Source: a virus
Lineage: Duplodnaviria; Caudoviricetes
IMG/VR virus record: IMGVR_UViG_3300033064_000306
Span: 937 to 64,936 of that record
Reading direction: 5' to 3' (one strand)
DNA: 64,000 nucleotides
The notes beneath the pieces were generated by a model that searched no databases, was not told the DNA's origin, and worked only from the letters and a program-made list of their open reading frames with translations. Position numbers and translations under genes: made by a program. Position 1 is the first letter of the stretch, and each line of letters begins with the position of its first letter. Shown piece by piece: positions 1 to 64,000 of the stretch.

Positions 1-1158
1 ACAGCAGGTATAACCTATCCAGATAGCACTACGCAGGCTTCTGCGGCTAGTGGGGGAGGTGGTTTAACTTGGCAAGCCGTCTTAACATCAAATACAACGG
101 TTGGTTCTGGTAACGCTTACGCTATTAGTACCGTTTCTCAGCCTGTTGTTATAACTTTGCCTTCAAGTCCCGGCGCTGGAAATACAGTTCAGCTTACTGA
201 CTATGCTCGTACATGGGGTATTAATGCTGTAACACTAAACCGTAATGGCTCTAACATTACTAACGCCGCATCTAATATAACTTTAAATACTAATGGCGCT
301 TCCGTAGCTCTTGTATACATTGACGCTTCACAAGGGTGGATTGCATTTAACGGATTCTCTACGCCCCCTGTTGGATTTTATTCTGTTAATTATCTTATTG
401 TTGCTGGTGGAGGCGGCGGTGCTTCAGGCGGTGGCGGAGCTGGTGGTTTATTAGCTACTACAACTTCTCTAACTCCGGGAACTGCATACACAATTACTGT
501 TGGTGCTGGTGGTGCTAATTCCGCCACAGATGGTTCTGCTACAGGAACTAATGGCTCAAATTCATCGATAGTAGGCATAAATACTGCTATTGGAGGCGGT
601 GGAGGCGGTGCAACAAATTCCAGTTTTAAAAATGGTGCATCAGGTGGCTCTGGTGGTGGAGGTGCGGCGCAAGATTCTACATCTAATGGTGGTTCTGGTA
701 CTGGTGGTCAAGGAAATTCTGGAGGTTCAAACGGTGGATTTACTGCTTCTCCGTATCCTTCTGGCGGTGGAGGTGGAGCAAGTGCATCGGGAGGTGCTGC
801 AAGTTCCGGAACCGTATCAGGAAATGGTGGCGCAGGAACATCATCTAGTATTTCTGGTTCTGCTGTAACTTATGCCGGAGGTGGTGGTGGTGGAGCTTAT
901 TTTTCTACTGGAAATACAGGAGGTTCTGGTGGTGCTGGTGGCGGTGGTGCTGGCGTTTTTGGAGGTGGAACTCCGGGAACTGGTAATACAGGTGGTGGTG
1001 GAGGTGGTGGTGGAAATACTAATCGTGGTGGCAACGGCGGTTCTGGAATAATTATTATCTCTTACGCTGGCTCACAAAGAGGTTCTGGCGGAACAGTTAC
1101 TTCTAGCGGTGGCAACACAATACATACATTTACTAGCAGTTCTACCTATACGGCATAA
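1..1158 (+). CDS. Glycine-rich tail fibre/adhesin-like protein (5'-truncated by window edge)
   Basis: Frame is open from base 1 (TAGITYPDSTTQASAAS...). Contains YLIVAGGGGG, polyglycine blocks and C-terminal HTFTSS, shared with three paralogs in the window. Confidence 0.7.
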   Translation, partial: TAGITYPDSTTQASAASGGGGLTWQAVLTSNTTVGSGNAYAISTVSQPVVITLPSSPGAGNTVQLTDYARTWGINAVTLNRNGSNITNAASNITLNTNGASVALVYIDASQGWIAFNGFSTPPVGFYSVNYLIVAGGGGGASGGGGAGGLLATTTSLTPGTAYTITVGAGGANSATDGSATGTNGSNSSIVGINTAIGGGGGGATNSSFKNGASGGSGGGGAAQDSTSNGGSGTGGQGNSGGSNGGFTASPYPSGGGGGASASGGAASSGTVSGNGGAGTSSSISGSAVTYAGGGGGGAYFSTGNTGGSGGAGGGGAGVFGGGTPGTGNTGGGGGGGGNTNRGGNGGSGIIIISYAGSQRGSGGTVTSSGGNTIHTFTSSSTYTA

Positions 1159-1161
1159 ACC

Positions 1162-1446
1162 ATGCCAAGCACAATCAATGCACAAGCAGGAAATGCCACA
1201 GCCTATACAGCCCTAATTAAAACGGGTGCGGCTGATGCTAATCTTGCGCTTGAAACAAACGGCATTGATGCAGTAACAATTAATCAGCTTCAAAACGCAA
1301 ACTTTGTTTCTACTGGGTCAATAACAATCCCCGCAGGGACAATTGCCCAAAGACCCAGCCCAGCAGTAAACGGTATGTTTAGATATAACACCAGCAACAG
1401 TACTTTTGAGGCTTACATTAACGGAGCTTGGAATTTTATACCATGA
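1162..1446 (+). CDS. Short tail-fibre-associated protein (GTxAQRP...GMxRYN module only)
   Basis: Similar to the N-terminal part of the next gene; ATGA overlap with it. Confidence 0.6.
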   Translation: MPSTINAQAGNATAYTALIKTGAADANLALETNGIDAVTINQLQNANFVSTGSITIPAGTIAQRPSPAVNGMFRYNTSNSTFEAYINGAWNFIP

Positions 1447-2504
1447 CAACCAAATTAAACGCATCTACGGCTGGCTTAGTCGAAACAGTAGATACTTCTG
1501 GAATCCTTGAGTTTCAGACTGCAAACACAACTGCCGTCATTATTGGCACAGATCAAAACGCTAACTTTACTAGCACAGGAGCAATCACACTTCCTGTAGG
1601 AACAACCGCACAAAGACCAACAGGTGTAAATGGGATGCTAAGGTATAGCACTGATACTGGTCTTGAAGGCTATGTTGATGGTAATTGGGCTATTATTTTC
1701 GGTTTGTCTTACACAGTTAGTTATCTTATGGTGGCTGGTGGCGGTGGTGGAGGATTTAACAAATCAGGTGGTGGAGGCGCAGGCGGGTTATTAGCAAATA
1801 CAACAACAATTACTTCCGGTACATCTTATACAGTTACAGTAGGCGGTGGTGGTGCTGTTGGAACTAGTGGTGTTGCTGGGACTAATGGTTCTAATTCTTC
1901 TTTTACTGGTTTAACTACTGTTGTAGGCGGTGGTGGTGGTGGTACTTATATAGGAAGTTCTGGTGGTGCATCAAATGGAGTTGCTGGCGGTTCTGGGGGT
2001 GGGGGTTCTGGCGGAGATGTAAGCCCTGCTGGTACTGCTGGAGCTGCAACCTCAGGTCAAGGAAATGCTGGTGGTGCTGGTTCTTTTAATTCTTCTGCTG
2101 GTTCTGGCGGTGGCGGGGGTGGAGCAGGTGCTACGGGAACTGCTGGTTCTTCGCCAAACGGAGGCAATGGTGGTACAGGTACAGCTTCATCAATAAGTGG
2201 TAGTAGCGTCACCTATGCAGGCGGTGGTGGTGGGGCATCTTTCCAAACTTCTGGTACTGGCGGTACTGGTGGGTCTGGTGGAGGCGGAAACGGAGCAACA
2301 TCTGGTGGTGCATCAACAGCAGGAACAGCTAATACTGGTGGAGGTGGAGGTGGCGCTCATACTACTGGAGTTGGTACTGGTGGTTCTGGAATAATTATTA
2401 TTTCGTATGTGTCTGCAACCCAACGAGGTACGGGTGGAACTGTTACATCATCAGGTGGTAGCTATATCCACACATTCACATCTAGCGGTACTTACACAGG
2501 CTAA
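1443..2504 (+). CDS. Glycine-rich tail fibre/adhesin with N-terminal GTTAQRP module
   Basis: ATG at 1443 overlaps the upstream stop; YLMVAGGGGGG...HTFTSSG domain. Confidence 0.7.
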   Translation: MTTKLNASTAGLVETVDTSGILEFQTANTTAVIIGTDQNANFTSTGAITLPVGTTAQRPTGVNGMLRYSTDTGLEGYVDGNWAIIFGLSYTVSYLMVAGGGGGGFNKSGGGGAGGLLANTTTITSGTSYTVTVGGGGAVGTSGVAGTNGSNSSFTGLTTVVGGGGGGTYIGSSGGASNGVAGGSGGGGSGGDVSPAGTAGAATSGQGNAGGAGSFNSSAGSGGGGGGAGATGTAGSSPNGGNGGTGTASSISGSSVTYAGGGGGASFQTSGTGGTGGSGGGGNGATSGGASTAGTANTGGGGGGAHTTGVGTGGSGIIIISYVSATQRGTGGTVTSSGGSYIHTFTSSGTYTG

Positions 2505-2506
2505 CT

Positions 2507-3412
2507 ATGTTTTTTGGATTTAGCCCCTACGCTGACACGCCCTATGCGGACCAAGGTGGAATCTCGTCTGTTAGTGTCTCGGTATCGGTTACTGGCGTAC
2601 AGGCGGTTGGGTATCTAGGCACTGCTGGTGTTACTGGCGAGGCTAACGTATTTGTAACAGGCACAGAGGCTATTGGTATTGTTGGGCAAGTAGATACTCA
2701 AGCTGGTGCAAATGTACTGTTAACTGGCGTTCAAGCGATAGGTCAAACAGGTACTGTACAGGTATTTAGCGACCAAAACATCTTAGTAACAGGCGTTCAA
2801 GGTGTAGGTCAAACTGGCGAAGTGCTTGTATTTGAAGGGCATGGAGTCCTTGTAACAGGCGTAGAAGCCTTTGGATATGTAGGATCAGTAACTACAACAG
2901 CTAGCGCAGTAATAAATCTTACGGGTGTTCAGGGCGTAGGACAAATAGGCACGGCTACTGTAAATGCTGCGGCAAATGTCCCCGTAACAGGCGTTGTTGG
3001 TATTGGACAAGTTGGCACTGTAGATGTAGCTGCTAATGCTGATGTATTTGTAACAGGCGTTCAAGGCAATATGCAGCTTGGTACCGCATCAGTAACAGGC
3101 GGCGCTGTAGTTCACCTAATTGGCGTTGAAGCCCCAGTACAGTTAGGTACAGTAACAGTCCTCTTGTCAATTCAAGTGCCATTAACAGGCGTACAAGCAA
3201 TAGGCTATGTAGGCAATGCAAGCGTTATAGGAAATGCCGTTATCTACTTAACAGGCGTCCAAGCACGGGGTATAATTGGGCAAGTATTAGTTTGGGGTCA
3301 AATACCCGATAATTCAAACACAACTTGGACAGATATTAACGATTCTAGCAATTCTAGCTGGACACAAGTTGTTGATAATGCAGTAACCGAATGGGATTTA
3401 ATAGCAGCTTAA
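2507..3412 (+). CDS. Virion/tail protein with repeated V(L)TGV(Q/E)AxGxVG units
   Basis: About 11 imperfect 22-24 aa beta-rich repeats; located in the tail module. Confidence 0.55.
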   Translation: MFFGFSPYADTPYADQGGISSVSVSVSVTGVQAVGYLGTAGVTGEANVFVTGTEAIGIVGQVDTQAGANVLLTGVQAIGQTGTVQVFSDQNILVTGVQGVGQTGEVLVFEGHGVLVTGVEAFGYVGSVTTTASAVINLTGVQGVGQIGTATVNAAANVPVTGVVGIGQVGTVDVAANADVFVTGVQGNMQLGTASVTGGAVVHLIGVEAPVQLGTVTVLLSIQVPLTGVQAIGYVGNASVIGNAVIYLTGVQARGIIGQVLVWGQIPDNSNTTWTDINDSSNSSWTQVVDNAVTEWDLIAA

Positions 3413-3421
3413 AGGAAAATC

Positions 3422-4282
3422 ATGCCATCAACTTTTTCGACATCGCTCAAATTAGAGCTTATTGGTAACGGTGAACAAGCCGGTGTATGGGGTACTACGA
3501 CCAATAATAACCTAGGTACCTTGCTAGAACAGGCAATTACTGGGGTTGAGCCAATTACTTTAACTGGTGATTATACCCTTACAAATTTTAACGGTTTATC
3601 AGATCAAGCTCGTAATGCGGTTTTAGTTCTTAGCGGATCTTTAGCTTCGCCGTGTAACGTTATAACGCCTTCTGTAAACAAAACCTATATTGTCCGCAAT
3701 TTTTCGGGCGCTACTGTAACGATTAAAACGTCTGGTGGAAACGGTATTGCATTAACTAATGCTGCTTCGGCTGTGGTTTTTTGTGATGGTACTGATTTTT
3801 ATTCTGCAACAACTTTAAACCTCGTTGATGGTAATTTAACGGTTACTGGTAATACAAGCTCCAACACATTAGCAGTAACGTCGTTTTTTACGGCGCCAGA
3901 AATTAATGAAAGAGCCACGGTTACTGGAACTGGCATTGGTAGCACTTTAAATTTTGATACTTTAACTCAAACCGTTTATTACTCTACTGGCAGCGCAACT
4001 GCTAACTGTACAGTTAATATTCGTGGAAACTCTGGTACTACACTTAATAGTTTAATATCTAATGGGCAATCTACTTGTGTATCAGTATTTGTGACAAACG
4101 GCGCAACACCTTTTTATATAAGTGCATTAACTATTGATGGGGTTTCTAATACGCCAAAGTACCAAGGTGGAATTACTATTACTGCGGGTAATGCTAATTC
4201 TGTGGATATATATACCTTTAATGTTATTAAGACAGCAAATGCTACTTACGCCGTGTTTGCTTCACAAACTCAGTTTGCATAA
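3422..4282 (+). CDS. Tail fibre-related structural protein
   Basis: AAGGA RBS; Thr/Asn/Gly-rich beta protein between fibre genes. Confidence 0.55.
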   Translation: MPSTFSTSLKLELIGNGEQAGVWGTTTNNNLGTLLEQAITGVEPITLTGDYTLTNFNGLSDQARNAVLVLSGSLASPCNVITPSVNKTYIVRNFSGATVTIKTSGGNGIALTNAASAVVFCDGTDFYSATTLNLVDGNLTVTGNTSSNTLAVTSFFTAPEINERATVTGTGIGSTLNFDTLTQTVYYSTGSATANCTVNIRGNSGTTLNSLISNGQSTCVSVFVTNGATPFYISALTIDGVSNTPKYQGGITITAGNANSVDIYTFNVIKTANATYAVFASQTQFA

Positions 4283-5118
4283 TGCCAATACTAAATACTC
4301 GAGGAACCGCCTCTGCTAAAGCATTTGGGTTTACTTCTAGCCCTTCGTTAGTGGTTTCTTATTTAATAGTAGCAGGCGGTGGCGGAGGTGGCGATAACCG
4401 AGGAGGGGGCGCTGGTGCTGGCGGTTTATTAGCTAGTTCTGCAACACTTTTATCAAAAACGGCTCATTCCATTGTGGTAGGTGCTGGTGGTGCTGGCTCT
4501 ACATCAGCCAATTCAACCAATGGTTTTAACTCTACTGGATTAGGATTAACTTCTATTGGTGGTGGTAAAGGTGGACAAGCTACTGGTGGTTCTGGCGGTG
4601 CGCCAAACGGTACAAACGGAAGTGTCATCGCTGGTAGCGCTGGCACGGTAGGACAAGGAAATGCGTCTGGTGCTAATGCACCTGATACAGGCAATACTGG
4701 CGCAGGAGGCGGGGGTGGAGGCGCAGGAGCGGTAGGCGGCAATGGTAGCGGTTCAGACGGTGGTACTGGCGGTATTGGATCAACTTCATCTATTACAGGC
4801 ACATCATCCTATTATGCAGGCGGTGGCGGGGGTGGTAATGGCGATGGTACAGCGAGCTCTGCTTCAGGCGGTCTGGGAGGCGGTGGCAATGCCTCAAACG
4901 GTAATAATGGTGGTGCTGGCACAATTAATTTAGGTGGTGGTGGCGCTGGTGGTTCTTACGCTATCAGAAACGGTGGTAACGGTGGGTCAGGAATTGTCAT
5001 TATTAGCTATACAGGGACTCAAAAAGCTACTGGTGGCACAGTTACATCCTTTACTTCTAGCGGTGTTACCAATTTTGTACATACTTTTACAACTAGTGGT
5101 ACTTTCACAACGATCTAA
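4282..5118 (+). CDS. Glycine-rich adhesin-like protein
   Basis: YLIVAGGGGGG...HTFTTSG domain paralogous to 1-1158. Confidence 0.7.
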   Translation: MPILNTRGTASAKAFGFTSSPSLVVSYLIVAGGGGGGDNRGGGAGAGGLLASSATLLSKTAHSIVVGAGGAGSTSANSTNGFNSTGLGLTSIGGGKGGQATGGSGGAPNGTNGSVIAGSAGTVGQGNASGANAPDTGNTGAGGGGGGAGAVGGNGSGSDGGTGGIGSTSSITGTSSYYAGGGGGGNGDGTASSASGGLGGGGNASNGNNGGAGTINLGGGGAGGSYAIRNGGNGGSGIVIISYTGTQKATGGTVTSFTSSGVTNFVHTFTTSGTFTTI

Positions 5119-5185
5119 TTATATTTTTTCTGCTGGCGGCTATACCTATCATAAATTTACTTCTTCAGGAACATTAACAGCATGA
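5117..5185 (+). pseudogene. Orphan 3' end of a glycine-rich adhesin gene
   Basis: Encodes NYIFSAGGYTYHKFTSSGTLTA*, matching the paralog C-termini, in another frame and without a start; its stop overlaps ATG 5182. Confidence 0.55.
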
Positions 5186-5394
5186 TTATTGAACAACAAG
5201 CAAAAGAGCTAGCACCAGATGTTATGGACGTAGCAACTAAAGTTGAAATCTATTGCCCACAATGTAGTCGGGATGTGGATGAAACTGAGTTAGCTGCCAA
5301 AAAATGTAATGATTGCGGCGCCGATTTAACTGAACCTAAACAGCACGTTGCTGTAGCGGTAACTTCTGTGCCTGTTATTGGAATTACTTGGTAA
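5182..5394 (+). CDS. Small Zn-ribbon protein
   Basis: CPQC...CNDC. Confidence 0.55.
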   Translation: MIIEQQAKELAPDVMDVATKVEIYCPQCSRDVDETELAAKKCNDCGADLTEPKQHVAVAVTSVPVIGITW

Positions 5395-5582
5395 TGAAGA
5401 TGTACAAGTCAAAGACGATGTGGTTTTCTCTTGCCATGTTGGTGTTTGGCGCTGTAGAAATGTACTTCCCGTATTTAAGAGATAACATTGATCCTAGGTA
5501 CTATGGCCCTATTTTTATGACTATTGGTGTTATCTGTGCTGTTTTGCGGTTTTACACTACTCACCCATTGGACGAAAAATGA
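5394..5582 (+). CDS. Putative holin
   Basis: About 62 aa with two hydrophobic segments, upstream of the endolysin. Confidence 0.5.
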   Translation: MKMYKSKTMWFSLAMLVFGAVEMYFPYLRDNIDPRYYGPIFMTIGVICAVLRFYTTHPLDEK

Positions 5583-6136
5583 ATAAACTTTTATATTGGT
5601 TAGTGCTAGTACCTGTTAATTTAGTTGGCACAATTTTAACGTTTCCATTAGCTTTTATTATTGGAATCATGTACAGCACTCAAATTGGCTGGTGCAATAA
5701 CGCCACAGTTTGGGAGTCAGGTCCACGCCTATGGTCATTCCTATTATGGTTTCAAACCCCAGATAACAGCTTAGACGGAGATGAAACATTCCGTGCTGCT
5801 CATAACCCTTGTTGGTGGTCTAAGGTTCAATGGCTGTGGCGCAACCCGTTCTATGGCTTTGCAGTCAAGTTTATTAACGGCTCATCGGGTATGACTTACC
5901 AAGGCGACATTAATTGTAACGAGCAGAATGAAGGCACTATCCGTGTGCAGGGTCAAGGATTATGGCAGTACAACAGCTATCACCGTGTTTTTAGCAAGAT
6001 GATGATTTTAAACTTTGGACACAATATCCGTGCGCTAGTTGATCCAGCATTCATTACGCCAGACCAATGGCATGACAACACAGCGTTAATTAAAAACTTC
6101 CCAGCAACTTTTGCCTTTACTGTTCGATTTGTGTAA
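5579..6136 (+). CDS. Membrane-anchored hypothetical protein in the lysis region
   Basis: N-terminal hydrophobic segment; Trp-rich (TPDNSLDGD, WLWRNP). Confidence 0.5.
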   Translation: MNKLLYWLVLVPVNLVGTILTFPLAFIIGIMYSTQIGWCNNATVWESGPRLWSFLLWFQTPDNSLDGDETFRAAHNPCWWSKVQWLWRNPFYGFAVKFINGSSGMTYQGDINCNEQNEGTIRVQGQGLWQYNSYHRVFSKMMILNFGHNIRALVDPAFITPDQWHDNTALIKNFPATFAFTVRFV

Positions 6137-6555
6137 TGTTTGGACTAACAATACCTATTCAGTTTTATATCTATGCAGCCCTATCTTTGGCGGCTGTTGG
6201 TGGTCTTGGCTACGGCAAGTATCAATCCGTTAAGTATGATGCCTATGTATCTAAAGCTGAAGCACAAGCTAAAGAACAGGAAATGATTAATTTATACAAG
6301 GCTAAGGAAGCCTTTCAAGTAAACGAAAAGGTAAAAAATGACTATCAGAACAAGCTGTCTCTTATTAGGTCTACTTATGGTGGGGTGCGCCTCCCCAGTA
6401 GCGGTCAAACAAGCCCAGTTTCCAACACCGCCAGCCCTACTGATGGCACCCCCGCCGACCTTAAATTTATTGAAAAATGTGCAATAACTACTCAGCAACT
6501 GGTTTCCTTACAGGCATGGCTTAACGAGCAGATAGGTATCTTTAATGCTAAGTAA
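6136..6555 (+). CDS. Putative Rz-like inner spanin
   Basis: N-terminal transmembrane segment, coiled coil, C-terminal Cys; next to the endolysin. Confidence 0.5.
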   Translation: MFGLTIPIQFYIYAALSLAAVGGLGYGKYQSVKYDAYVSKAEAQAKEQEMINLYKAKEAFQVNEKVKNDYQNKLSLIRSTYGGVRLPSSGQTSPVSNTASPTDGTPADLKFIEKCAITTQQLVSLQAWLNEQIGIFNAK

Positions 6556-7057
6556 TTTCAATAGGTCTTTGCTCTTATTGTTAAAGCACGAAGGTGGTTA
6601 CGTAAACCACCCATCTGATCCCGGAGGCATGACAAACCTTGGCGTAACTGCTAAAGTATGGGAAAGCTGGGTAGGTCATCCTGTAGATGAAAAACAGATG
6701 AAGGCACTAACTCCAGATGATGTATCACCTTTATATAAAAGGAAATACTGGGATGCTTGCAGAGCTGATGAGCTTGTATCTGGTCTTGACTACGCTGTTT
6801 TTGACTGCGCTGTTAATTCCGGGGTCGGGCGTGCCGTTAAATTGTTGCAAAGTTGTGTTGGGGCTGTTGCTGACGGTAGTATTGGCGCAGCTACTATGGC
6901 TGCCGTAAGTCAAGCGGTGCCGACTAGTCTTATAGAAGACTTTAGTAATGCTCGGTTAAATTTCTTGCGGGCGTTAAATACTTGGCCTACTTTTGGTAGA
7001 GGCTGGGAACGTCGTGTAAATGAAGTAAAAAAAGAAGCACTAAGGATTTTAGGGTAA
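6545..7057 (+). CDS. Endolysin, glycoside hydrolase family 108 with C-terminal peptidoglycan-binding domain
   Basis: HEGGYVNHPSDPGGMTNLGVT motif and FGRGWERR C-terminus. Confidence 0.9.
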   Translation: MLSNFNRSLLLLLKHEGGYVNHPSDPGGMTNLGVTAKVWESWVGHPVDEKQMKALTPDDVSPLYKRKYWDACRADELVSGLDYAVFDCAVNSGVGRAVKLLQSCVGAVADGSIGAATMAAVSQAVPTSLIEDFSNARLNFLRALNTWPTFGRGWERRVNEVKKEALRILG

Positions 7058-7060
7058 ACC

Positions 7061-9217
7061 ATGCCATTACAAAAATTACAACTTAGACCCGGCTTAAATC
7101 GAGAAGGCACCGACTACTCTAACGAGGGCGGATACTTTGACGGCGATAAAATTCGTTTTCGTTCTGGCTTTCCAGAAAAGCTGGGTGGTTGGATCCGTTT
7201 AAGTACATATAAGTTTATTGGGGTTGCTCGTTCTATTTGGAACTGGGCTACGTTAACAGGTATTAACTATTTAGGCATTGGTACTAACCTTAAATATTAC
7301 ATCGAGTCTAGCGGTCAATACTATGATATTACCCCAATCATAGCCACAAACACTTTTAACAACGTATTTGCTACGGGGTATACAACTTTAGCTTCAAACA
7401 TTACGGCTACTGTAAACACAATCTCATTAACTAATGCTACTTATTTTCCAGAAAACAGTGGACTTATTAACATTGATAGCGAAAACATTTTTTACAGTAC
7501 TAGAACAGCTAATACGGTTTCTGGTTGTGTTCGAGGTTATAATAGCACCACGGCAGCAACACATACTTCCGGAGCAAACGTATCTAGTGCATTTGTGTTT
7601 TTTAATGATTCCTCTGCAACTATACCGGCTATTGACAAGCAGTTTGTAATTATGGCTAATAGTACTGCGGTAGATGGTTTTTCTGCAAACTTAATTAACC
7701 AAGAGCATCAAGTCTTTAAATACACCTCTACTGGTGGATGTTTCTTTTTACCTGCTGTTACAGATGGCAATCTTGCTAATGCAACTTTTTCTAATGCGTC
7801 TGTAACTACGGCTGGCGGTAACGCTATATCTGTGCAATATGAAGTTCAACCCGGCTTAGATGTATATACACTAGGCAATGGTTGGGGCGCTGGTCCTTGG
7901 GGTTTTTATGGTTGGGGTAATGCAGCGCCAACTAGTGTTGGACAACAACTCCGTCTTTGGACTAACGATAACTATGGTCAAGATTTAGTATTTGCTCCTC
8001 GTGGTGGTCAGATTTATTATTGGGAAGCTAACACAGGGACTTCTTATCGTGGAATTCCTTTGTCTTCCGCTGCTAATAGCGCTTCATATAGTGGAGAGTT
8101 TGTCCCTCAAGCTACTAACGTAGTTGTTGCTTCTGCTATTCAACGATTTGTTATTGCGTTTGGCTCCAATAGTTACGCTGTTGGTGATCCAAATACAGAC
8201 TTTGATCCAATGCTGGTACGCTGGTCAGACCAAGAAAACCCATACGAATGGGTGCCTGCAGTTACTAATCAATCCGGTGAATTTCGGTTATCTAATGGTT
8301 CGTACATCATGGATGCGCAAGCAACCCGCCAAGAGATTTTAGTTTGGACTGATTCGGCTATTTATTCTATGCAGTACTTAGGGCCTCCTTACGTTTGGGG
8401 TTTTCAGATTTTGATGGACAACATCTCCATTATGTCACCCAACGCAAACATCACCATTAACAACGTTACCTACTGGATGGGTACGGATAAGTTTTATATG
8501 TATTCTGGTCGTGTAGAAACTTTGCCTTGTGCACTGCGTCAATATGTATTTAATGACATTAATAAAGACCAAGCATATCAAATAACCGTTGGTGGTAATG
8601 AAGGGTATAACGAAATCTGGTGGTTCTATTGCTCTACCGATAGCGTTGTAATTGATAAGTATGTTATCTACAACTACCTTGACCGAGTATGGTATTACGG
8701 CACTTTAGACAGAACGGCTTGGTTAGATTCTGGTATTCGTACAAACCCTATGAGTACATATATCAATGGGGCTGATGGTGTTGGTAACCCAACGGGAACT
8801 GTTCTTTTCCATGAAGTTGGTAATGATGATGCCTCTGGAGATACTACGGTACCCATTACAGCGTATGTGCAATCATCTGATTTTGACATTGGTGACGGGC
8901 ATAACTTTGCATTGGTATGGCGAATACTTCCTGACGTAAACTTCAATGGTTCAAGCATAAATCAACCTGCTGTAACAATGACCTTAAAACCAAGAGTTAA
9001 CAGCGGCTCTGCTTATGAGACTGCCGATTTACCCACAGTAACAAGTTCAAATAACTTTGCTACTTACCCACAATACACAGTGCAAGAGTTTACTGGGCAG
9101 GTCTATACCCGCCTGCGTGGTCGTCAAATGGCATTTAAAATTAGTTCTGATGGTTTAGGTGTGGCTTGGCAGCTTGGTACTCCACGTATTGATATTAAGA
9201 ACGATGGTAGAAGATGA
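7061..9217 (+). CDS. Tail hub / packaged-DNA stabilisation protein (P22 gp10-like)
   Basis: 718-aa beta-rich protein preceding the ejection genes; VRWSDQE-type motif. Confidence 0.6.
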   Translation: MPLQKLQLRPGLNREGTDYSNEGGYFDGDKIRFRSGFPEKLGGWIRLSTYKFIGVARSIWNWATLTGINYLGIGTNLKYYIESSGQYYDITPIIATNTFNNVFATGYTTLASNITATVNTISLTNATYFPENSGLINIDSENIFYSTRTANTVSGCVRGYNSTTAATHTSGANVSSAFVFFNDSSATIPAIDKQFVIMANSTAVDGFSANLINQEHQVFKYTSTGGCFFLPAVTDGNLANATFSNASVTTAGGNAISVQYEVQPGLDVYTLGNGWGAGPWGFYGWGNAAPTSVGQQLRLWTNDNYGQDLVFAPRGGQIYYWEANTGTSYRGIPLSSAANSASYSGEFVPQATNVVVASAIQRFVIAFGSNSYAVGDPNTDFDPMLVRWSDQENPYEWVPAVTNQSGEFRLSNGSYIMDAQATRQEILVWTDSAIYSMQYLGPPYVWGFQILMDNISIMSPNANITINNVTYWMGTDKFYMYSGRVETLPCALRQYVFNDINKDQAYQITVGGNEGYNEIWWFYCSTDSVVIDKYVIYNYLDRVWYYGTLDRTAWLDSGIRTNPMSTYINGADGVGNPTGTVLFHEVGNDDASGDTTVPITAYVQSSDFDIGDGHNFALVWRILPDVNFNGSSINQPAVTMTLKPRVNSGSAYETADLPTVTSSNNFATYPQYTVQEFTGQVYTRLRGRQMAFKISSDGLGVAWQLGTPRIDIKNDGRR

Positions 9218-9519
9218 GTACTGGAACAACAAAAGCCCCTAATTTACCTATTGCTCCGGTAGATTACAATCAGCAGTACCAAGATCAGCTTAATAACGTT
9301 CTACGTCTGTATTTTAATCAATTAGATAATCCGGGACCTTGTTCCGCTTCTACTCAAAGAAATGGTACTAAAGTTATTGCAGCCCTTAATTTTAGCCAAG
9401 CAAATGCCACAGGGGTGCAGGTGGTTAGTATTCCCACTCAAACCGATTTAGTGTATCTGCGAGTAGGAGATATATATATGGATACTGCTAACGCATACGT
9501 TTTGAAAGTTAAGATTTAA
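9214..9519 (+). CDS. Hypothetical virion protein
   Basis: ATGA-coupled ORF in the late operon. Confidence 0.5.
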   Translation: MSTGTTKAPNLPIAPVDYNQQYQDQLNNVLRLYFNQLDNPGPCSASTQRNGTKVIAALNFSQANATGVQVVSIPTQTDLVYLRVGDIYMDTANAYVLKVKI

Positions 9520-9555
9520 ATGATAAACTTCAACATAATTAACAGTGGGGCCTAA

Positions 9556-11211
9556 ATGGGACTACATAATACTGCGCACTATTTAAAGACCAAAGGACGT
9601 GGCACAGACACAGAACTTGTCCATATGTCTCGTAATGAAATCAAGGGCTTACAACAACTAGCTATGGCTAATGGTGGTAGTCTAAGTATTAACCCTGATA
9701 CAGGCTTAGTTGAGGCTGGATTTCTAGAGCAAGTTCTTCCTGTTGTTGCCGCCGCTGCGGCTACTTACTTTACGGCTGGTGCTGCCGCTCCTGTGTTAGC
9801 TACATCCCTAGGTATTGGCGCAACTGCTTCTGGTATTCTGGCTGGTGCTGGTGCGGGCGCCCTTATTTCTGGTGGTACGGCTGCACTTCAAGGTAAAGAT
9901 GCGGGTAAAGCTGCTCTTTATGGCGGTATTGGTGGCGGTATTGCTGGTGGTATGGGTGCTTACGCTCCTACGGACGCTGCTGGAGCTGCCGCTGCAACTC
10001 AACAATCGGCTACAACTGCTGGTACGACATTAGGTACCGACGCTGGCACACAGACATTAGCTAATTCACCTCCTCCAGTCCCAACTCAAGCTGGTATACA
10101 ACAACAACTACTTAGTGCTCCTTCTCAAACAGGTGGTTTGACATCTTATCAACAGGCTTTGGGTTCATCTACGCAAACTACTCCCGCTAATGCAATGGAT
10201 TATTTTCAAAACGTAGGGACTCCAGCTAATACCCCAATGGGTATAACTGCTGGGCCAGGGGCACCTATGACACCAACCCCACAGCCGACTATATATAGTG
10301 GGTTAGGTGATATGCAAAAATTAATGGTTAACACATTACCTGCAGCTTATTTAGCGGAAGATAAACCATTTAATCCAGCTCCTGGTCAACAATATGACCC
10401 TAATAATCCTCAACGTTGGAAAATTTCTAGTGGTTTTCAAGGCTCTACTCCAGTACAACCTAATCCATATTACCAAGCAAATTATTCGGGCTACGCAGCT
10501 GGCGGTCCTATTGAGCAAATGAGTCAGCAAAACGCTATGGGTAATAATTATTATCCACAAGGACAACAAATACAAACTCAATTTGCTACGCCAACCCAAA
10601 TGCCTACTAGCGCAGAAGTAATAGGTTCTGGATACGAACCACAAATAAATACCTACACTGGCATGCCAACGGCTAGATTTGCAAATAGAGGTAAAGTAGA
10701 TTTATCTGATCTAGAAAAAATGTATGCTGCTAAAAGCGCATTGCCATTAGGCGATCCAATGATTGTTAGAGATGATGATCCTAATACTAGAAGTTTAAGC
10801 CCGTTTGAAGCTTCTCAGTACCGTATGAAAAAACTAGGTAAACGTACCGGAGTTGACGTAACCTCAAGCACTAAAAGTGGTATTAAAGACTTAGGCGGTG
10901 ATTTTTCTGATGTGGGCGCCTCTGGCGGTACAGCTTCTTTAGGTGGGTACTCAGATGGCGGTCGTATGCTTAAAGGTCCTGGTGATGGTATGTCTGATTC
11001 TATTCCTGCTTCAATTAGTGGAAAGCAACCTGCTCGTTTGGCTGATGGTGAATTTGTTGTCCCTGCTGATGTTGTCAGTCACCTAGGTAATGGCTCTACT
11101 GATGCTGGTGCAAAAAAACTATATAACATGATGGACAAAATTCGTAAAGCTAGGACCGGTAAAAAGAAACAAGCACCTGCTGTTAAAGTTGACAAGTTTA
11201 TGCCTACATGA
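9556..11211 (+). CDS. Internal virion / DNA ejection protein
   Basis: Ala/Gly-rich hydrophobic segments; C-terminal GPGDGMSDSIPA...LADGEFVVPADVV; position after the tail hub. Confidence 0.55.
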   Translation: MGLHNTAHYLKTKGRGTDTELVHMSRNEIKGLQQLAMANGGSLSINPDTGLVEAGFLEQVLPVVAAAAATYFTAGAAAPVLATSLGIGATASGILAGAGAGALISGGTAALQGKDAGKAALYGGIGGGIAGGMGAYAPTDAAGAAAATQQSATTAGTTLGTDAGTQTLANSPPPVPTQAGIQQQLLSAPSQTGGLTSYQQALGSSTQTTPANAMDYFQNVGTPANTPMGITAGPGAPMTPTPQPTIYSGLGDMQKLMVNTLPAAYLAEDKPFNPAPGQQYDPNNPQRWKISSGFQGSTPVQPNPYYQANYSGYAAGGPIEQMSQQNAMGNNYYPQGQQIQTQFATPTQMPTSAEVIGSGYEPQINTYTGMPTARFANRGKVDLSDLEKMYAAKSALPLGDPMIVRDDDPNTRSLSPFEASQYRMKKLGKRTGVDVTSSTKSGIKDLGGDFSDVGASGGTASLGGYSDGGRMLKGPGDGMSDSIPASISGKQPARLADGEFVVPADVVSHLGNGSTDAGAKKLYNMMDKIRKARTGKKKQAPAVKVDKFMPT

Positions 11212-11624
11212 CATTACAAGTTCAACCTGTACTTACGCAGTTTGTTAATCAGACCTGGGGTCAAGTTGAGCCGTTTATTAAAAGTGCAGAAAAAAAGTTT
11301 GGTAACGCTGAGTATACAACCGACCAAATTAAGGTATACCTAGTAACAGGGCAGTGGACATTATTAGTTATAGTAGATGAAAACAATGAAATACAAGGTG
11401 CAGTTACCGTAGTATTTATTAACTACCCTAATGATAGAGTTGCTTTTATTACGTCAATAGGTGGAAAATTAGTAACAAACCCTGACACTTTTGAACAGAT
11501 ATGTACAGTGTTTAAAGCTAATGGGGCAACAAAAATTCAAGGTATTGCTAAAGAAGCAGTAGCCCGATTGTGGAAACGTTTTGGCTTTGAAGAAAAAGCC
11601 ATTTTAGTGGAAGTTAAATTATGA
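11208..11624 (+). CDS. Possible GNAT-like virion assembly protein
   Basis: 138 aa ending ARLWKRFGF; lies between ejection genes as in other podoviruses. Confidence 0.4.
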   Translation: MTLQVQPVLTQFVNQTWGQVEPFIKSAEKKFGNAEYTTDQIKVYLVTGQWTLLVIVDENNEIQGAVTVVFINYPNDRVAFITSIGGKLVTNPDTFEQICTVFKANGATKIQGIAKEAVARLWKRFGFEEKAILVEVKL

Positions 11625-13933
11625 GCTTTTTAAAATCTAAACATAGTGGTTGGTTTGCCGACGGTACACGCACCCCATATTTTGGCGGTGGTGGTGGAGG
11701 TCCTTCACAAACTACTACTCAAACTTCTAATATTCCAGCTTATGCTGAACCATACGTTCAAAATATGCTTGGTGCTACACAAGCACAGTTATTTAATACA
11801 ACGCCCAATGCAGATACTGGTACTCCGGAAATTACTGGGTTTAAATCTTACCAACCTTATAGTACTGATGTAAACAATTATTTTGCAGGTCCTTCTCCTT
11901 TAATGCAACAGGCATATAGTGCCGCTGCAAACTTACGCACTCCAGAACAAATTGCTGCAGGTTCTAGATTAGCTGAACAAGGTGGTCAAGGGTTTTTAAG
12001 CACTACCCAACCTGCTGGTATGTATGGGCAAATGGGTGCTGGACTTGGATTACAGGCTTCTGGTGCTGGACAAGCATACGAACAAGCTGCTACTACTCCG
12101 GGCGATGTGGCTCGTTATATGTCGCCGTATATGCAAAACGTGGTTGATTATCAAAAATCTCAAGCATTACGTGACTATCAAATGGGTCAACCTATGATGG
12201 CTGCTAAAGCTGTTGGTCAAGGTGCATTTGGTGGTAACCGTCTTGCGTTACAACAATCTGAAGCCCAACGTGGTTTGATGTCTCAACTACAAGGTATTGA
12301 AGCTACTGGATCACAAAGAGCATTTGATGCTGCTCAACAAGCTCAACAATATAGAGCTAATCTTGGATTGCAAGGGTTGCAAAGTGGTATGCAAGGTGCG
12401 GGTGTTGGCTTACAGGGTGTTGGCGCACAACAAGCTGGGTACGGCGGTGCAACTAGCGCTGGTAGTGCTTTAGGTAATTTAGGTGGCCAACAATTAGGGG
12501 CACAAACAGGTATTATTAGCCTTCAAAATCAACTTGGATTACAACAACAACAGCAAGAGCAGCAAAAAATTAATCAAGGTATTTCTGATTACGCTACACA
12601 ACAACAGTATCCAATGTTGCAACTTGGCTTTATGTCCAACATGTTGCGTGGTTTACCAATGCAAGCCCAAACTACTCAAATGTATCAAGCCGCTCCTAGC
12701 ACTTTACAGCAAAGCATTGGTGGTTTAGGCGCTATAAGTAATTTATATGGCTCTGGCGCTATGAGTAGAAAAGAAGGTGGTGTTATTGGCTACAGGTATG
12801 GCGGAGCTATTTCTGGACCTAAACTTGAAAGCATGGCTGAAAAGCTAACCCCAGACCAACTTGAAGATAGACTAAAAGACCCTGAGCTAGATTCAGGTGA
12901 GCGTCAAGTTTTTGATGATGCTTTAAAAAATAAGGCAAAAGAAAAAGCACGATACGCCGGTATTGCTGCTGCTGGTGGAGGAATGTTTGATTCTCAAGGG
13001 TACGCAGGTGGTGGTATTCTTGCATTTGCCAATGAGGGTGAAGTTAAAGAGCCAGAAAAACCAGTTAAACAAAAACCACAAACTATGGCTGAGTTTACTG
13101 CCTTGCAACAGTCATTGGGACCACAAGGTGTTCTTGGTACTGACTATGAAACTGCAAGCAAAGCACGTAGCGGGGATGAAAAACGTTTAAAACGTGCAGA
13201 AGATTTACTTGCCGCTAAAGCATGGGCTGAGTTTGGTTCTACTTACTCTCCTGGTGGTATGGGTCAATCAGCACTTAAAGCTACTGCTAGTTATGCTGAA
13301 GGTTATGGCAAGTTACAAGACGCTGAAGAAGCCCTTAAAGCCGAGTCGGTTAAAAACTTATATAACCTTGAAGTGGCTCGCCGTGCCGAGAAAACAGGTA
13401 ACGTTAAATTGGCTTCTGAATCTTATAATAAGTTCCAAGAAGGTGAGAACCGTATTCGAGCTGCACAGATTGGCGCTGCCGGTGCAAATGCCGCAGTTAA
13501 CTTAAAGCAACAAGAAAAAGCAGCTATTAAAGCCGATCTTGCTAAACAGCTGGGTAGAGAGCCTACAACAATTGAAGTTCTTGGTGCTTACGCTAAAGCT
13601 ACTTCAGTTGCAGATGATTCTATGGATGCACGTCTTCGTATTGCCGCTAACTCTGCGTACCAGAAATGGGAAGCTACAGCTATGTTTGATCCTAAATTTG
13701 CTGAACTTAATAAGAAAGCACGTAAAGGCGATAAAGATGCTATTGCTGAACTTGACCGTCTTAAAGCTACTAAGAAACAAGAAATCTATGGCGAACTTGC
13801 AGGTACAGTTCCAGCTCAAGCTCAAGCACCTACTCCACCGGTTATGGCACCAGATAAAGATGGTAATATTCCAATACCCGGAAAAGGCATGTTTAAACAA
13901 CTTCCTAATGGCAACTACGTAAAAGTAGGTTAA
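11621..13933 (+). CDS. Internal virion / DNA ejection protein
   Basis: Gln/Gly/Ala-rich helical protein of 770 aa in the ejection module. Confidence 0.55.
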   Translation: MSFLKSKHSGWFADGTRTPYFGGGGGGPSQTTTQTSNIPAYAEPYVQNMLGATQAQLFNTTPNADTGTPEITGFKSYQPYSTDVNNYFAGPSPLMQQAYSAAANLRTPEQIAAGSRLAEQGGQGFLSTTQPAGMYGQMGAGLGLQASGAGQAYEQAATTPGDVARYMSPYMQNVVDYQKSQALRDYQMGQPMMAAKAVGQGAFGGNRLALQQSEAQRGLMSQLQGIEATGSQRAFDAAQQAQQYRANLGLQGLQSGMQGAGVGLQGVGAQQAGYGGATSAGSALGNLGGQQLGAQTGIISLQNQLGLQQQQQEQQKINQGISDYATQQQYPMLQLGFMSNMLRGLPMQAQTTQMYQAAPSTLQQSIGGLGAISNLYGSGAMSRKEGGVIGYRYGGAISGPKLESMAEKLTPDQLEDRLKDPELDSGERQVFDDALKNKAKEKARYAGIAAAGGGMFDSQGYAGGGILAFANEGEVKEPEKPVKQKPQTMAEFTALQQSLGPQGVLGTDYETASKARSGDEKRLKRAEDLLAAKAWAEFGSTYSPGGMGQSALKATASYAEGYGKLQDAEEALKAESVKNLYNLEVARRAEKTGNVKLASESYNKFQEGENRIRAAQIGAAGANAAVNLKQQEKAAIKADLAKQLGREPTTIEVLGAYAKATSVADDSMDARLRIAANSAYQKWEATAMFDPKFAELNKKARKGDKDAIAELDRLKATKKQEIYGELAGTVPAQAQAPTPPVMAPDKDGNIPIPGKGMFKQLPNGNYVKVG

Positions 13934-13936
13934 TAC

Positions 13937-16900
13937 ATGGCTCGTGAATATACGGCAGAAGAGTTAGGCTTAGCACCTAAACAACGAGAGTACACGGCCG
14001 AAGAGCTTGGATTGTCATCAGGTCAACGAGAGTTTACTGCCGCTGAGCTTGGCTTAGAACAAGAGCCGTCCAAAGATACTGGCATTATGAGCATGATGGG
14101 TCGTGGACTCATACGTGGCGCTAAGCAAACAGGTTCAGCTTTATTTGACGTATTACCAGCCATGGCAGCTAGTGCAGTTGGTGCTGATGAGTATGCTAAG
14201 AAGCAGATGGAAGAAGCTGCTGCTACCCAAAAAGAAATTGAGCAAAAATACGGTGCTAGGTATAAATCCCTAGAGGACGTTAAAGGTCCTGGTGACTACA
14301 TACCGTTTGCTTTAGAAACAATGGCGGAGCAAGGTACTAATATAGCTACGGCTTTAATACCAGGTGTTGGTGGTGGAGCATTGGCTGCTAGAGGTGCTGT
14401 AGGGCTAGCCGCTAAAGAAGCTGCTAAACGAGTTGCTATTGGTCAGGGTGCAGGTACATACCTTGGTTCTTATGCTCTTAATGCCCCTGAGATATTTCAA
14501 AATATTTACGAGGAAACTGGCGGTAAAATGGAGCCCGCCGCAGCTCTTTTAGCTGGCTCAGTGTCGGCTGCATTAGATTCCGTATTGCCCACTGTTCTTC
14601 TTAATAAATTAACTCCTGGAGTAAAAGCGGGAGTTGTAGAACGTTTACTGGAAAAATCCGGTATGCCATCTGATATAGCTAGAAAAGTTATTGGTGGCGC
14701 AGTTACAGGTGCAGTAGTAGAAGGCCCTACTGAAGCCGCTCAAGAAGCTATTAGTATTGCCGCTGAAAAGATTATGCAAGATAACCCTACCATATGGGGT
14801 AGCAAAGAGTTTAATCGTTTGATTGAGTCTGGTGTACGTGGAGCTGTCGGAGGAGGCGGCTTTGGTGTTATTGGTGGTGCAGGACAAGCATATGTCCAAG
14901 GCAGAGATCAGCGCAAACTTAACGATGAAATTAAAACTGTATTTAAAGAAGATTTTGAAGCTGTTAACAAACGAGCTGCTACTGAAGAAGAAACAAATAA
15001 GTTCTTAGGCGCTATTGATAAAGCCCGTGAAGCTGAACAAACTGAGGAGATAAAGACTAATGAACCCGCTAGAATTGACACCGGAGTTAGTGGAGCAAGC
15101 GTTTCGTTACCTGGAGAGCAGGGAGGCGGACAAGATCGAATTGCCGCTGGAACTGAAGACATTACCCAGGGAAGCATGGATGGACTTGGTGAACCTGCTG
15201 CAGCAATTACAGCTGGAAAAACGGATGAGCCAAGTGCATTAGATCAAAAAACATATTCCGAACTGCTTGAGATCAAAAAGAACTATGATATTGAGCAACA
15301 ATCTATGTTGTACAAAAACGGTAACTTACCTAGAACAGGTACTAAACGCCGTGAAGAATATGATGCACTGCAAACTCGTATTGCTGACTTAGACGCACGT
15401 CTAAAAACTGCCCCTGGAAGTACAACACAATATAGCGAAGCCGACTTAGCTGAGATAAAGCGTAGGGAAAATGTTGCCCAAGAAGAAACTCGCTTGCGTG
15501 AAGTAGAAAGCTCGTTAAAGTATTTTGAACCAGAAGGTGTATCAAAAGGTTACTTTGGTCCTGGTCCTATGTCTCGCAGCAAAATCATAATGATGCCAAT
15601 TGATGATTTTCTTGGGTTGGTTAAAAATGAACCAGAAACTAAAAGCAAACAAGAAAACGTAGATAAATTAGTTGCTGAGGGAACTCCTTTTAGCAGCATT
15701 CCGTACTTGATGCTTGAGGATAATGTAGAACCTGGTGTATCTAAAGTAGTAGGGCATGAAGGTAGACATCGTGCAAGGGCATTAAAAAAAGCTGGTGTCA
15801 AGGAATTACCTATAGAAATACGCAGCGATAGCATTAGATGGTCAGAACAAGATGACCCTGACAATAAAGACTACGAAAAGAGCTGGCCTACACAGTTAAT
15901 TAGCGAAAATTCAAAGTACCCAACACATGATTACCCAATCTCTAGGGACATAGCAACTAAAAAAGGTTTAGCTTGGTCTAAAGAATCGCCAGGTACAAAA
16001 CCTGCTACTGCAGAGGTGTCTAAAAAAGAGGCAAAGAAAACAACTAAACCTAGAGCACCACGCAAACCTAAGACTAAAGTTGAGATTGATGAGTTTATTG
16101 ACGACATTGAATACAACCCAGAGCGCTTATCTAAAGAAGATCTAGATAACTTATTTGCTGACCCAAAAGCAGCTAAAGACGAAAACACTAGCCCTAAAGC
16201 TGACCAAGTACCTTTAACTGACCCGCTATGGAAAACTGCGCACCCAACAGTATTACGTGCTATTAGTGCAAATGATATTACTGGCGCCCTTAAAGCCTTA
16301 AAAACTACTGCAGGTAACTTCATATCTTCTTTTGCCGATAGGTTATTGGGCTTAGGCCTAACTACTCAAATGGGTTGGGACGATGTCCATGTTGACTTGG
16401 CAATGAAAAGCCTATCTAAAGTCGACGGACAAAAGAATCGCATGCTTAATTGGATTAAGCAGGTATTTCCAGAAGTATATAACAATAAATTTGATGCAAC
16501 AAACATGAAGTATCCAGTTTATGATACGTTGCAATCATTTAAGGAACTACGTGACGGCAAATTAGGCATCCCAGCTGAAATGTTTAAAGCTGATTTAGAA
16601 GATGTAATTTATACTTACGAACGTACTATTGTTTCTCTTAATGCTCCTGGTACTTATTTTACTAAATACAACGCAATTGGACTTAGTCTAGAAAAAGGTG
16701 GTACATCTACCTATGTTGTTACCCATGAATTAACACACGCTGCAACGCACTGGGCTATTAATAACCCAGAAAAGCTAAACAAAGAACAACAAATAGCCCT
16801 AGGTAAACTACAAGGGCTGTACGAATTTGCCAAGCTGCGCACAAAGAATCCTGGTCAATACGGATATAACAACCTACATGAGTTTGTAGCAGAAGCATTT

Positions 16901-19900
16901 AGCCGACCAGAATTCCAAAAAGAATTGCGTAGCATGAAGGCTGGGATAGAGACTAACATGTCTGCCTGGTCTAAGTTTATCCAGTTAGTCGCTCGTTTGT
17001 TTGGTATTGACAACGTGTTGTTCCACACACTATCGAACGCCGACATTCTATTCTCTGCACGTAGTGGTGGCAAAGTTACTAACGGCCCGGACTTGTTATG
17101 GTCACCATCTAGGTATGACGTTAAAGACGGTAAGTTTGTGCTTAACCCAGGTGAACGCTTTAAGGTAGTAGATAACCTAGTTAAAAATCGTACTAATTGG
17201 AAAAACGTTGATAAGAATAACGTTAAGAAGTTCTTTGGTAGCGTAGGTAACCAATACCGTCGGTACCTATTGGGTGCGTTAACTATTGACCAGATGGCTG
17301 ATATATACGGCACTAACATGCCACAGCTTAAAGAGTACGCAAAAGAAGTAGATGCCATGATTGCTACTCGTAACGCCATTCTTACTGAGGGTGATCCCAT
17401 TATTACCTCATGGGCTAACTTGCTTGATACTAACCCTAAAAAGGCTGAGCAGCTTGGCATAGTAATGATTGAGGCTACGCTTAAAAAGAATGACCCTGAT
17501 TCTAAAGGTCTTGGACATGATGCTAAAGCATACGCTACCGACGACAGCCTCAAAAAAGCATGGAACGAATTAACGTCAGGTAAAGATGGCGATACAGCGG
17601 TAAAAATCTACCGTGAGGTACGTGACTTCTATGAAAAACGCATGAAAGAATACATACGTGTACAGCTTGAGCGCATTGAAGAGTATGGTCACATTAAAGG
17701 GTTAACCCAAAAAGAAATTGATAGCCGTCTACTTAAGTTCAAAAAAGATATAGAAGAAAAGACTATCCGTCCATACTTTCCAATCAAACGTTTTGGTGAT
17801 TACTTCCTAATGGTTGGCAAAGGTAAAAGCAAAATCTTTATGCAGTTTGAAGATGCCTATGCACGTGATGATGAAATGGAACGCCAAAAAACTAAGTTAT
17901 TGAAGACTGGTTTAAGCAATGCCGATGCCCAAGGGTTACTGTGGCCTGGTCAAGGGTTTAACGAGGTACTAAATCAAAAGCTAAGTGATGTAACTCAGCT
18001 AAATAAGATCAATGAAATGATCGATGAAACTACTGAAGGCATCCTAAAGAGCACTGATCCTAATGTTCAAAATGACCAAGTAGCTGCATTACAGGCTGAG
18101 CTTAAAGATCAGTTTGGTCAGTACTATTTAGAAATGCTTCCATCTGAAAGTATTAAGAAGATGTTTTTGCACCGTGAAAATGTAGCAGGTCCTAGCCAAG
18201 ATATGCTTCGTGCTTTTGCTACGTCTAGAGAGCGTATTGCTTATCAACGTGCTCGTTTTCAACATATGCCACAGCTATTTAATACGGTTGAAGCGGCTAA
18301 GCTACGTTCTAAAACTATGCCAACTACAGAAGAAAAAGCTGTTTATGGTGATGTAGCTAACGAACTTGCTAAAAACTTTAAAGGCGCAGTGCTTGAACCA
18401 CCTAAGCAAAGTCGTTTAACTACATACTTAACCCACTTTGGTTTTTTAAACTTCTTAACAGCCCCCGCATCAGCAGTGGTTAACATGATGGCTATACCGG
18501 CAATCTATACACCTGTAGCTGGTGCACGTTATGGATATGGAAATGTAGGTAAGGCTTTGGCTAAATACACCCGCATGCTGGGTGGTACAGGCTATGAAAA
18601 CAAGTCTAACGGTCGGTATGAGTTCCTGTCATTGGCACGCTCTAAACTAAATGAAATGCCGTTGCTGGATAAAACAGGTAAACCAGTATTTAAAACTGAC
18701 CCAGATGGTAATAAAGTAGCTGTAACTATGGCTGATGTATACCAGCATGGGGTTAACCGTAATGTTATTGATACAACCCTTACCCATGATTCAGTAAGTA
18801 TTGGTGAGCATCCATCCCAAGACTACACAGGTAGATGGCAGAAGTTTATGTACTACGCTAGCTTGCCATTCCACGCAGCCGAGAAGTTTAACCGTGAAGT
18901 TACCTTTATGTCGTCCTTTGACTTGGCTTACGATAGCTTTATTAAAAAGGGTTACACAGGTGAAAAAGCTTATACCGCTGCATTAGATGCTGCTCGTGAC
19001 CTAACTCAAGAAACAATGTTTAACTACAACACTACTAACAAACCACGCTATTTCCGTGGGGACTTAATAAACGTATTGCTGCAATTTAAAATGTATCCAC
19101 AGCATATGTCAGTGTTACTAGGTCGCACCTTCTACAAGAGTATTAATCAAAATGAAAAGCGTGAGCTTGACTATATCCGTGAGCAATTAAAGAACGCACC
19201 TCCAGAAGAGCTTGAAAAGGCTTTGGCTGCTAAGAAAGTTGAGCTAGCTGATATGAAACAGGAAGCAACTAAGGCTTTCTGGGGCATGATGGGAATGTCC
19301 TTCCTGTCGGCTGGTGCTACTGGCTTACCAATTTGGTTTGTGTTTTCAGGAGTTATGTCTGCGTTCCAAGCCGCATTTGGTGATGACGATGAGCCTTTTG
19401 ATGTAGAGAACTGGTTCAAAAATTGGTGTAATGACACCTTCGGTGGTTTTATTGGGGACACTATCTCCCGTGGATTGGTATCACAAGCTACTGGAATGAA
19501 CTTTGCCGACCGTATGAACATGAACTTAACTGACATGTGGTTCCCTGATGTTCGTAAGAGCCAGGATGAAGTCGACTATATGCAGAACATGTTTATTAAC
19601 CTTATGGGACCTAGTGCTGGAGCACTCCTTGTTAACTACCCAGAAGCTATCAAACGATTTAATGATGGATATACCCAACGTGCATTTGAAGCTATGATGC
19701 CAGCTGCTATTAAGAACGCTATGGTTGGTATACGTTATCTAACTGAAGGCGAAGCCAAGAGCATTAAAGGTAATACTATATTAGAAGATGTTAGCCCACG
19801 TGAAGCATTATCACAAATGCTTGGCTTCTCTCCAGAGCGTGTAGCACAGAAACAAAAAGCTACTATTGAGATGAAAAACGCTAATGAGACAATTAAGAAT

Positions 19901-20155
19901 CGCCATACCGACTTGCTAAACGCCTTCTTTATTGCACTAGATAATGGAGATGATGACATGCTTGAACGGGTAACTGACAAGATGATTAACTTTAGCCAGA
20001 CTAACCCAGCACTTGCGTTTAACGGCGACACCATTATGAAGTCTGTAACCAAACGTTACAAAGATAGAGCTATGGCTAATATCACAGGTGGTATGGGCAT
20101 TGATAAGAAACTAATGCCGCAGTTAATAGACATGCTTGATTACGGCGAAGAATAA
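13937..20155 (+). CDS. Large polyvalent ejection protein with ParB-like and zincin metallopeptidase domains
   Basis: 2072 aa; GHEGRHR (about 15752); HELTH...HEFVAE (about 16724); last gene of the late arm. Confidence 0.65.
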   Translation: MAREYTAEELGLAPKQREYTAEELGLSSGQREFTAAELGLEQEPSKDTGIMSMMGRGLIRGAKQTGSALFDVLPAMAASAVGADEYAKKQMEEAAATQKEIEQKYGARYKSLEDVKGPGDYIPFALETMAEQGTNIATALIPGVGGGALAARGAVGLAAKEAAKRVAIGQGAGTYLGSYALNAPEIFQNIYEETGGKMEPAAALLAGSVSAALDSVLPTVLLNKLTPGVKAGVVERLLEKSGMPSDIARKVIGGAVTGAVVEGPTEAAQEAISIAAEKIMQDNPTIWGSKEFNRLIESGVRGAVGGGGFGVIGGAGQAYVQGRDQRKLNDEIKTVFKEDFEAVNKRAATEEETNKFLGAIDKAREAEQTEEIKTNEPARIDTGVSGASVSLPGEQGGGQDRIAAGTEDITQGSMDGLGEPAAAITAGKTDEPSALDQKTYSELLEIKKNYDIEQQSMLYKNGNLPRTGTKRREEYDALQTRIADLDARLKTAPGSTTQYSEADLAEIKRRENVAQEETRLREVESSLKYFEPEGVSKGYFGPGPMSRSKIIMMPIDDFLGLVKNEPETKSKQENVDKLVAEGTPFSSIPYLMLEDNVEPGVSKVVGHEGRHRARALKKAGVKELPIEIRSDSIRWSEQDDPDNKDYEKSWPTQLISENSKYPTHDYPISRDIATKKGLAWSKESPGTKPATAEVSKKEAKKTTKPRAPRKPKTKVEIDEFIDDIEYNPERLSKEDLDNLFADPKAAKDENTSPKADQVPLTDPLWKTAHPTVLRAISANDITGALKALKTTAGNFISSFADRLLGLGLTTQMGWDDVHVDLAMKSLSKVDGQKNRMLNWIKQVFPEVYNNKFDATNMKYPVYDTLQSFKELRDGKLGIPAEMFKADLEDVIYTYERTIVSLNAPGTYFTKYNAIGLSLEKGGTSTYVVTHELTHAATHWAINNPEKLNKEQQIALGKLQGLYEFAKLRTKNPGQYGYNNLHEFVAEAFSRPEFQKELRSMKAGIETNMSAWSKFIQLVARLFGIDNVLFHTLSNADILFSARSGGKVTNGPDLLWSPSRYDVKDGKFVLNPGERFKVVDNLVKNRTNWKNVDKNNVKKFFGSVGNQYRRYLLGALTIDQMADIYGTNMPQLKEYAKEVDAMIATRNAILTEGDPIITSWANLLDTNPKKAEQLGIVMIEATLKKNDPDSKGLGHDAKAYATDDSLKKAWNELTSGKDGDTAVKIYREVRDFYEKRMKEYIRVQLERIEEYGHIKGLTQKEIDSRLLKFKKDIEEKTIRPYFPIKRFGDYFLMVGKGKSKIFMQFEDAYARDDEMERQKTKLLKTGLSNADAQGLLWPGQGFNEVLNQKLSDVTQLNKINEMIDETTEGILKSTDPNVQNDQVAALQAELKDQFGQYYLEMLPSESIKKMFLHRENVAGPSQDMLRAFATSRERIAYQRARFQHMPQLFNTVEAAKLRSKTMPTTEEKAVYGDVANELAKNFKGAVLEPPKQSRLTTYLTHFGFLNFLTAPASAVVNMMAIPAIYTPVAGARYGYGNVGKALAKYTRMLGGTGYENKSNGRYEFLSLARSKLNEMPLLDKTGKPVFKTDPDGNKVAVTMADVYQHGVNRNVIDTTLTHDSVSIGEHPSQDYTGRWQKFMYYASLPFHAAEKFNREVTFMSSFDLAYDSFIKKGYTGEKAYTAALDAARDLTQETMFNYNTTNKPRYFRGDLINVLLQFKMYPQHMSVLLGRTFYKSINQNEKRELDYIREQLKNAPPEELEKALAAKKVELADMKQEATKAFWGMMGMSFLSAGATGLPIWFVFSGVMSAFQAAFGDDDEPFDVENWFKNWCNDTFGGFIGDTISRGLVSQATGMNFADRMNMNLTDMWFPDVRKSQDEVDYMQNMFINLMGPSAGALLVNYPEAIKRFNDGYTQRAFEAMMPAAIKNAMVGIRYLTEGEAKSIKGNTILEDVSPREALSQMLGFSPERVAQKQKATIEMKNANETIKNRHTDLLNAFFIALDNGDDDMLERVTDKMINFSQTNPALAFNGDTIMKSVTKRYKDRAMANITGGMGIDKKLMPQLIDMLDYGEE

Positions 20156-20179
20156 AAAAGACCCCGCCGAAACGGGGCC
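20154..20179 (-). terminator. Intrinsic terminator at the convergence of the two arms
   Basis: Minus strand GGCCCCGT-TTCG-GCGGGGTC-TTTTTT. Confidence 0.8.
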
Positions 20180-20231
20180 AAGAGGTCACTAACAAGGAAA
20201 GTAGCTAAACAAAGCCTACAGACCAATAATA

Positions 20232-20429
20232 CTACCTAATCCTCCATACACGCAACCCAAGTATCCCTTTATCTATAACGGTCTGCGTTTTTATCTTGTA
20301 ACCTAACCTTTTGGTGGTCCTCTTAATCTGTGGAATCATTGCATCAGGATCCAAAGACGGGATAAAGAAAGAAGAACCAACCACAAAGTTACGCCAATTA
20401 ACTCTAAAGTTTAGCCCGTGGATCAACAT
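20232..20429 (-). CDS. Small hypothetical protein
   Basis: VGSSFFIP...GLRVWR; overlaps the primase stop. Confidence 0.55.
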   Translation of the reverse strand: MLIHGLNFRVNWRNFVVGSSFFIPSLDPDAMIPQIKRTTKRLGYKIKTQTVIDKGILGLRVWRIR

Positions 20430-23235
20430 CAGGAATGTTTTTAACTAATTCAATTATTGATTCTGTAGCCCCAAAATGGTGGCTCTCTATGTTAAACACG
20501 TACACGTCTACTGGCCCTGACACAATCTTAGTACCTTTAGATAGACGTTTTTTAAGCAATCCTAAATAGGCTTTATCAGTCTCAAGAGCTTTTAATGTGT
20601 CCTTAAGGGTAATCTGCTGGTTGGAACAATAGCCACGTAGTTGCTTAGCATTAATAAACATCTTCTTAGTATCCGGCTCGATGCGAATAAACAGATCATT
20701 AAACTTAGGCTCAACCAAAGGCAGCTGCTCCATGCCTGACCTAGCGTCGGCTTCGTTGTTAATTACCAACACGGCGGCACGGTGCTCATTTAAGAACTCA
20801 TTAATTACACTAGCAGTTGTAGTTGTAGAAGGAGCTTTAATATCGTTACGCATTATTTCAACTTCTTTAACAATCCAGTCATAGACTCGTTTAACGTTAA
20901 AATTAATAATGCCTAAGTCCTTAGCAATAAGCGCACCAGCAATGTTACATGCAATAATTGCCGACCAAAACCGCTCCCTGCTCGTCAAGCCAATAGCTTT
21001 ATCTAGCTTCTGCTGTACCTGCATAACTAAATCAAGGCATGACTCTAGGTCACTAACTAAGTATTTAGCATACTCAACTCCAGCATGACCGTAGTGTTTG
21101 TAAAGCTTGTTAAATATTTCATCGGCTTCTTCTTTAGATAGGTTGCCTGTCAAGTCAATCTTGTACTCCAGCAGACGCATAAACTCACCGTCAGGGGTAG
21201 CTTTTAATGAAGATAGCTTGTCATAAAATGAAGCGTTTGAGCTGCATAGAGCCATTGTGGCCCATTTAGTATTATTAGCACGCTCAGCATTCTCGTGTTG
21301 TTTCATGCGGTTCTTGCCACGACCTTGCGAAATACTATATGCTAAGTCAGAGAAGTGGTCACCTGATAATTTTGTAATCTCGTCAATAGTCACAGGTAGG
21401 TTGTTCATTACTCCAAGACGATGGATCATAGAGTTCATTGTATCTTTCCATTGCAGCATTAGTTCTTCGGGATGACCCCATACGCTATTGCACATCTTTA
21501 AAATAGTAGATTTACCTGTGCCTGACGTGTTGTTAATGAGGTTGATAATTGCACCCTTAAGGTTCAGATGCTTAAGTAATGGTGCGCCAAACGCAGTAAA
21601 GAAACCAAAAGCATGAGGTTCAAATCCTGGCTGGTCATAAACTTTAATTGTATCTTTCCATTCTTGAAAATTGCCAGTTGGCTTAAGCCATTCAGCTAAT
21701 GATCCAGTAGCAACAGAAGGTGGGCTATACATAACTTTATCTGCTGATATTTCTTGCTCCCCAATAATGAACTTTTTGTTATCCTCTGTCCAACCAAATT
21801 GTGTACGCATTACTTCTACCTCCGATATATGTTGTAAGTTTTTAGCCGACGAGATTATGTAACCCATGATCGACTCCATTTGTTTTTTGTTACCCATTAC
21901 CCCGTGGTAACCAAGCTTGTCACGTAGCTTGTCAATAGCCATTACATCTGTAGCTGGCATAGAGAACTCACGCATACCGTCCCTAGGTAAATGCAAACGC
22001 ATCCAAATTGATTCGCCTTTAGCAGGATCATGCAGACGTTTGACGATATACAAGTCATGCTCATAGATGTTTACCGCATCTTTGCCGCCATCTTCATCTT
22101 TTACTTCAATGTAGACGCCACCTGTTTTGCCACGGAAGTAAGGAAAAGGGTACGGTGGAATGTCGAAAGTTTCTTCAACCCCCTCGTCCGTACTTTCGAT
22201 GACCACATTAGTCTCCGCCACAGCAATCTCAGTCCCAAGCTGTATCGGCGACGATATCTTCCCTTTGTTTGGGCATTCACTACATCCCGAAGGATTAAGT
22301 TTTTGAAAGGTTTCGCACGTGTACGGGCCCTTCGTTTGGTTGGCTTTTCTCTCCGTTGTTGTTGGGTCGTATTCCGGGTGATGTGACGATATTTTATGAA
22401 TCGCTTCATCTTTGTCTACGCAAGCCGCTGCAACTGATAGCCCTGCTCTCCATAGTGGTTCCTCAATAGTGTCTTGTTCTGTAGCTATTTTTGCTAGTTG
22501 TGCACACCCCGTACCATTCATGGTTTTAATCATGATGGTTTTAAAACGGCTTTGCTTGTTACCCATTAATGCACGGGTCATCTCATTTAACTGACGAGGC
22601 ATCCAATCAGGTGCAATTAATACACCTATCTTTTGCTTAATGAACTCGTAATCAATTTCAGGTTGAATAGCTAGGATTGTTACATCAAGCGGTGGCTCAT
22701 CTTTAAAGTTAAGGGTTTCGGGTACACGCAGAATAGATGCATTGTCAGCAGTACGTGATGGGTCAGCATCAAACTCATGCTCTTCGCATAATGCTTTAAG
22801 ACGTTCAGCTACGGGCTTCCATTCAGCACGATTAATTTGATTAGCCAAGCGCCAATAAGCATGTATACCACGTCCGCTATTAACAATAGTAGGCAAAGGC
22901 AAGCAAACGTTTTTACAAAATGTTCTGAGAGCAGCCAACCCATCAACTTGTGTAGCATAAGGTTTTCCTAATCCACAATCAACGTCAATCCAAAACGACT
23001 TAATTAAATCGCCATTCTTTTGTATCCGACCCTTTGCTGGGTCTATGTATTTAGCACAAGCAAAGTACACATTGTGCTTAGCCTGTAATAGCTCATCTAT
23101 TTTTGTAGCTACGTCCGCCAGCGTTTGGTGAAACGTTTGCTTTGGGCGAGAGTCATCCTGCGGTAAGCCGACAATGCAGTAATAGCCTTCCCCTTCGGGC
23201 GGAAGCACCGATTCTAGTAAGTCTGTAGTAGCCAC
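20404..23235 (-). CDS. Primase-helicase (primase N-terminus, DUF927-type P-loop ATPase)
   Basis: WIDVD and SGRGIHAYW primase-like motifs; Cys cluster; Walker A SGTGKST; Walker B TIDE. Confidence 0.8.
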   Translation of the reverse strand: MATTDLLESVLPPEGEGYYCIVGLPQDDSRPKQTFHQTLADVATKIDELLQAKHNVYFACAKYIDPAKGRIQKNGDLIKSFWIDVDCGLGKPYATQVDGLAALRTFCKNVCLPLPTIVNSGRGIHAYWRLANQINRAEWKPVAERLKALCEEHEFDADPSRTADNASILRVPETLNFKDEPPLDVTILAIQPEIDYEFIKQKIGVLIAPDWMPRQLNEMTRALMGNKQSRFKTIMIKTMNGTGCAQLAKIATEQDTIEEPLWRAGLSVAAACVDKDEAIHKISSHHPEYDPTTTERKANQTKGPYTCETFQKLNPSGCSECPNKGKISSPIQLGTEIAVAETNVVIESTDEGVEETFDIPPYPFPYFRGKTGGVYIEVKDEDGGKDAVNIYEHDLYIVKRLHDPAKGESIWMRLHLPRDGMREFSMPATDVMAIDKLRDKLGYHGVMGNKKQMESIMGYIISSAKNLQHISEVEVMRTQFGWTEDNKKFIIGEQEISADKVMYSPPSVATGSLAEWLKPTGNFQEWKDTIKVYDQPGFEPHAFGFFTAFGAPLLKHLNLKGAIINLINNTSGTGKSTILKMCNSVWGHPEELMLQWKDTMNSMIHRLGVMNNLPVTIDEITKLSGDHFSDLAYSISQGRGKNRMKQHENAERANNTKWATMALCSSNASFYDKLSSLKATPDGEFMRLLEYKIDLTGNLSKEEADEIFNKLYKHYGHAGVEYAKYLVSDLESCLDLVMQVQQKLDKAIGLTSRERFWSAIIACNIAGALIAKDLGIINFNVKRVYDWIVKEVEIMRNDIKAPSTTTTASVINEFLNEHRAAVLVINNEADARSGMEQLPLVEPKFNDLFIRIEPDTKKMFINAKQLRGYCSNQQITLKDTLKALETDKAYLGLLKKRLSKGTKIVSGPVDVYVFNIESHHFGATESIIELVKNIPDVDPRAKL

Positions 23236-23236
23236 G

Positions 23237-23464
23237 TTAGCCTTTAAGTAGCTTTGTTATTTGTTCGGCTTTATCTTTATGTGGTGTTGAGGCGGCAGTA
23301 AACCACGAATATACCGTCATCCGTGACACAGAAAAATGCTCTGATATCTTAGACACAGGTATATCCTTGGCAATACAATATTTACCAAGCCGCACCCCAA
23401 TATGCTTAGGATCAGCGGCTCGGATAGCTTCAACAAGACGAAAGCTATAACCCCTTAAACTCAT
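23237..23464 (-). CDS. Cro-like HTH protein
   Basis: VSKISEHFSVSRMTVYSWF helix-turn-helix. Confidence 0.7.
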   Translation of the reverse strand: MSLRGYSFRLVEAIRAADPKHIGVRLGKYCIAKDIPVSKISEHFSVSRMTVYSWFTAASTPHKDKAEQITKLLKG

Positions 23465-24351
23465 GCTTCGTCGTCAGTAGACCAGTCGCCCATGACAGAT
23501 TTCAAGTCACGTTTTTGCGTTGGTTCAGCTTTCTTATCGACACGTTTAGTTGGTTCAGCTACTTCTACACTACCTACTTCAGCTTTAGCGGGTGCTGGCG
23601 CTGGTGCAGCTAACTTCTTAACTCCATCAGATTGAGCTACAGTCATGGTAATAGCGTTCTTAGCTGCGGCAGTATCACCTTGCTTAACTGCTAATTCCCA
23701 CTCAGGCTTTTCAAGGAAACGAACTGGACGGAAGAACAACTTACCAACAGTTGAATCCCCATCAAAGCGCATCTCAGTAACCAATGTATTTAAGTTGTAG
23801 CCTTGTGTGCCAACGTACTTAGCGTACTGGTTAAATGGCATGTGCTCTAAATCACCAGGGTGCTTCATATCGTAAAACACTGACTTAGATTGCAATGTCA
23901 TTTGATAGACGTCACCTTCTAAATCACTAGCTAATGCAACAGCAATACGGCGGTTCTTACGGCAGGCTTTTGTTTCGCCTTGGCCTGATCCAGCGATGTC
24001 CTGTGGGCAACCAATACATGAATGGCTTTGTGGCTTTTCAATAGTGGCATCAGGCTTCTCACCATCATTAGACCAGCAATCAGGTGGGGCTACATCACCT
24101 TTAGGGTCCCATGCTTTTGCATAGAATGTACGTGAAATATGTTTAGATGCGTTAACGATAACAACTTCTAACTTATCTGTGTTGGTCTTGGAAATCTCGG
24201 CTCCATTAACTTTCAATACAAACTTGTTATTACCAAGTGCAATGCGCTTAGTACTGTTGTTACCACCCGATAGGGCTTTTGTTACATCATCAAGCTGAAC
24301 CTCTTTGAGGTAATCAGGTAGTTGGTTGTTGAACATTGCGACGTTACTCAT
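23461..24351 (-). CDS. Putative single-stranded DNA-binding/annealing protein
   Basis: Replication-module position, Cys motif, flexible acidic C-terminus (WSTDDEA). Confidence 0.45.
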   Translation of the reverse strand: MSNVAMFNNQLPDYLKEVQLDDVTKALSGGNNSTKRIALGNNKFVLKVNGAEISKTNTDKLEVVIVNASKHISRTFYAKAWDPKGDVAPPDCWSNDGEKPDATIEKPQSHSCIGCPQDIAGSGQGETKACRKNRRIAVALASDLEGDVYQMTLQSKSVFYDMKHPGDLEHMPFNQYAKYVGTQGYNLNTLVTEMRFDGDSTVGKLFFRPVRFLEKPEWELAVKQGDTAAAKNAITMTVAQSDGVKKLAAPAPAPAKAEVGSVEVAEPTKRVDKKAEPTQKRDLKSVMGDWSTDDEA

Positions 24352-24770
24352 TTGCTTCTCCTTACGGTAATTGCGTATGCGCTATCCACATTTAGGCCGG
24401 CTGGATGCAAGTCCGGATTCTCCTCCAAAAACTGCTTCATATTGGATTGTTGAATTCTTTTCTCTAGTAACTGAGGGGCATTATGGTCGAACATAAACTC
24501 ATAGAAGCGTTCCCAATCATTAGTTGTATATCGATTCCTGACGGTGCGAATAGCTGTGCCGTGAGCAGTTTTAATACTGTCGGCTCCAGTTTGTTTGCAC
24601 AATTCAAGTATTTGTTGTGAGATCACATCAAGCTGTTCGTTTAGATCGGCTTCTTTAGCCTCTAGCTCTTTGCGTACTACATCACGTGCGTCACGTATTT
24701 TAATATAGACTGAAACTAGCTTATCTATATTGACGACGGGTTGTTCTACCACTGCGGTATCGTTTGTCAT
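24348..24770 (-). CDS. Hypothetical coiled-coil replication-module protein
   Basis: AAGGA RBS and upstream promoter candidate. Confidence 0.55.
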   Translation of the reverse strand: MTNDTAVVEQPVVNIDKLVSVYIKIRDARDVVRKELEAKEADLNEQLDVISQQILELCKQTGADSIKTAHGTAIRTVRNRYTTNDWERFYEFMFDHNAPQLLEKRIQQSNMKQFLEENPDLHPAGLNVDSAYAITVRRSK

Positions 24771-24812
24771 ACATTTCCTTTTAAGTGAACTCAGGTCTAT
24801 GCCTGTTAATTA

Positions 24813-24840
24813 ATACTACCACACTTCTTTACTCTGTCAA
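24813..24840 (-). promoter_or_regulatory. Sigma70-like promoter
   Basis: TTGACA-N16-TAGTAT upstream of 24770. Confidence 0.5.
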
Positions 24841-26396
24841 GTGCTTTCTTTAACTTCTTGCTTGTACAGGTCAATTATTTTTGTGTGTATAGCAAGTTTA
24901 TTTTGCAGCAATTGGTACAGCCTTGTCTCTACGGGACTACCCTTAATATGCACTACAGTCATAGTGTTTTTTTGCCCTTGCCTATCAATACGTGCATTAG
25001 CTTGCAAGTAAGTCTCTATAGATGTTACTGGAGCGTACCAAATGATTACGTTAGCTGCGGTTAGTGTGATACCGTGTGCGGCTGCTTGAGGCTGGATGAT
25101 AAGCACAGTTGGGTTGGTATCTTCCTGGAACTTTTTAAATATTTCCGTACGTTTATTTACTGGCACTGCACCATTAATTACTTCACATGTAATACCTTTG
25201 CTTTTTAAATAGGTATTTAATAATTCTATCGTGTGAGTAAATGGTACAAAGACGAGAACTTTGTGGCTAGCTTCTTCAATAACCTCTTCAACAACTCGTA
25301 ACCGATTAGAAACATCGAATTCAACAACAGCACCAGTATCAGAATACACAGCACCACCACTAATTTGCAGAAGTTTATTAAGATTAACAGCAGCATTGAC
25401 AGTTGAGACTTCTTCTCCAGCAGCGACCATGAGCATCTCTTTCTTGAGTAGCTTGTAGTATTTTTCCTGTTGCGCAGTAAGGGGGGCGTCCCTTGAAACA
25501 TAAGTAATCTCCGGTAGATCAAGGCAATCTTCTTTTCTATATCGTATTGCTGGTTGCAGTGCGGCAAATACTGTTTGGTTAGCATCAGGTCTTGGCATCC
25601 ATTTAAACTTGGTGATGTTCACCATAGTCTGATCTCTAAAGCTACCAAAGAATCTAGGTACGTTTTGGGGTACGGTTAGCTTAGCTAAACCAAAAGCATC
25701 TGTAGGACTTTGTGCGGCTGGTGTGCCTGTCATCATCCATAACCATGTACGAGGGGTAAGGATTTTATTCATGGTTTTCCAGCGCTTTGTGGTAACCGTT
25801 TTATATGCGTTAGCTTCATCAATAATGATGAGGTCAAAGTTATTACGTAGGATATCTTCGGCTACTATCTCTACCCCGTCATAGTTAATAATGACAAACT
25901 CGGCATCACTATCAATAACTGCTTTACGTTTAGTGCGGTCCCCGTAAGCTATGCCAACCTTGCGGTGCATAGTAAATTTAAACAAGTCGGCTTGCCATGC
26001 AGATTGCATGATAGATAGGGGGCAGATAATCAAGGCACGTAGTATCTTCTTTTGATTCATTAGGTAATCAGCCGCCCAAATTGCTGAGGCAGTTTTACCT
26101 GTACCCTGTTCGTTAAAACAAAATGAACGCTTATTTAATGTAAGAAAGTTAGCCGTGTCCTTTTGATGTTCCATCGGCTTAAACAACCCAGGCCAACTGT
26201 AATCACGCTGGATAGGAGATGGTACGTTTTTAACTTTTAATTGGTTAAGTGCTTGGGCTTCTTCCAACCCCCAATAAACGGCAACTTTATGTACGTCACC
26301 GTTGGTCTCAATAATCTTACTTTTTTTAATGCACTCAGTTACAAGCTGTGGTCTGCGAGTATTTATTAAAAGTACTTGGTTATCTAGTATTTCCAT
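24837..26396 (-). CDS. SNF2-family helicase
   Basis: QGTGKT, IIDEAN, MTGTP, QANARIDRQGQ. Confidence 0.9.
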   Translation of the reverse strand: MEILDNQVLLINTRRPQLVTECIKKSKIIETNGDVHKVAVYWGLEEAQALNQLKVKNVPSPIQRDYSWPGLFKPMEHQKDTANFLTLNKRSFCFNEQGTGKTASAIWAADYLMNQKKILRALIICPLSIMQSAWQADLFKFTMHRKVGIAYGDRTKRKAVIDSDAEFVIINYDGVEIVAEDILRNNFDLIIIDEANAYKTVTTKRWKTMNKILTPRTWLWMMTGTPAAQSPTDAFGLAKLTVPQNVPRFFGSFRDQTMVNITKFKWMPRPDANQTVFAALQPAIRYRKEDCLDLPEITYVSRDAPLTAQQEKYYKLLKKEMLMVAAGEEVSTVNAAVNLNKLLQISGGAVYSDTGAVVEFDVSNRLRVVEEVIEEASHKVLVFVPFTHTIELLNTYLKSKGITCEVINGAVPVNKRTEIFKKFQEDTNPTVLIIQPQAAAHGITLTAANVIIWYAPVTSIETYLQANARIDRQGQKNTMTVVHIKGSPVETRLYQLLQNKLAIHTKIIDLYKQEVKEST

Positions 26397-26724
26397 TTTT
26401 AGTTTTTGGCTTTGGCTTCGGTTTGGCTTTATTTATTTTTACGGTATGGTCTGAGTTGCGGCTGAAAGATCTATTTTGATGTTTTGTTTCAATTTTTAAG
26501 TTCTTAGCTGAGTTAGTACCACCTTTGGATAAAGGCTTAACATGTTCAATATCTTTACCCTCACGAATCTCTGCAGTACGGTCTGAATCTTTTGGGTCAT
26601 CATAGTGTTTTTTATCAATTGTGTAGCGTGCTCTTGCTCTAGCATTGCGTGTGGGTTGTTCACCCCTAGCTTTTTGCTGTTCATATTCTTTCTTGTACGG
26701 TCTTGGTTTGTTCACATAAGGCAT
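26380..26724 (-). CDS. HNH endonuclease
   Basis: DIEHVKPLSKGGTNSAKNL...N. Confidence 0.75.
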   Translation of the reverse strand: MPYVNKPRPYKKEYEQQKARGEQPTRNARARARYTIDKKHYDDPKDSDRTAEIREGKDIEHVKPLSKGGTNSAKNLKIETKHQNRSFSRNSDHTVKINKAKPKPKPKTKNGNTR

Positions 26725-26881
26725 ATTTATCCTCTTCTTTCCTGTAAAAATAGACGGTTCCGTCCCCTAATACCACGTATTTTGGCATGTTTTCGGGGTC
26801 AGTTCCAGTCAATTCTTTGAGGAGTTTATCCATCTCATCCTCAATATCTACCCAACCAACAAAAGGAATAGGTTCTATCAT
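26681..26881 (-). CDS. Hypothetical protein
   Basis: ATGA-coupled ORF. Confidence 0.45.
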   Translation of the reverse strand: MIEPIPFVGWVDIEDEMDKLLKELTGTDPENMPKYVVLGDGTVYFYRKEEDKYALCEQTKTVQERI

Positions 26882-27648
26882 GCTGATCTAGGTAGTTGTC
26901 CGCTAAATGTGTATGTACCTGTGTGACCAAAAGCTGCCCAAGGTGCGGCATAAACTTTAAACCCTGCTTCACGAGCGATCTTACAAAAGTGGTAATCCTC
27001 AGATAGCAAACGGTTAGATTCTTCATCGATGCTTGTAGCAAAGAACTCTTTAATAATCTTTACCTTACGCACTACATCTACTGCATGGTACATATCGTTG
27101 GTATAGCTAGGTACTTTATCAGCCAGCTTATCAAATACACTACGCTTAATTAGCATAAACCCTGTACCACCATTAGCAATCTCCATCGGCTCCATAATTG
27201 GACCACTCGCTGTATGCGTATTGCTTGGTAGGTTTACTACAAAGGCGCCTGTATAATTACTTAGTTCTGCTGGCGGTATGCCACGTTTAACTGCCGCCTC
27301 TACTTCTACCCAGTTAATTTCTTTCTTAGGATATAGACCACAGATAATATCTTTGTTTGCTTTAACCATCATTGGAATATCATTAGGGTTAAAGCTAATG
27401 TCGGCATCAATAAACATTAGGTGAGTTGCATCAGACTCAAGGAAGTCGTAAGCCATGCTGTTACGGGCACGGGTAATCAATGACTCATTCATCATAAACG
27501 AGTAGTACATCTGTATATTGTTGGCTCCGCAAGCACCCACTAACTGCATTACACCTGACGCATACAAACCTGTGCACATACCGCCGTACATTGGTGTAGC
27601 TACAAATAATTTAGTTTGGGTTGGGGTGATTTGAATTACATCGTTCAT
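26878..27648 (-). CDS. GT-A fold glycosyltransferase-like protein
   Basis: VATPMYGG, FIDADI (DxD), GTGFMLI, LSEDYHFC. Confidence 0.75.
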   Translation of the reverse strand: MNDVIQITPTQTKLFVATPMYGGMCTGLYASGVMQLVGACGANNIQMYYSFMMNESLITRARNSMAYDFLESDATHLMFIDADISFNPNDIPMMVKANKDIICGLYPKKEINWVEVEAAVKRGIPPAELSNYTGAFVVNLPSNTHTASGPIMEPMEIANGGTGFMLIKRSVFDKLADKVPSYTNDMYHAVDVVRKVKIIKEFFATSIDEESNRLLSEDYHFCKIAREAGFKVYAAPWAAFGHTGTYTFSGQLPRSA

Positions 27649-28337
27649 TTATTTCTCCATGGTAAGTTTACATATGCTTTTTTCATTACTTCATTTCCTT
27701 CTTCAAACATTTTTAACAAACGGTCTGGTGCTGTGTAGTTAACTGTGGCTTCTCCTGTACAACCGAAGCTAGGCAGGGCTTTAGCAATTTCTTTGTAGAA
27801 CATTCTGTCAGCGCCCCATTGCCCGTAGAAAGCATGAGCAATATTGACCAAATACTCACGCTTAAAGCAATAACAGTTAGTGTCAACAAAGTTAAGAGTA
27901 TTATCATAAAACGTCGGGTATCTACCGAGTGCCTCGCAATCATCATCGCAAACATATTGTCCTCGTTCATCGTATATTTTCCTTAAAGAATGAGCCCACA
28001 TTAAATCTTTGCTTTTTATTTTATTGATCATGGTTTCTACATGGTTTGACTCGAACCAATTGTCCTCATCTAGAAATAAGATGTAATCGGCATTTACCAT
28101 TAGCGGTATAGCGGCATATACTCGGTGTCCATACCAGCCGTTACCTCCTACATTTTCAGGCAGAGTTATTTTTCTTCTTTGCCTGTCGCCATACTCTGTT
28201 TCAAAGATGTGTATGTTGGTTAGCTTGCCATCCTCAACAATCAGATGCTCGGTTGGAATCGTTTGGTCTTGCACACTTTCCATAGCACGATTAACCGTAT
28301 CTTTCCCAGTAGTCGGAGTGATTACCATTACTCGCAT
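27645..28337 (-). CDS. Family 2 glycosyltransferase
   Basis: VITPT...SVQDQT...IVEDG; FLDEDNW (DxD). Confidence 0.8.
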   Translation of the reverse strand: MRVMVITPTTGKDTVNRAMESVQDQTIPTEHLIVEDGKLTNIHIFETEYGDRQRRKITLPENVGGNGWYGHRVYAAIPLMVNADYILFLDEDNWFESNHVETMINKIKSKDLMWAHSLRKIYDERGQYVCDDDCEALGRYPTFYDNTLNFVDTNCYCFKREYLVNIAHAFYGQWGADRMFYKEIAKALPSFGCTGEATVNYTAPDRLLKMFEEGNEVMKKAYVNLPWRNK

Positions 28338-28428
28338 GTTTTACCCTTTCCAACGTAGCCATACATAATACTCAACGGAAACCAGCGTTTAACTACAAAA
28401 ATGTAGCGAACCCCAAATATCTTTACTC

Positions 28429-28590
28429 TCATACGTTACTAATCTCCCTTTCTTTAATCATGGCATCGGCTATCTCGTACGCACGGGCTACTGCTACTTC
28501 ATCCCAGCTTTTAAACGACGTATCAAACTTCCAATCGCCAGCGCAAATACCAGCCATAGCTCTTGCCGCAAATTCATCTCTTAAGTTCAT
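28429..28590 (-). CDS. Small hypothetical protein (LRDEFAARAM...AYEIADAM), not in the ORF track
   Basis: 53-aa ORF read by hand; ATGA-coupled; paralog of 32071-32268. Confidence 0.6.
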   Translation of the reverse strand: MNLRDEFAARAMAGICAGDWKFDTSFKSWDEVAVARAYEIADAMIKEREISNV

Positions 28591-29456
28591 ATAGTTACCT
28601 CCCGCACGTTTTCACAGGATTTACAAATACTGCATTTAGAATACTCAGGGGTTTCGTTAATGGCGATCAAATCCAGTAAGGGTTTACCCTGCATTACTTC
28701 GTCATAGGTTTGAGTGAGAAAATTTCCAATGACATGTTTAAGGTCATAGTCCATACAACATAAAACCACAGAGCCATCAGGAAGAAGAACATTCCGATCA
28801 TAGAAGGGTGTTGACCTACAAGTTAGAGAGAACTTATTATGCGGGGTCAGGCTGATTGCCTGCCCTTTAATCTGCTCCACATTAAGGCTATCTGCCCTAG
28901 TGTGACCCACCCATCCGGCTAACTGCCCCACAATAGGCTGTAAATCAGGATGCACAATGCCTGACTTATCCATAGTCATTGCACCTACTCTGCAAGGAAC
29001 ATTTAACGTAGACATTACTTGTAGGGCTTTCATCCATTCTTCGCTATTCTTCCAGCCTTTCATATTGCCGTTGGCATCAGGTAGATGGAGCATAACTACT
29101 TCGACTTGGTTAGGGTGATCTTCAAGTACTTTCTTTACCTTCTCAGGATCAGTCATACCATACAGGGTCGTGTATATAGCAACGCTATATCCCATATACA
29201 AAACTTCTTCTAGCATTGCCGTACAGTCAGGGTTAGCCCAAGGTTCTGACATACCTGAGAAATCGATGCGTGTATCTCTTGGTAGTTTGACCAGCATTTT
29301 TGTTAAGTCAGTTTGACTCATATACTTGGTGCCTTCGCCATAGCTATCTCGTAAGTTATCTTGTGGACAAAACGAGCACATCAAGGGGCAACCTATCATG
29401 GTAGTCAATTCCATAACAGGTCCATCGTGGTGGGTTATTCCATACTTCTCTCTCAT
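28587..29456 (-). CDS. Radical SAM protein with SPASM/twitch-like C-terminus
   Basis: CPLMCSFC (CxxxCxxC); C-terminal C...CC...CSICKSC. Confidence 0.85.
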   Translation of the reverse strand: MREKYGITHHDGPVMELTTMIGCPLMCSFCPQDNLRDSYGEGTKYMSQTDLTKMLVKLPRDTRIDFSGMSEPWANPDCTAMLEEVLYMGYSVAIYTTLYGMTDPEKVKKVLEDHPNQVEVVMLHLPDANGNMKGWKNSEEWMKALQVMSTLNVPCRVGAMTMDKSGIVHPDLQPIVGQLAGWVGHTRADSLNVEQIKGQAISLTPHNKFSLTCRSTPFYDRNVLLPDGSVVLCCMDYDLKHVIGNFLTQTYDEVMQGKPLLDLIAINETPEYSKCSICKSCENVREVTI

Positions 29457-29674
29457 TTTTCTTGTGCCTTTTTATTAAATTCTTTTACTTCTTTCCACCA
29501 TTCGGCTGAATATTTTGCTGGCTTTATTTCTTGTATTTTCATAGCCTTGTTAAACTTGTCTTTCCAATATTCAATTTCTTCTTGTTGCTTGCGTAGCATG
29601 GCTTGTGCTTGAGTTCCCCAATCGTGTGGCTCACCATATGTATTAAATACATCAGCTAGTTCATTTGCGTTCAT
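29453..29674 (-). CDS. Small hypothetical protein (MNANE...KAQEK)
   Basis: Likely start 29674; shares start and end motifs with 29762-30139. Confidence 0.5.
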   Translation of the reverse strand: MNANELADVFNTYGEPHDWGTQAQAMLRKQQEEIEYWKDKFNKAMKIQEIKPAKYSAEWWKEVKEFNKKAQEK

Positions 29675-29761
29675 TCTTGTGCCTTTCTTAGTATTAAAGA
29701 ATAAGTAATCCAAGTAGCCAGCCACAAGCAAAGCCAGCAATAAATAAATAATATTCAGGTT

Positions 29762-30139
29762 TCATTTCTCTTGTGCCTTTTCTTCAATAGCCCATAATAT
29801 TTCGTTGCAAGCATCTATCCAACCATCTGCATAAGTATCTTCATAAGATTTACATGGTGGAACATCATCGCTTTGAAAGTCTTTGATAATCTTGATGGCT
29901 TCTGTTAGTGTCTTTGTTTTTAATTTTTCAATCTCTTCACGCATCGTACCAATTACATAATCTGCGTTATCTAATAAAGCATCTACCTCTGATTTTGATG
30001 GTTTATATGGATGGGTGTAGAGTGGCATGGTAATTCCCATGTTATCCACTTTATTTTCTGAAACGCAATCGGCTAAATACAATGCCTCATCTTTGAATCT
30101 ATCCAAGTTAATCCACGCTACTGGTTCATTTGCGTTCAT
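29762..30139 (-). CDS. Small hypothetical protein (MNANE...KAQEK)
   Basis: ATGA overlap with the methyltransferase stop. Confidence 0.55.
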   Translation of the reverse strand: MNANEPVAWINLDRFKDEALYLADCVSENKVDNMGITMPLYTHPYKPSKSEVDALLDNADYVIGTMREEIEKLKTKTLTEAIKIIKDFQSDDVPPCKSYEDTYADGWIDACNEILWAIEEKAQEK

Positions 30140-30858
30140 TTGTACCATCCTTCGGGCATATGACGATCAGGTTTATCTAATACGTTTGGTTGATCTAATG
30201 GGTGTGGTAACTCATCAGCAAACCCTTCAGCATCAGCCCTATCTTTGCGCAACAACGTCAGTTCAAATACGCTGGGGAAAAAGACTTCATCGTACTGGAT
30301 GAATGGGCAGTTGTTGTTAGGATGGATATGAACTACATGAAAATCTTCCAACAACTTTGCAAAGAAAGTCTGCACCAAACCAAAAGCTATTGGATGAAAC
30401 CAATGTTGGGTATTGTGAACTTCAATAGCTATGATGCGAAATCTGTTTAAAGTATTGCGATCAGCAGCCAATATTGTTTCATATTCAGCGCCTTCAATAT
30501 CCATCTGCAGAATATAGCTGTCCATAAAGGCATGATGATCCGACATCCAGCTAATCAAAGTCATAGTTTGGTCAGTGTACAAACCACTTAAATGCTTTTT
30601 AGTAAATGAGGATACCTCTAATCCTTTTGGCACACCATCCACAGAGCCATCAGCCAAGTGTGAACGGATGCCACGGTTAAGTAAGTCTTGTTCAAAGCTG
30701 GCTGTAACATCAACACCTGGGGAGAAGCAGGCTGTAATGCCTTCTAAATCGTCAGGAAGCAGGTAACCACCATCGTTAGCGCCACCAACACGGATCAAGT
30801 TATACTTGGTCTTAACAGGGCGTAGCGATTTAATTATGGATTTTAATTTATCTTTCAT
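30136..30858 (-). CDS. FkbM-like SAM-dependent methyltransferase
   Basis: RVGGANDGGY, LQMDIEGAEY, IEVH, HIHPNN. Confidence 0.8.
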   Translation of the reverse strand: MKDKLKSIIKSLRPVKTKYNLIRVGGANDGGYLLPDDLEGITACFSPGVDVTASFEQDLLNRGIRSHLADGSVDGVPKGLEVSSFTKKHLSGLYTDQTMTLISWMSDHHAFMDSYILQMDIEGAEYETILAADRNTLNRFRIIAIEVHNTQHWFHPIAFGLVQTFFAKLLEDFHVVHIHPNNNCPFIQYDEVFFPSVFELTLLRKDRADAEGFADELPHPLDQPNVLDKPDRHMPEGWYK

Positions 30859-31709
30859 TTCACTATGCTCCTTACAAATTGAATTGCCCCATCGAGGCTA
30901 GGTTCTTTAGTTATCAAAGGTTGTGTGTATATATTTTCATACCATATTTCTTTGGTGTCGTAGTCTTTAATTGATTGCACAAGTTGTTTCATGTCTAAAT
31001 TTTCTTGATAATTAAAAAAAGCCTTTATATTAAATTCCCGTAGCACCGACATATCACCACTATATATAGGCACAGTTAATCCAGCATAGGCATCAATCAG
31101 CTTCTCAGTAATGTAGCCATCGTACACAGAGTTCTCAGGACAAAGGGAAAACTTGTAGTCCTTGAGCAGATCAAACTTTGAACCCCTCAATGCTTTACCA
31201 AACATGTTGCCATAGCCATCGACTTGTTTGTACTTTGATATGCTGTAAAATAGATTAATGCGTAGCCCTTCTGGGTTACCAGCGATAAGCGCACAAAACT
31301 TATCTTTGCCTGTTGTATCTAGCTTACGTGAGCGCATCAGGTTTTTAATATCAATCAATGGTTCGTAGCCATGATTATTACTACCAACACAACGTGGCTT
31401 CTCTTCAAACCCATCCCAAGCTAGCCTCGAATACCATAGTGGTAAGCGCACATTACGACCGCCGTAAGTATCATAGTCAAAAGACAAAGAGTGGTTGTAC
31501 CCAATATAGTTTGGACGAATGTTCTCACCGATGTAGGATAGCGTTTTAGTTGGGTCAGTTTGCACGTTTCCAAATACTGAAGTAACCACGAGATCAGCCT
31601 CGTGTGGGTTAGTAGTATAAGTAAGATCAGCAAAGCAACTGCGAAAGAAAAAATCAAAGAAATCCCCATCAAATGCTCCCTCCCAAAAGTTAGTTATACA
31701 CAACTTCAA
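30855..31709 (-). CDS. GT10 alpha-1,3-fucosyltransferase-like protein
   Basis: YKFSLCPENS..DGYITEKLIDAY..LTVPIY, the alpha-1,3-FucT signature. Confidence 0.85.
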   Translation of the reverse strand: MKLCITNFWEGAFDGDFFDFFFRSCFADLTYTTNPHEADLVVTSVFGNVQTDPTKTLSYIGENIRPNYIGYNHSLSFDYDTYGGRNVRLPLWYSRLAWDGFEEKPRCVGSNNHGYEPLIDIKNLMRSRKLDTTGKDKFCALIAGNPEGLRINLFYSISKYKQVDGYGNMFGKALRGSKFDLLKDYKFSLCPENSVYDGYITEKLIDAYAGLTVPIYSGDMSVLREFNIKAFFNYQENLDMKQLVQSIKDYDTKEIWYENIYTQPLITKEPSLDGAIQFVRSIVK

Positions 31710-31873
31710 AATAAAGCCTCCTCAAATGTACTTAGATCAATCATCATCTTCTTTAAGCGTAATCGTTTGAACGTCCACCCAACTCTCCCATTTACGATTT
31801 GGCGTGCTTCTTCTTGCCTTGAAACCACTCGCATCAGGTCTTGGTTTTCGTCGTAGATTCGGTACTGATTCAT
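31706..31873 (-). CDS. Small hypothetical protein
   Basis: Likely start MNQYRIYDE; stop overlaps the next start. Confidence 0.45.
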   Translation of the reverse strand: MNQYRIYDENQDLMRVVSRQEEARQIVNGRVGWTFKRLRLKKMMIDLSTFEEALF

Positions 31874-31942
31874 AGTTAGGTAGCTTAGTAAATGTTGGAA
31901 TGTCAAGAGGTAACTTACGTAGCACCTCATCAACTATCTCAA

Positions 31943-32074
31943 TCAAGAGCAGTTTGTCACGCTTCCGCATATCGTACAGTTAATTATCTTGCCATTAATT
32001 ATTAAGGTTTCAATACGACATGCGTAAGCATAGGTAACGCTTAGCAACAGACCGGCAACTATTAGTTTTTTCAT
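31943..32074 (-). CDS. Small secreted Cys-rich peptide, not in the ORF track
   Basis: MKKLIVAGLLLSVTYAYA-CRIETLIINGKIINCTICGSVTNCS; ATGA-coupled. Confidence 0.55.
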   Translation of the reverse strand: MKKLIVAGLLLSVTYAYACRIETLIINGKIINCTICGSVTNCS

Positions 32075-32268
32075 TTCACTCTCCTTTTTTTAGCGGCAAC
32101 AATGCCAACTTCTTGTTTTGGTTCTTTGCTACGTGCTTCTACCATTGCATCTGCTATGGTGTACGCTCTTTGTGCTAATTCACTTTCGGAGTGGTTATCT
32201 TTATATGCTATAACTAACCCCAACATACTAAACATTGCAAAGCAATCCCTTAAATCATTCTCGTTCAT
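32071..32268 (-). CDS. Small hypothetical protein (LRDCFA...AYTIADAM)
   Basis: Coupled ORF; paralog of 28429-28590. Confidence 0.6.
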   Translation of the reverse strand: MNENDLRDCFAMFSMLGLVIAYKDNHSESELAQRAYTIADAMVEARSKEPKQEVGIVAAKKRRVK

Positions 32269-32936
32269 CTGTAGTTTCCTTTTCCGTTATGTTCGCAGTC
32301 CTTAACAGCACAGAACTTGCGACAAGTAAAATTTGGTTTAGCGTTCCACACACCGTTTTCATGGGCAGCTTCTAGCTTATCTGTTTCTGTAATCCAAGCC
32401 AGCCACTTCTCATGGGCTTCATATTTTGTAAAGTTGGCTTTAATGAAGTCATCGCAAACCAAAAAGGCTAGCCCTGTGCGTGCTCTCTCAACCATAGGAA
32501 AGTGTTTGAACACCGCCAAAGCCATGAGTTCTAACTGCTTGGTGTCAGCATACTGAGCAGATTTGCCTGTTTTGTAGTCAATAATGTGGGCAACCTGATC
32601 GTTAATAATTAGCAAGTCGGCTATGCCTCGATACCAAACGTCTTTGTCAAAAAACCCACATGGCTCTAAATCCTCGGTTAGACCCATCTTGTATTCACAA
32701 TGCTTTTGGCCAGGGATACCTTTAAGAACATCCAATACTGGAATAATGAATGCAAACTTCTCCGGTACAGGTGTATTGCTTCCAATGTAATCTTCGGCGG
32801 CTTTGTGTACCATTTCACCATAAGTAATAGCGTCGGTTTTAGGCTCAACAATATCCTTGACTACTCGTAGGTGGTAGTACTTGCGTGGGCATTGTTGGAA
32901 TAAGCCAAGCCCTGAGTATGACCAAGTGATGCTCAT
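32265..32936 (-). CDS. Cas4-like PD-(D/E)XK exonuclease
   Basis: WSYS...CPRKY, GIADLL, IIDYKTGKS, C-terminal CRKFCAVKDC. Confidence 0.85.
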   Translation of the reverse strand: MSITWSYSGLGLFQQCPRKYYHLRVVKDIVEPKTDAITYGEMVHKAAEDYIGSNTPVPEKFAFIIPVLDVLKGIPGQKHCEYKMGLTEDLEPCGFFDKDVWYRGIADLLIINDQVAHIIDYKTGKSAQYADTKQLELMALAVFKHFPMVERARTGLAFLVCDDFIKANFTKYEAHEKWLAWITETDKLEAAHENGVWNAKPNFTCRKFCAVKDCEHNGKGNYR

Positions 32937-33109
32937 TCTTCTATCCTTATCCATGTTTTAACTGCACCTGACATCAAACGCATTTCAGTTTGTGCATTTA
33001 AACAATGCTCATACGCTATTTGAAAGTTATTCCTAACCAATGCGTCATGTGCCAACTTAATTTCCTTAAGTGCTTCTAAATACAATGTCGAATATTCAAT
33101 CTTATCCAT
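32933..33109 (-). CDS. Small hypothetical protein
   Basis: Coupled between polymerase and nuclease genes. Confidence 0.5.
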   Translation of the reverse strand: MDKIEYSTLYLEALKEIKLAHDALVRNNFQIAYEHCLNAQTEMRLMSGAVKTWIRIEE

Positions 33110-34941
33110 TACAAATTCCATTCCTCAATAGCTTTTTTCTTACTGCAATCACCGTAGGATGTACCTACTCCAAGTTCGCAAGTCAATGGAAGTTCTTGAG
33201 CCCACTTAGGTCTCCATTTCATGCACTCGTCAATATACACCATAGCATTATCTTGTTCTTCTTCACGCACTATTGCCATGACTGCGTCGTGTACTGTTAA
33301 TGCAACTCTGTAACGCTTGGCTATACGGAGCATCTGTTCACCAATAATGCACCGTGCTAGGGCTTGGCATAGGTTCTCTACTACCTTACCCCCATAAATC
33401 TTTATTCTTCCACGGCGACTAGCGTAGCTAAACTGTCCTTCTGAGTCTTGTTGGAGGTCTGAATAGTTAAGGTAGAGACCGCTTGGCAATAAGAAACCAT
33501 TCTCCGTAAGGGTAAGTGCCTGCGGTTGACACCCCACTTGCGCAGTTTGTTTATTTCTGAGGGCTTCGAGGGAACTATTAGCTTCTTTCCAAAGTCGGGG
33601 AATGAAAGGGTATCTAGATCTGTAGACATCAATAATCCTAGTCGCTTCCGCATCAGGGATTTCCACCCCAAAAGTTCGTAGTTGTACCCCAAACTTGGTA
33701 GAACCCATGCCATACCCCGCACCGAGGATTGTCGTCTTACCCACAAACCTTTCTCCCGCATCGATCTGCATTTCCTCCTTGCCGTATATAGCAGAAGCCA
33801 TGATTTTGTACACATCTTCTTTCCTCTCAAACGCATCAACTAAGTCGTTTTGTCCACTAAGCCAAGCAACTGTTCTTGCTTCAATTTGTGAACTATCTGC
33901 ATCAATGAGAACGAATCCAGTTGGGGCGACGATGGATTCTTTAAGTAAAGATTTTCTAGGCAGGTTTTGAAGGTTGAGTTTGTCGTCACCACCCCAGCGT
34001 CCAGTATGGGCGGCGTAGTAGCGAAGAGGGACAGGCATCGTTCCTCGTTTAGAGATGTTAATAAATCGCTCGGTTCGGGTTTCTTCAAGGGTGCTCTTAG
34101 TTCCCAATCTAGCGGCGACAACCGCTTGGACACGCTCATCGGGATGGTCTGCCAAAGCTTTGAACCCTTCATCCGACTTTGCAAAGGCATAAGTTTGTTT
34201 ACCATTAGCAGGGCTCTCTTTCATAGGGGGTTCAACACCAAGACTAATTAGTAGTTCAGCTAACTTGGGGTTACTCATCAATGTATCTTTATCTGATATG
34301 CAAGCATCAAGTAACTTTTCTTTACGTGCCTTGACTTGCATCAGATGTTGTTCTAATAGGGGTGTGTCTAGCCGTAGTGTTGGCTCTGAGAACATACGAA
34401 TGGTCAGGTCAATTAACTTTAGTTCTGATCGGCTAAAGCGTTGTGCAAGCAACTGAAATAGGTCATAGGTTAGCTTGACATCGTTCTTGCAATATTCACC
34501 GTACTGTGCCAACTGTGCCTTAGAAAAGTCAGCTCTGCGTAGTCCCTTCGCATCTATTACTTCAGAACCCTTTGTTCCTAACGAATACCGGGAAGCCAGC
34601 TTAGCTAAACTATTACCAGCTTCTAGCCCATCAGTAGCCCTAGCCATACCTAATGTATCTAGCCAAGCCATAGGCTTAATATCAAATACCCAACTAAGAA
34701 TAGCTGAGTCGAACAGGGCATTGTGTGCCAAAGCAAAGCTGGTCTCCCAATCAAATTGCTCTAGCCATGCCTTTGTTTCCTCGAAATTACCTGAGAACCA
34801 TTGGGCTGGTTCGTCGTTATTGGATACAGAAACTCCTATGACCTCGAAGCGATCATCACGAACATACTCTTCAGTTGTTAGCTTGGACAAGCTAAATTGC
34901 TGATCATAATAAGTTTCAAAGTCAATCGTAAAAGTATTCAT
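33109..34941 (-). CDS. polA: DNA polymerase family A with 3'-5' exonuclease
   Basis: DFETY, AHNALFD, motif A DSSQIEAR, motif B RFVGKTTILGAGYG, motif C VHDA. Confidence 0.93.
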   Translation of the reverse strand: MNTFTIDFETYYDQQFSLSKLTTEEYVRDDRFEVIGVSVSNNDEPAQWFSGNFEETKAWLEQFDWETSFALAHNALFDSAILSWVFDIKPMAWLDTLGMARATDGLEAGNSLAKLASRYSLGTKGSEVIDAKGLRRADFSKAQLAQYGEYCKNDVKLTYDLFQLLAQRFSRSELKLIDLTIRMFSEPTLRLDTPLLEQHLMQVKARKEKLLDACISDKDTLMSNPKLAELLISLGVEPPMKESPANGKQTYAFAKSDEGFKALADHPDERVQAVVAARLGTKSTLEETRTERFINISKRGTMPVPLRYYAAHTGRWGGDDKLNLQNLPRKSLLKESIVAPTGFVLIDADSSQIEARTVAWLSGQNDLVDAFERKEDVYKIMASAIYGKEEMQIDAGERFVGKTTILGAGYGMGSTKFGVQLRTFGVEIPDAEATRIIDVYRSRYPFIPRLWKEANSSLEALRNKQTAQVGCQPQALTLTENGFLLPSGLYLNYSDLQQDSEGQFSYASRRGRIKIYGGKVVENLCQALARCIIGEQMLRIAKRYRVALTVHDAVMAIVREEEQDNAMVYIDECMKWRPKWAQELPLTCELGVGTSYGDCSKKKAIEEWNL

Positions 34942-35255
34942 CTATAGGGTTTATACCTATTTTGAATCATAAGTAACTGTTGAGCCTTCAGCCCCTTTAT
35001 TGTTGTTGAACCAAACGGATTGTCCAAGTCATCTTCTTTTTCGTCGGCGGTCATGGTTTGCATAACGGCTAAAGTAAACTCTTCCTTGCGAATTTCTTTT
35101 ATACGGTCAAAAATCATACCTTTTTCGGCTTCGGACATTGCATCACGAAAGTATTCTTTGTAGATAAACTTCCACTTATTATTGTCACCATAAAATTCTT
35201 CGGGGTGCGTAGCCATCCGAGCTAGCACAATTTCAACTCCTGAGTTCATTGGCAT
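34938..35255 (-). CDS. Hypothetical protein
   Basis: Coupled ORF upstream of the polymerase. Confidence 0.55.
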   Translation of the reverse strand: MPMNSGVEIVLARMATHPEEFYGDNNKWKFIYKEYFRDAMSEAEKGMIFDRIKEIRKEEFTLAVMQTMTADEKEDDLDNPFGSTTIKGLKAQQLLMIQNRYKPYR

Positions 35256-35282
35256 CCTTTTTTTTAGGAAACTGGTCCGATA

Positions 35283-35573
35283 TCAGCAACGGTCGTCCTC
35301 TAAATATTCTTTGAGTTTGTTTATATTTTCTTCGTTGATAACAAAAGTCTCGCCTCCTGCATCACGGATGCGTTTTAGTTCTCGTTCTTGGAGTGCGGTG
35401 GTCTTGCCTTTGATGGTCTTGCACTCAATCGCAATGAACAGGGAGTTGAGGCAACATATAATGTCAGGCACACCTGACTTACCAAAGCCATGCGTAGCTG
35501 GAAAAAAGTAGTACACATTGTGTAACTTCAATAGCTTAACAACTGCGGCTTTAACCTTAGCTTCGGGCTTCAT
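35283..35573 (-). CDS. VRR-NUC / Holliday-junction-resolvase-like nuclease
   Basis: PEAKV...GVPDII...IECK...TALQ. Confidence 0.8.
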   Translation of the reverse strand: MKPEAKVKAAVVKLLKLHNVYYFFPATHGFGKSGVPDIICCLNSLFIAIECKTIKGKTTALQERELKRIRDAGGETFVINEENINKLKEYLEDDRC

Positions 35574-35607
35574 TTACTTTCCTTATGTTACTGCTTATTA
35601 TTGACAC

Positions 35608-35635
35608 AGTATAGTCCTTAGCCAGACGAAAGCAA
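35608..35635 (-). promoter_or_regulatory. Sigma70-like promoter for the replication operon
   Basis: TTGCTT-N16-TATACT, downstream of the early terminator. Confidence 0.5.
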
Positions 35636-35710
35636 GTGATTCTGGAAAATTATTTTATAGGGATAAACACCTAGAAAAGACAAAGTGTCACTATGCCACT
35701 TTGTCCCAAT

Positions 35711-35732
35711 AAAAAAGCCACCCGAAGGTGGC
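35711..35732 (-). terminator. Intrinsic terminator ending the early operon
   Basis: GCCACC-TTCG-GGTGGC-TTTTTT. Confidence 0.88.
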
Positions 35733-35744
35733 TTAGTAGGCTAA

Positions 35745-35814
35745 AGTATATTCCGCATCCTACTTGCGTTAGAGGGGAGATTGTGGCTTTCGCCTCACCT
35801 ACCTAACATATACT
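35745..35814 (-). ncRNA. Candidate structured RNA
   Basis: Nested helices and a GGC-GAAA-GCC tetraloop in a non-coding gap. Confidence 0.35.
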
Positions 35815-35848
35815 AGGCTTTAGTAAGTGCAATCAGGAAAACATAATT

Positions 35849-36760
35849 CTACTGCGTAGTGGTATCTCTTTCTACTATGAATAACATATCACCTCTAAAC
35901 TTGCAACCTAGATTAGAGTAAGGCTCATCTTGGTTTATTACCTTGAACATTGCCACCTTTTCACGAATAGCTTGAGGCACTTCCTCCAACTCTTTATACT
36001 TCTTAAGCGTCTGAGTAGCGTAACTATATATAGCTAGACTACCATTACTAAATATAGATACCGCATAGCCTTTGCCTGACTTCTTATGCTCTACTAAGTC
36101 ATTGGCTTCGTCCCATTCGTTGCATAGCTTCTCATGCTTCTCCAACTTACTAGCTACTGACTGAGGAATAGCGGGCAATGTAACTGTATCTATGCCTGCT
36201 TTTCTAGCCTTGTATGCACTAAGCACGTACCCCATGACTTCGTCTTCTGTGTTTACATCATATTTAATATACGAGTAGGCTTGCCTTTCCAAGTCCCTAA
36301 GTTGGTTATCGACCTGACCCTTGATTAAGCCAATGAGTTCTTCGTTCTGCCTGTTAACAAACACCTTCTTAACTGTGCGTAGTGCCACCTTGATGTTCTT
36401 GGTGTAAGTGCTTTCAGGATTACCTCGTTCTTTGCTAATGCGAAAACTCTCTACACCATATACCCATTCTTTATTACCACGAGAGTATCTCTCAGTAACA
36501 GACAAGCCACCCAAGCGTTCGCCGTCTTGATAGACATTAACATAATAAATCTCGGCTTTGTTGTTTCGCTCCATCTTAGTCCCACCCTTGCCATCATCAA
36601 CCTCTTCATAGTTATGGTTGATGCTGACGGAATTCTCTTCTGCCTTGAACTCGCATAGTGGTTTTAGTAATGACACTTGTTCTACAAAACTTTCAAGGTC
36701 GTTTCTAAATGGTGCGTTGCGATACTCTGCCTTGACACCGCTTTTGTCTATGTTAACCAT
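35849..36760 (-). CDS. Early hypothetical protein
   Basis: 303 aa; AGGAGG RBS. Confidence 0.7.
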   Translation of the reverse strand: MVNIDKSGVKAEYRNAPFRNDLESFVEQVSLLKPLCEFKAEENSVSINHNYEEVDDGKGGTKMERNNKAEIYYVNVYQDGERLGGLSVTERYSRGNKEWVYGVESFRISKERGNPESTYTKNIKVALRTVKKVFVNRQNEELIGLIKGQVDNQLRDLERQAYSYIKYDVNTEDEVMGYVLSAYKARKAGIDTVTLPAIPQSVASKLEKHEKLCNEWDEANDLVEHKKSGKGYAVSIFSNGSLAIYSYATQTLKKYKELEEVPQAIREKVAMFKVINQDEPYSNLGCKFRGDMLFIVERDTTTQ

Positions 36761-36769
36761 ACTTCCTCC

Positions 36770-37639
36770 TTAGAAATCAAACTTACTTAAGATAGCGTCG
36801 ACCTTCATCTTGACCGCTTCTCTAGCATTACTGTTATCACGCAGACTGTCGAGGTCGTGGTGGGCGATAGCTGACTGCAAGTCTTTGCGTGCTTGCTCTA
36901 GCTTGGGGTCTTGTGTGATGTTCAAGTGCTTCAGCATATCCACTAACTCCACGCTATTCTCTACTAAGGAGTCACGGAATATTTTTCGTGAGCCGTCGGC
37001 ATTGTCAGTCAACCTTTCGCTTGTGCGGGTTAAGCACTCATGCAATCTACTCCATGCTTCACGCATAGCGTTGTTCAACCTATCTTCGTAGGCGGTGTTG
37101 CAGTTAGCCATAATCTCCGCTTTGGATTCCTCGTTGATGTCGATACGGAAGTCGCCTGCGGTGGGGACAGGAAAGAAACTATATGTGAACTTGAACTTCT
37201 TCTTTAAGCTGTCCTCATTCGGGTATTCGTTTCTGTCGAATAGGTCACCAAGTTGAAAGGCAGCCGCACTTACTAGAGTTGGATACGACTCGATGAACTT
37301 ATCTACTAATGCGTCGTAGTTCTCCTCTAACTTGTTGAGTTGCTCCTTGTAGTTCATGAAGTTAGACATGGGCAACAAGCGTGAGCCGTTGTCAGTCCAC
37401 GGCAGGGTTTGAGAAAGATGCCATGCTCTAGCATTAGCCGCATACTTGACGAGGTTCTCTAACACCCCTGTGCCTGCCATCAGGTTCTTGTTAGCATTGA
37501 CCACCTTGGTCTTTGTCCCCTTGGCTAAGTCAACCTCTGTTGATACACGCTTATCCAATTTCCTAGCAGTCCATGTGCTGATGGATAGCTCGACGAGCAT
37601 CGCTGATGATGCAATTGAAATACTGTTATTCAGTTCCAT
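36770..37639 (-). CDS. Early protein, possibly DUF3150-like
   Basis: Start MELNN after a GAGGA RBS; WTARKLDK...TLPW...F.PVP pattern; next to AAA/VWA genes. Confidence 0.55.
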   Translation of the reverse strand: MELNNSISIASSAMLVELSISTWTARKLDKRVSTEVDLAKGTKTKVVNANKNLMAGTGVLENLVKYAANARAWHLSQTLPWTDNGSRLLPMSNFMNYKEQLNKLEENYDALVDKFIESYPTLVSAAAFQLGDLFDRNEYPNEDSLKKKFKFTYSFFPVPTAGDFRIDINEESKAEIMANCNTAYEDRLNNAMREAWSRLHECLTRTSERLTDNADGSRKIFRDSLVENSVELVDMLKHLNITQDPKLEQARKDLQSAIAHHDLDSLRDNSNAREAVKMKVDAILSKFDF

Positions 37640-37904
37640 TTGATTCCTCTTCGGTTGGTTGGGACATAGTGTCACCTTGACACTTTGTCCGTTGGTTGTA
37701 AAACTTTACAAGGTGTTGGATTGCTTGAGAATAGGTTAAGTTAAAGCCCATCTCTACACCCATCTTGTTTTTAATAGTGACTAACATCTCAACTGTTTCG
37801 GGGTTGAGACTAATGTTAATCTTGCCATCTTTCACTCTGCCTTTCGGCACTTTAGTTTTGATAGGGTCGTTCATACCGCCGTATCCTTCTTCGATTATTT
37901 GCAT
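37626..37904 (-). CDS. Possible ribbon-helix-helix DNA-binding protein
   Basis: AAGGAG RBS; KINISLNPETVEML...TYSQAIQHLV. Confidence 0.45.
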   Translation of the reverse strand: MQIIEEGYGGMNDPIKTKVPKGRVKDGKINISLNPETVEMLVTIKNKMGVEMGFNLTYSQAIQHLVKFYNQRTKCQGDTMSQPTEEESNGTE

Positions 37905-37914
37905 TTGATTCTCC

Positions 37915-39153
37915 TTATTCGACATGAACAATTTTGCCAACGGGTGCGTCAGCACTACTAAAGCGACTATTACCTTTGATGCACCACAACACAGGAGCAG
38001 ATAGAGTCCAATTACTTGGGTCTTGTTGCCCGATGTATCCGTCGGTCAGCATGATTAAACACTCAGGCTTGATGTTGTGCTTCTCCATAAACTTAGGCAC
38101 GCAAGCTGGCTCAGTCCCCCCACCACCCGCAGGCTTTGTGCTTTCGGTTAACCCTGAAAGTTCGTTCTCCATATATGTTTCTCTAGAAGCAACATGGGTA
38201 TCCCAATACAGTAGGTCAATGACTTCGGGTGATACCTCTTCGCAGATAGACTTAACCTCTGATAAGAATTGATTTAGTTCTGCCGAACCAATCGAACCCG
38301 ATGTGTCAATAGCGATTGCGATACCACCTACCTTTTCAGAATAGGATGAGGGCATAATTATATCGGCAGCAAGATAACGCTTATGCAGTCGTCGCCATGT
38401 AGATTGGTCTTTACCTTGCGTCATCGACTTAACGAAATCACGCAACGCTTCCTTCCAATCAATCTTGGGAACAAGCATATCTCCAATCTCACGACTGACA
38501 TTACCACCTAGCTTACCTACAAGAATAGAACCCTGACGCAACGCTGACTCGACTTCTTTAGCGATAGCTTCTTTCTCTTCGGTAGACATTTCTTTAGCAC
38601 CATCCCAATCATGCTCGTCAAAACCTTTGCCTTCACCTTTGATTGGATTATCACCATCACCACCACTACCACCTCCACCGCCACCACCACCTTCTTCCTT
38701 CTCTTTCTCTAGCAGTAGAAAGATTTGGTGTGAGTCCATACCTCGATACTTCTCGTCGATTAGACCTAGCACATTACCTAGTTCGTCGGTAGGCATTTCA
38801 GTATCGTTTTCATGAGGGTCATAGTCACGGATTTGCAGGTTAATCACATAATCGCAAGCCATATTAGCCAACTGTGCGTTCTTCTTATGCAACTTCTCCC
38901 ACACTACCAAGTGACGATAAGCCTTGTGCATATTCTCGTGCAAGATAAGGAAAGCCAACTGCTTGTCGTTCAAGCTGTCTACAAACTTACGACCATACCG
39001 AACATCAAGTCCGTTGGTGCAAGCAGTAGCTACATTGTCCTCGACTGTGACTTTGCCAATCATGAACAAGCCTGAGAACAAGCAATAGTTCTTGTGCTTC
39101 ATTAACTGCACATGACAACGCTCAATGCGTTGCTCTGCTGATAATCTACTCAT
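37915..39153 (-). CDS. Metallopeptidase-like + VWA domain protein (DUF2201 type)
   Basis: HENMH (HExxH); MIDAS DTSGS; GGGT; LTDGY. Confidence 0.85.
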   Translation of the reverse strand: MSRLSAEQRIERCHVQLMKHKNYCLFSGLFMIGKVTVEDNVATACTNGLDVRYGRKFVDSLNDKQLAFLILHENMHKAYRHLVVWEKLHKKNAQLANMACDYVINLQIRDYDPHENDTEMPTDELGNVLGLIDEKYRGMDSHQIFLLLEKEKEEGGGGGGGGSGGDGDNPIKGEGKGFDEHDWDGAKEMSTEEKEAIAKEVESALRQGSILVGKLGGNVSREIGDMLVPKIDWKEALRDFVKSMTQGKDQSTWRRLHKRYLAADIIMPSSYSEKVGGIAIAIDTSGSIGSAELNQFLSEVKSICEEVSPEVIDLLYWDTHVASRETYMENELSGLTESTKPAGGGGTEPACVPKFMEKHNIKPECLIMLTDGYIGQQDPSNWTLSAPVLWCIKGNSRFSSADAPVGKIVHVE

Positions 39154-39163
39154 ATAAATCTCC

Positions 39164-39394
39164 TTAGTTCCATCTTAGTTTTGGACAATCAGGGGCAGTG
39201 TTTCTACCCCTACGCACACATAGTGTGTCTGCAATTAAGTCTTTTAAGCCATGACGCATACAATCTAGTCGTCTGTCCATCTTGGCATAAAGGCTTTCAC
39301 GCAAATCACCATTGGTTCTACTAATACGCTTGACCTTGTGCAAACCCCTACGCTTCCACATACGCTCAAGTGCTACGCTTACTCGCTTAGTCAT
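39164..39394 (-). CDS. Small basic hypothetical protein
   Basis: Likely start MTKRVS with a GGGGGA RBS. Confidence 0.45.
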   Translation of the reverse strand: MTKRVSVALERMWKRRGLHKVKRISRTNGDLRESLYAKMDRRLDCMRHGLKDLIADTLCVRRGRNTAPDCPKLRWN

Positions 39395-39405
39395 ATATCC
39401 CCCTA

Positions 39406-40500
39406 TCAAAATAAATATTGGTGTTTGGTCATCCAATCAACAAAGGATTGGTGTGTAAGGAATAGCTTTTTCTTGTCGTCATCCTTCAAGCCTGTAAGAC
39501 AAAATACCGATTGCAACTCTGTCGGTGTCCGCTTGAGGTATTCAAAGAACTTGCCGATGGTTTGGCGGTCGATACGCTGAACTGCACTAAACGCAAGCAA
39601 GCACAATGCAGTCGGACTTGATGGGACAATGGCGGTGTTTGGGTCTTTGATAATTGACTCCCATGTCGGCAAACTATCCGCTACTTCTACGAATGACATC
39701 AAGTCACGAGCCGCTGGTGCTCCAATCGTGCCTTCTAGCGCACAAAGGGTTGCGTTGTCAGTTACCTTGTTGCGCCCATTAAGAATATTACTTGCTCTAG
39801 CAAGGGAACGAGGGGAAACAAAAGACTTCTGCGCTTCCTTTGGGTTGAAGATATATTTATTACCCTCTTGACTTGGCTCAAGATAAGATGCCAACGCTTG
39901 AGGTGTTTGCTTAATCCACGCAAGGACTTCGGGTGCGATGTTATTACGCAATGCCCAATGACCCCATGAGTTGTCGTCAACTGAACCATCAGGATTAAAG
40001 CCTGCGTGTGGTTTCTTAATATTAATTACGGATAAACGATTACGGGAATGGCTCATCATGTTATCGCCTACCCCGTCGGTGGTGTAGTTACCCGCCGTTA
40101 TCACTATCGTATCCTTGTGCAAGGGGATACCCATAATCATGCGTGGCTCGTTAAGCATTGGATGCAACATATTCTTAACTGATTGATGACCCTTAGTAAA
40201 CTCATCGCAAAAGATAACGAGTGGCTCTTTCAGATGAAAACCCCATTGTTCGTTGGGGTAAATCTTGGTGGTTTTGGTTTCGTGGTTGGGGATTGGGATA
40301 CCTAGTTCACCCAACTCTACATTTGGTACATCGATATAGATGCCTTTATAGCCAGTTCTTTCTACAATGTTCTTGAACATTGAGGTTTTGCCTACCCCTG
40401 GCTCACCCATAAGGTGAAAGGTTACACCAGCACCATGTGTTACTACGGAATCCTCTGCTTCTTTGAGGGTTACGCTACGATTTAATAAAACTTGAGACAT
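39406..40500 (-). CDS. MoxR-like AAA+ ATPase
   Basis: GEPGVGKT, FCDEF, TAGN, SPRS. Confidence 0.85.
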   Translation of the reverse strand: MSQVLLNRSVTLKEAEDSVVTHGAGVTFHLMGEPGVGKTSMFKNIVERTGYKGIYIDVPNVELGELGIPIPNHETKTTKIYPNEQWGFHLKEPLVIFCDEFTKGHQSVKNMLHPMLNEPRMIMGIPLHKDTIVITAGNYTTDGVGDNMMSHSRNRLSVINIKKPHAGFNPDGSVDDNSWGHWALRNNIAPEVLAWIKQTPQALASYLEPSQEGNKYIFNPKEAQKSFVSPRSLARASNILNGRNKVTDNATLCALEGTIGAPAARDLMSFVEVADSLPTWESIIKDPNTAIVPSSPTALCLLAFSAVQRIDRQTIGKFFEYLKRTPTELQSVFCLTGLKDDDKKKLFLTHQSFVDWMTKHQYLF

Positions 40501-40553
40501 ATTATATTTCCTTATTAGTTAGTTATTATTTGGGACAAAGTGTCACTATGACA

Positions 40554-41507
40554 CTATGTCCTTTGTTGCGAAAAATACTTCTTGTTATCGTCATGGAACA
40601 TAGACCCAACTTCCTGTTCTTCAACAGTAAATACTTGGTCACGATATTCATGCTTTAACACTTCACTAAAGAACCTCTTAAACCTAGCGGGTGTGCATTC
40701 AATCTTCTGCGACCGATAGGTAAACTCTCCACCACTACACGCTACATAGGTTGCGAGTTCATACAGAAGGGTCAAGTCCCCAGATTCGCTGAACTTATCC
40801 AATGCTAGAAAAAGCTTTGTTCGGTTCTCGATATCAGGGTTCTTCCTCTCCCAATTAACAAATGGTATGAGTGATGTATCTTTAAAGGTCAGACCATGAC
40901 TAGCTTCAGCCACCTCTATCCTCTCAATATACGGACTCATGCCTAGCATCGTCGCACCATAGTCAATAAATAACTTATACTTCTTGCGTAGTGCATTAAG
41001 TTCTTTGCGGTTGGCTTTATATCTTTTCTCTTTGACTACATTCTCGGCTACATACACTTCACCTTCTTTAACTAGCACGAGTCCGTTGTCCATCAAAAAG
41101 TTCTTGCCCGCCTTGTTGACAAAATACCATTTACCTTTGACCGAATCGATAGTCCCAAGCTGTGCTAACGAATAGGTAAAAAACTGTAACATCGATGGGT
41201 TATGCCAATGGGAGTTCCTTACTTTTATCTTGCCATCAGGAAAGAACTCGATATCGTTGTCACGGTAGAAAGAATACGAATAGGTATCGATGAATGTGCC
41301 GAGTGGGTTGTCCACGCCGCCCTCTACGCTTAACCTATTCTTGTAAATACGAAACCATGTATAGCGACGATTCTTGCCCAATGGTCTGCACTCAGGTGTC
41401 CGACCACGAATAGGGATTACCTTATCGTAGTAAGCCTTGACTTCCTCGTAGGTTGCCAAGGCAGGGATGCCTGCCGAGTTATATGGAGTGTACCCCCATC
41501 CCATCAT
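40554..41507 (-). CDS. Early hypothetical protein
   Basis: 317 aa; GGAGG RBS; stop codon lies inside a palindrome. Confidence 0.7.
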   Translation of the reverse strand: MMGWGYTPYNSAGIPALATYEEVKAYYDKVIPIRGRTPECRPLGKNRRYTWFRIYKNRLSVEGGVDNPLGTFIDTYSYSFYRDNDIEFFPDGKIKVRNSHWHNPSMLQFFTYSLAQLGTIDSVKGKWYFVNKAGKNFLMDNGLVLVKEGEVYVAENVVKEKRYKANRKELNALRKKYKLFIDYGATMLGMSPYIERIEVAEASHGLTFKDTSLIPFVNWERKNPDIENRTKLFLALDKFSESGDLTLLYELATYVACSGGEFTYRSQKIECTPARFKRFFSEVLKHEYRDQVFTVEEQEVGSMFHDDNKKYFSQQRT

Positions 41508-42226
41508 TTACCTCCAAACAATTTGGATTCGAGATAAGCTACTGTGGCACGCAAGTCCATGACTTCTTTCATTACTTCAGTCACTTCGCTAGTCACATTC
41601 CGTGTTCCGTAGGCTTTAGCTAGTGCGTCTTGCAATTCGCTAATCTGTTGTGCTTGCTTGCGAGCTTCGGTCTGCCACTCGACTACACGCTTCTCTAGAA
41701 ACTCAGCCGTATACAACGATGGTGGATTGTCAAACATATCAAACTGACGAGGGTCTTTGGCTACGGCTTTGCCCAATGACTTCGGATTGATAAACTTAGC
41801 TTTCTTACCACGATTAATCGGTGCAGGATTTTGCAAGATGCCACGCTTTTTAGCTTCTTCGCATGGGTAGAAACGAGTAATGCCTGACTGCGGATTAGTC
41901 TGTCTACCAATCAATCCACGAGAAACCCATCTACCTAGCTGAAGATTAACTAGCTTAACATTAGGTTCTTTGCAGTAGTTAGCTACGGCTTCTGCGGTGC
42001 GGTTGCCATTACTCAACGCACTCAAGATGCGGTCTTTCAATGGCTTGATGTGGTCAGGGTAGTTAAAGTTCACACCCTTCTGCTTACTTGATGCTTCAAC
42101 AGGCTGAACTTCCCTAGCTACCAGCTGACGAGGTGGGTAACGGAGTGACTCTATGTCCACTTGCGTTGGTTGATGATTTAACTGCTCTTTGAACAATCTT
42201 AATGCTTCTATGGCTTCGTTTTTCAT
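41504..42226 (-). CDS. Possible winged-helix protein with C-terminal coiled coil
   Basis: RILSALSNGNRTAEAVANY...VNLQLGRWVSRGLIGR. Confidence 0.5.
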   Translation of the reverse strand: MKNEAIEALRLFKEQLNHQPTQVDIESLRYPPRQLVAREVQPVEASSKQKGVNFNYPDHIKPLKDRILSALSNGNRTAEAVANYCKEPNVKLVNLQLGRWVSRGLIGRQTNPQSGITRFYPCEEAKKRGILQNPAPINRGKKAKFINPKSLGKAVAKDPRQFDMFDNPPSLYTAEFLEKRVVEWQTEARKQAQQISELQDALAKAYGTRNVTSEVTEVMKEVMDLRATVAYLESKLFGGK

Positions 42227-42285
42227 AATTGAAAATTTCCTATTTAAGTTGAATAACGGACTTAGTGTCACCATGACACTTTGTC

Positions 42286-43779
42286 CTACTTTGTAACCCA
42301 TAACACTAGTAATACAGGCACTATTGTTATGCCAATCACAACAGTCATGCCTTCCAACATTCCACGCATGAATTTAATCCCATACATGAAATCACTCTCG
42401 CACTTCCACAGTCCAGTTGCGTAGTCAGCATCTTTAAATGCTTCACTAGCACTCCGTGAGGTGCGACCAACATAGTGACGAACATCGCCAATGCCATCAA
42501 AGTTGTTATTACTGCGTAAGTCAAGGGCAATCACCGCAACCCCTGCTTTAATACTATTTAGCTTCTTCATTACTAATCTCCCGAAGTTGTGCTTCATGGT
42601 TCAACAACATTTCTTTGGTTTGCCACACCAACAGACGAGCATGGTCTTTGGTAATACCCTTTTGCAAGGCAAAGTCTAGGTTGCCTATCATGTTGTGAGT
42701 GTGAACTAACAAATCCGATATCGTCGGCTTTGGTTTAATCATATGTCCCCCTGTAATGCGGTTAGCTTGGCTTTCATGACGGCAAGCGTTGCTTCTGCTT
42801 CTATACAACGGAATATCTGCTCACCCTCTGCCGTCCCCTTGGTATGCTCAAGAACAGATTGAAGGTCAGCGATGTTCTTCAATAACTCGCTGATGCGTTG
42901 CCCTTTATACATTTCCCTACTCATACAAACTCCCTTATCCAATCGATATAAACTTCGTCAAAATAAAACCACCTAGCTTGTCGATTCCTATCAGGCACAT
43001 CAATAGGGTAATTAACTAGCAGAGCATGGCTGTCCCACCGAACCACCTTGTAGAACTCAGGCTTGTCAGGCTTGCGGTATAACTTAACTACCTTCATTTC
43101 CTTCTCCAAAAATCCTAGCATTAAAGCCCTCAAGAAAGCCATCAATAAAAGCATGACGAGCTTCGTTAATATAGGGTGCGTCTTTAGTGCCTACTTGCCC
43201 TGTGTGCGGGTCATACTCTTGCATCCAAATCCAACTGCGACTGACTGCAATTTCCATGATGGTTGCGGTCTTGTTTATGTTTTCGTAATCCTCTAATTTA
43301 CCCATCATGTTGTCCTCTTTGGGTTAGTAAAACGCAAATCGTCAGGGTTGTGAATATATTGGTAAGCACCTTTGGAATAAGGAATCTGAACCATGCTTGC
43401 TTTACGCTTGGACTTAGCTACGGCTATCTTGTCGCCACACTTCATACAAGTCAACGGCTTGGACTCGTTGATTAGAAACTGAGCACGCTTGCCGTTCACA
43501 TACACTTGGCAATCCTTGGCGGTGTTGGCTACGCAAAAGTAGCGGTGCGACTCGTGGCTCATATTACGGACTTGTGTATTCATATCGTATTCTCGTATAT
43601 AGGTTGATTGGGACATAGTGTCAGAGTGACACTTCGTCTTTGGTTTGGATACTAGCGAGGTTGATTGCTTCCATCGTTTCCTTGGCGAGTGCAAGGTTTT
43701 CTGCGGTTGGATACTTGAGGCAAAGCATGAATAGCTTTTGGAGTGTGCCTGCTACTTGTGCTTGTTCTTTACTTGTCAT
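42286..43779 (-). CDS. Run of seven small coupled early ORFs (42286-42570, 42554-42742, 42739-42924, 42921-43097, 43084-43308, 43305-43583 Cys-rich, 43621-43779)
   Basis: Overlapping stops/starts and RBS-like GGAG/GGGG/GAGG sequences; functions unknown. Confidence 0.55.
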
Positions 43780-43858
43780 ATAAATCTCCCTTGATTGGGA
43801 CAAAGTGGCATGATGACACTTTGTCGGTTGCATGTTGTAGGCGAATTCCCACTCTATT

Positions 43859-43887
43859 AGTATAACACATTTAGTGGTAAATGTCAA
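43859..43887 (-). promoter_or_regulatory. Near-consensus sigma70 early promoter
   Basis: TTGACA-N17-TATACT. Confidence 0.88.
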
Positions 43888-44041
43888 GGACTTGTCCTGT
43901 AGTTATAGTGTTGCTTGGCTTTATTGCGTGGCTTACGCATCGTGGAATTCCCCTAGTGCGTCGCCCCATCGAGCCAGTTCCCGACCTCAAAATAAAAAGA
44001 AAAAGGACAAAGTGTCAAGCTGACACAATGTCCTAGGCAAT

Positions 44042-44063
44042 AAAAAAGCCCACCTAAGTGGGC
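44042..44063 (-). terminator. Intrinsic terminator
   Basis: GCCCAC-TTAG-GTGGGC-TTTTTT. Confidence 0.85.
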
Positions 44064-44083
44064 TTAAAGGGTTAAGGGGTTAA

Positions 44084-44665
44084 TTACATACCTAGCAATT
44101 CTTGGTGAATACGAGTGAGTAAACTAAAATCCTCGCACTTACCCAAGCACTCACGAATCTCCTTGCGGATTGCGTTGAGTTGCTCCTTAATATCATTACC
44201 CGCCTCTTTTTGACGCAACTCCAACTCCTTGCCCAACTTCTTGGCTTCGTCAATACGCTTCAAAGTGGGTTGAGCCAAGAGGTGAGCCATCTCCGCTTGC
44301 AATTCCTCATCGGCTTTGTCTTCGAACACTTCACGCACTTTTGCCCTTTGCTCGGCTTTTTTCTTGGCTTGCGGGTCATCACTAACAGGGATAGTGATAG
44401 CAGATTCTTTACAAACACGAGACCACTTCGTTTTGATAGCATCTGCGGATTTGCCAGCTTGCTCAAGGGTTTCAACAAAGATAATGCGACCCATCGAGTA
44501 ACGAGCCCAAGACGGCTTAGCGCCCAATACACGAGCAATGGTTGAAATGGCTTCTACAACTGTTTCTTCGCCATCATTCATCGCTAAGGAAGCGGACACC
44601 AACTGGGCATCTTCTTGCTCGTTAAACTGCTCGAGCATTTCTGCGGTTTTGACTACTGATTTCAT
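44084..44665 (-). CDS. Early helical protein, paralog of 45238-45870
   Basis: Own promoter, GGAG RBS and terminator. Confidence 0.75.
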   Translation of the reverse strand: MKSVVKTAEMLEQFNEQEDAQLVSASLAMNDGEETVVEAISTIARVLGAKPSWARYSMGRIIFVETLEQAGKSADAIKTKWSRVCKESAITIPVSDDPQAKKKAEQRAKVREVFEDKADEELQAEMAHLLAQPTLKRIDEAKKLGKELELRQKEAGNDIKEQLNAIRKEIRECLGKCEDFSLLTRIHQELLGM

Positions 44666-44758
44666 AACAATCTCCATAGAGTGAGGTTTAGGGTTTGGGA
44701 CATTGTGTCACTCTGCCACTTTGTCCTTTGCTACATATGGGCGAATTCCCACTCTATT

Positions 44759-44787
44759 AGTATACCACCCTTGATGGGATTTGTCAA
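44759..44787 (-). promoter_or_regulatory. Near-consensus sigma70 early promoter
   Basis: TTGACA-N17-TATACT; shares a 25-bp identical block with the 43859 promoter. Confidence 0.88.
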
Positions 44788-44801
44788 GGGTTTGTCCCAT
44801 C

Positions 44802-45095
44802 TGTTCTAGATTATGGGGGTAATGTTCTGTAATGTTCTATATGGTCGGAACACTCTCTAGCCCTTGTTCTATATGGTTAAGAGGGCTATATAAGTATAAT
44901 GTTCTATTGTTCTATATATGTCCAAAACACTTTTTGAGTTTAAAACTTGCACCGAGTGGGGGGCTCTTTGCTCCTTGACTTTTTAAAAAATCAGAATGGA
45001 GATGTTGGAACATTTAGAACATTTAGAACAATATAGCTAAGTGCTTGATTACATTTGGTTTCTTCTGTTCTATTCGGTAGAACATTACAAGAACA
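44802..45095. repeat. Cluster of 13 TGTTCY/RGAACA hexamers (iteron-like) with an IHF consensus site at 45038-45050
   Basis: Direct reading; AATCAAGCACTTA on the - strand matches WATCAANNNNTTR. Confidence 0.7.
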
Positions 45096-45180
45096 AAGCA
45101 AGACATAGTGGCATGATGACACTTTGTCCATCGGGCTAGTGCGTCGCTTACAACCAGTTCCCTATTATTTTTAACTGGAC

Positions 45181-45209
45181 AAAAAAATCCCCTGGGGTTA
45201 GCCAGGGGA
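45181..45209 (-). terminator. Intrinsic terminator with a CCWGG in each stem arm
   Basis: TCCCCTGG-N6-CCAGGGGA-TTTTTTT. Confidence 0.85.
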
Positions 45210-45237
45210 ATGAAGTAATACTATGCCGACAGATTAA

Positions 45238-45870
45238 TTACAGTCCGGCTACCTGGTAATCATAATCATTAAATATTGCTAGAGCAGCATTTAATGTATC
45301 CTCTTCCAGGCAATTCTTAGCTGCCTTAGCCACTTCGGACTGTAATGCTTTAATGATTTCCATTCTATCTTTCAGCACCAGGGCACGTTTATCCTCAATA
45401 ACAGCAGCTACCTTAGCAGCCTTAGCCAGGTTAGATTTAGTAGCGTTAGCTGTAAGCATAGATACTTCAGCCTGGAGCTCTTCAAAACTGCGCTCCATTT
45501 GTACAGCCTTTTGGGTAGCAGCCTTAGCTCTCTGATCGGCTTTAGCCTGGCTGTCTTTAGCTTTACTAGCTGGTTTAGACAGGCCGTACATCTCTTCAAG
45601 CCTAGCTGTAAATCTTTTCCACATAGATTTAATAGTATCACTATCCAGGCTTACACCTTTTTTAGTAGCGTATGCTGTTTTAACTACCTGGCTACCTTCC
45701 GCCCAGGTATCATAGTCTGTTACATCAATACCATCAGCATCCTGGACGGTTACGTTCCTGGCAAACTGTTCGATAGCATCATCAGCATCTACTTCGGCTA
45801 CTGCAAACATCGTCCCGATATCCTGGAAGGATATGTTTAATTCTTCTGACAATTGGAAGTTATTTTCCAT
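45238..45870 (-). CDS. First early gene; helical protein encoded by CCWGG-saturated DNA
   Basis: 210 aa; AGGGGA RBS; monocistronic. Confidence 0.75.
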   Translation of the reverse strand: MENNFQLSEELNISFQDIGTMFAVAEVDADDAIEQFARNVTVQDADGIDVTDYDTWAEGSQVVKTAYATKKGVSLDSDTIKSMWKRFTARLEEMYGLSKPASKAKDSQAKADQRAKAATQKAVQMERSFEELQAEVSMLTANATKSNLAKAAKVAAVIEDKRALVLKDRMEIIKALQSEVAKAAKNCLEEDTLNAALAIFNDYDYQVAGL

Positions 45871-45928
45871 TTTAGTTCCCCTGTATTAGGTTAGTTATCC
45901 AGGCTGCACCTTGCTACCTGGTCATTAC

Positions 45929-45957
45929 ATTATACACCCGGACTGATAGTTATCCAG
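45929..45957 (-). promoter_or_regulatory. Candidate promoter with perfect -10 and weak -35 overlapping CCWGG
   Basis: CTGGAT-N17-TATAAT. Confidence 0.45.
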
Positions 45958-46497
45958 GATATATCTTACTGGACATGGGAGCTATATAGAATAAGGCGCA
46001 GCCGACGGGTATCAAATTCACCAGGTAGCTAACCCACCATACCCCACCCCCCAAGATACAGATTAGGAGTCCCAGCAATGCAATATACACAGTGTTTTAC
46101 ACGGTACATCACATCAAAAATATTTTTAATAAATTCATAACTTAAGTGATGAAAACAACCCATTCTCTAGCATTATTTGTTATGTACTTATATTCACCAC
46201 TTATGACTCATCGCACATATAATTTTAAAAAAAGTTTATTTGCTAGGTAATCCCGGCCATCTAACTACATCCTATTCTCTAGTAGGGGGTATGATTATTC
46301 TCCTGGTAAGACGTTGTTAATTAACTACAGTAAGGGTACCCCCCTCTTTTATTTTGGGACTCCCCCCCCGGGGGGTATAAAAAAATTTATAATATTTTTA
46401 CTTAGTCACGTGAGTCGTGCTGGGGTGGGCACGAAGATTTACCACCCCACTAAAAAATAATATATACTCCAGCCATACAAACCTCCACTAAGGCTGT

Positions 46498-47127
46498 ATG
46501 CAAATACCGGTCGAACCAAATCTCGACGCACCTATCCCAGCGGGGGCCTATCCTCAAAGAGGGGATACTTATGAGCAGCGACTTAAGGTTGCTGGGAATA
46601 CTGCGCTCCTACTAAATGAACTCGGTGTAGAAGACGATATTCCTACAGATGAAGAAATTGCCCAAGCAAAAGAAATGTTTGAGGCAATTAGACCTGCGGA
46701 CGACAAAACATCTAAGCCTACTAAAGAAGAAACAAAAGCTCTTAAAAAAACTGGGCTAGCGTTAACCCTAGGTGGGTACATTAGTGAGTACGAGAAGCAA
46801 GTAGTCGCTGATAAAGTCCAAGTTAGAACAATTGTGGTTAATAGGTTGATGGAAATTAGCCAGACGGATGACGACAAAGTGGCTTTAAAGGCCCTCGAGT
46901 TGCTTGGAAAAGCGTCGGACCTGTTTACTGAACGTTCTGAAATCACTATTACCCACAAAACTAGCGATGAACTTAAGGCTGCTATTAAGGAACGCATCAA
47001 ATTACTTATGGGTCAGCCTATGAAAGACATCCCAAGTGCTACGGAGAAGCGGCTAAACCAGCTAAACCACAACCAAATGGAAATAATAGACGTTACAGCC
47101 CTTGAAAAAATTGAAGATGACGACTAA
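46498..47127 (+). CDS. Putative terminase small subunit
   Basis: Immediately upstream of terL; ALKALELLGK...LFTE. Confidence 0.6.
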   Translation: MQIPVEPNLDAPIPAGAYPQRGDTYEQRLKVAGNTALLLNELGVEDDIPTDEEIAQAKEMFEAIRPADDKTSKPTKEETKALKKTGLALTLGGYISEYEKQVVADKVQVRTIVVNRLMEISQTDDDKVALKALELLGKASDLFTERSEITITHKTSDELKAAIKERIKLLMGQPMKDIPSATEKRLNQLNHNQMEIIDVTALEKIEDDD

Positions 47128-48661
47128 GTTAGACGAGCTATCCCCAGAAGAGCTGCAATATCTGCTTGATAACTTAGATAAACTGCCTCCAGCGCAGCTA
47201 AGAGCGCTTGATGTTGAGACTGAAGAGGCAATGGAGGTCAAGGACCGTGAGGATTGTCAAGAAAATTTTATGGATTTTGTACATAAAGTGTGGCCCAACT
47301 TTATTGATGGCGAACATCATCAAGAAATGGCCGCCGCATTTGAAAGGGTAGCCTGTGGAAAATGTAAAAGACTTATTATTAATATGCCTCCTCGCCATAC
47401 TAAGTCAGAATTTGCTTCTTATTTACTCCCAGCGTGGTTTTTGGGTAAGTTTCCTAAGAAGAAAATTATTGAGACCGCTCATACAGCGGAGCTTGCGGTT
47501 GGCTTTGGACGTAAAGTCCGTAACCTTGTGGATTCCGACGTATATCAGTCTATCTTCCCAGGAGTTGGACTACAGACTGACTCTAAAGCTGCTGGGCGGT
47601 GGGCAACAAACCAGGGGGGAGACTATTTTGCTATCGGTGTGGGAGGTGCGGTCACGGGTAAAGGTGCGGATATCCTCATTATTGATGATCCTCACTCGGA
47701 ACAAGAAGCAACCATAGCAGAAAACAACCCCGAGGTGTACGACAAAACGTACGAGTGGTACACATCTGGTCCTCGTCAGCGTCTACAGCCAGGCGGGGCA
47801 ATCATCATAGTTATGACTAGGTGGTCTAAGAAAGATTTGACTGGTCAAGTAGTTAAAGCTGCAGCCCAAAGGTCGGGTGAACAGTGGGAAGTCATTGAAT
47901 TTCCAGCAATTTTGCCTGACGGAGCCCCACTTTGGCCTGAGTTCTGGAAACTTGAGGAATTAGAAGCGCTTCATCAGGAATTGCCTAACGGTAAGTGGAT
48001 GGCGCAGTACATGCAACAACCAACATCTGATGTCAGTGCGATCATTAAGCGTGAATGGTGGAAAATGTGGGAAAACAATGACCCACCCATGTGTGAGTTC
48101 ACTATTCAGAGCTGGGATACGGCGTTTTTAAAGACACAACGGTCCGACTACTGTGCTTGTACAACGTGGGGAGTGTTCTATCAAGATAATGAGCGGGGGG
48201 TTATGGTGCCAAACATCATATTGCTCAACTCGTTCAAGCAACGCATGGAGTTTCCAGAGTTAAAAGCAAAAGCGTTTGAGCACTATAAAGACTGGGAACC
48301 AGATGCGCTGATTGTAGAGGCTAAAGCTTCAGGTGCTCCACTAGTGTTTGAGCTTAGGGCGATGGGCATCCCTGTACAAGAGTATGTGCCATCAAAAGGT
48401 AGCGATAAAATTGCCCGTTTGAACGCAGTTGCTGATATATTTGCATCTGGAAGAGTTTGGGTTCCTAATACACACTGGGCTGACGAGTTAGTTGAGGAAG
48501 TTGCATCGTTCCCATCAGGCGAACACGATGACTTAGTGGACTCAATGACTCAAGCTATGTTGCGGTTTAGGCGGGGTGGCTTTATTAATCTGGATAGCGA
48601 CGAACCAGATGAGCCGAAGTATTTTAAGTCGTATAGAAACGCAGGGTACTATAACGTATGA
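47117..48661 (+). CDS. terL: Terminase large subunit
   Basis: MPPRHTKS, LIIDDP, VMTRW, SWDTA, HDDLVD. Confidence 0.93.
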   Translation: MTTKLDELSPEELQYLLDNLDKLPPAQLRALDVETEEAMEVKDREDCQENFMDFVHKVWPNFIDGEHHQEMAAAFERVACGKCKRLIINMPPRHTKSEFASYLLPAWFLGKFPKKKIIETAHTAELAVGFGRKVRNLVDSDVYQSIFPGVGLQTDSKAAGRWATNQGGDYFAIGVGGAVTGKGADILIIDDPHSEQEATIAENNPEVYDKTYEWYTSGPRQRLQPGGAIIIVMTRWSKKDLTGQVVKAAAQRSGEQWEVIEFPAILPDGAPLWPEFWKLEELEALHQELPNGKWMAQYMQQPTSDVSAIIKREWWKMWENNDPPMCEFTIQSWDTAFLKTQRSDYCACTTWGVFYQDNERGVMVPNIILLNSFKQRMEFPELKAKAFEHYKDWEPDALIVEAKASGAPLVFELRAMGIPVQEYVPSKGSDKIARLNAVADIFASGRVWVPNTHWADELVEEVASFPSGEHDDLVDSMTQAMLRFRRGGFINLDSDEPDEPKYFKSYRNAGYYNV

Positions 48662-48921
48662 CAACACAAAAGTTCATGGGTCGAAACCAAATGCTAAAAA
48701 GGCTTGCTGCGCAAGTTGGCAGTGAGGACATGGCCGTTGAGATACTCAAGAACCGAGGACACCTAAAAGCAGATGGTAAAACGTTTACAGCAAAAGGATC
48801 AGCACGTAATGCTATGACTGCTGAAGAACGTGCTATAGATAGAGCAACAAAAATTTCGGGTAAAAGCGCAGCTGCGTATAAGTACAACCCAAAAACAAAT
48901 AGGGCAACACTTAGGAAATAA
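48658..48921 (+). CDS. Small basic hypothetical protein
   Basis: ATGA-coupled between terL and portal. Confidence 0.5.
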   Translation: MTTQKFMGRNQMLKRLAAQVGSEDMAVEILKNRGHLKADGKTFTAKGSARNAMTAEERAIDRATKISGKSAAAYKYNPKTNRATLRK

Positions 48922-48923
48922 TT

Positions 48924-51425
48924 ATGGCTATAGAAAAAGGTTTGTACGCAGCTCCACTCGGAATGGAAGAGGCGGCACTTGATGAATCACCACTCGAGAT
49001 TACTATTGAGGATCCAGAGGCGGTAGAGATTGGTATTGATGGCAAACCAATTTTGCGGATTGAAGAAACAGAAGATGATGAAGAAGGGTTTGACGACAAC
49101 CTAGCCGAGTACATTTCTAAAGGCGAGTTGACCGAGTTAGCGGGCGACTTAATGGGTGAGTACGACGAAGATGTCAGCTCACGCAAGGATTGGATACAGA
49201 CATACGTCGATGGCTTGCAGCTGTTGGGTATGAAGATTGAAGAGCGCATGGAGCCTTGGCCTGGCGCATGCGGTGTGTACCACCCCATACTAAGTGAGAC
49301 ACTAGTTAAGTTCCAAGCTGAGACCATCATGGAGATATTCCCTGCTGCTGGTCCAGTTAAGACACAGATTATTGGTAAAGAAACACCAGAGAAAAAACAA
49401 GCGGCGGCTCGTGTTCAAGATGATATGAACTATCAGTTGACTGATGTGATGCAAGAGTACAGACCAGAAACAGAACGGATGCTCTGGGGCTTGGGACTTT
49501 CAGGTAATGCGTTTAAGAAGGTGTACTACGACCCAAGTTTAGAGCGTCAAGTAAGTATGTTTGTACCCTCTGAAGATTTGGTTGTGCCTTATGGTGCTTC
49601 AGACTTACAGTCATCTCCACGTGTAACACACGTCATGCGCAAAACTCCTAACGAAGTACGTAAATTACAAGTTGCTGGTTTTTGGGTAGATGAGGAGTTA
49701 GGTGACCCATCAGATGCACTTGATGAAATAGAAAAGAAAATTGCTGAGAAGTTAGGCTTTAGAGCTAGCACTGATGATCGTTATAAAATTCTTGAGATGC
49801 AGGTGGACTTAGACTTACCTGGATATGAGGATGCAGATGAGGATGGCGAGCCGACAGGCGTTGCACTTCCGTACATTGTGACTATCGAGAAAGGAACTCA
49901 AACAGTTCTGGCTATTCGCCGCAACTGGAGACCTGAAGATGAAAAGAAAAAGAAACGCAACCACTTTGTACATTACGGTTATATTCCTGGTTTTGGTTTT
50001 TATTGCTTTGGCCTCATACATCTTATTGGGGCTTTTGCTAAGAGTGGTACATCCATACTTAGACAGCTCGTTGATGCAGGATCACTCTCGAATCTGCCAG
50101 GTGGCTTTAAGACCCGTGGACTGCGCACCAAAGGTGATGACACCCCAATAGCTCCAGGTGAGTTCCGTGATGTTGACGTACCTAGTGGTACGATGCGGGA
50201 CAATATTATGCCGTTGCCATACAAAGAACCTTCAATGGTTTTGGCTGGCTTATTAGATAAGATTATTGAAGAGGGACGCCGTTTTGCTTCAGCTGCTGAT
50301 CTACAGATCAGTGACATGAGTGCACAGGCACCAGTAGGAACAACATTAGCAATTCTGGAGCGTACGCTCAAAGTGATGTCCGCTGTACAAGCCCGCATCC
50401 ACTATTCGTTGAAAGAGGAGCTTCGGTTACTCCGAGACATTATCCGTGACTACACTCCAGAATCCTATGACTATGAACCAGTTGAAGGTACACCACGAGC
50501 TAAAAAAAGCGACTACGATAACATTGATGTCATCCCGGTTTCAGATCCGAATGCGGCGACGATGGCGCAAAAGATTGTCCAGTACCAAGCGGTTCTTCAA
50601 TTGGCCCAAGGCGCCCCACAACTATATAACCTCCCTCTCTTACATAGACAGATGCTCGATGTACTGGGGATTAAGAATGCGCAGAAATTGGTCAAGCTAC
50701 CGGAGGACCAGAAGCCGAGGGACCCCATTACAGAAAACCAAGACATTCTGATGATGAAACCAGTAAAGGCTTTCTTGTATCAAGATCACCAAGCACATAT
50801 CACCGTACATATGGCTGCTATGCACGATCCAAAAATCATGCAGATAATTGGGCAAAACCCACAAGCACAAATAATGCAAGGCGCAATGGTGGCCCACATT
50901 AGTGAACACGTAGCTTACGAGTATCGCAAGCAAATGGAAATGACTATGGGTCTAGAGCTTCCGTTCCATCCAGATGAGCAAGACGAGGATGAGCGTGAGA
51001 TTCCAGAAGCAATGGAAGTTCAGATATCTCAGTTAGCCGCTAAAGCTTCTCAACAGTTGTTACAACGGGACACTCAAGAAATGCAAGCTCAGCAAGCTCA
51101 GCAAGCGCAACAAGATCCAATTATTCAAATGCAACAACAAGAACTTCAAATTAAACAGCAAGAAGTTGCAATTAAAGAGAAAAAACTTATTGCGGATTCA
51201 GCAGCTAAAGCCGATCAACTTCAGATTGAGCGTGATCGAATTGAGTCACAAGAGAAGATTGCAGGTATGAATGCAGTAATTAAGACCTCTGTAGACGACA
51301 AGAATCGCCGTTCAAAAGAGGAAGAAGCTGGAGCCAGAATGGGTATTGACTTAGCCAAAACTAAGGAACAATTCAGAATGCAACAGGAACAAGCTCGTAA
51401 ATCAACCCCAAAAGGTGAAGAATGA
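48924..51425 (+). CDS. Portal protein (P22-like, long C-terminal coiled coil)
   Basis: 833 aa after terL; GNAFKKVYYD; Gln-rich C-terminal barrel. Confidence 0.8.
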   Translation: MAIEKGLYAAPLGMEEAALDESPLEITIEDPEAVEIGIDGKPILRIEETEDDEEGFDDNLAEYISKGELTELAGDLMGEYDEDVSSRKDWIQTYVDGLQLLGMKIEERMEPWPGACGVYHPILSETLVKFQAETIMEIFPAAGPVKTQIIGKETPEKKQAAARVQDDMNYQLTDVMQEYRPETERMLWGLGLSGNAFKKVYYDPSLERQVSMFVPSEDLVVPYGASDLQSSPRVTHVMRKTPNEVRKLQVAGFWVDEELGDPSDALDEIEKKIAEKLGFRASTDDRYKILEMQVDLDLPGYEDADEDGEPTGVALPYIVTIEKGTQTVLAIRRNWRPEDEKKKKRNHFVHYGYIPGFGFYCFGLIHLIGAFAKSGTSILRQLVDAGSLSNLPGGFKTRGLRTKGDDTPIAPGEFRDVDVPSGTMRDNIMPLPYKEPSMVLAGLLDKIIEEGRRFASAADLQISDMSAQAPVGTTLAILERTLKVMSAVQARIHYSLKEELRLLRDIIRDYTPESYDYEPVEGTPRAKKSDYDNIDVIPVSDPNAATMAQKIVQYQAVLQLAQGAPQLYNLPLLHRQMLDVLGIKNAQKLVKLPEDQKPRDPITENQDILMMKPVKAFLYQDHQAHITVHMAAMHDPKIMQIIGQNPQAQIMQGAMVAHISEHVAYEYRKQMEMTMGLELPFHPDEQDEDEREIPEAMEVQISQLAAKASQQLLQRDTQEMQAQQAQQAQQDPIIQMQQQELQIKQQEVAIKEKKLIADSAAKADQLQIERDRIESQEKIAGMNAVIKTSVDDKNRRSKEEEAGARMGIDLAKTKEQFRMQQEQARKSTPKGEE

Positions 51426-51616
51426 TAGGTAGGTACCTTGAAGTGCTAGACCAAAAACTAGCAGCTCATGTAAAAAGTCTAGAAGAAAGTTTGGGTACAG
51501 GCGCAGCCAAAGACTACGCTGAGTACCAAAATATGTGCGGGAAGATTAGAGGTCTTCTCACTGCACAGATAGAGCTAAGTGACCTCAAAAAGAACCTGGA
51601 GAACTCGGATGAGTGA
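51422..51616 (+). CDS. Small head-module protein
   Basis: Coupled ORF after the portal. Confidence 0.55.
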   Translation: MIGRYLEVLDQKLAAHVKSLEESLGTGAAKDYAEYQNMCGKIRGLLTAQIELSDLKKNLENSDE

Positions 51617-52025
51617 AATACTAATTGGATCAAACCCAAATAGTCCACAAATAGTAGGTAGTTATCAATACACAGCATTAGACGAAGATAAAGCTAAACA
51701 ACTCCCACAACCATCAGGCTATCGCATCCTCTGCGCTATTCCAGAAGTTGATGAAGAGTATGAAAGTGGAATCCTCAAAGCAGACGCAACCATTAACTAT
51801 GAAGAAAAGCTGGCAACAGTGCTATTTGTAGTAGATGTGGGCCCAGACTGCTATAAAGATCCGGCTCGCTTTCCTACGGGAGCATGGTGTAAAGAAGGTG
51901 ACTTCGTTATTGTCAGACCAAATGCTGGCACACGACTGTTAATTCATGGTCGTGAATTCCGAATGATCAACGATGACTCAGTGGAGGCCGTAGTTCAGGA
52001 CCCACGTGGCATCAAACGTGCTTAA
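51609..52025 (+). CDS. groES: GroES/Cpn10-like co-chaperonin
   Basis: PSGYRIL...SGIL...VDVGP...KEGDFV...GREFRMINDDSVEAVV. Confidence 0.8.
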   Translation: MSEILIGSNPNSPQIVGSYQYTALDEDKAKQLPQPSGYRILCAIPEVDEEYESGILKADATINYEEKLATVLFVVDVGPDCYKDPARFPTGAWCKEGDFVIVRPNAGTRLLIHGREFRMINDDSVEAVVQDPRGIKRA

Positions 52026-52035
52026 GGAGCTATAA

Positions 52036-53010
52036 ATGGATAAAAACGAATTTAAATTCCCTGATGAACAAGATGAAGTAAAAGATCAGGGTAAACCCTT
52101 AGAAAATGAAGTAGAAATTGTTATTGAGGATGATACCCCCGAAGCGGACCGGAATGTCAAACCGATGCCCGAGGATAAGGTAAAAGAACTCGAAGCTGCT
52201 ACTGATGAGGATGAAGAAAACCTTCCTCATAAGTCCCAAAAAGAACGTTTACAGCAATACAAGAAGGTTTGGAACGATGAACGCAGGCGTGCTGATGAGG
52301 CTGATAAAGAACGCCAAGCTGCCCTTGATCTAGCCCGTAAAGTAATCGATGAGAATAAAACCCTCAAAGAAAAATACAGTGCTGGTGAAAAAACTTATAT
52401 TGAAACTGCGCAAGCTCAGGCTGATACGGAAGTTGCTATGGCTAAGCGTTCTTATAAAGAAGCGCTTGAGACCGGTGACGCAGACCGTATAGTTGAAGCC
52501 CAAGCTGCAATGAATGAAGCACAGTTTAAAGTACAACAAACAAAAAATTTCCGTCCAAGTACTTTACAAAACAATGAAAATGAAGTACAACTACAACAAG
52601 TTGAGCAACAAAAACCACGAGTTGAGGCCAAAACCCAAGAGTGGTTAGATGTAAATCCTTGGTATGGAGCCAAAAAAGCCATGTCAAATTTTGCAGTTGG
52701 TGTTCATGAAGAGTTAATTGATGAGTACGGCGCCACAATCGTTGGTACTGATCAGTATTTCAAGCGCATTGATCAAACCATGCGCAAAAAGTTTCCAGAA
52801 TATTTTGATATTCAGGAAGATAGTAATGAGGCTGAACCTAAAGAGAATCAAACCTCTCAGAAGACTAAGCTTAGCACGGTAGTAGCTCCGGCAACACGCT
52901 CAACGTCCTCCAAACAGGTACGTTTAAAAGCAACGCAGATGGCCTTGATCAAAAAACTAGGCATCACACCAGAGCAGTATTCCCGTGAATTTTTAAAGAT
53001 GGAGGTTTAA
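52036..53010 (+). CDS. Putative capsid scaffolding protein
   Basis: Acidic N-terminus, coiled coil, C-terminal LGITPEQY helix; upstream of capsid genes. Confidence 0.6.
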   Translation: MDKNEFKFPDEQDEVKDQGKPLENEVEIVIEDDTPEADRNVKPMPEDKVKELEAATDEDEENLPHKSQKERLQQYKKVWNDERRRADEADKERQAALDLARKVIDENKTLKEKYSAGEKTYIETAQAQADTEVAMAKRSYKEALETGDADRIVEAQAAMNEAQFKVQQTKNFRPSTLQNNENEVQLQQVEQQKPRVEAKTQEWLDVNPWYGAKKAMSNFAVGVHEELIDEYGATIVGTDQYFKRIDQTMRKKFPEYFDIQEDSNEAEPKENQTSQKTKLSTVVAPATRSTSSKQVRLKATQMALIKKLGITPEQYSREFLKMEV

Positions 53011-53011
53011 A

Positions 53012-53461
53012 ATGGCTGCAAATAGATTAACCCGTGAATTAGACACTCGTATGACTTTTGAGCGCCCTACCAAATGGTCGCAACCTGAGTTATTACCTGA
53101 ACCAGATAAACAACCTGGTTATGCCTATCGCTGGGTACGTGTAGCCACTCTTAATTCGGCTGACCCCCGCAATCTCTCTGCCAAACTCAGAGAAGGTTGG
53201 GAAGCAGTTTGTATTGAGGAACAACCAAAGTTTCAAATGTTAGTCGATCCTCAAAGTCGTTATAAAGACAACATTGAGATCGGCGGATTGCTTCTCTGCA
53301 AAACCCCTATTGAGTTTGTTGAACAACGCAATAAACACTATTCGGATCAAACCCGTGCTCAAACAGAGGCTGTAGATAACAATTTAATGAGCCAAAGCGA
53401 CCCAAGGATGCCTCTTTTTAAAGAGAACAAGTCCTCGACAAGTTTTGGTAAAGGTAATTAA
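53012..53461 (+). CDS. Head-module hypothetical protein
   Basis: YRWVR...EGWE...GGLLLCK. Confidence 0.55.
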   Translation: MAANRLTRELDTRMTFERPTKWSQPELLPEPDKQPGYAYRWVRVATLNSADPRNLSAKLREGWEAVCIEEQPKFQMLVDPQSRYKDNIEIGGLLLCKTPIEFVEQRNKHYSDQTRAQTEAVDNNLMSQSDPRMPLFKENKSSTSFGKGN

Positions 53462-53483
53462 TTTTAAATTTTAGGAGAATTAA

Positions 53484-54110
53484 ATGGCTTATCCAACCGT
53501 TTCTGCTCCCTATGGTCTAGAAGCGATTAACCGTGTTGACTTTATGCCCTATGCTGGGGCTACACGTCAACTACCGATTGCTAGTACTTATAATACTGCA
53601 ATCTTTAACGGCGACATCGTTATGGTCAAGGGTGGTAACATCATCAAGTCAACTGTAACTGTTGACTCTACAACTGACAACACAGCGAACCTCACTTATG
53701 GTGTATTTGTTGGTGTTCAGTACGTTAATACACAACAACAAACTGTTCAAGCTCAGTATTACCCCGGTAATGCTTCAGCAACTTCAGCAGTAGCTTATGT
53801 AATTGACGATTCACAAGCAGCATTTAAAGTAGCTGTTACTTTCTCTGGTAATACTACTGTAACTACTGCTAACGCTTCTGTTGTTGGTACAAACTTGCAA
53901 ATTCGCCAAGGCACTGGTTCCACTACTACAGGTAATTCCGGTTTATCCGTTGTTGTTCCTGTATCAGGTACCGGTAACGCAGCAACATTGCCTGTTCGTG
54001 TAGTAGCAGTTATTCCAGAAACAGCATCGGGTAACAACGCTTATGTTGAAGTCGTTGTTAAATTGAACAACCCACAAATTCTGTTGGCTGCTGCCCAGAA
54101 TTATCTATAA
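53484..54110 (+). CDS. Putative capsid decoration/cement protein
   Basis: AGGAG RBS; beta-rich; directly before the major capsid gene. Confidence 0.55.
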   Translation: MAYPTVSAPYGLEAINRVDFMPYAGATRQLPIASTYNTAIFNGDIVMVKGGNIIKSTVTVDSTTDNTANLTYGVFVGVQYVNTQQQTVQAQYYPGNASATSAVAYVIDDSQAAFKVAVTFSGNTTVTTANASVVGTNLQIRQGTGSTTTGNSGLSVVVPVSGTGNAATLPVRVVAVIPETASGNNAYVEVVVKLNNPQILLAAAQNYL

Positions 54111-54122
54111 GGAGCTACTTAA

Positions 54123-55031
54123 ATGGCTATTTCTCGTGCACAGCTCCTAAAAGAGCTTTTACCCGGTTTGAACGCATTGTTTGGTCTTGAGTATGCTCGC
54201 TATGGCGAACAACACAAAGAGATCTACGAAACAGAAACTTCTGAGCGTTCTTTTGAAGAAGAAACAAAGTTGTCAGGTTTTTCTGCTGCTCCTGTTAAAA
54301 ACGAAGGCTCTGCCATCGCTTACGACAATGCGCAAGAAGCATGGACAGCTCGCTACAACCACGAAACCATTGCTTTGGGCTTCAGTTTGACTGAAGAAGC
54401 TATTGAAGATAACTTGTATGACTCGTTATCCGCTCGTTATACCAAAGGTTTGGCTCGTGCTATGGCTTATACCAAACAGGTTAAAGCTGCTGCTGTATTA
54501 AACAATGGTTTCACAGCTGGTTACAACGGCGGTGATGGTGTTCCTTTGTTCTCTGCGTCACACCCATTGGTATCTGGTGGTACAAACAGCAACGTTCCAT
54601 CTACTCCTGCTGACTTGAATGAGACTTCTTTAGAAGCCGCTGTAATTCAAATCGCTGCTTGGACTGATGAACGTGGTTTGTTAATTGCTGCTAAACCTAA
54701 GAAGTTGGTTGTTCCTCCTGCATTACAGTTCGTGTCAACTCGTTTGCTTGAAACTGAATTGCGTATTGGTACAAACGACAATGATATCAACGCTATCAAG
54801 AACAACGGTTCTATTCCAGAAGGTTACACAGTTAACAACTTCTTGACTGATACCAATGCTTGGTTCCTGACTACTGATGTCCCAAATGGTATGAAGTATT
54901 TTATTCGTACTCCTTTGAGCAACAGCATGGACGGCGATTTTGATACTGGTAATGTTCGTTACAAGTCTCGTGAGCGTTATTCTTTTGGTTTTTCTGATCC
55001 ACTCGGAATGTTTGGTTCAGCAGGCGCTTAA
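54123..55031 (+). CDS. Major capsid protein
   Basis: MAISRAQLLKELLPGL; PKKLVVPPAL; RYKSRERYSFG; strong RBS and a downstream terminator. Confidence 0.8.
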   Translation: MAISRAQLLKELLPGLNALFGLEYARYGEQHKEIYETETSERSFEEETKLSGFSAAPVKNEGSAIAYDNAQEAWTARYNHETIALGFSLTEEAIEDNLYDSLSARYTKGLARAMAYTKQVKAAAVLNNGFTAGYNGGDGVPLFSASHPLVSGGTNSNVPSTPADLNETSLEAAVIQIAAWTDERGLLIAAKPKKLVVPPALQFVSTRLLETELRIGTNDNDINAIKNNGSIPEGYTVNNFLTDTNAWFLTTDVPNGMKYFIRTPLSNSMDGDFDTGNVRYKSRERYSFGFSDPLGMFGSAGA

Positions 55032-55050
55032 TAAGCACCTACGCAGTACT

Positions 55051-55081
55051 AAAACCTCGCCCAAAAAGCGGGGTTTTTTTT
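55051..55081 (+). terminator. Terminator after the major capsid gene
   Basis: AAAACCTCGC-N7-GCGGGGTTTT followed by a T run. Confidence 0.8.
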
Positions 55082-55127
55082 ATAAAAATCTTTGCACAAA
55101 TAAGAAAATGTAGTAATATTCAATAAA

Positions 55128-55195
55128 CCGGGAAAACCGGCCATCTAGACTGTCCCGGCAGACGCATACACGACTATTTGGCTTATCTTTGTATG
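55128..55195 (+). ncRNA. Candidate pseudoknotted leader RNA
   Basis: Three interlocking complementary pairs ending at the SD of 55210. Confidence 0.4.
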
Positions 55196-55209
55196 AAGGA
55201 CAATTCGTT

Positions 55210-55719
55210 ATGACTTTAGCTACTACTTCGTCTCTATGGCGTTCAACAGGTGGCGATTCAACTCGCACCGCTTATGCTGGTTCGATGGAAATGATCGCCC
55301 AGTTTTTTATTGCTAACACATCATCCACAACTGCAAACGTAACAGTTTCATCTACTAACAACGCTGCCGTTATTTTGCCAGCTAACACGGTTGTTCTACG
55401 TGTCACTATTAGTACTGGTTCAACTGGTGCAAACTCAACAGCTAACATAGGGTTTACCCCAATTACTGGTGGCGCCCCCGGACAAGCAATTGCTTTAGGC
55501 ACTAACGTTCCTGCTGCTTTTACAAACGCTGCTAACGTAGTTGCTCGCACAACTATTAACGTAGGTGGTACAGGCGGCGGTGCTTCTTTAGGCAACGTAG
55601 CTAATGCAACTAATTTAATTATTGTTACTTCTGCTATTGGCGGCGCTGGTGCTATTGGTGGACCTGTAACGGGTTTAATTAGCTATTACGTAGCCGACAA
55701 TGGTCAGCAAAACGTTTAA
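55210..55719 (+). CDS. Virion structural protein
   Basis: AAGGA RBS; Thr/Gly/Ala beta-rich. Confidence 0.55.
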   Translation: MTLATTSSLWRSTGGDSTRTAYAGSMEMIAQFFIANTSSTTANVTVSSTNNAAVILPANTVVLRVTISTGSTGANSTANIGFTPITGGAPGQAIALGTNVPAAFTNAANVVARTTINVGGTGGGASLGNVANATNLIIVTSAIGGAGAIGGPVTGLISYYVADNGQQNV

Positions 55720-55765
55720 TTAATCTAGGGGGTTCGCCCCCATTTAAATCTTTAGGAGATTAATT

Positions 55766-56038
55766 ATGGGTATGCAAACTGATGTAAAGTCTACTGCGTG
55801 TGCAAATGCTGCAACGACTATAGTATTTAACGGTCCTGCACGTGTTAAAGGCATAACAATCAGCTATGCTTCTGGCGGCGTTGTTTTTGTAGCTAATAAC
55901 ACAAGCAACGTATTTGTATTTACAGCCCCTGCTGCTATTGGCTCAATTAACGTTGCTATTCCCGGCGAAGGAATTCGTTGTGAAGGTAATGTTACTGCTA
56001 ACTGTGTTGGCGCAACTGCTGTAGTATTTTATGGCTAA
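55766..56038 (+). CDS. Small virion protein
   Basis: AGGAG RBS; beta-rich. Confidence 0.55.
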   Translation: MGMQTDVKSTACANAATTIVFNGPARVKGITISYASGGVVFVANNTSNVFVFTAPAAIGSINVAIPGEGIRCEGNVTANCVGATAVVFYG

Positions 56039-58685
56039 GAAAAAAGGACCCTCTCTTGCGATTGGTCGTGGTGAAAAGTTGCCTGTATCTAAGGGCGCTG
56101 GGCTTACCGCCAAAGGCCGTGCTAAGTATAATGCGGCTACTGGCTCGAATCTAAAGGCTCCACAGCCCGAAGGTGGCCCACGGAAAAAGTCATTCTGCGC
56201 ACGTATGTCTGGTATGCCCGGTCCAATGAAAGATGAGAAGGGTAAACCTACTCGTAAAGCGGCTTCACTAGCCCGATGGAAATGCTGATGAAAGACCCAT
56301 TTATGAACATGAACGAAGCAAGCAAACATATTATTGATTTTGCTTCTATTGCAACTGTATTAGGAACCTTGGCTGATATGTTACCTGCTGTTGCCGCAAT
56401 ATTTACGATAGTCTGGACGGTTATTCGCATCTACGAAACTAAGACAGTACAAGGTTGGCTAGGAAAAAAAGATGCCATCAACAAGTAAAAAGCAACATAA
56501 CTTTATGGCAGCAATTGCAAATAATCCAAAATTTGCTAAAAAGGTAGGAGTATCACAGTCAGTAGGTAAAGATTTTAACAACGCCGATAAAGGCAAAACT
56601 TTTAAAGAAGGTGGAACCATGAAAAAGATGAACCCAGGAATGATGGCTATGCTGGCTAAGAAAAAAGCTCCTATGGCTACTAAAGAAATGCCTATGAAAA
56701 AAGGCGGTAAAGTTAAAAAAATGATGGGTGGCGGTATGTATGCTAAAGGCGGCACAGCTAAGAAGACTACAAAGAAAATGACTATGGGTGGAAAGGCTTG
56801 TTAATATGGCACTCAAACCTGTTGACTCTGAAGAAAATCCCGGCTTAGGCAAGTTACCCACAGAAGTGCGTAACAAGATGGGCTATGCTAAAAAAGGTGG
56901 ACTTATGAAACACGAAGATATTAAAAAAGACATGCCAATGATGAAAAAAGTGGCTAAGCAAGAAGTTAAAGCACACGAAAAATCAATGCATAAAATGGCT
57001 AAGGGTGGCGTAACCCGTGCCGATGGCTGCGTTACCAAGGGTCATACAAAAGGCACAATGATTAAGATGACCTCTGGTGGGATGTGCTAATCATGGCTAA
57101 AAAAATAAAACGCTTTGTTAATGGTGGAGGGTCTGGATATACTGGTGATGACCCAATTGTTAAATATCGCATGGGTATGATTGATGCCAAGGGCAATGAC
57201 CTTACTAAAAAGGCTAGTGAACCAACAGTTGAACCAAAAGTTGAAACTGAGACTACACAAGGCCAAAACAAAATGATTGACGATGCAACTCGTGAACGTG
57301 CAATGTCATCTATTACATCTAAAAGCAAATCCGCTACTTCAGAAACACCTAAAGCTAGTAAAGCTACAGTTAAAGCTGTAGAAAAAACAGCAGCTAAAAC
57401 TGAAGAAAAAGAAGAAACACCAACTAAGAAAAGCTCTGTACAAGACGCTAAGGATGTAATAGTCCCTAAAAGCATGTCAATGCCCAAATCGTTTAAAGAC
57501 GCTGGTGGTAACACTAAAGCTACTAAATCTACAGCTAAAATGCCATCTATGGCTATTAACTTACCAGACCCCCTTGCTGGTTTTAATTCAAAAGGAAAGC
57601 GTTATTCTGGTCGTGATATTGAATATCAAGATGCTGGATATAAAAAGGGCGGTAAAGTAAAGTCTGCTTCAGCCCGTGCTGATGGTTGCGCTATTCGTGG
57701 AAAAACGAGGGCATAATGAAAGCACTAAAAAAGGCTGGTTTTTATGATGCAGGAAAAACTAAAGCTGAACGATTAAAAATTATTGATGCTGTCACCACTA
57801 AACCACAGCGGGTAGAGATGGTTGATAAATTATTTTTAAGTAAAAAAATGAAGACGGGTGGTGTAACCCGTGCAGATGGCTGTGCTGTTAAAGGTAAAAC
57901 TAAAGGGCGCATGATATGAGAGCTTCTCGTGGTATGGGCGACATCGCCTCTTCTAAGATGCCTAAAGGTGTTAAAAAAGAACGCAGGGACGACACCGATT
58001 TCACTCAATTTAAGAAAGGTGGATTAGCTCAACAAGCAGCTACGGCTATTGCTATGAAAGCAGCAGGCGTAAAGCCCAAAAAAATGGCTGGCGGCGGTCT
58101 TTATGCCAACATCGCCGCTAAGAAAAAACGTATTGCTTCTGGTTCAGGCGAAAAAATGAAAAGCGTAGGAGACAAAGGCGCACCCAAGAAAGGCGATTTT
58201 GCTAATGCAGCCAAAACAGCTAAGTACGCCGAAGGCGGTACAACTAAGTCTAAGGTAAATGAAGCAGGTAACTACACCAAACCTGATTTACGTAAACGTA
58301 TTTTTAACAGCGTTAAAGCCGCTGCAATCGTAGGTACTGGTGCAGGTCAATGGTCAGCTAGAAAAGCACAAGTAATGGCTAAACGCTATAAAGCCGCTGG
58401 CGGTGGATATCGTGATTAAATGGTTCTGGAGATTAATTAATGGCACTAGCAAAATCACAACAGAGCCTGAAGTCTTGGGGCGACCAGAAGTGGACAACAA
58501 AGTCAGGAAAGAAGTCGTCAGAAACAGGCGAGCGGTACCTGCCAAAAAAAGCAATACAAGCGTTAAGCCCGCAGGAGTACGCAGCAACAACAAAAGCAAA
58601 ACGAGCGGGAAAAGCACAGGGCAAACAGTTTGTGTCTCAGCCAGCAAAAGTAAAAGCAAAAGTAAAACCGTTTAGGAAAATATGA
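56031..58685 (+). CDS. Cluster of small Lys/Met-rich basic proteins (56031-56288, 56472-56804, 56806-57090, 57093-57716, 57716-57919, 57916-58419, 58440-58685) plus a membrane protein (56288-56488)
   Basis: Tightly coupled ORFs sharing [FYM]xxGG and RADGC motifs. Confidence 0.6.
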
Positions 58686-59605
58686 CCACTAAAGGCCAGT
58701 CGATATTTAATCTTGACCTTAACGACATCGTTGAGGAGGCGTTTGAACGTGCGGGATTAGAGCTGCGCACAGGATATGACTTACGTACTGCTCGTCGTTC
58801 AATGAACTTAATGACTATTGAGTGGGCTAATCGTGGTATTAACTTGTGGACTATTGAGCAAGGTCAGATTGTGATGGAGACTGGGCAGCCTGTGTACCCA
58901 CTTCCAGTAGATACGATTGACTTGTTAGATACGGTAGTGCGAACCAATAATGGCGTACAAAGCAACCAGATTGACATCAATATTACCCGTATCTCTGAAT
59001 CTACCTATATCACTATACCTAACAAATTGGCACAAGGCCGACCAATTCAGGTTTGGATTAATCGCCAATCTGGACAAGAAAACCTTAGCACAGCGGTATT
59101 AGCAGCAAGCGTTACCTCTACAGATACAACCATTACACTTAGCTCTACATACAACTTAGCTACAGCAGGGTTTATTAAGATTGGTACCGAAACTATTGGA
59201 TATGCTAACGTGAATGACAATCAGCTTATTAATTGTTATCGTGGGCAAGCAGACACAACAGCGGCAGCACACTTTACTAGCGACACAATTACGGTTCAGA
59301 ATCTACCTGCAATTAATGTATGGCCTAGTCCTAATTCTCCTGGTGACCAATATACATTTGTTTATTACCGTTTGCGCCGTATTCAAGATGCTGGTAATGG
59401 TATTAATACCCAAGATATTCCTTTCCGCTTCCTACCTTGTATGGTAGCTGGACTAGCTTACTTTATTGCAATGAAAAAACCTGAAGTTGATGGGCAAAGA
59501 GTACTGGCGTTAAAAGCCGCATATGATGAGCAATTTGCTTTAGCTGCTGATGAAGACCGGGAAAAAGCCTCTGTTAGATTTGTCCCACGTCAGCTATTCT
59601 ATTGA
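58682..59605 (+). CDS. Putative head-tail adaptor
   Basis: EEAFERAG...EWANRGINLWT; position before tail genes. Confidence 0.5.
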   Translation: MTTKGQSIFNLDLNDIVEEAFERAGLELRTGYDLRTARRSMNLMTIEWANRGINLWTIEQGQIVMETGQPVYPLPVDTIDLLDTVVRTNNGVQSNQIDINITRISESTYITIPNKLAQGRPIQVWINRQSGQENLSTAVLAASVTSTDTTITLSSTYNLATAGFIKIGTETIGYANVNDNQLINCYRGQADTTAAAHFTSDTITVQNLPAINVWPSPNSPGDQYTFVYYRLRRIQDAGNGINTQDIPFRFLPCMVAGLAYFIAMKKPEVDGQRVLALKAAYDEQFALAADEDREKASVRFVPRQLFY

Positions 59606-59613
59606 GGTTATGA

Positions 59614-60042
59614 ATGCCGTCAAAATATGCGTCAGGGAAGTATTCAATTGCCGAGTGCGACCGTTGTGGTCAGCGATATAAACTTAAGGAATTAAAGAAA
59701 GAGGTAATTAAGACCAAGTTGTATCAGATTAAGGTTTGTCCAGCGTGTTGGGATCCAGATCAACCGCAGTTGCAGTTAGGTATGTATCCGGTCAATGACC
59801 CGCAAGCAGTTCGGGAACCAAGACCAGATGTTAGTTATCAACAGTCTGGTAATAACGGATTACAGACTAATATTAATGGTGGTACTGGGGTATATGGTTT
59901 TGGTAATCCAGATATGGGTAGTAGGGTGTTTCAATGGGGTTGGAATCCTGTAGGTGGTGCAAGGTTATTTGATACGGCTTTAACAGAAAATGACTTGATA
60001 GGTAGTACACAAATTGGTACAGTAACGGTAAATATAACTTAG
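59614..60042 (+). CDS. Zn-finger late protein
   Basis: CDRC...CPAC. Confidence 0.55.
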   Translation: MPSKYASGKYSIAECDRCGQRYKLKELKKEVIKTKLYQIKVCPACWDPDQPQLQLGMYPVNDPQAVREPRPDVSYQQSGNNGLQTNINGGTGVYGFGNPDMGSRVFQWGWNPVGGARLFDTALTENDLIGSTQIGTVTVNIT

Positions 60043-60051
60043 GAGTAAATC

Positions 60052-60530
60052 ATGGGATTTAAAAAAGACGCAGATGGCATTACTAAAACAGGTAAAACTA
60101 ATCCAAAGGTTTACCCTAACGATGGCCCAAAAGTAATTCAAAACGGTCCAAAAGCTAATAAAAGTTCTTTAAACAAGAACATGAAAGCTATGGGTCGTAA
60201 CATGGCTCGTTGTGCTAATCAAAGAGGTAGTTAATCATGGCTAAATTTTCTAAAAAAGTAATGGGTAAAGAAGTAGGCTCTGCTGAAGTTTATGCACAGC
60301 CACATACCATGAAAGGCACTGCAATGAGTGCAAAAGACGCAATGAAAGCCGTTAGTCGTAAGCCTGATCCAAACACATTAAAAGCTACTGATATGAAACC
60401 GGGTGGTCAACCAGCCCCACGTGTAAGCGCTGGTGATCCAGATCGTGATGATGTTAAAACTACTGGTATGAAGCAACGTGGATCTGGCGCAGCTACTAAA
60501 GGCTTTACTTCTAGAGGGCCGATGGGCTAA
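60052..60530 (+). CDS. Two small basic proteins (60052-60234, 60237-60530)
   Basis: AGGAG/GAGG RBSs; Lys-rich. Confidence 0.5.
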
Positions 60531-61234
60531 TGAATTACTCAGAACTTTTTACGCAAATACAGACGTACACTGAGAATCAGTTCCCAGACACGTTTGTGCA
60601 GGTAACTACTGGGGGCAGCCAGACTAACGTCAACGCTGTTACCCAGATTAACACCTTTATTATGCAAGCTGAAAAGCGCATTTATAACTCGGTGCAGATA
60701 CCTTCTTTGCGTAAAAACGTTACAGGTAACTGTTCTAGTACCAGCAAATACTTAGCTTGCCCAAATGATTATTTATCTTCATACTCACTAGCGGTTATTA
60801 ATACGGACGGTACATATGAGTATTTACTTAATAAAGACGTAAACTTTATACGTCAAGCCTATCCAAACCCTACTGATACTGGTTTACCTCGTTATTATGC
60901 TTTGTTTGGATCTCGGTTAAATGACCCAACTGAACTTACTTTTATACTTGGGCCGTCGCCCGACGCTAATTACGGGGCAGAGCTACATTACTTCTATTAC
61001 CCAGAATCTATTATAACTAATGGTACTTCTTGGCTTGGTGACAACTACAGCCCTGTATTACTTTATGGTTCTTTGGTAGAGGCGTACACCTACATGAAAG
61101 GTGAAACGGATATGTTAGCAGCCTATAATGCCAAGTATAATGAAGCATTATCACAATTGAATCGTTTGGGAACCGGCCTTGAGCGTGGCGATGCGTACAG
61201 AGACGGACAAGCAAAAATCAGGGTTAACCCTTAA
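60530..61234 (+). CDS. Putative adaptor/tail tubular protein
   Basis: FIMQAEKRI...P.P...LLYGSLVEAY pattern. Confidence 0.5.
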   Translation: MNYSELFTQIQTYTENQFPDTFVQVTTGGSQTNVNAVTQINTFIMQAEKRIYNSVQIPSLRKNVTGNCSSTSKYLACPNDYLSSYSLAVINTDGTYEYLLNKDVNFIRQAYPNPTDTGLPRYYALFGSRLNDPTELTFILGPSPDANYGAELHYFYYPESIITNGTSWLGDNYSPVLLYGSLVEAYTYMKGETDMLAAYNAKYNEALSQLNRLGTGLERGDAYRDGQAKIRVNP

Positions 61235-61252
61235 ATTTAATAGGAGTCAGAA

Positions 61253-62763
61253 ATGGCAATTACTCAAGGCATGGCAGATTCGTTTAAGGTTCAAATCCTT
61301 AGCGGTCAACAAAATCTAGTATCAGGCGCAAGCCCCGTATATAAACTTGCTTTGTATACAAGCTCTGCAACATTAAGCAACGCTACAACCGCTTACACAA
61401 CGGTAAATGAGCAGACTAGTTCATCTTCAAACTACACTGCTGGTGGTAATACACTAACAGTTAGCACAAGCCCAACTTCTACTGGTAACGTAGCGTTTTT
61501 ATCGTTTGCTAACAGCTCTTGGACTAATGCAAATATTACTGCTAATGGCGCTTTGATCTACAACTCAACTGCAAATACGGCTGTTGCGGTCTTGGCTTTT
61601 GGTGGTGATAAGACAGCGACTAACGGTACATTTAGTGTAATCTTTCCTACTGCAGACGCAAGCAACGCTATTATACGAATAGCCTGATCGGAGCTTTAAA
61701 TGGCTCTTGTTTTAAAAGATCGGGTAAAGTCAAATACCGTTACGACTGGTACGGGGACACTTGTCCTTGGTAATGCCGCTTTAGGCTATCAAGGCTTTGA
61801 TGTTATTGGCAATGCTAATTCGACTTACTACACTATTACTGATGCAACATCGGGTGCGTGGGAAGTAGGTATTGGCACGTACTATTCTGGTAACACATCG
61901 TTAACTAGAGATACAGTCCTTTCTTCTAATAATTCAAGCGCATTGGTTAGTTTTCCCGCTGGTACTAAAGACGTATTCGTTACGCAGCCAGCCGAAGTAA
62001 CTGCTATTGGTGGTGGAAATCAAGCCATTCATATTAACCAAACTACAGTAACTGGAAATTACACAATTACTACTGGCACAAACGGTTTCTCTGTAGGCCC
62101 AATAACAACGGCTAACGGGGTATCTGTAACGGTTGGCGCTAACGCTACTTGGGTGGTTATATGAGTACTATATCTGCTGGAAATACAATAACCACTTCAG
62201 TAGTAATTACTGGGGATACTACTGGTAATTTAATATTTACAACTAGTGGGGCAAACACAACTGCTTTAACTATTGACGCAAGTCAAAACGCTACATTTGC
62301 TGGTGGTATAGCCGGTAGTGGCGCTGCTGTTACTTTTCAACAATCTTACGGAGGCTTTTAAATGCCAGCCAATACACTACCAATTTTCCCCAATGTACCG
62401 ATTATCGGTATTGGAAGTTTAGTTTCTAACACGGCAGTTACCGCCCGTACCGTTATTACTGGTACAACAGGTTTAACTCAGGTTACAGCTAATTCGACAA
62501 ACGGCACACGCATTGATGCAATTACTGTTAAAGGTCAAGGCACAACTGTAGCTACAATTCAAGATATTTGGATTAATGACGGCACAAGCTCATACTTGTT
62601 TGATGAGATTTCTTTAGCAGCAACAACAGCAAATACAACAGCTTTTTCAATAGCAAATACAGTTTCTTATACAACGCTGACTTTGCCGCCTACATATCGT
62701 TTGTTTACTTCACAGCAAGTATCGGCTAACGTAACTGTTATTGCCTTTGGCGGAACCTACTAA
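61253..62763 (+). CDS. Four tail/virion structural genes (61253-61687, 61700-62164, 62161-62361, 62362-62763)
   Basis: RBSs; Thr/Asn/Gly-rich beta composition; tail module. Confidence 0.55.
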
Positions 62764-62765
62764 AA

Positions 62766-62975
62766 ATGTCATTTGCTAAGTCGTTTCAGCAAGACGCTAA
62801 TATAACGACACAGACCAATCTTATTGACATGAGTATAAATACCGGAGCCTTAGTAGTTCCGGTGGGTACGACTGCGCAACGTCCTAAAGCACCAACTAGT
62901 GGGATGATGCGGTACAACACAACGATTCCACAACTAGAGATTTATATTGGAGCACTTTGGAACGCATTGCCATGA
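62766..62975 (+). CDS. Short GTTAQRP-module protein
   Basis: Similar to the N-terminus of the next gene; ATGA overlap. Confidence 0.6.
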   Translation: MSFAKSFQQDANITTQTNLIDMSINTGALVVPVGTTAQRPKAPTSGMMRYNTTIPQLEIYIGALWNALP

Positions 62976-63946
62976 CTTTTAATAAATCTTTTAAGCAAGA
63001 CGCTGTTATTGCAGCTAAAAGTGGCATTGTGGATACTAGCTCCAGTAATGGAAGTATTGCTATTCCTGTTGGAACTACAGCGCAAAGACCTGTAACACCT
63101 ATAAACGGCATGATCCGTTACAACACAACTACCAATTCAATGGAAGGTTATATTACAGGCGCTTGGACAGTTATTAAATCTGGCGCATATTCAGCCTCGT
63201 ATTTAGTTGTTGCTGGCGGTGGGGGAGGCAGCGGCGCAATTGGCGGTGGTGGTGGTGGTGGTGGTTTCTTAACCGATACAGTTTCTGTTACTCCCGGTAC
63301 ATCTTATACAGTTACAGTAGGCGGTGGTGGTGCTGGAGCAGCGGCGGGATCTGATGGACAAAGTGGAGCCCAAGGTGGAAATAGTGTTTTTTCTACATTT
63401 ATTTCAATTGGTGGGGGACTTGGCTCACAGGGAAATGGTGGCTCAGGTGGTGGAGCTGGAAGAGGTCCGGGAGCAGTTGGTGGTTCTGGTACCGTAGGAC
63501 AAGGAAATAATGGCGGCGCTGGTGCTGGTAACGATAATGCTGGCGGTGGTGGTGGTGGCGCAGGAGCAGTTGGTGGTAATGGATCAGGAAGTTCTGGCGG
63601 TGGTGGTGGCGCTGGATCTGCATCTTCAATATCAGGAACAAGTACCACATATTCTGGCGGTGGTGGTGGCGGCGCCCGTACGGGCAGTGGTGGTGGAGGT
63701 GGCGCTGGTGGAGGCGGTAATGGAACCGGTAGTAGTACTGGAGGTGGTGCAGGTACAGCCAATACCGGTGGTGGAGGTGGCGCAGCGGGTTTTTCTGGCA
63801 CGTTCCCTACTGGTGGTGCTGGTGGTTCTGGCATTGTTATAATTGCATATACATCTGCAACTCAAAAAGGAACTGGTGGTACGGTTACTTCATCAGGCGG
63901 AAATTATATTCATACTTTCACTTCTAGCGGTACTTACACGGCTTAA
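62972..63946 (+). CDS. Glycine-rich tail fibre/adhesin with GTTAQRP module
   Basis: YLVVAGGGGG...HTFTSSGTYTA. Confidence 0.7.
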   Translation: MTFNKSFKQDAVIAAKSGIVDTSSSNGSIAIPVGTTAQRPVTPINGMIRYNTTTNSMEGYITGAWTVIKSGAYSASYLVVAGGGGGSGAIGGGGGGGGFLTDTVSVTPGTSYTVTVGGGGAGAAAGSDGQSGAQGGNSVFSTFISIGGGLGSQGNGGSGGGAGRGPGAVGGSGTVGQGNNGGAGAGNDNAGGGGGGAGAVGGNGSGSSGGGGGAGSASSISGTSTTYSGGGGGGARTGSGGGGGAGGGGNGTGSSTGGGAGTANTGGGGGAAGFSGTFPTGGAGGSGIVIIAYTSATQKGTGGTVTSSGGNYIHTFTSSGTYTA

Positions 63947-63960
63947 CAAAGGAGATTCTA

Positions 63961-64000
63961 ATGATTACCCAAAACCTCCTACAAGAACTGTTTGATTACA
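63961..64000 (+). CDS. Start of a gene cut by the window edge, possibly an HNH homing endonuclease
   Basis: AAGGAG RBS; MITQNLLQELFDY resembles phage HNH N-termini, but only 13 codons are visible. Confidence 0.3.
   Translation, partial: MITQNLLQELFDY

What the first reader, a model, noticed from the sequence alone, without database searches (positions are those of the whole stretch)
45191..46025. 18 CCWGG (Dcm/EcoRII) sites in 835 bp, written in by synonymous codon choice
Seen: CCWGG at 45191, 45202, 45252, 45306, 45378, 45426, 45471, 45546, 45645, 45687, 45703, 45741, 45757, 45822, 45899, 45917, 45954 and 46021; under 2 expected at 1/512. Twelve are in the CDS via NNC-CAG-G, NNC-CTG-G, GCC-AGG or ACC-TGG, two form the terminator stem and four are upstream. 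The flanks differ, so this is not a tandem repeat. The adjacent 10 kb has one site and no phage DNA methyltransferase was seen. Known: P1 pac cleavage depends on clustered Dam sites, and EcoRII needs multiple sites. Inference: a methylation-timed packaging signal, a restriction decoy/sensor, or a protein-loading array overlaid on a gene.
Basis: partly seen in the sequence, partly recalled or inferred. Interest (0 to 1): 0.9.

Follow-up and report, generated by a model that had tools for sequence, protein, structure and literature searches.

The report
Self-pairing five-letter motif saturating phage gene
One small gene of a freshwater phage has been rewritten, without changing its protein, to carry 18 copies of the self-pairing word CCWGG, and relatives do the same with this or other self-pairing words, which points to a function of the DNA or RNA itself at what looks like the end of the phage chromosome.

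Summary
There are 18 CCWGG in window 45191-46025, against about 1 expected. Twelve of the 15 positions where synonymous codons allow the site are used, against 39 of 873 in 67 other ORFs. Six further sites lie in 202 non-coding bases. Codon bias and chance are excluded.

The array fills one apparent transcription unit: a conserved box, a 5' leader, a 210-aa gene of unknown family and a terminator. The unit stops 25 nt before an invariant 28-nt block. A ~10-kb zone almost free of restriction palindromes starts at that block.

Most orthologous loci in related phages lack CCWGG. They carry GCTGG/CCAGC arrays in the same place. Five loci carry CCWGG arrays; the four that could be placed on the protein tree need three changes of the label. 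Some of the five also carry GGCC or GCWGC.

All these motif sets are self-complementary. The sense RNA is predicted to be unusually stable: 37-46 kcal/mol better than shuffles, against at most 13 in controls.

My best reading (0.4) is that the pentamer is a building block of a highly structured RNA. A host Dcm/EcoRII-type reader (0.22), biased repair, a terminase site array and a restriction decoy remain possible. No phage methyltransferase was found.

The parts
45191..46025 (.). Array of 18 CCWGG. Read on the gene's (-) strand it is 9 CCAGG and 9 CCTGG.
   Evidence: About 1 site is expected from base composition. P is about 1e-21 at the window's background rate.
45238..45870 (-). 210-aa gene of unknown family carrying 12 of the sites. 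The predicted protein is all-helical. A paralog lies at 44084-44677.
   Evidence: ORF. No PHROG, Pfam or PDB sequence match. AF2 mean pLDDT 80, no PDB fold match at E <= 0.001. 52 close homologs and 138 representative clusters. 12 of 15 possible sites used.
45188..45209 (-). Intrinsic terminator. Its stem (CCCCTGG / CCAGGGG) is made of two CCWGG copies and is followed by a run of T.
   Evidence: Orthologs keep the hairpin but build it from their own motif.
45871..46076 (-). Putative 5' leader with 4 sites (45899, 45917, 45954, 46021).
   Evidence: The leader's extent is inferred from the conserved box. It has not been mapped.
46084..46093 (-). Conserved box ACTGTGTATA (A[CT]TGTGTA[CT]A in relatives). 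It resembles a promoter and marks the upstream limit of the array.
   Evidence: Found in 19 of 23 loci examined. Site density is 9-20 per kb downstream of it and 0-6 per kb upstream.
45135..45162 (-). Invariant block GGGAACTGGTTGTAAGCGACGCACnAGC. It is a candidate genome end, cos/pac cut site or key control site. The array ends 25 nt before it.
   Evidence: invariant in 7 of 7 aligned loci. The 24-nt core is exact in 25 of 48 loci held and in 13 IMG/VR contigs. Coordinates.
35000..45138 (.). Early zone almost free of restriction palindromes, starting at the block.
   Evidence: Observed counts: ACGT 1, GATC 0, GTAC 4, CCGG 0, GGCC 0, GCGC 4, CGCG 0. Expected: 23-38 each. CCWGG occurs once. The same zone is seen in G001 and G002.
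44802..45084 (.). Nine TGTTCTA/TAGAACA copies (iteron- or operator-like) between the block and the paralog.
   Evidence: The GAACA cluster is conserved in 8 of 10 loci examined.
45102..45129 (.). 28-nt element, inverted partner of 44698-44725. A 22-nt core recurs 6 times in the leftward operon.
44084..44677 (-). 197-aa paralog of the array gene. It is the first gene of the palindrome-free zone and carries 0 CCWGG (0 of 14 possible positions).
46498..47127 (+). Putative small terminase, named by position only, transcribed away from the array.
   Evidence: It has no family match.
47102..48661 (+). Large terminase.
   Evidence: phrog_38, E 7e-105. tblastn relatives.

Best explanation
The CCWGG copies are under selection at the nucleic-acid level, and they fill one small transcription unit. 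The unit runs on the - strand from a conserved box (46084-46093) through a ~200-nt leader and the 210-aa gene to the terminator (45188-45209). It is the last unit before an invariant block, where a restriction-palindrome-free early zone begins.

I read the pentamer as a self-complementary building block of an exceptionally structured sense RNA. CCAGG pairs perfectly with CCUGG, and there are nine of each. Any new copy, created by a silent change of the NNC-CWG-G type, can therefore pair with the copies already present.

Relatives reach the same state with other self-complementary sets: GCUGG plus CCAGC in about equal numbers, GGCC, or GCWGC. On this reading the identity with the Dcm/EcoRII site is secondary.

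Shown:
- selection on synonymous and non-coding positions;
- confinement of the sites between the box and the terminator;
- recurrence of CCWGG arrays in separate lineages, with individual sites turning over;
- predicted RNA stability far beyond controls.

Inferred:
- that the unit is one RNA;
- that RNA rather than DNA is the level of selection;
- the purpose of the structure. My guess is a long-lived, tightly folded and slowly translated message that terminates reliably just before the genome end or packaging boundary.
For: (1) Selection. 12 of 15 possible sites are used against 39 of 873 elsewhere. 0 of 5000 synonymous permutations reach 12. There are 6 sites in 202 non-coding nt.

(2) Every enriched motif set is self-complementary.
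- CCAGG:CCTGG on the sense strand is 9:9 in the window. It is 10:12, 8:11 and 8:7 in L002, L005 and L031.
- GCTGG:CCAGC is 11:7, 9:11 and 9:9 in L008, L034 and L003.
- L031 has 17-18 GGCC sites in the array region, 13 of them outside the GGCCTGG overlap.
- The window and L002 have 7 and 10 GCWGC.

(3) Confinement. Density is 19.7 sites per kb between the box and the block, against 1.5 per kb upstream. The same pattern holds in 18 of the 19 loci where the box was found. The terminator stem is rebuilt from each lineage's own motif.

(4) Fold of the unit. MFE is -276.5 against -228.4 +/- 6.4 kcal/mol for shuffles, z -7.5. A second run gave -275.3 against -229.5. Seven orthologous units gave z from -1.6 to -6.2. 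Eight control segments of the same genome gave +0.7 to -2.4, with an excess of at most 13 kcal/mol.

(5) Strand asymmetry, which a pure double-stranded DNA signal does not predict. Excess stability, sense against antisense, is -45.8/-20.4 (window), -37.5/-15.1 (L002), -37.2/-12.8 (L005) and -37.7/-31.4 (L031).

(6) In the ensemble, motif bases pair with probability 0.86, against 0.59 for other bases. 57% of their pairing goes to other motif copies, which make up 11% of the bases.

(7) With all CCWGG kept fixed, the native CDS still folds better than synonymous permutations (-193.8 against -177.2 +/- 5.8; 0 of 35 as low). L008 and L031 behave likewise.

(8) No flank consensus and no helical phasing. 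The window and L002 share about 11 positions, and 5-6 have turned over on each side.

(9) No protein tracks the motif: 0 diagnostic columns in the array protein, in TerS and in TerL.
Against: - The extra stability is partly a by-product of the motif itself, so cause and effect are not separated. Keeping the motif explains only about 7 of the 23 kcal/mol in the CDS.
- The motif-kept z of -2.9 overlaps the control range. Ten control genes gave +1.4 to -2.6, and 3 of the 10 had 0 of 25 permutations as low.
- In L008 sense and antisense are equally stabilised (-40.0 against -39.8).
- In the MFE only 8 of 18 copies pair motif-to-motif.
- The motif-motif helices of the window mostly involve sites that L002 lacks, so no specific fold is conserved.
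- A consensus-fold test was uninformative, because control regions scored as extreme.
- No Rfam family matches.
- Known structured RNAs do not reuse one pentamer for their stems.
- The promoter is only a conserved box. No transcript data were available.
- Recurrence on CCWGG, GGCC and GCWGC fits a host restriction-modification link as well. All three are classical restriction-modification words, and they are among the words purged from the adjacent early zone.
Confidence: 0.4

Rival explanations
1. The array is read as double-stranded DNA by a host enzyme of CCWGG specificity (Dcm/EcoRII class). Dense methylation or binding of the region next to the genome end and the terminase genes would then time or mark packaging, replication or end protection. 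Known parallels, recalled: the Dam sites in P1 pac and the GATC cluster of oriC. Lineages would change motif as hosts change.
For: - The motif is exactly 5 bp, symmetric and without flank preference, as for restriction-modification enzymes.
- CCWGG arrays arose more than once: the label needs 3 changes on the protein tree, and starred branches force 3. A fifth CCWGG-type locus exists, L061/G002.
- The other words enriched in CCWGG-type lineages are also classical palindromes: GGCC (10 of 25 possible against 3 of 86 in neighbouring genes) and GCWGC.
- The same words are absent from the adjacent 10 kb.
- The array lies between terS/terL and the invariant block.
- A sugar-modification cassette co-occurs with CCWGG arrays: present in 2 of 2 CCWGG-type genomes and absent from 2 of 2 GCTGG-type records that span the place. 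This could reflect a shared host.
Against: - 40 of 43 orthologous loci have 0-1 CCWGG. Most use GCTGG/CCAGC, which is not palindromic and not depleted genome-wide (1.21 in the window's genome, 1.09 in G001).
- No C5, N4/N6 or Dam-type methyltransferase in G000 or G001, and no C5 type in G002.
- The host is unknown.
- CCWGG is not rarer outside the array in CCWGG-type genomes than in a GCTGG-type genome.
- A cluster of unprotected sites would be a liability if the host has the matching nuclease.
- Strand asymmetry of the fold is not predicted.
Confidence: 0.22
2. The array is a by-product of biased repair. Very-short-patch-type repair or biased gene conversion would turn near-cognate words into the host's methylation word in a region that often forms heteroduplex, for example a recombinogenic genome end or a highly transcribed unit.
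For: - The sites turn over and have no positional conservation.
- The enriched palindromes are typical C5-methyltransferase targets. That such enzymes often travel with Vsr-like nucleases is recalled, not tested.
- The array abuts a probable genome end.
- The array gene is the fastest-evolving gene of its neighbourhood: 46-58% identity where TerL is 82-91% in the same eight loci.
Against: - The rest of the genome is depleted in CCWGG, not enriched (ratio 0.44).
- CTWGG/CCWAG words are at expectation (1.01).
- Use of 80% of the possible sites, plus a terminator stem rebuilt by paired changes on both arms, looks like selection.
- The GCTGG/CCAGC arrays have no known repair system behind them.
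Confidence: 0.1
3. The array is a multi-site recognition region for the phage's own terminase, in the manner of lambda cosB or a pac site (recalled). It would lie next to the cut site, here the invariant block.
For: - Its position between the block and terS/terL, with synteny conserved in the ten long loci compared (the two short ones held only the array gene).
- The sites occur in both orientations.
- The array is confined to the 0.9-1.3 kb next to the block.
Against: - 0 diagnostic columns in TerS and in TerL between 3 CCWGG-type and 7 GCTGG-type phages.
- TerS of L031 is no closer to the window's than GCTGG-type TerS are (67% against 66-72%).
- A bare 5-mer without flanks or phasing is unlike the terminase sites I recall.
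- No contig ends at the block.
Confidence: 0.08
4. The array is a restriction decoy or sensor: a dispensable stretch loaded with sites that soaks up or reports host nuclease activity.
For: - The genome shows intense restriction pressure: CGCG 0 against 87 expected, GGCC at 0.34, and a 10-kb palindrome-free zone.
- The phage encodes a 2072-aa polyvalent protein with a DarB-like PHROG match.
- The leading-region logic is documented for other phages (PMC12455610, abstract read).
Against: - The array lies outside the palindrome-free zone and is not itself free of other palindromes. By the avoidance pattern it is probably not in the first-entering DNA.
- Cutting there would expose an end next to the terminase genes.
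- Most relatives use a word that is not avoided elsewhere.
Confidence: 0.07
5. The count comes from chance, general codon bias, or recent acquisition of the gene from a CCWGG-rich donor.
For: CTG, CAG and C-ending codons are needed for the main frame.
Against: - 0 of 5000 within-gene synonymous permutations reach 12. The expectation from genome codon usage is 0.72.
- 6 sites lie in non-coding DNA.
- GC content is ordinary at 0.42-0.45.
- The gene is syntenic and conserved in relatives.
- Arrays recur in separate lineages.
Confidence: 0.01

Closest known systems
Phage P1 pac site, a cluster of Dam (GATC-containing) hexamers needed methylated for cleavage (recalled; no paper read here)
   Same: A short methyltransferase-type palindrome is repeated many times in a small region tied to the terminase genes, and it overlaps coding sequence.
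   Different: As I recall, P1 has 7 sites in about 160 bp flanking the cut and encodes its own Dam. Here there are 18 sites over 835 bp with no phage methyltransferase. Most relatives use a non-palindromic word. Neither cleavage nor methylation was tested.
GATC clusters at oriC read by SeqA (recalled)
   Same: Selection acts on the density of a bare short palindrome, with turnover of individual sites, and there is an iteron-bearing region next door.
   Different: No reader for CCWGG of that kind is known to me. An origin function of the neighbouring GAACA cluster is only a guess.
Restriction-motif-free leading (first injected) regions of phages (PMC12455610, abstract read)
   Same: The neighbouring 10-kb zone without ACGT, GATC, CCGG, GGCC or CGCG fits this known pattern.
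   Different: The finding is the opposite: a local excess of such a word, placed directly at the boundary of the free zone.
Short repeat arrays just inside the ends of T7 DNA, and phi29 packaging RNA made from the genome end (both recalled)
   Same: Short-motif arrays, or a structured self-pairing RNA, encoded next to a genome end and linked to packaging.
   Different: The T7 repeats are non-coding heptamers. phi29 pRNA is a 174-nt non-coding RNA of protein-primed phages. Here the motif is laid over a conserved protein gene, and neither ends nor a packaging role are shown.
Non-translational selection on local codon usage (PMC8410138; search listing only)
   Same: A nucleotide motif is enriched inside a gene through synonymous choice.
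   Different: I did not read the paper. I know of no described case in which 80% of the possible sites of a pentamer are used in one phage gene.

Membership tests
Dcm/EcoRII-type target array (restriction-modification sites) | Exact CCWGG, symmetric, with no flank requirement | tested here: met
   18 of 18 sites are exact. No flank consensus.
Dcm/EcoRII-type target array (restriction-modification sites) | A methyltransferase or nuclease of that specificity in the phage or its host | tested here: inconclusive
   The phage has none for PF00145, PF01555 and PF02086. The host is unknown: the genome-contig scan found nothing and there are no tRNA genes.
Dcm/EcoRII-type target array (restriction-modification sites) | Sites actually methylated or cut | not testable with these tools
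P1-like methylation-dependent pac site | Site cluster flanking the terminase cut, in or beside terS | tested here: inconclusive
   The array is 470 nt from putative terS and 25 nt from the invariant block. The cut site is unknown.
P1-like methylation-dependent pac site | The motif is conserved with the terminase that reads it | tested here: not met
   The motif differs between lineages, with 0 diagnostic residues in TerS or TerL.
Tandem repeat or iteron array | Repeated units longer than the core, with conserved flanks or regular spacing | tested here: not met
   Flanks are random, spacing runs from 11 to 99 nt, and there is no phasing.
Chi-like recombination hotspot cluster | Orientation bias relative to the nearby DNA end | tested here: not met
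   Counts are 9:9 for CCAGG:CCTGG and 11:7, 9:11, 9:9 for GCTGG:CCAGC.
Intrinsic terminator (the two leftmost sites) | GC-rich hairpin followed by a T run on the transcribed strand | tested here: met
   8-bp stem with 6 GC pairs, a 6-nt loop and TTTTTTT. Conserved in 7 of 7 aligned loci.
Described structured RNA family (Rfam) | Match to a covariance model | tested here: not met
   Only two chance-level matches (E 0.6-0.7), both outside the array.
Conserved structured RNA (any) | Stability beyond composition | tested here: met
   z -7.5, with an excess of 46-48 kcal/mol. Controls reach at most 13.
Conserved structured RNA (any) | Conserved base pairs with covariation | tested here: inconclusive
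   Consensus fold z was -13 to -18, but three control regions gave -16 to -67, so the test has no power. The motif-motif pairs are not conserved between the window and L002.

The most novel reading that the evidence does not exclude
The unit encodes a 'sticky' protein-coding RNA. Its silent sites and leader are saturated with one self-complementary pentamer, so many copies can pair within and between molecules. This multivalent RNA would act in trans or in cis at the chromosome end, for example as a packaging or end-protecting scaffold (loosely like phi29 pRNA) or as a condensate-forming or decoy RNA. Which pentamer a lineage may use (CCWGG, GGCC, GCWGC or GCUGG/CCAGC) would be set by which words its hosts' restriction enzymes tolerate.
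Probability: 0.12. Interest if true: 0.9.

Novelty: new variant of a known kind. Interest (0 to 1): 0.66.

Why it matters
Selection on silent sites this strong and this local shows that a phage gene can carry a second, nucleic-acid-level message as demanding as its protein. Here 80% of the possible positions are used, and CCWGG arrays recur in separate lineages.

The array's position makes the phage group a good natural system for two questions: how restriction pressure shapes phage chromosomes by region, and what marks a chromosome end. The array ends 25 nt before an invariant block, and on the other side of that block 10 kb are purged of restriction palindromes.

If the RNA reading holds, it adds a way of building RNA structure from one reusable self-pairing word. 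If the methylation reading holds, it would be a P1-pac-like signal that uses the host's cytosine methylation.

Tried and rejected
- Near-identical DNA in cultured phages: none. tblastn of the array protein against cultured phages: none.
- A single-protein scan of IMG/VR found nothing. Scans with the alignment did.
- The genome-contig scan for a host clue found nothing. There are no tRNA genes.
- Protein function: no PHROG, Pfam or PDB sequence match. No fold match at E <= 0.001. Atlas leads all scored below 0.9. Ten distant family members have no PHROG.
- Helical phasing and extended flank consensus: none.
- Chi-like orientation bias: none.
- TerS, TerL, paralog and array-protein residues tracking motif type: 0, 0, 1 and 0 columns.
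- Planktothrix phage Pag-Yong1 as a cultured comparator: 69% GC, not comparable.
- Consensus RNA fold with column shuffles: z -13 and -18. I discarded this because three control regions gave -16 to -67.
- My early idea that the island concentrates exactly the word each phage avoids holds for CCWGG and GGCC only in the sense that the early zone lacks them. GCTGG/CCAGC is not avoided genome-wide. CCWGG is no rarer outside the array in CCWGG-type genomes than in a GCTGG-type genome.
- No contig ends at the invariant block, so that gives no support for a physical end there.
- Literature: seven searches turned up no description of a local excess of restriction-type words in a phage gene. Only PMC12455610 (abstract) and passages of PMC12753301 were read. 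Supplements were not consulted.
- Rows dropped. Searches used 36 of the 43 loci. L019 and L022-L026 hold partial genes, and L029 is the same contig as L008. Several remaining loci are the same or near-identical phages seen in two collections (for example L003/L004, L013/L037, L015/L038/L039, L012/L036). The 37 proteins collapse to 31 distinct sequences.
Full report
**1. The observation**

All 18 CCWGG coordinates are exact. The window is a nearly whole 64,936-bp phage genome whose contig ends overlap by about 71 nt. It holds 58 sites in all, against 92.2 +/- 9.6 in dinucleotide shuffles. The genome is therefore depleted overall, and the 835 bp hold a third of all sites.

Base composition predicts 1.0 site in the region. 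The background rate of the rest of the window predicts 0.53 (P about 1e-21).

The gene at 45238-45870 on the - strand (210 aa) carries 12 sites. Ten are in the frame NNC-CWG-G. Two sites form the stem of an intrinsic terminator and four lie upstream of the start codon.

The codon test is decisive:
- 12 of 15 positions where synonymous codons allow the word are used, against 39 of 873 in 67 other ORFs.
- Within-gene synonymous permutations give 2.79 +/- 1.33 sites, and 0 of 5000 reach 12.
- Genome codon usage gives 0.72.

The 6 sites in 202 non-coding bases are an independent signal (P 5e-9). There is no flank consensus and no helical phasing.

**2. The setting**

TerL (phrog_38) is 46-58% identical to that of Pelagibacter phages HTVC027P/HTVC023P and some other podophages. 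No near relative is in the cultured-phage collection.

Genes diverge at about 46.2 kb:
- Rightward lie putative terS, terL, portal and structural genes.
- Leftward lie the array gene, a paralog (44084-44677), small early genes and then replication genes: DNA polymerase A, a PD-(D/E)XK nuclease, a primase-helicase, an SNF2 helicase and a MoxR-type ATPase with a VWA partner.

No DNA methyltransferase was found with three Pfam models in six frames.

Directly after the array's terminator the composition changes abruptly. Window 35,000-45,138 has ACGT 1, GATC 0, GTAC 4, CCGG 0, GGCC 0, GCGC 4 and CGCG 0, where 23-38 of each are expected. It has a single CCWGG. CGCG is absent from the whole genome, against 87 expected. 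This is the pattern known for first-injected regions (PMC12455610, abstract). The array gene itself is not free of those palindromes.

**3. Relatives**

The protein has 52 close homologs in metagenomes and 138 representative clusters. None is annotated. I fetched 43 loci, some of them redundant. Synteny is conserved in the ten long loci compared: portal, terL and terS on one side, the array gene and then the paralog on the other. The array gene is the most diverged member, at 46-58% identity where TerL is 82-91% in the same eight loci.

Only L002, L005 and L031 have many CCWGG in the gene +/-150 nt (16, 12 and 10). The other 40 loci have 0-1. Most of the others are instead enriched in GCTGG/CCAGC:
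- 10-15 copies against about 0.8 expected.
- Synonymous-shuffle z of about 4-5.7.
- Both orientations occur, also in the flanks and in the terminator stem.
- In G001, 6 of 15 possible positions are used, against 126 of 994 elsewhere (P 0.008).

L031 adds GGCC: 10 of 25 possible against 3 of 86, and 13 of its 18 GGCC lie outside the GGCCTGG overlap. The window and L002 add GCWGC, at 7 and 10 per 1.3 kb against 0-3 in the other 18 loci tabulated, 15 of which have 0-1.

A scan for the invariant block found a fifth CCWGG-type phage, L061/G002. It has 20-21 sites in the 1.2-1.7 kb before the block and 64 in the other 64.8 kb.

On a tree of 31 distinct array proteins the CCWGG label needs three changes, and starred branches force three. 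The window and L002 share about 11 positions, and 5-6 have turned over on each side.

**4. The boundary**

An alignment of seven loci shows this order after the array:
- in some phages, a small extra ORF;
- a terminator whose stem is spelled in the lineage's own word: CCCCTGG/CCAGGGG in the window, CCCCAGGG/CCTGGGG in L031, CCCCAGC/GCTGGGG in L027, and CCCAGCC/GGCTGGG or the close variant CCCAGCT/GGCTGGG in four others;
- an invariant block, GGGAACTGGTTGTAAGCGACGCACnAGC, at window 45135-45162 on the - strand;
- a 28-nt element, a cluster of GAACA repeats, a promoter-like site, and the paralog.

The 24-nt core of the block is exact in 25 of the 48 loci held. The palindrome-free zone starts exactly there in the window, L008/G001, L031, L034, L040, L032 and G002. 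It does not in L027 and L028.

Upstream, the array stops at a conserved box, A[CT]TGTGTA[CT]A (window 46084-46093). The box was found in 19 of 23 loci. Site density is 9-20 per kb between the box and the block, against 0-6 per kb above the box.

I infer, but could not test, that the block is at or near a genome end or packaging cut. On that view the early zone is packaged last and ejected first, and the array lies at the terminase-proximal end.

**5. What reads the motif**

No phage protein tracks the motif type. Diagnostic columns number 0 in the array protein, 0 in TerS, 0 in TerL and 1 in the paralog, comparing 3 CCWGG-type with 7 GCTGG-type phages.

GCTGG/CCAGC is not depleted genome-wide: the ratio is 1.21 in the window's genome and 1.09 in G001. 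It therefore does not look like a restriction target.

What every lineage shares is that its motif set is self-complementary and present in balanced numbers.

The window's unit folds at -276.5 kcal/mol against -228.4 +/- 6.4 for shuffles (z -7.5). A repeat gave -275.3 against -229.5. Seven orthologous units gave z -1.6 to -6.2, and eight control segments gave +0.7 to -2.4.

The excess is larger on the sense strand in four of five units:
- window: -45.8 against -20.4
- L002: -37.5 against -15.1
- L005: -37.2 against -12.8
- L031: -37.7 against -31.4
- L008: -40.0 against -39.8

Motif bases pair with probability 0.86, and 57% of that pairing is with other motif copies. In the single MFE structure only 8 of 18 copies do so.

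With the motif held fixed, the native CDS still beats synonymous permutations (z -2.9, 0 of 35 as low). Ten control genes reach z -2.6, so this point is weak. A consensus-fold test had no power. No Rfam family matches.

**6. Verdict**

The array is real, selected and recurrent. It belongs to a conserved architecture at a sharp chromosomal boundary.

I favour selection on the sense RNA for dense self-pairing, with CCWGG as the reusable stem word (0.4). This reading accounts for five things: the variety of motifs, their balance, their confinement to the unit, the terminator spelling and the strand asymmetry. It does not explain why one word is reused, or what the structure is for.

A host CCWGG-specific reader (0.22) explains the recurrence on classical restriction-modification words and the link with a sugar-modification cassette. 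That cassette (radical SAM/SPASM, three glycosyltransferases and an FkbM methyltransferase, window 26878-31709) is present in both CCWGG-type genomes and absent from both GCTGG-type records that span the place. This reading does not explain the GCTGG/CCAGC majority.

Biased repair (0.1), a terminase site array (0.08) and a restriction decoy (0.07) are less likely. Chance or codon bias is excluded.

Seven literature searches found no description of such an array.

Noticed in passing
window 35000-45138: A ~10-kb zone at the start of the leftward operon is almost free of ACGT, GATC, GTAC, CCGG, GGCC, GCGC, CGCG and CCWGG. AGCT, CATG, CTAG, TCGA and TGCA are not avoided. The edge at the invariant block is sharp and the far edge is gradual. 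The same zone is seen in G001 and G002.
   Followed up: yes
whole genome (G000), also G001 and G002: CGCG never occurs: 0 against 87 expected in G000, and 0 in G001 and G002. GGCC stands at 0.34-0.39 of expectation.
   Followed up: partly
window 45135-45162 (-): A 28-nt non-coding block is invariant across lineages whose flanking genes are only 50-70% identical. Its 24-nt core is exact in 25 of 48 loci held.
   Followed up: partly
window 44802-45084: Nine TGTTCTA/TAGAACA copies lie in 283 bp between the block and the paralog. The cluster is conserved as a GAACA cluster in 8 of 10 loci. It could be an origin or an operator array.
   Followed up: partly
window 35678, 40533, 42265, 43798, 43805, 45108; also 44698-44725: A 22-28-nt element (GGACA..GTG..CAC..GTCC type) recurs six times in the early region, against 0 expected. 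It flanks the iteron cluster as an inverted pair.
   Followed up: no
window 46026-46497: The intergenic region toward terS carries 8-13 C5/G5 tracts in all ten loci examined. It also holds a conserved CCCCCC-GGGGGG palindrome.
   Followed up: no
window 26878-31709: A cassette of a radical SAM/SPASM protein, three glycosyltransferase-like genes (GT2, GT10 fucosyltransferase-like and a below-cutoff Anp1-like match) and an FkbM-type methyltransferase. It is present in the two CCWGG-type genomes (window, G002) and absent from the two GCTGG-type records that span the place (G001, G003).
   Followed up: partly
window 13937-20155 (+): A 2072-aa virion-region protein with an LPD39 polyvalent-protein domain and a DarB-like antirestriction PHROG match. 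It holds 15 CCWGG, which is no more than its codons predict.
   Followed up: no
window 37915-40500 (-): A MoxR-type AAA ATPase and a DUF2201 metallopeptidase/VWA protein sit as a pair inside the palindrome-free zone. PHROGs labels the second an HNH endonuclease, while Pfam does not.
   Followed up: no
L008, L031, L032, L034, L040, L061: between the array gene and its terminator: These relatives have a small extra ORF of about 90 aa that the window lacks. The motif array runs through it as well.
   Followed up: no
genome ends (C1:1-71 and 64866-64936): The contig ends repeat about 71 nt with one mismatch, so the assembly closes on itself although the record is classed linear.
   Followed up: no
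L044 (Planktothrix phage Pag-Yong1) 5400-7600: This distant relative has 69% GC. It carries 9 copies of GTATGAC in its own divergent region upstream of the terminase genes.
   Followed up: no
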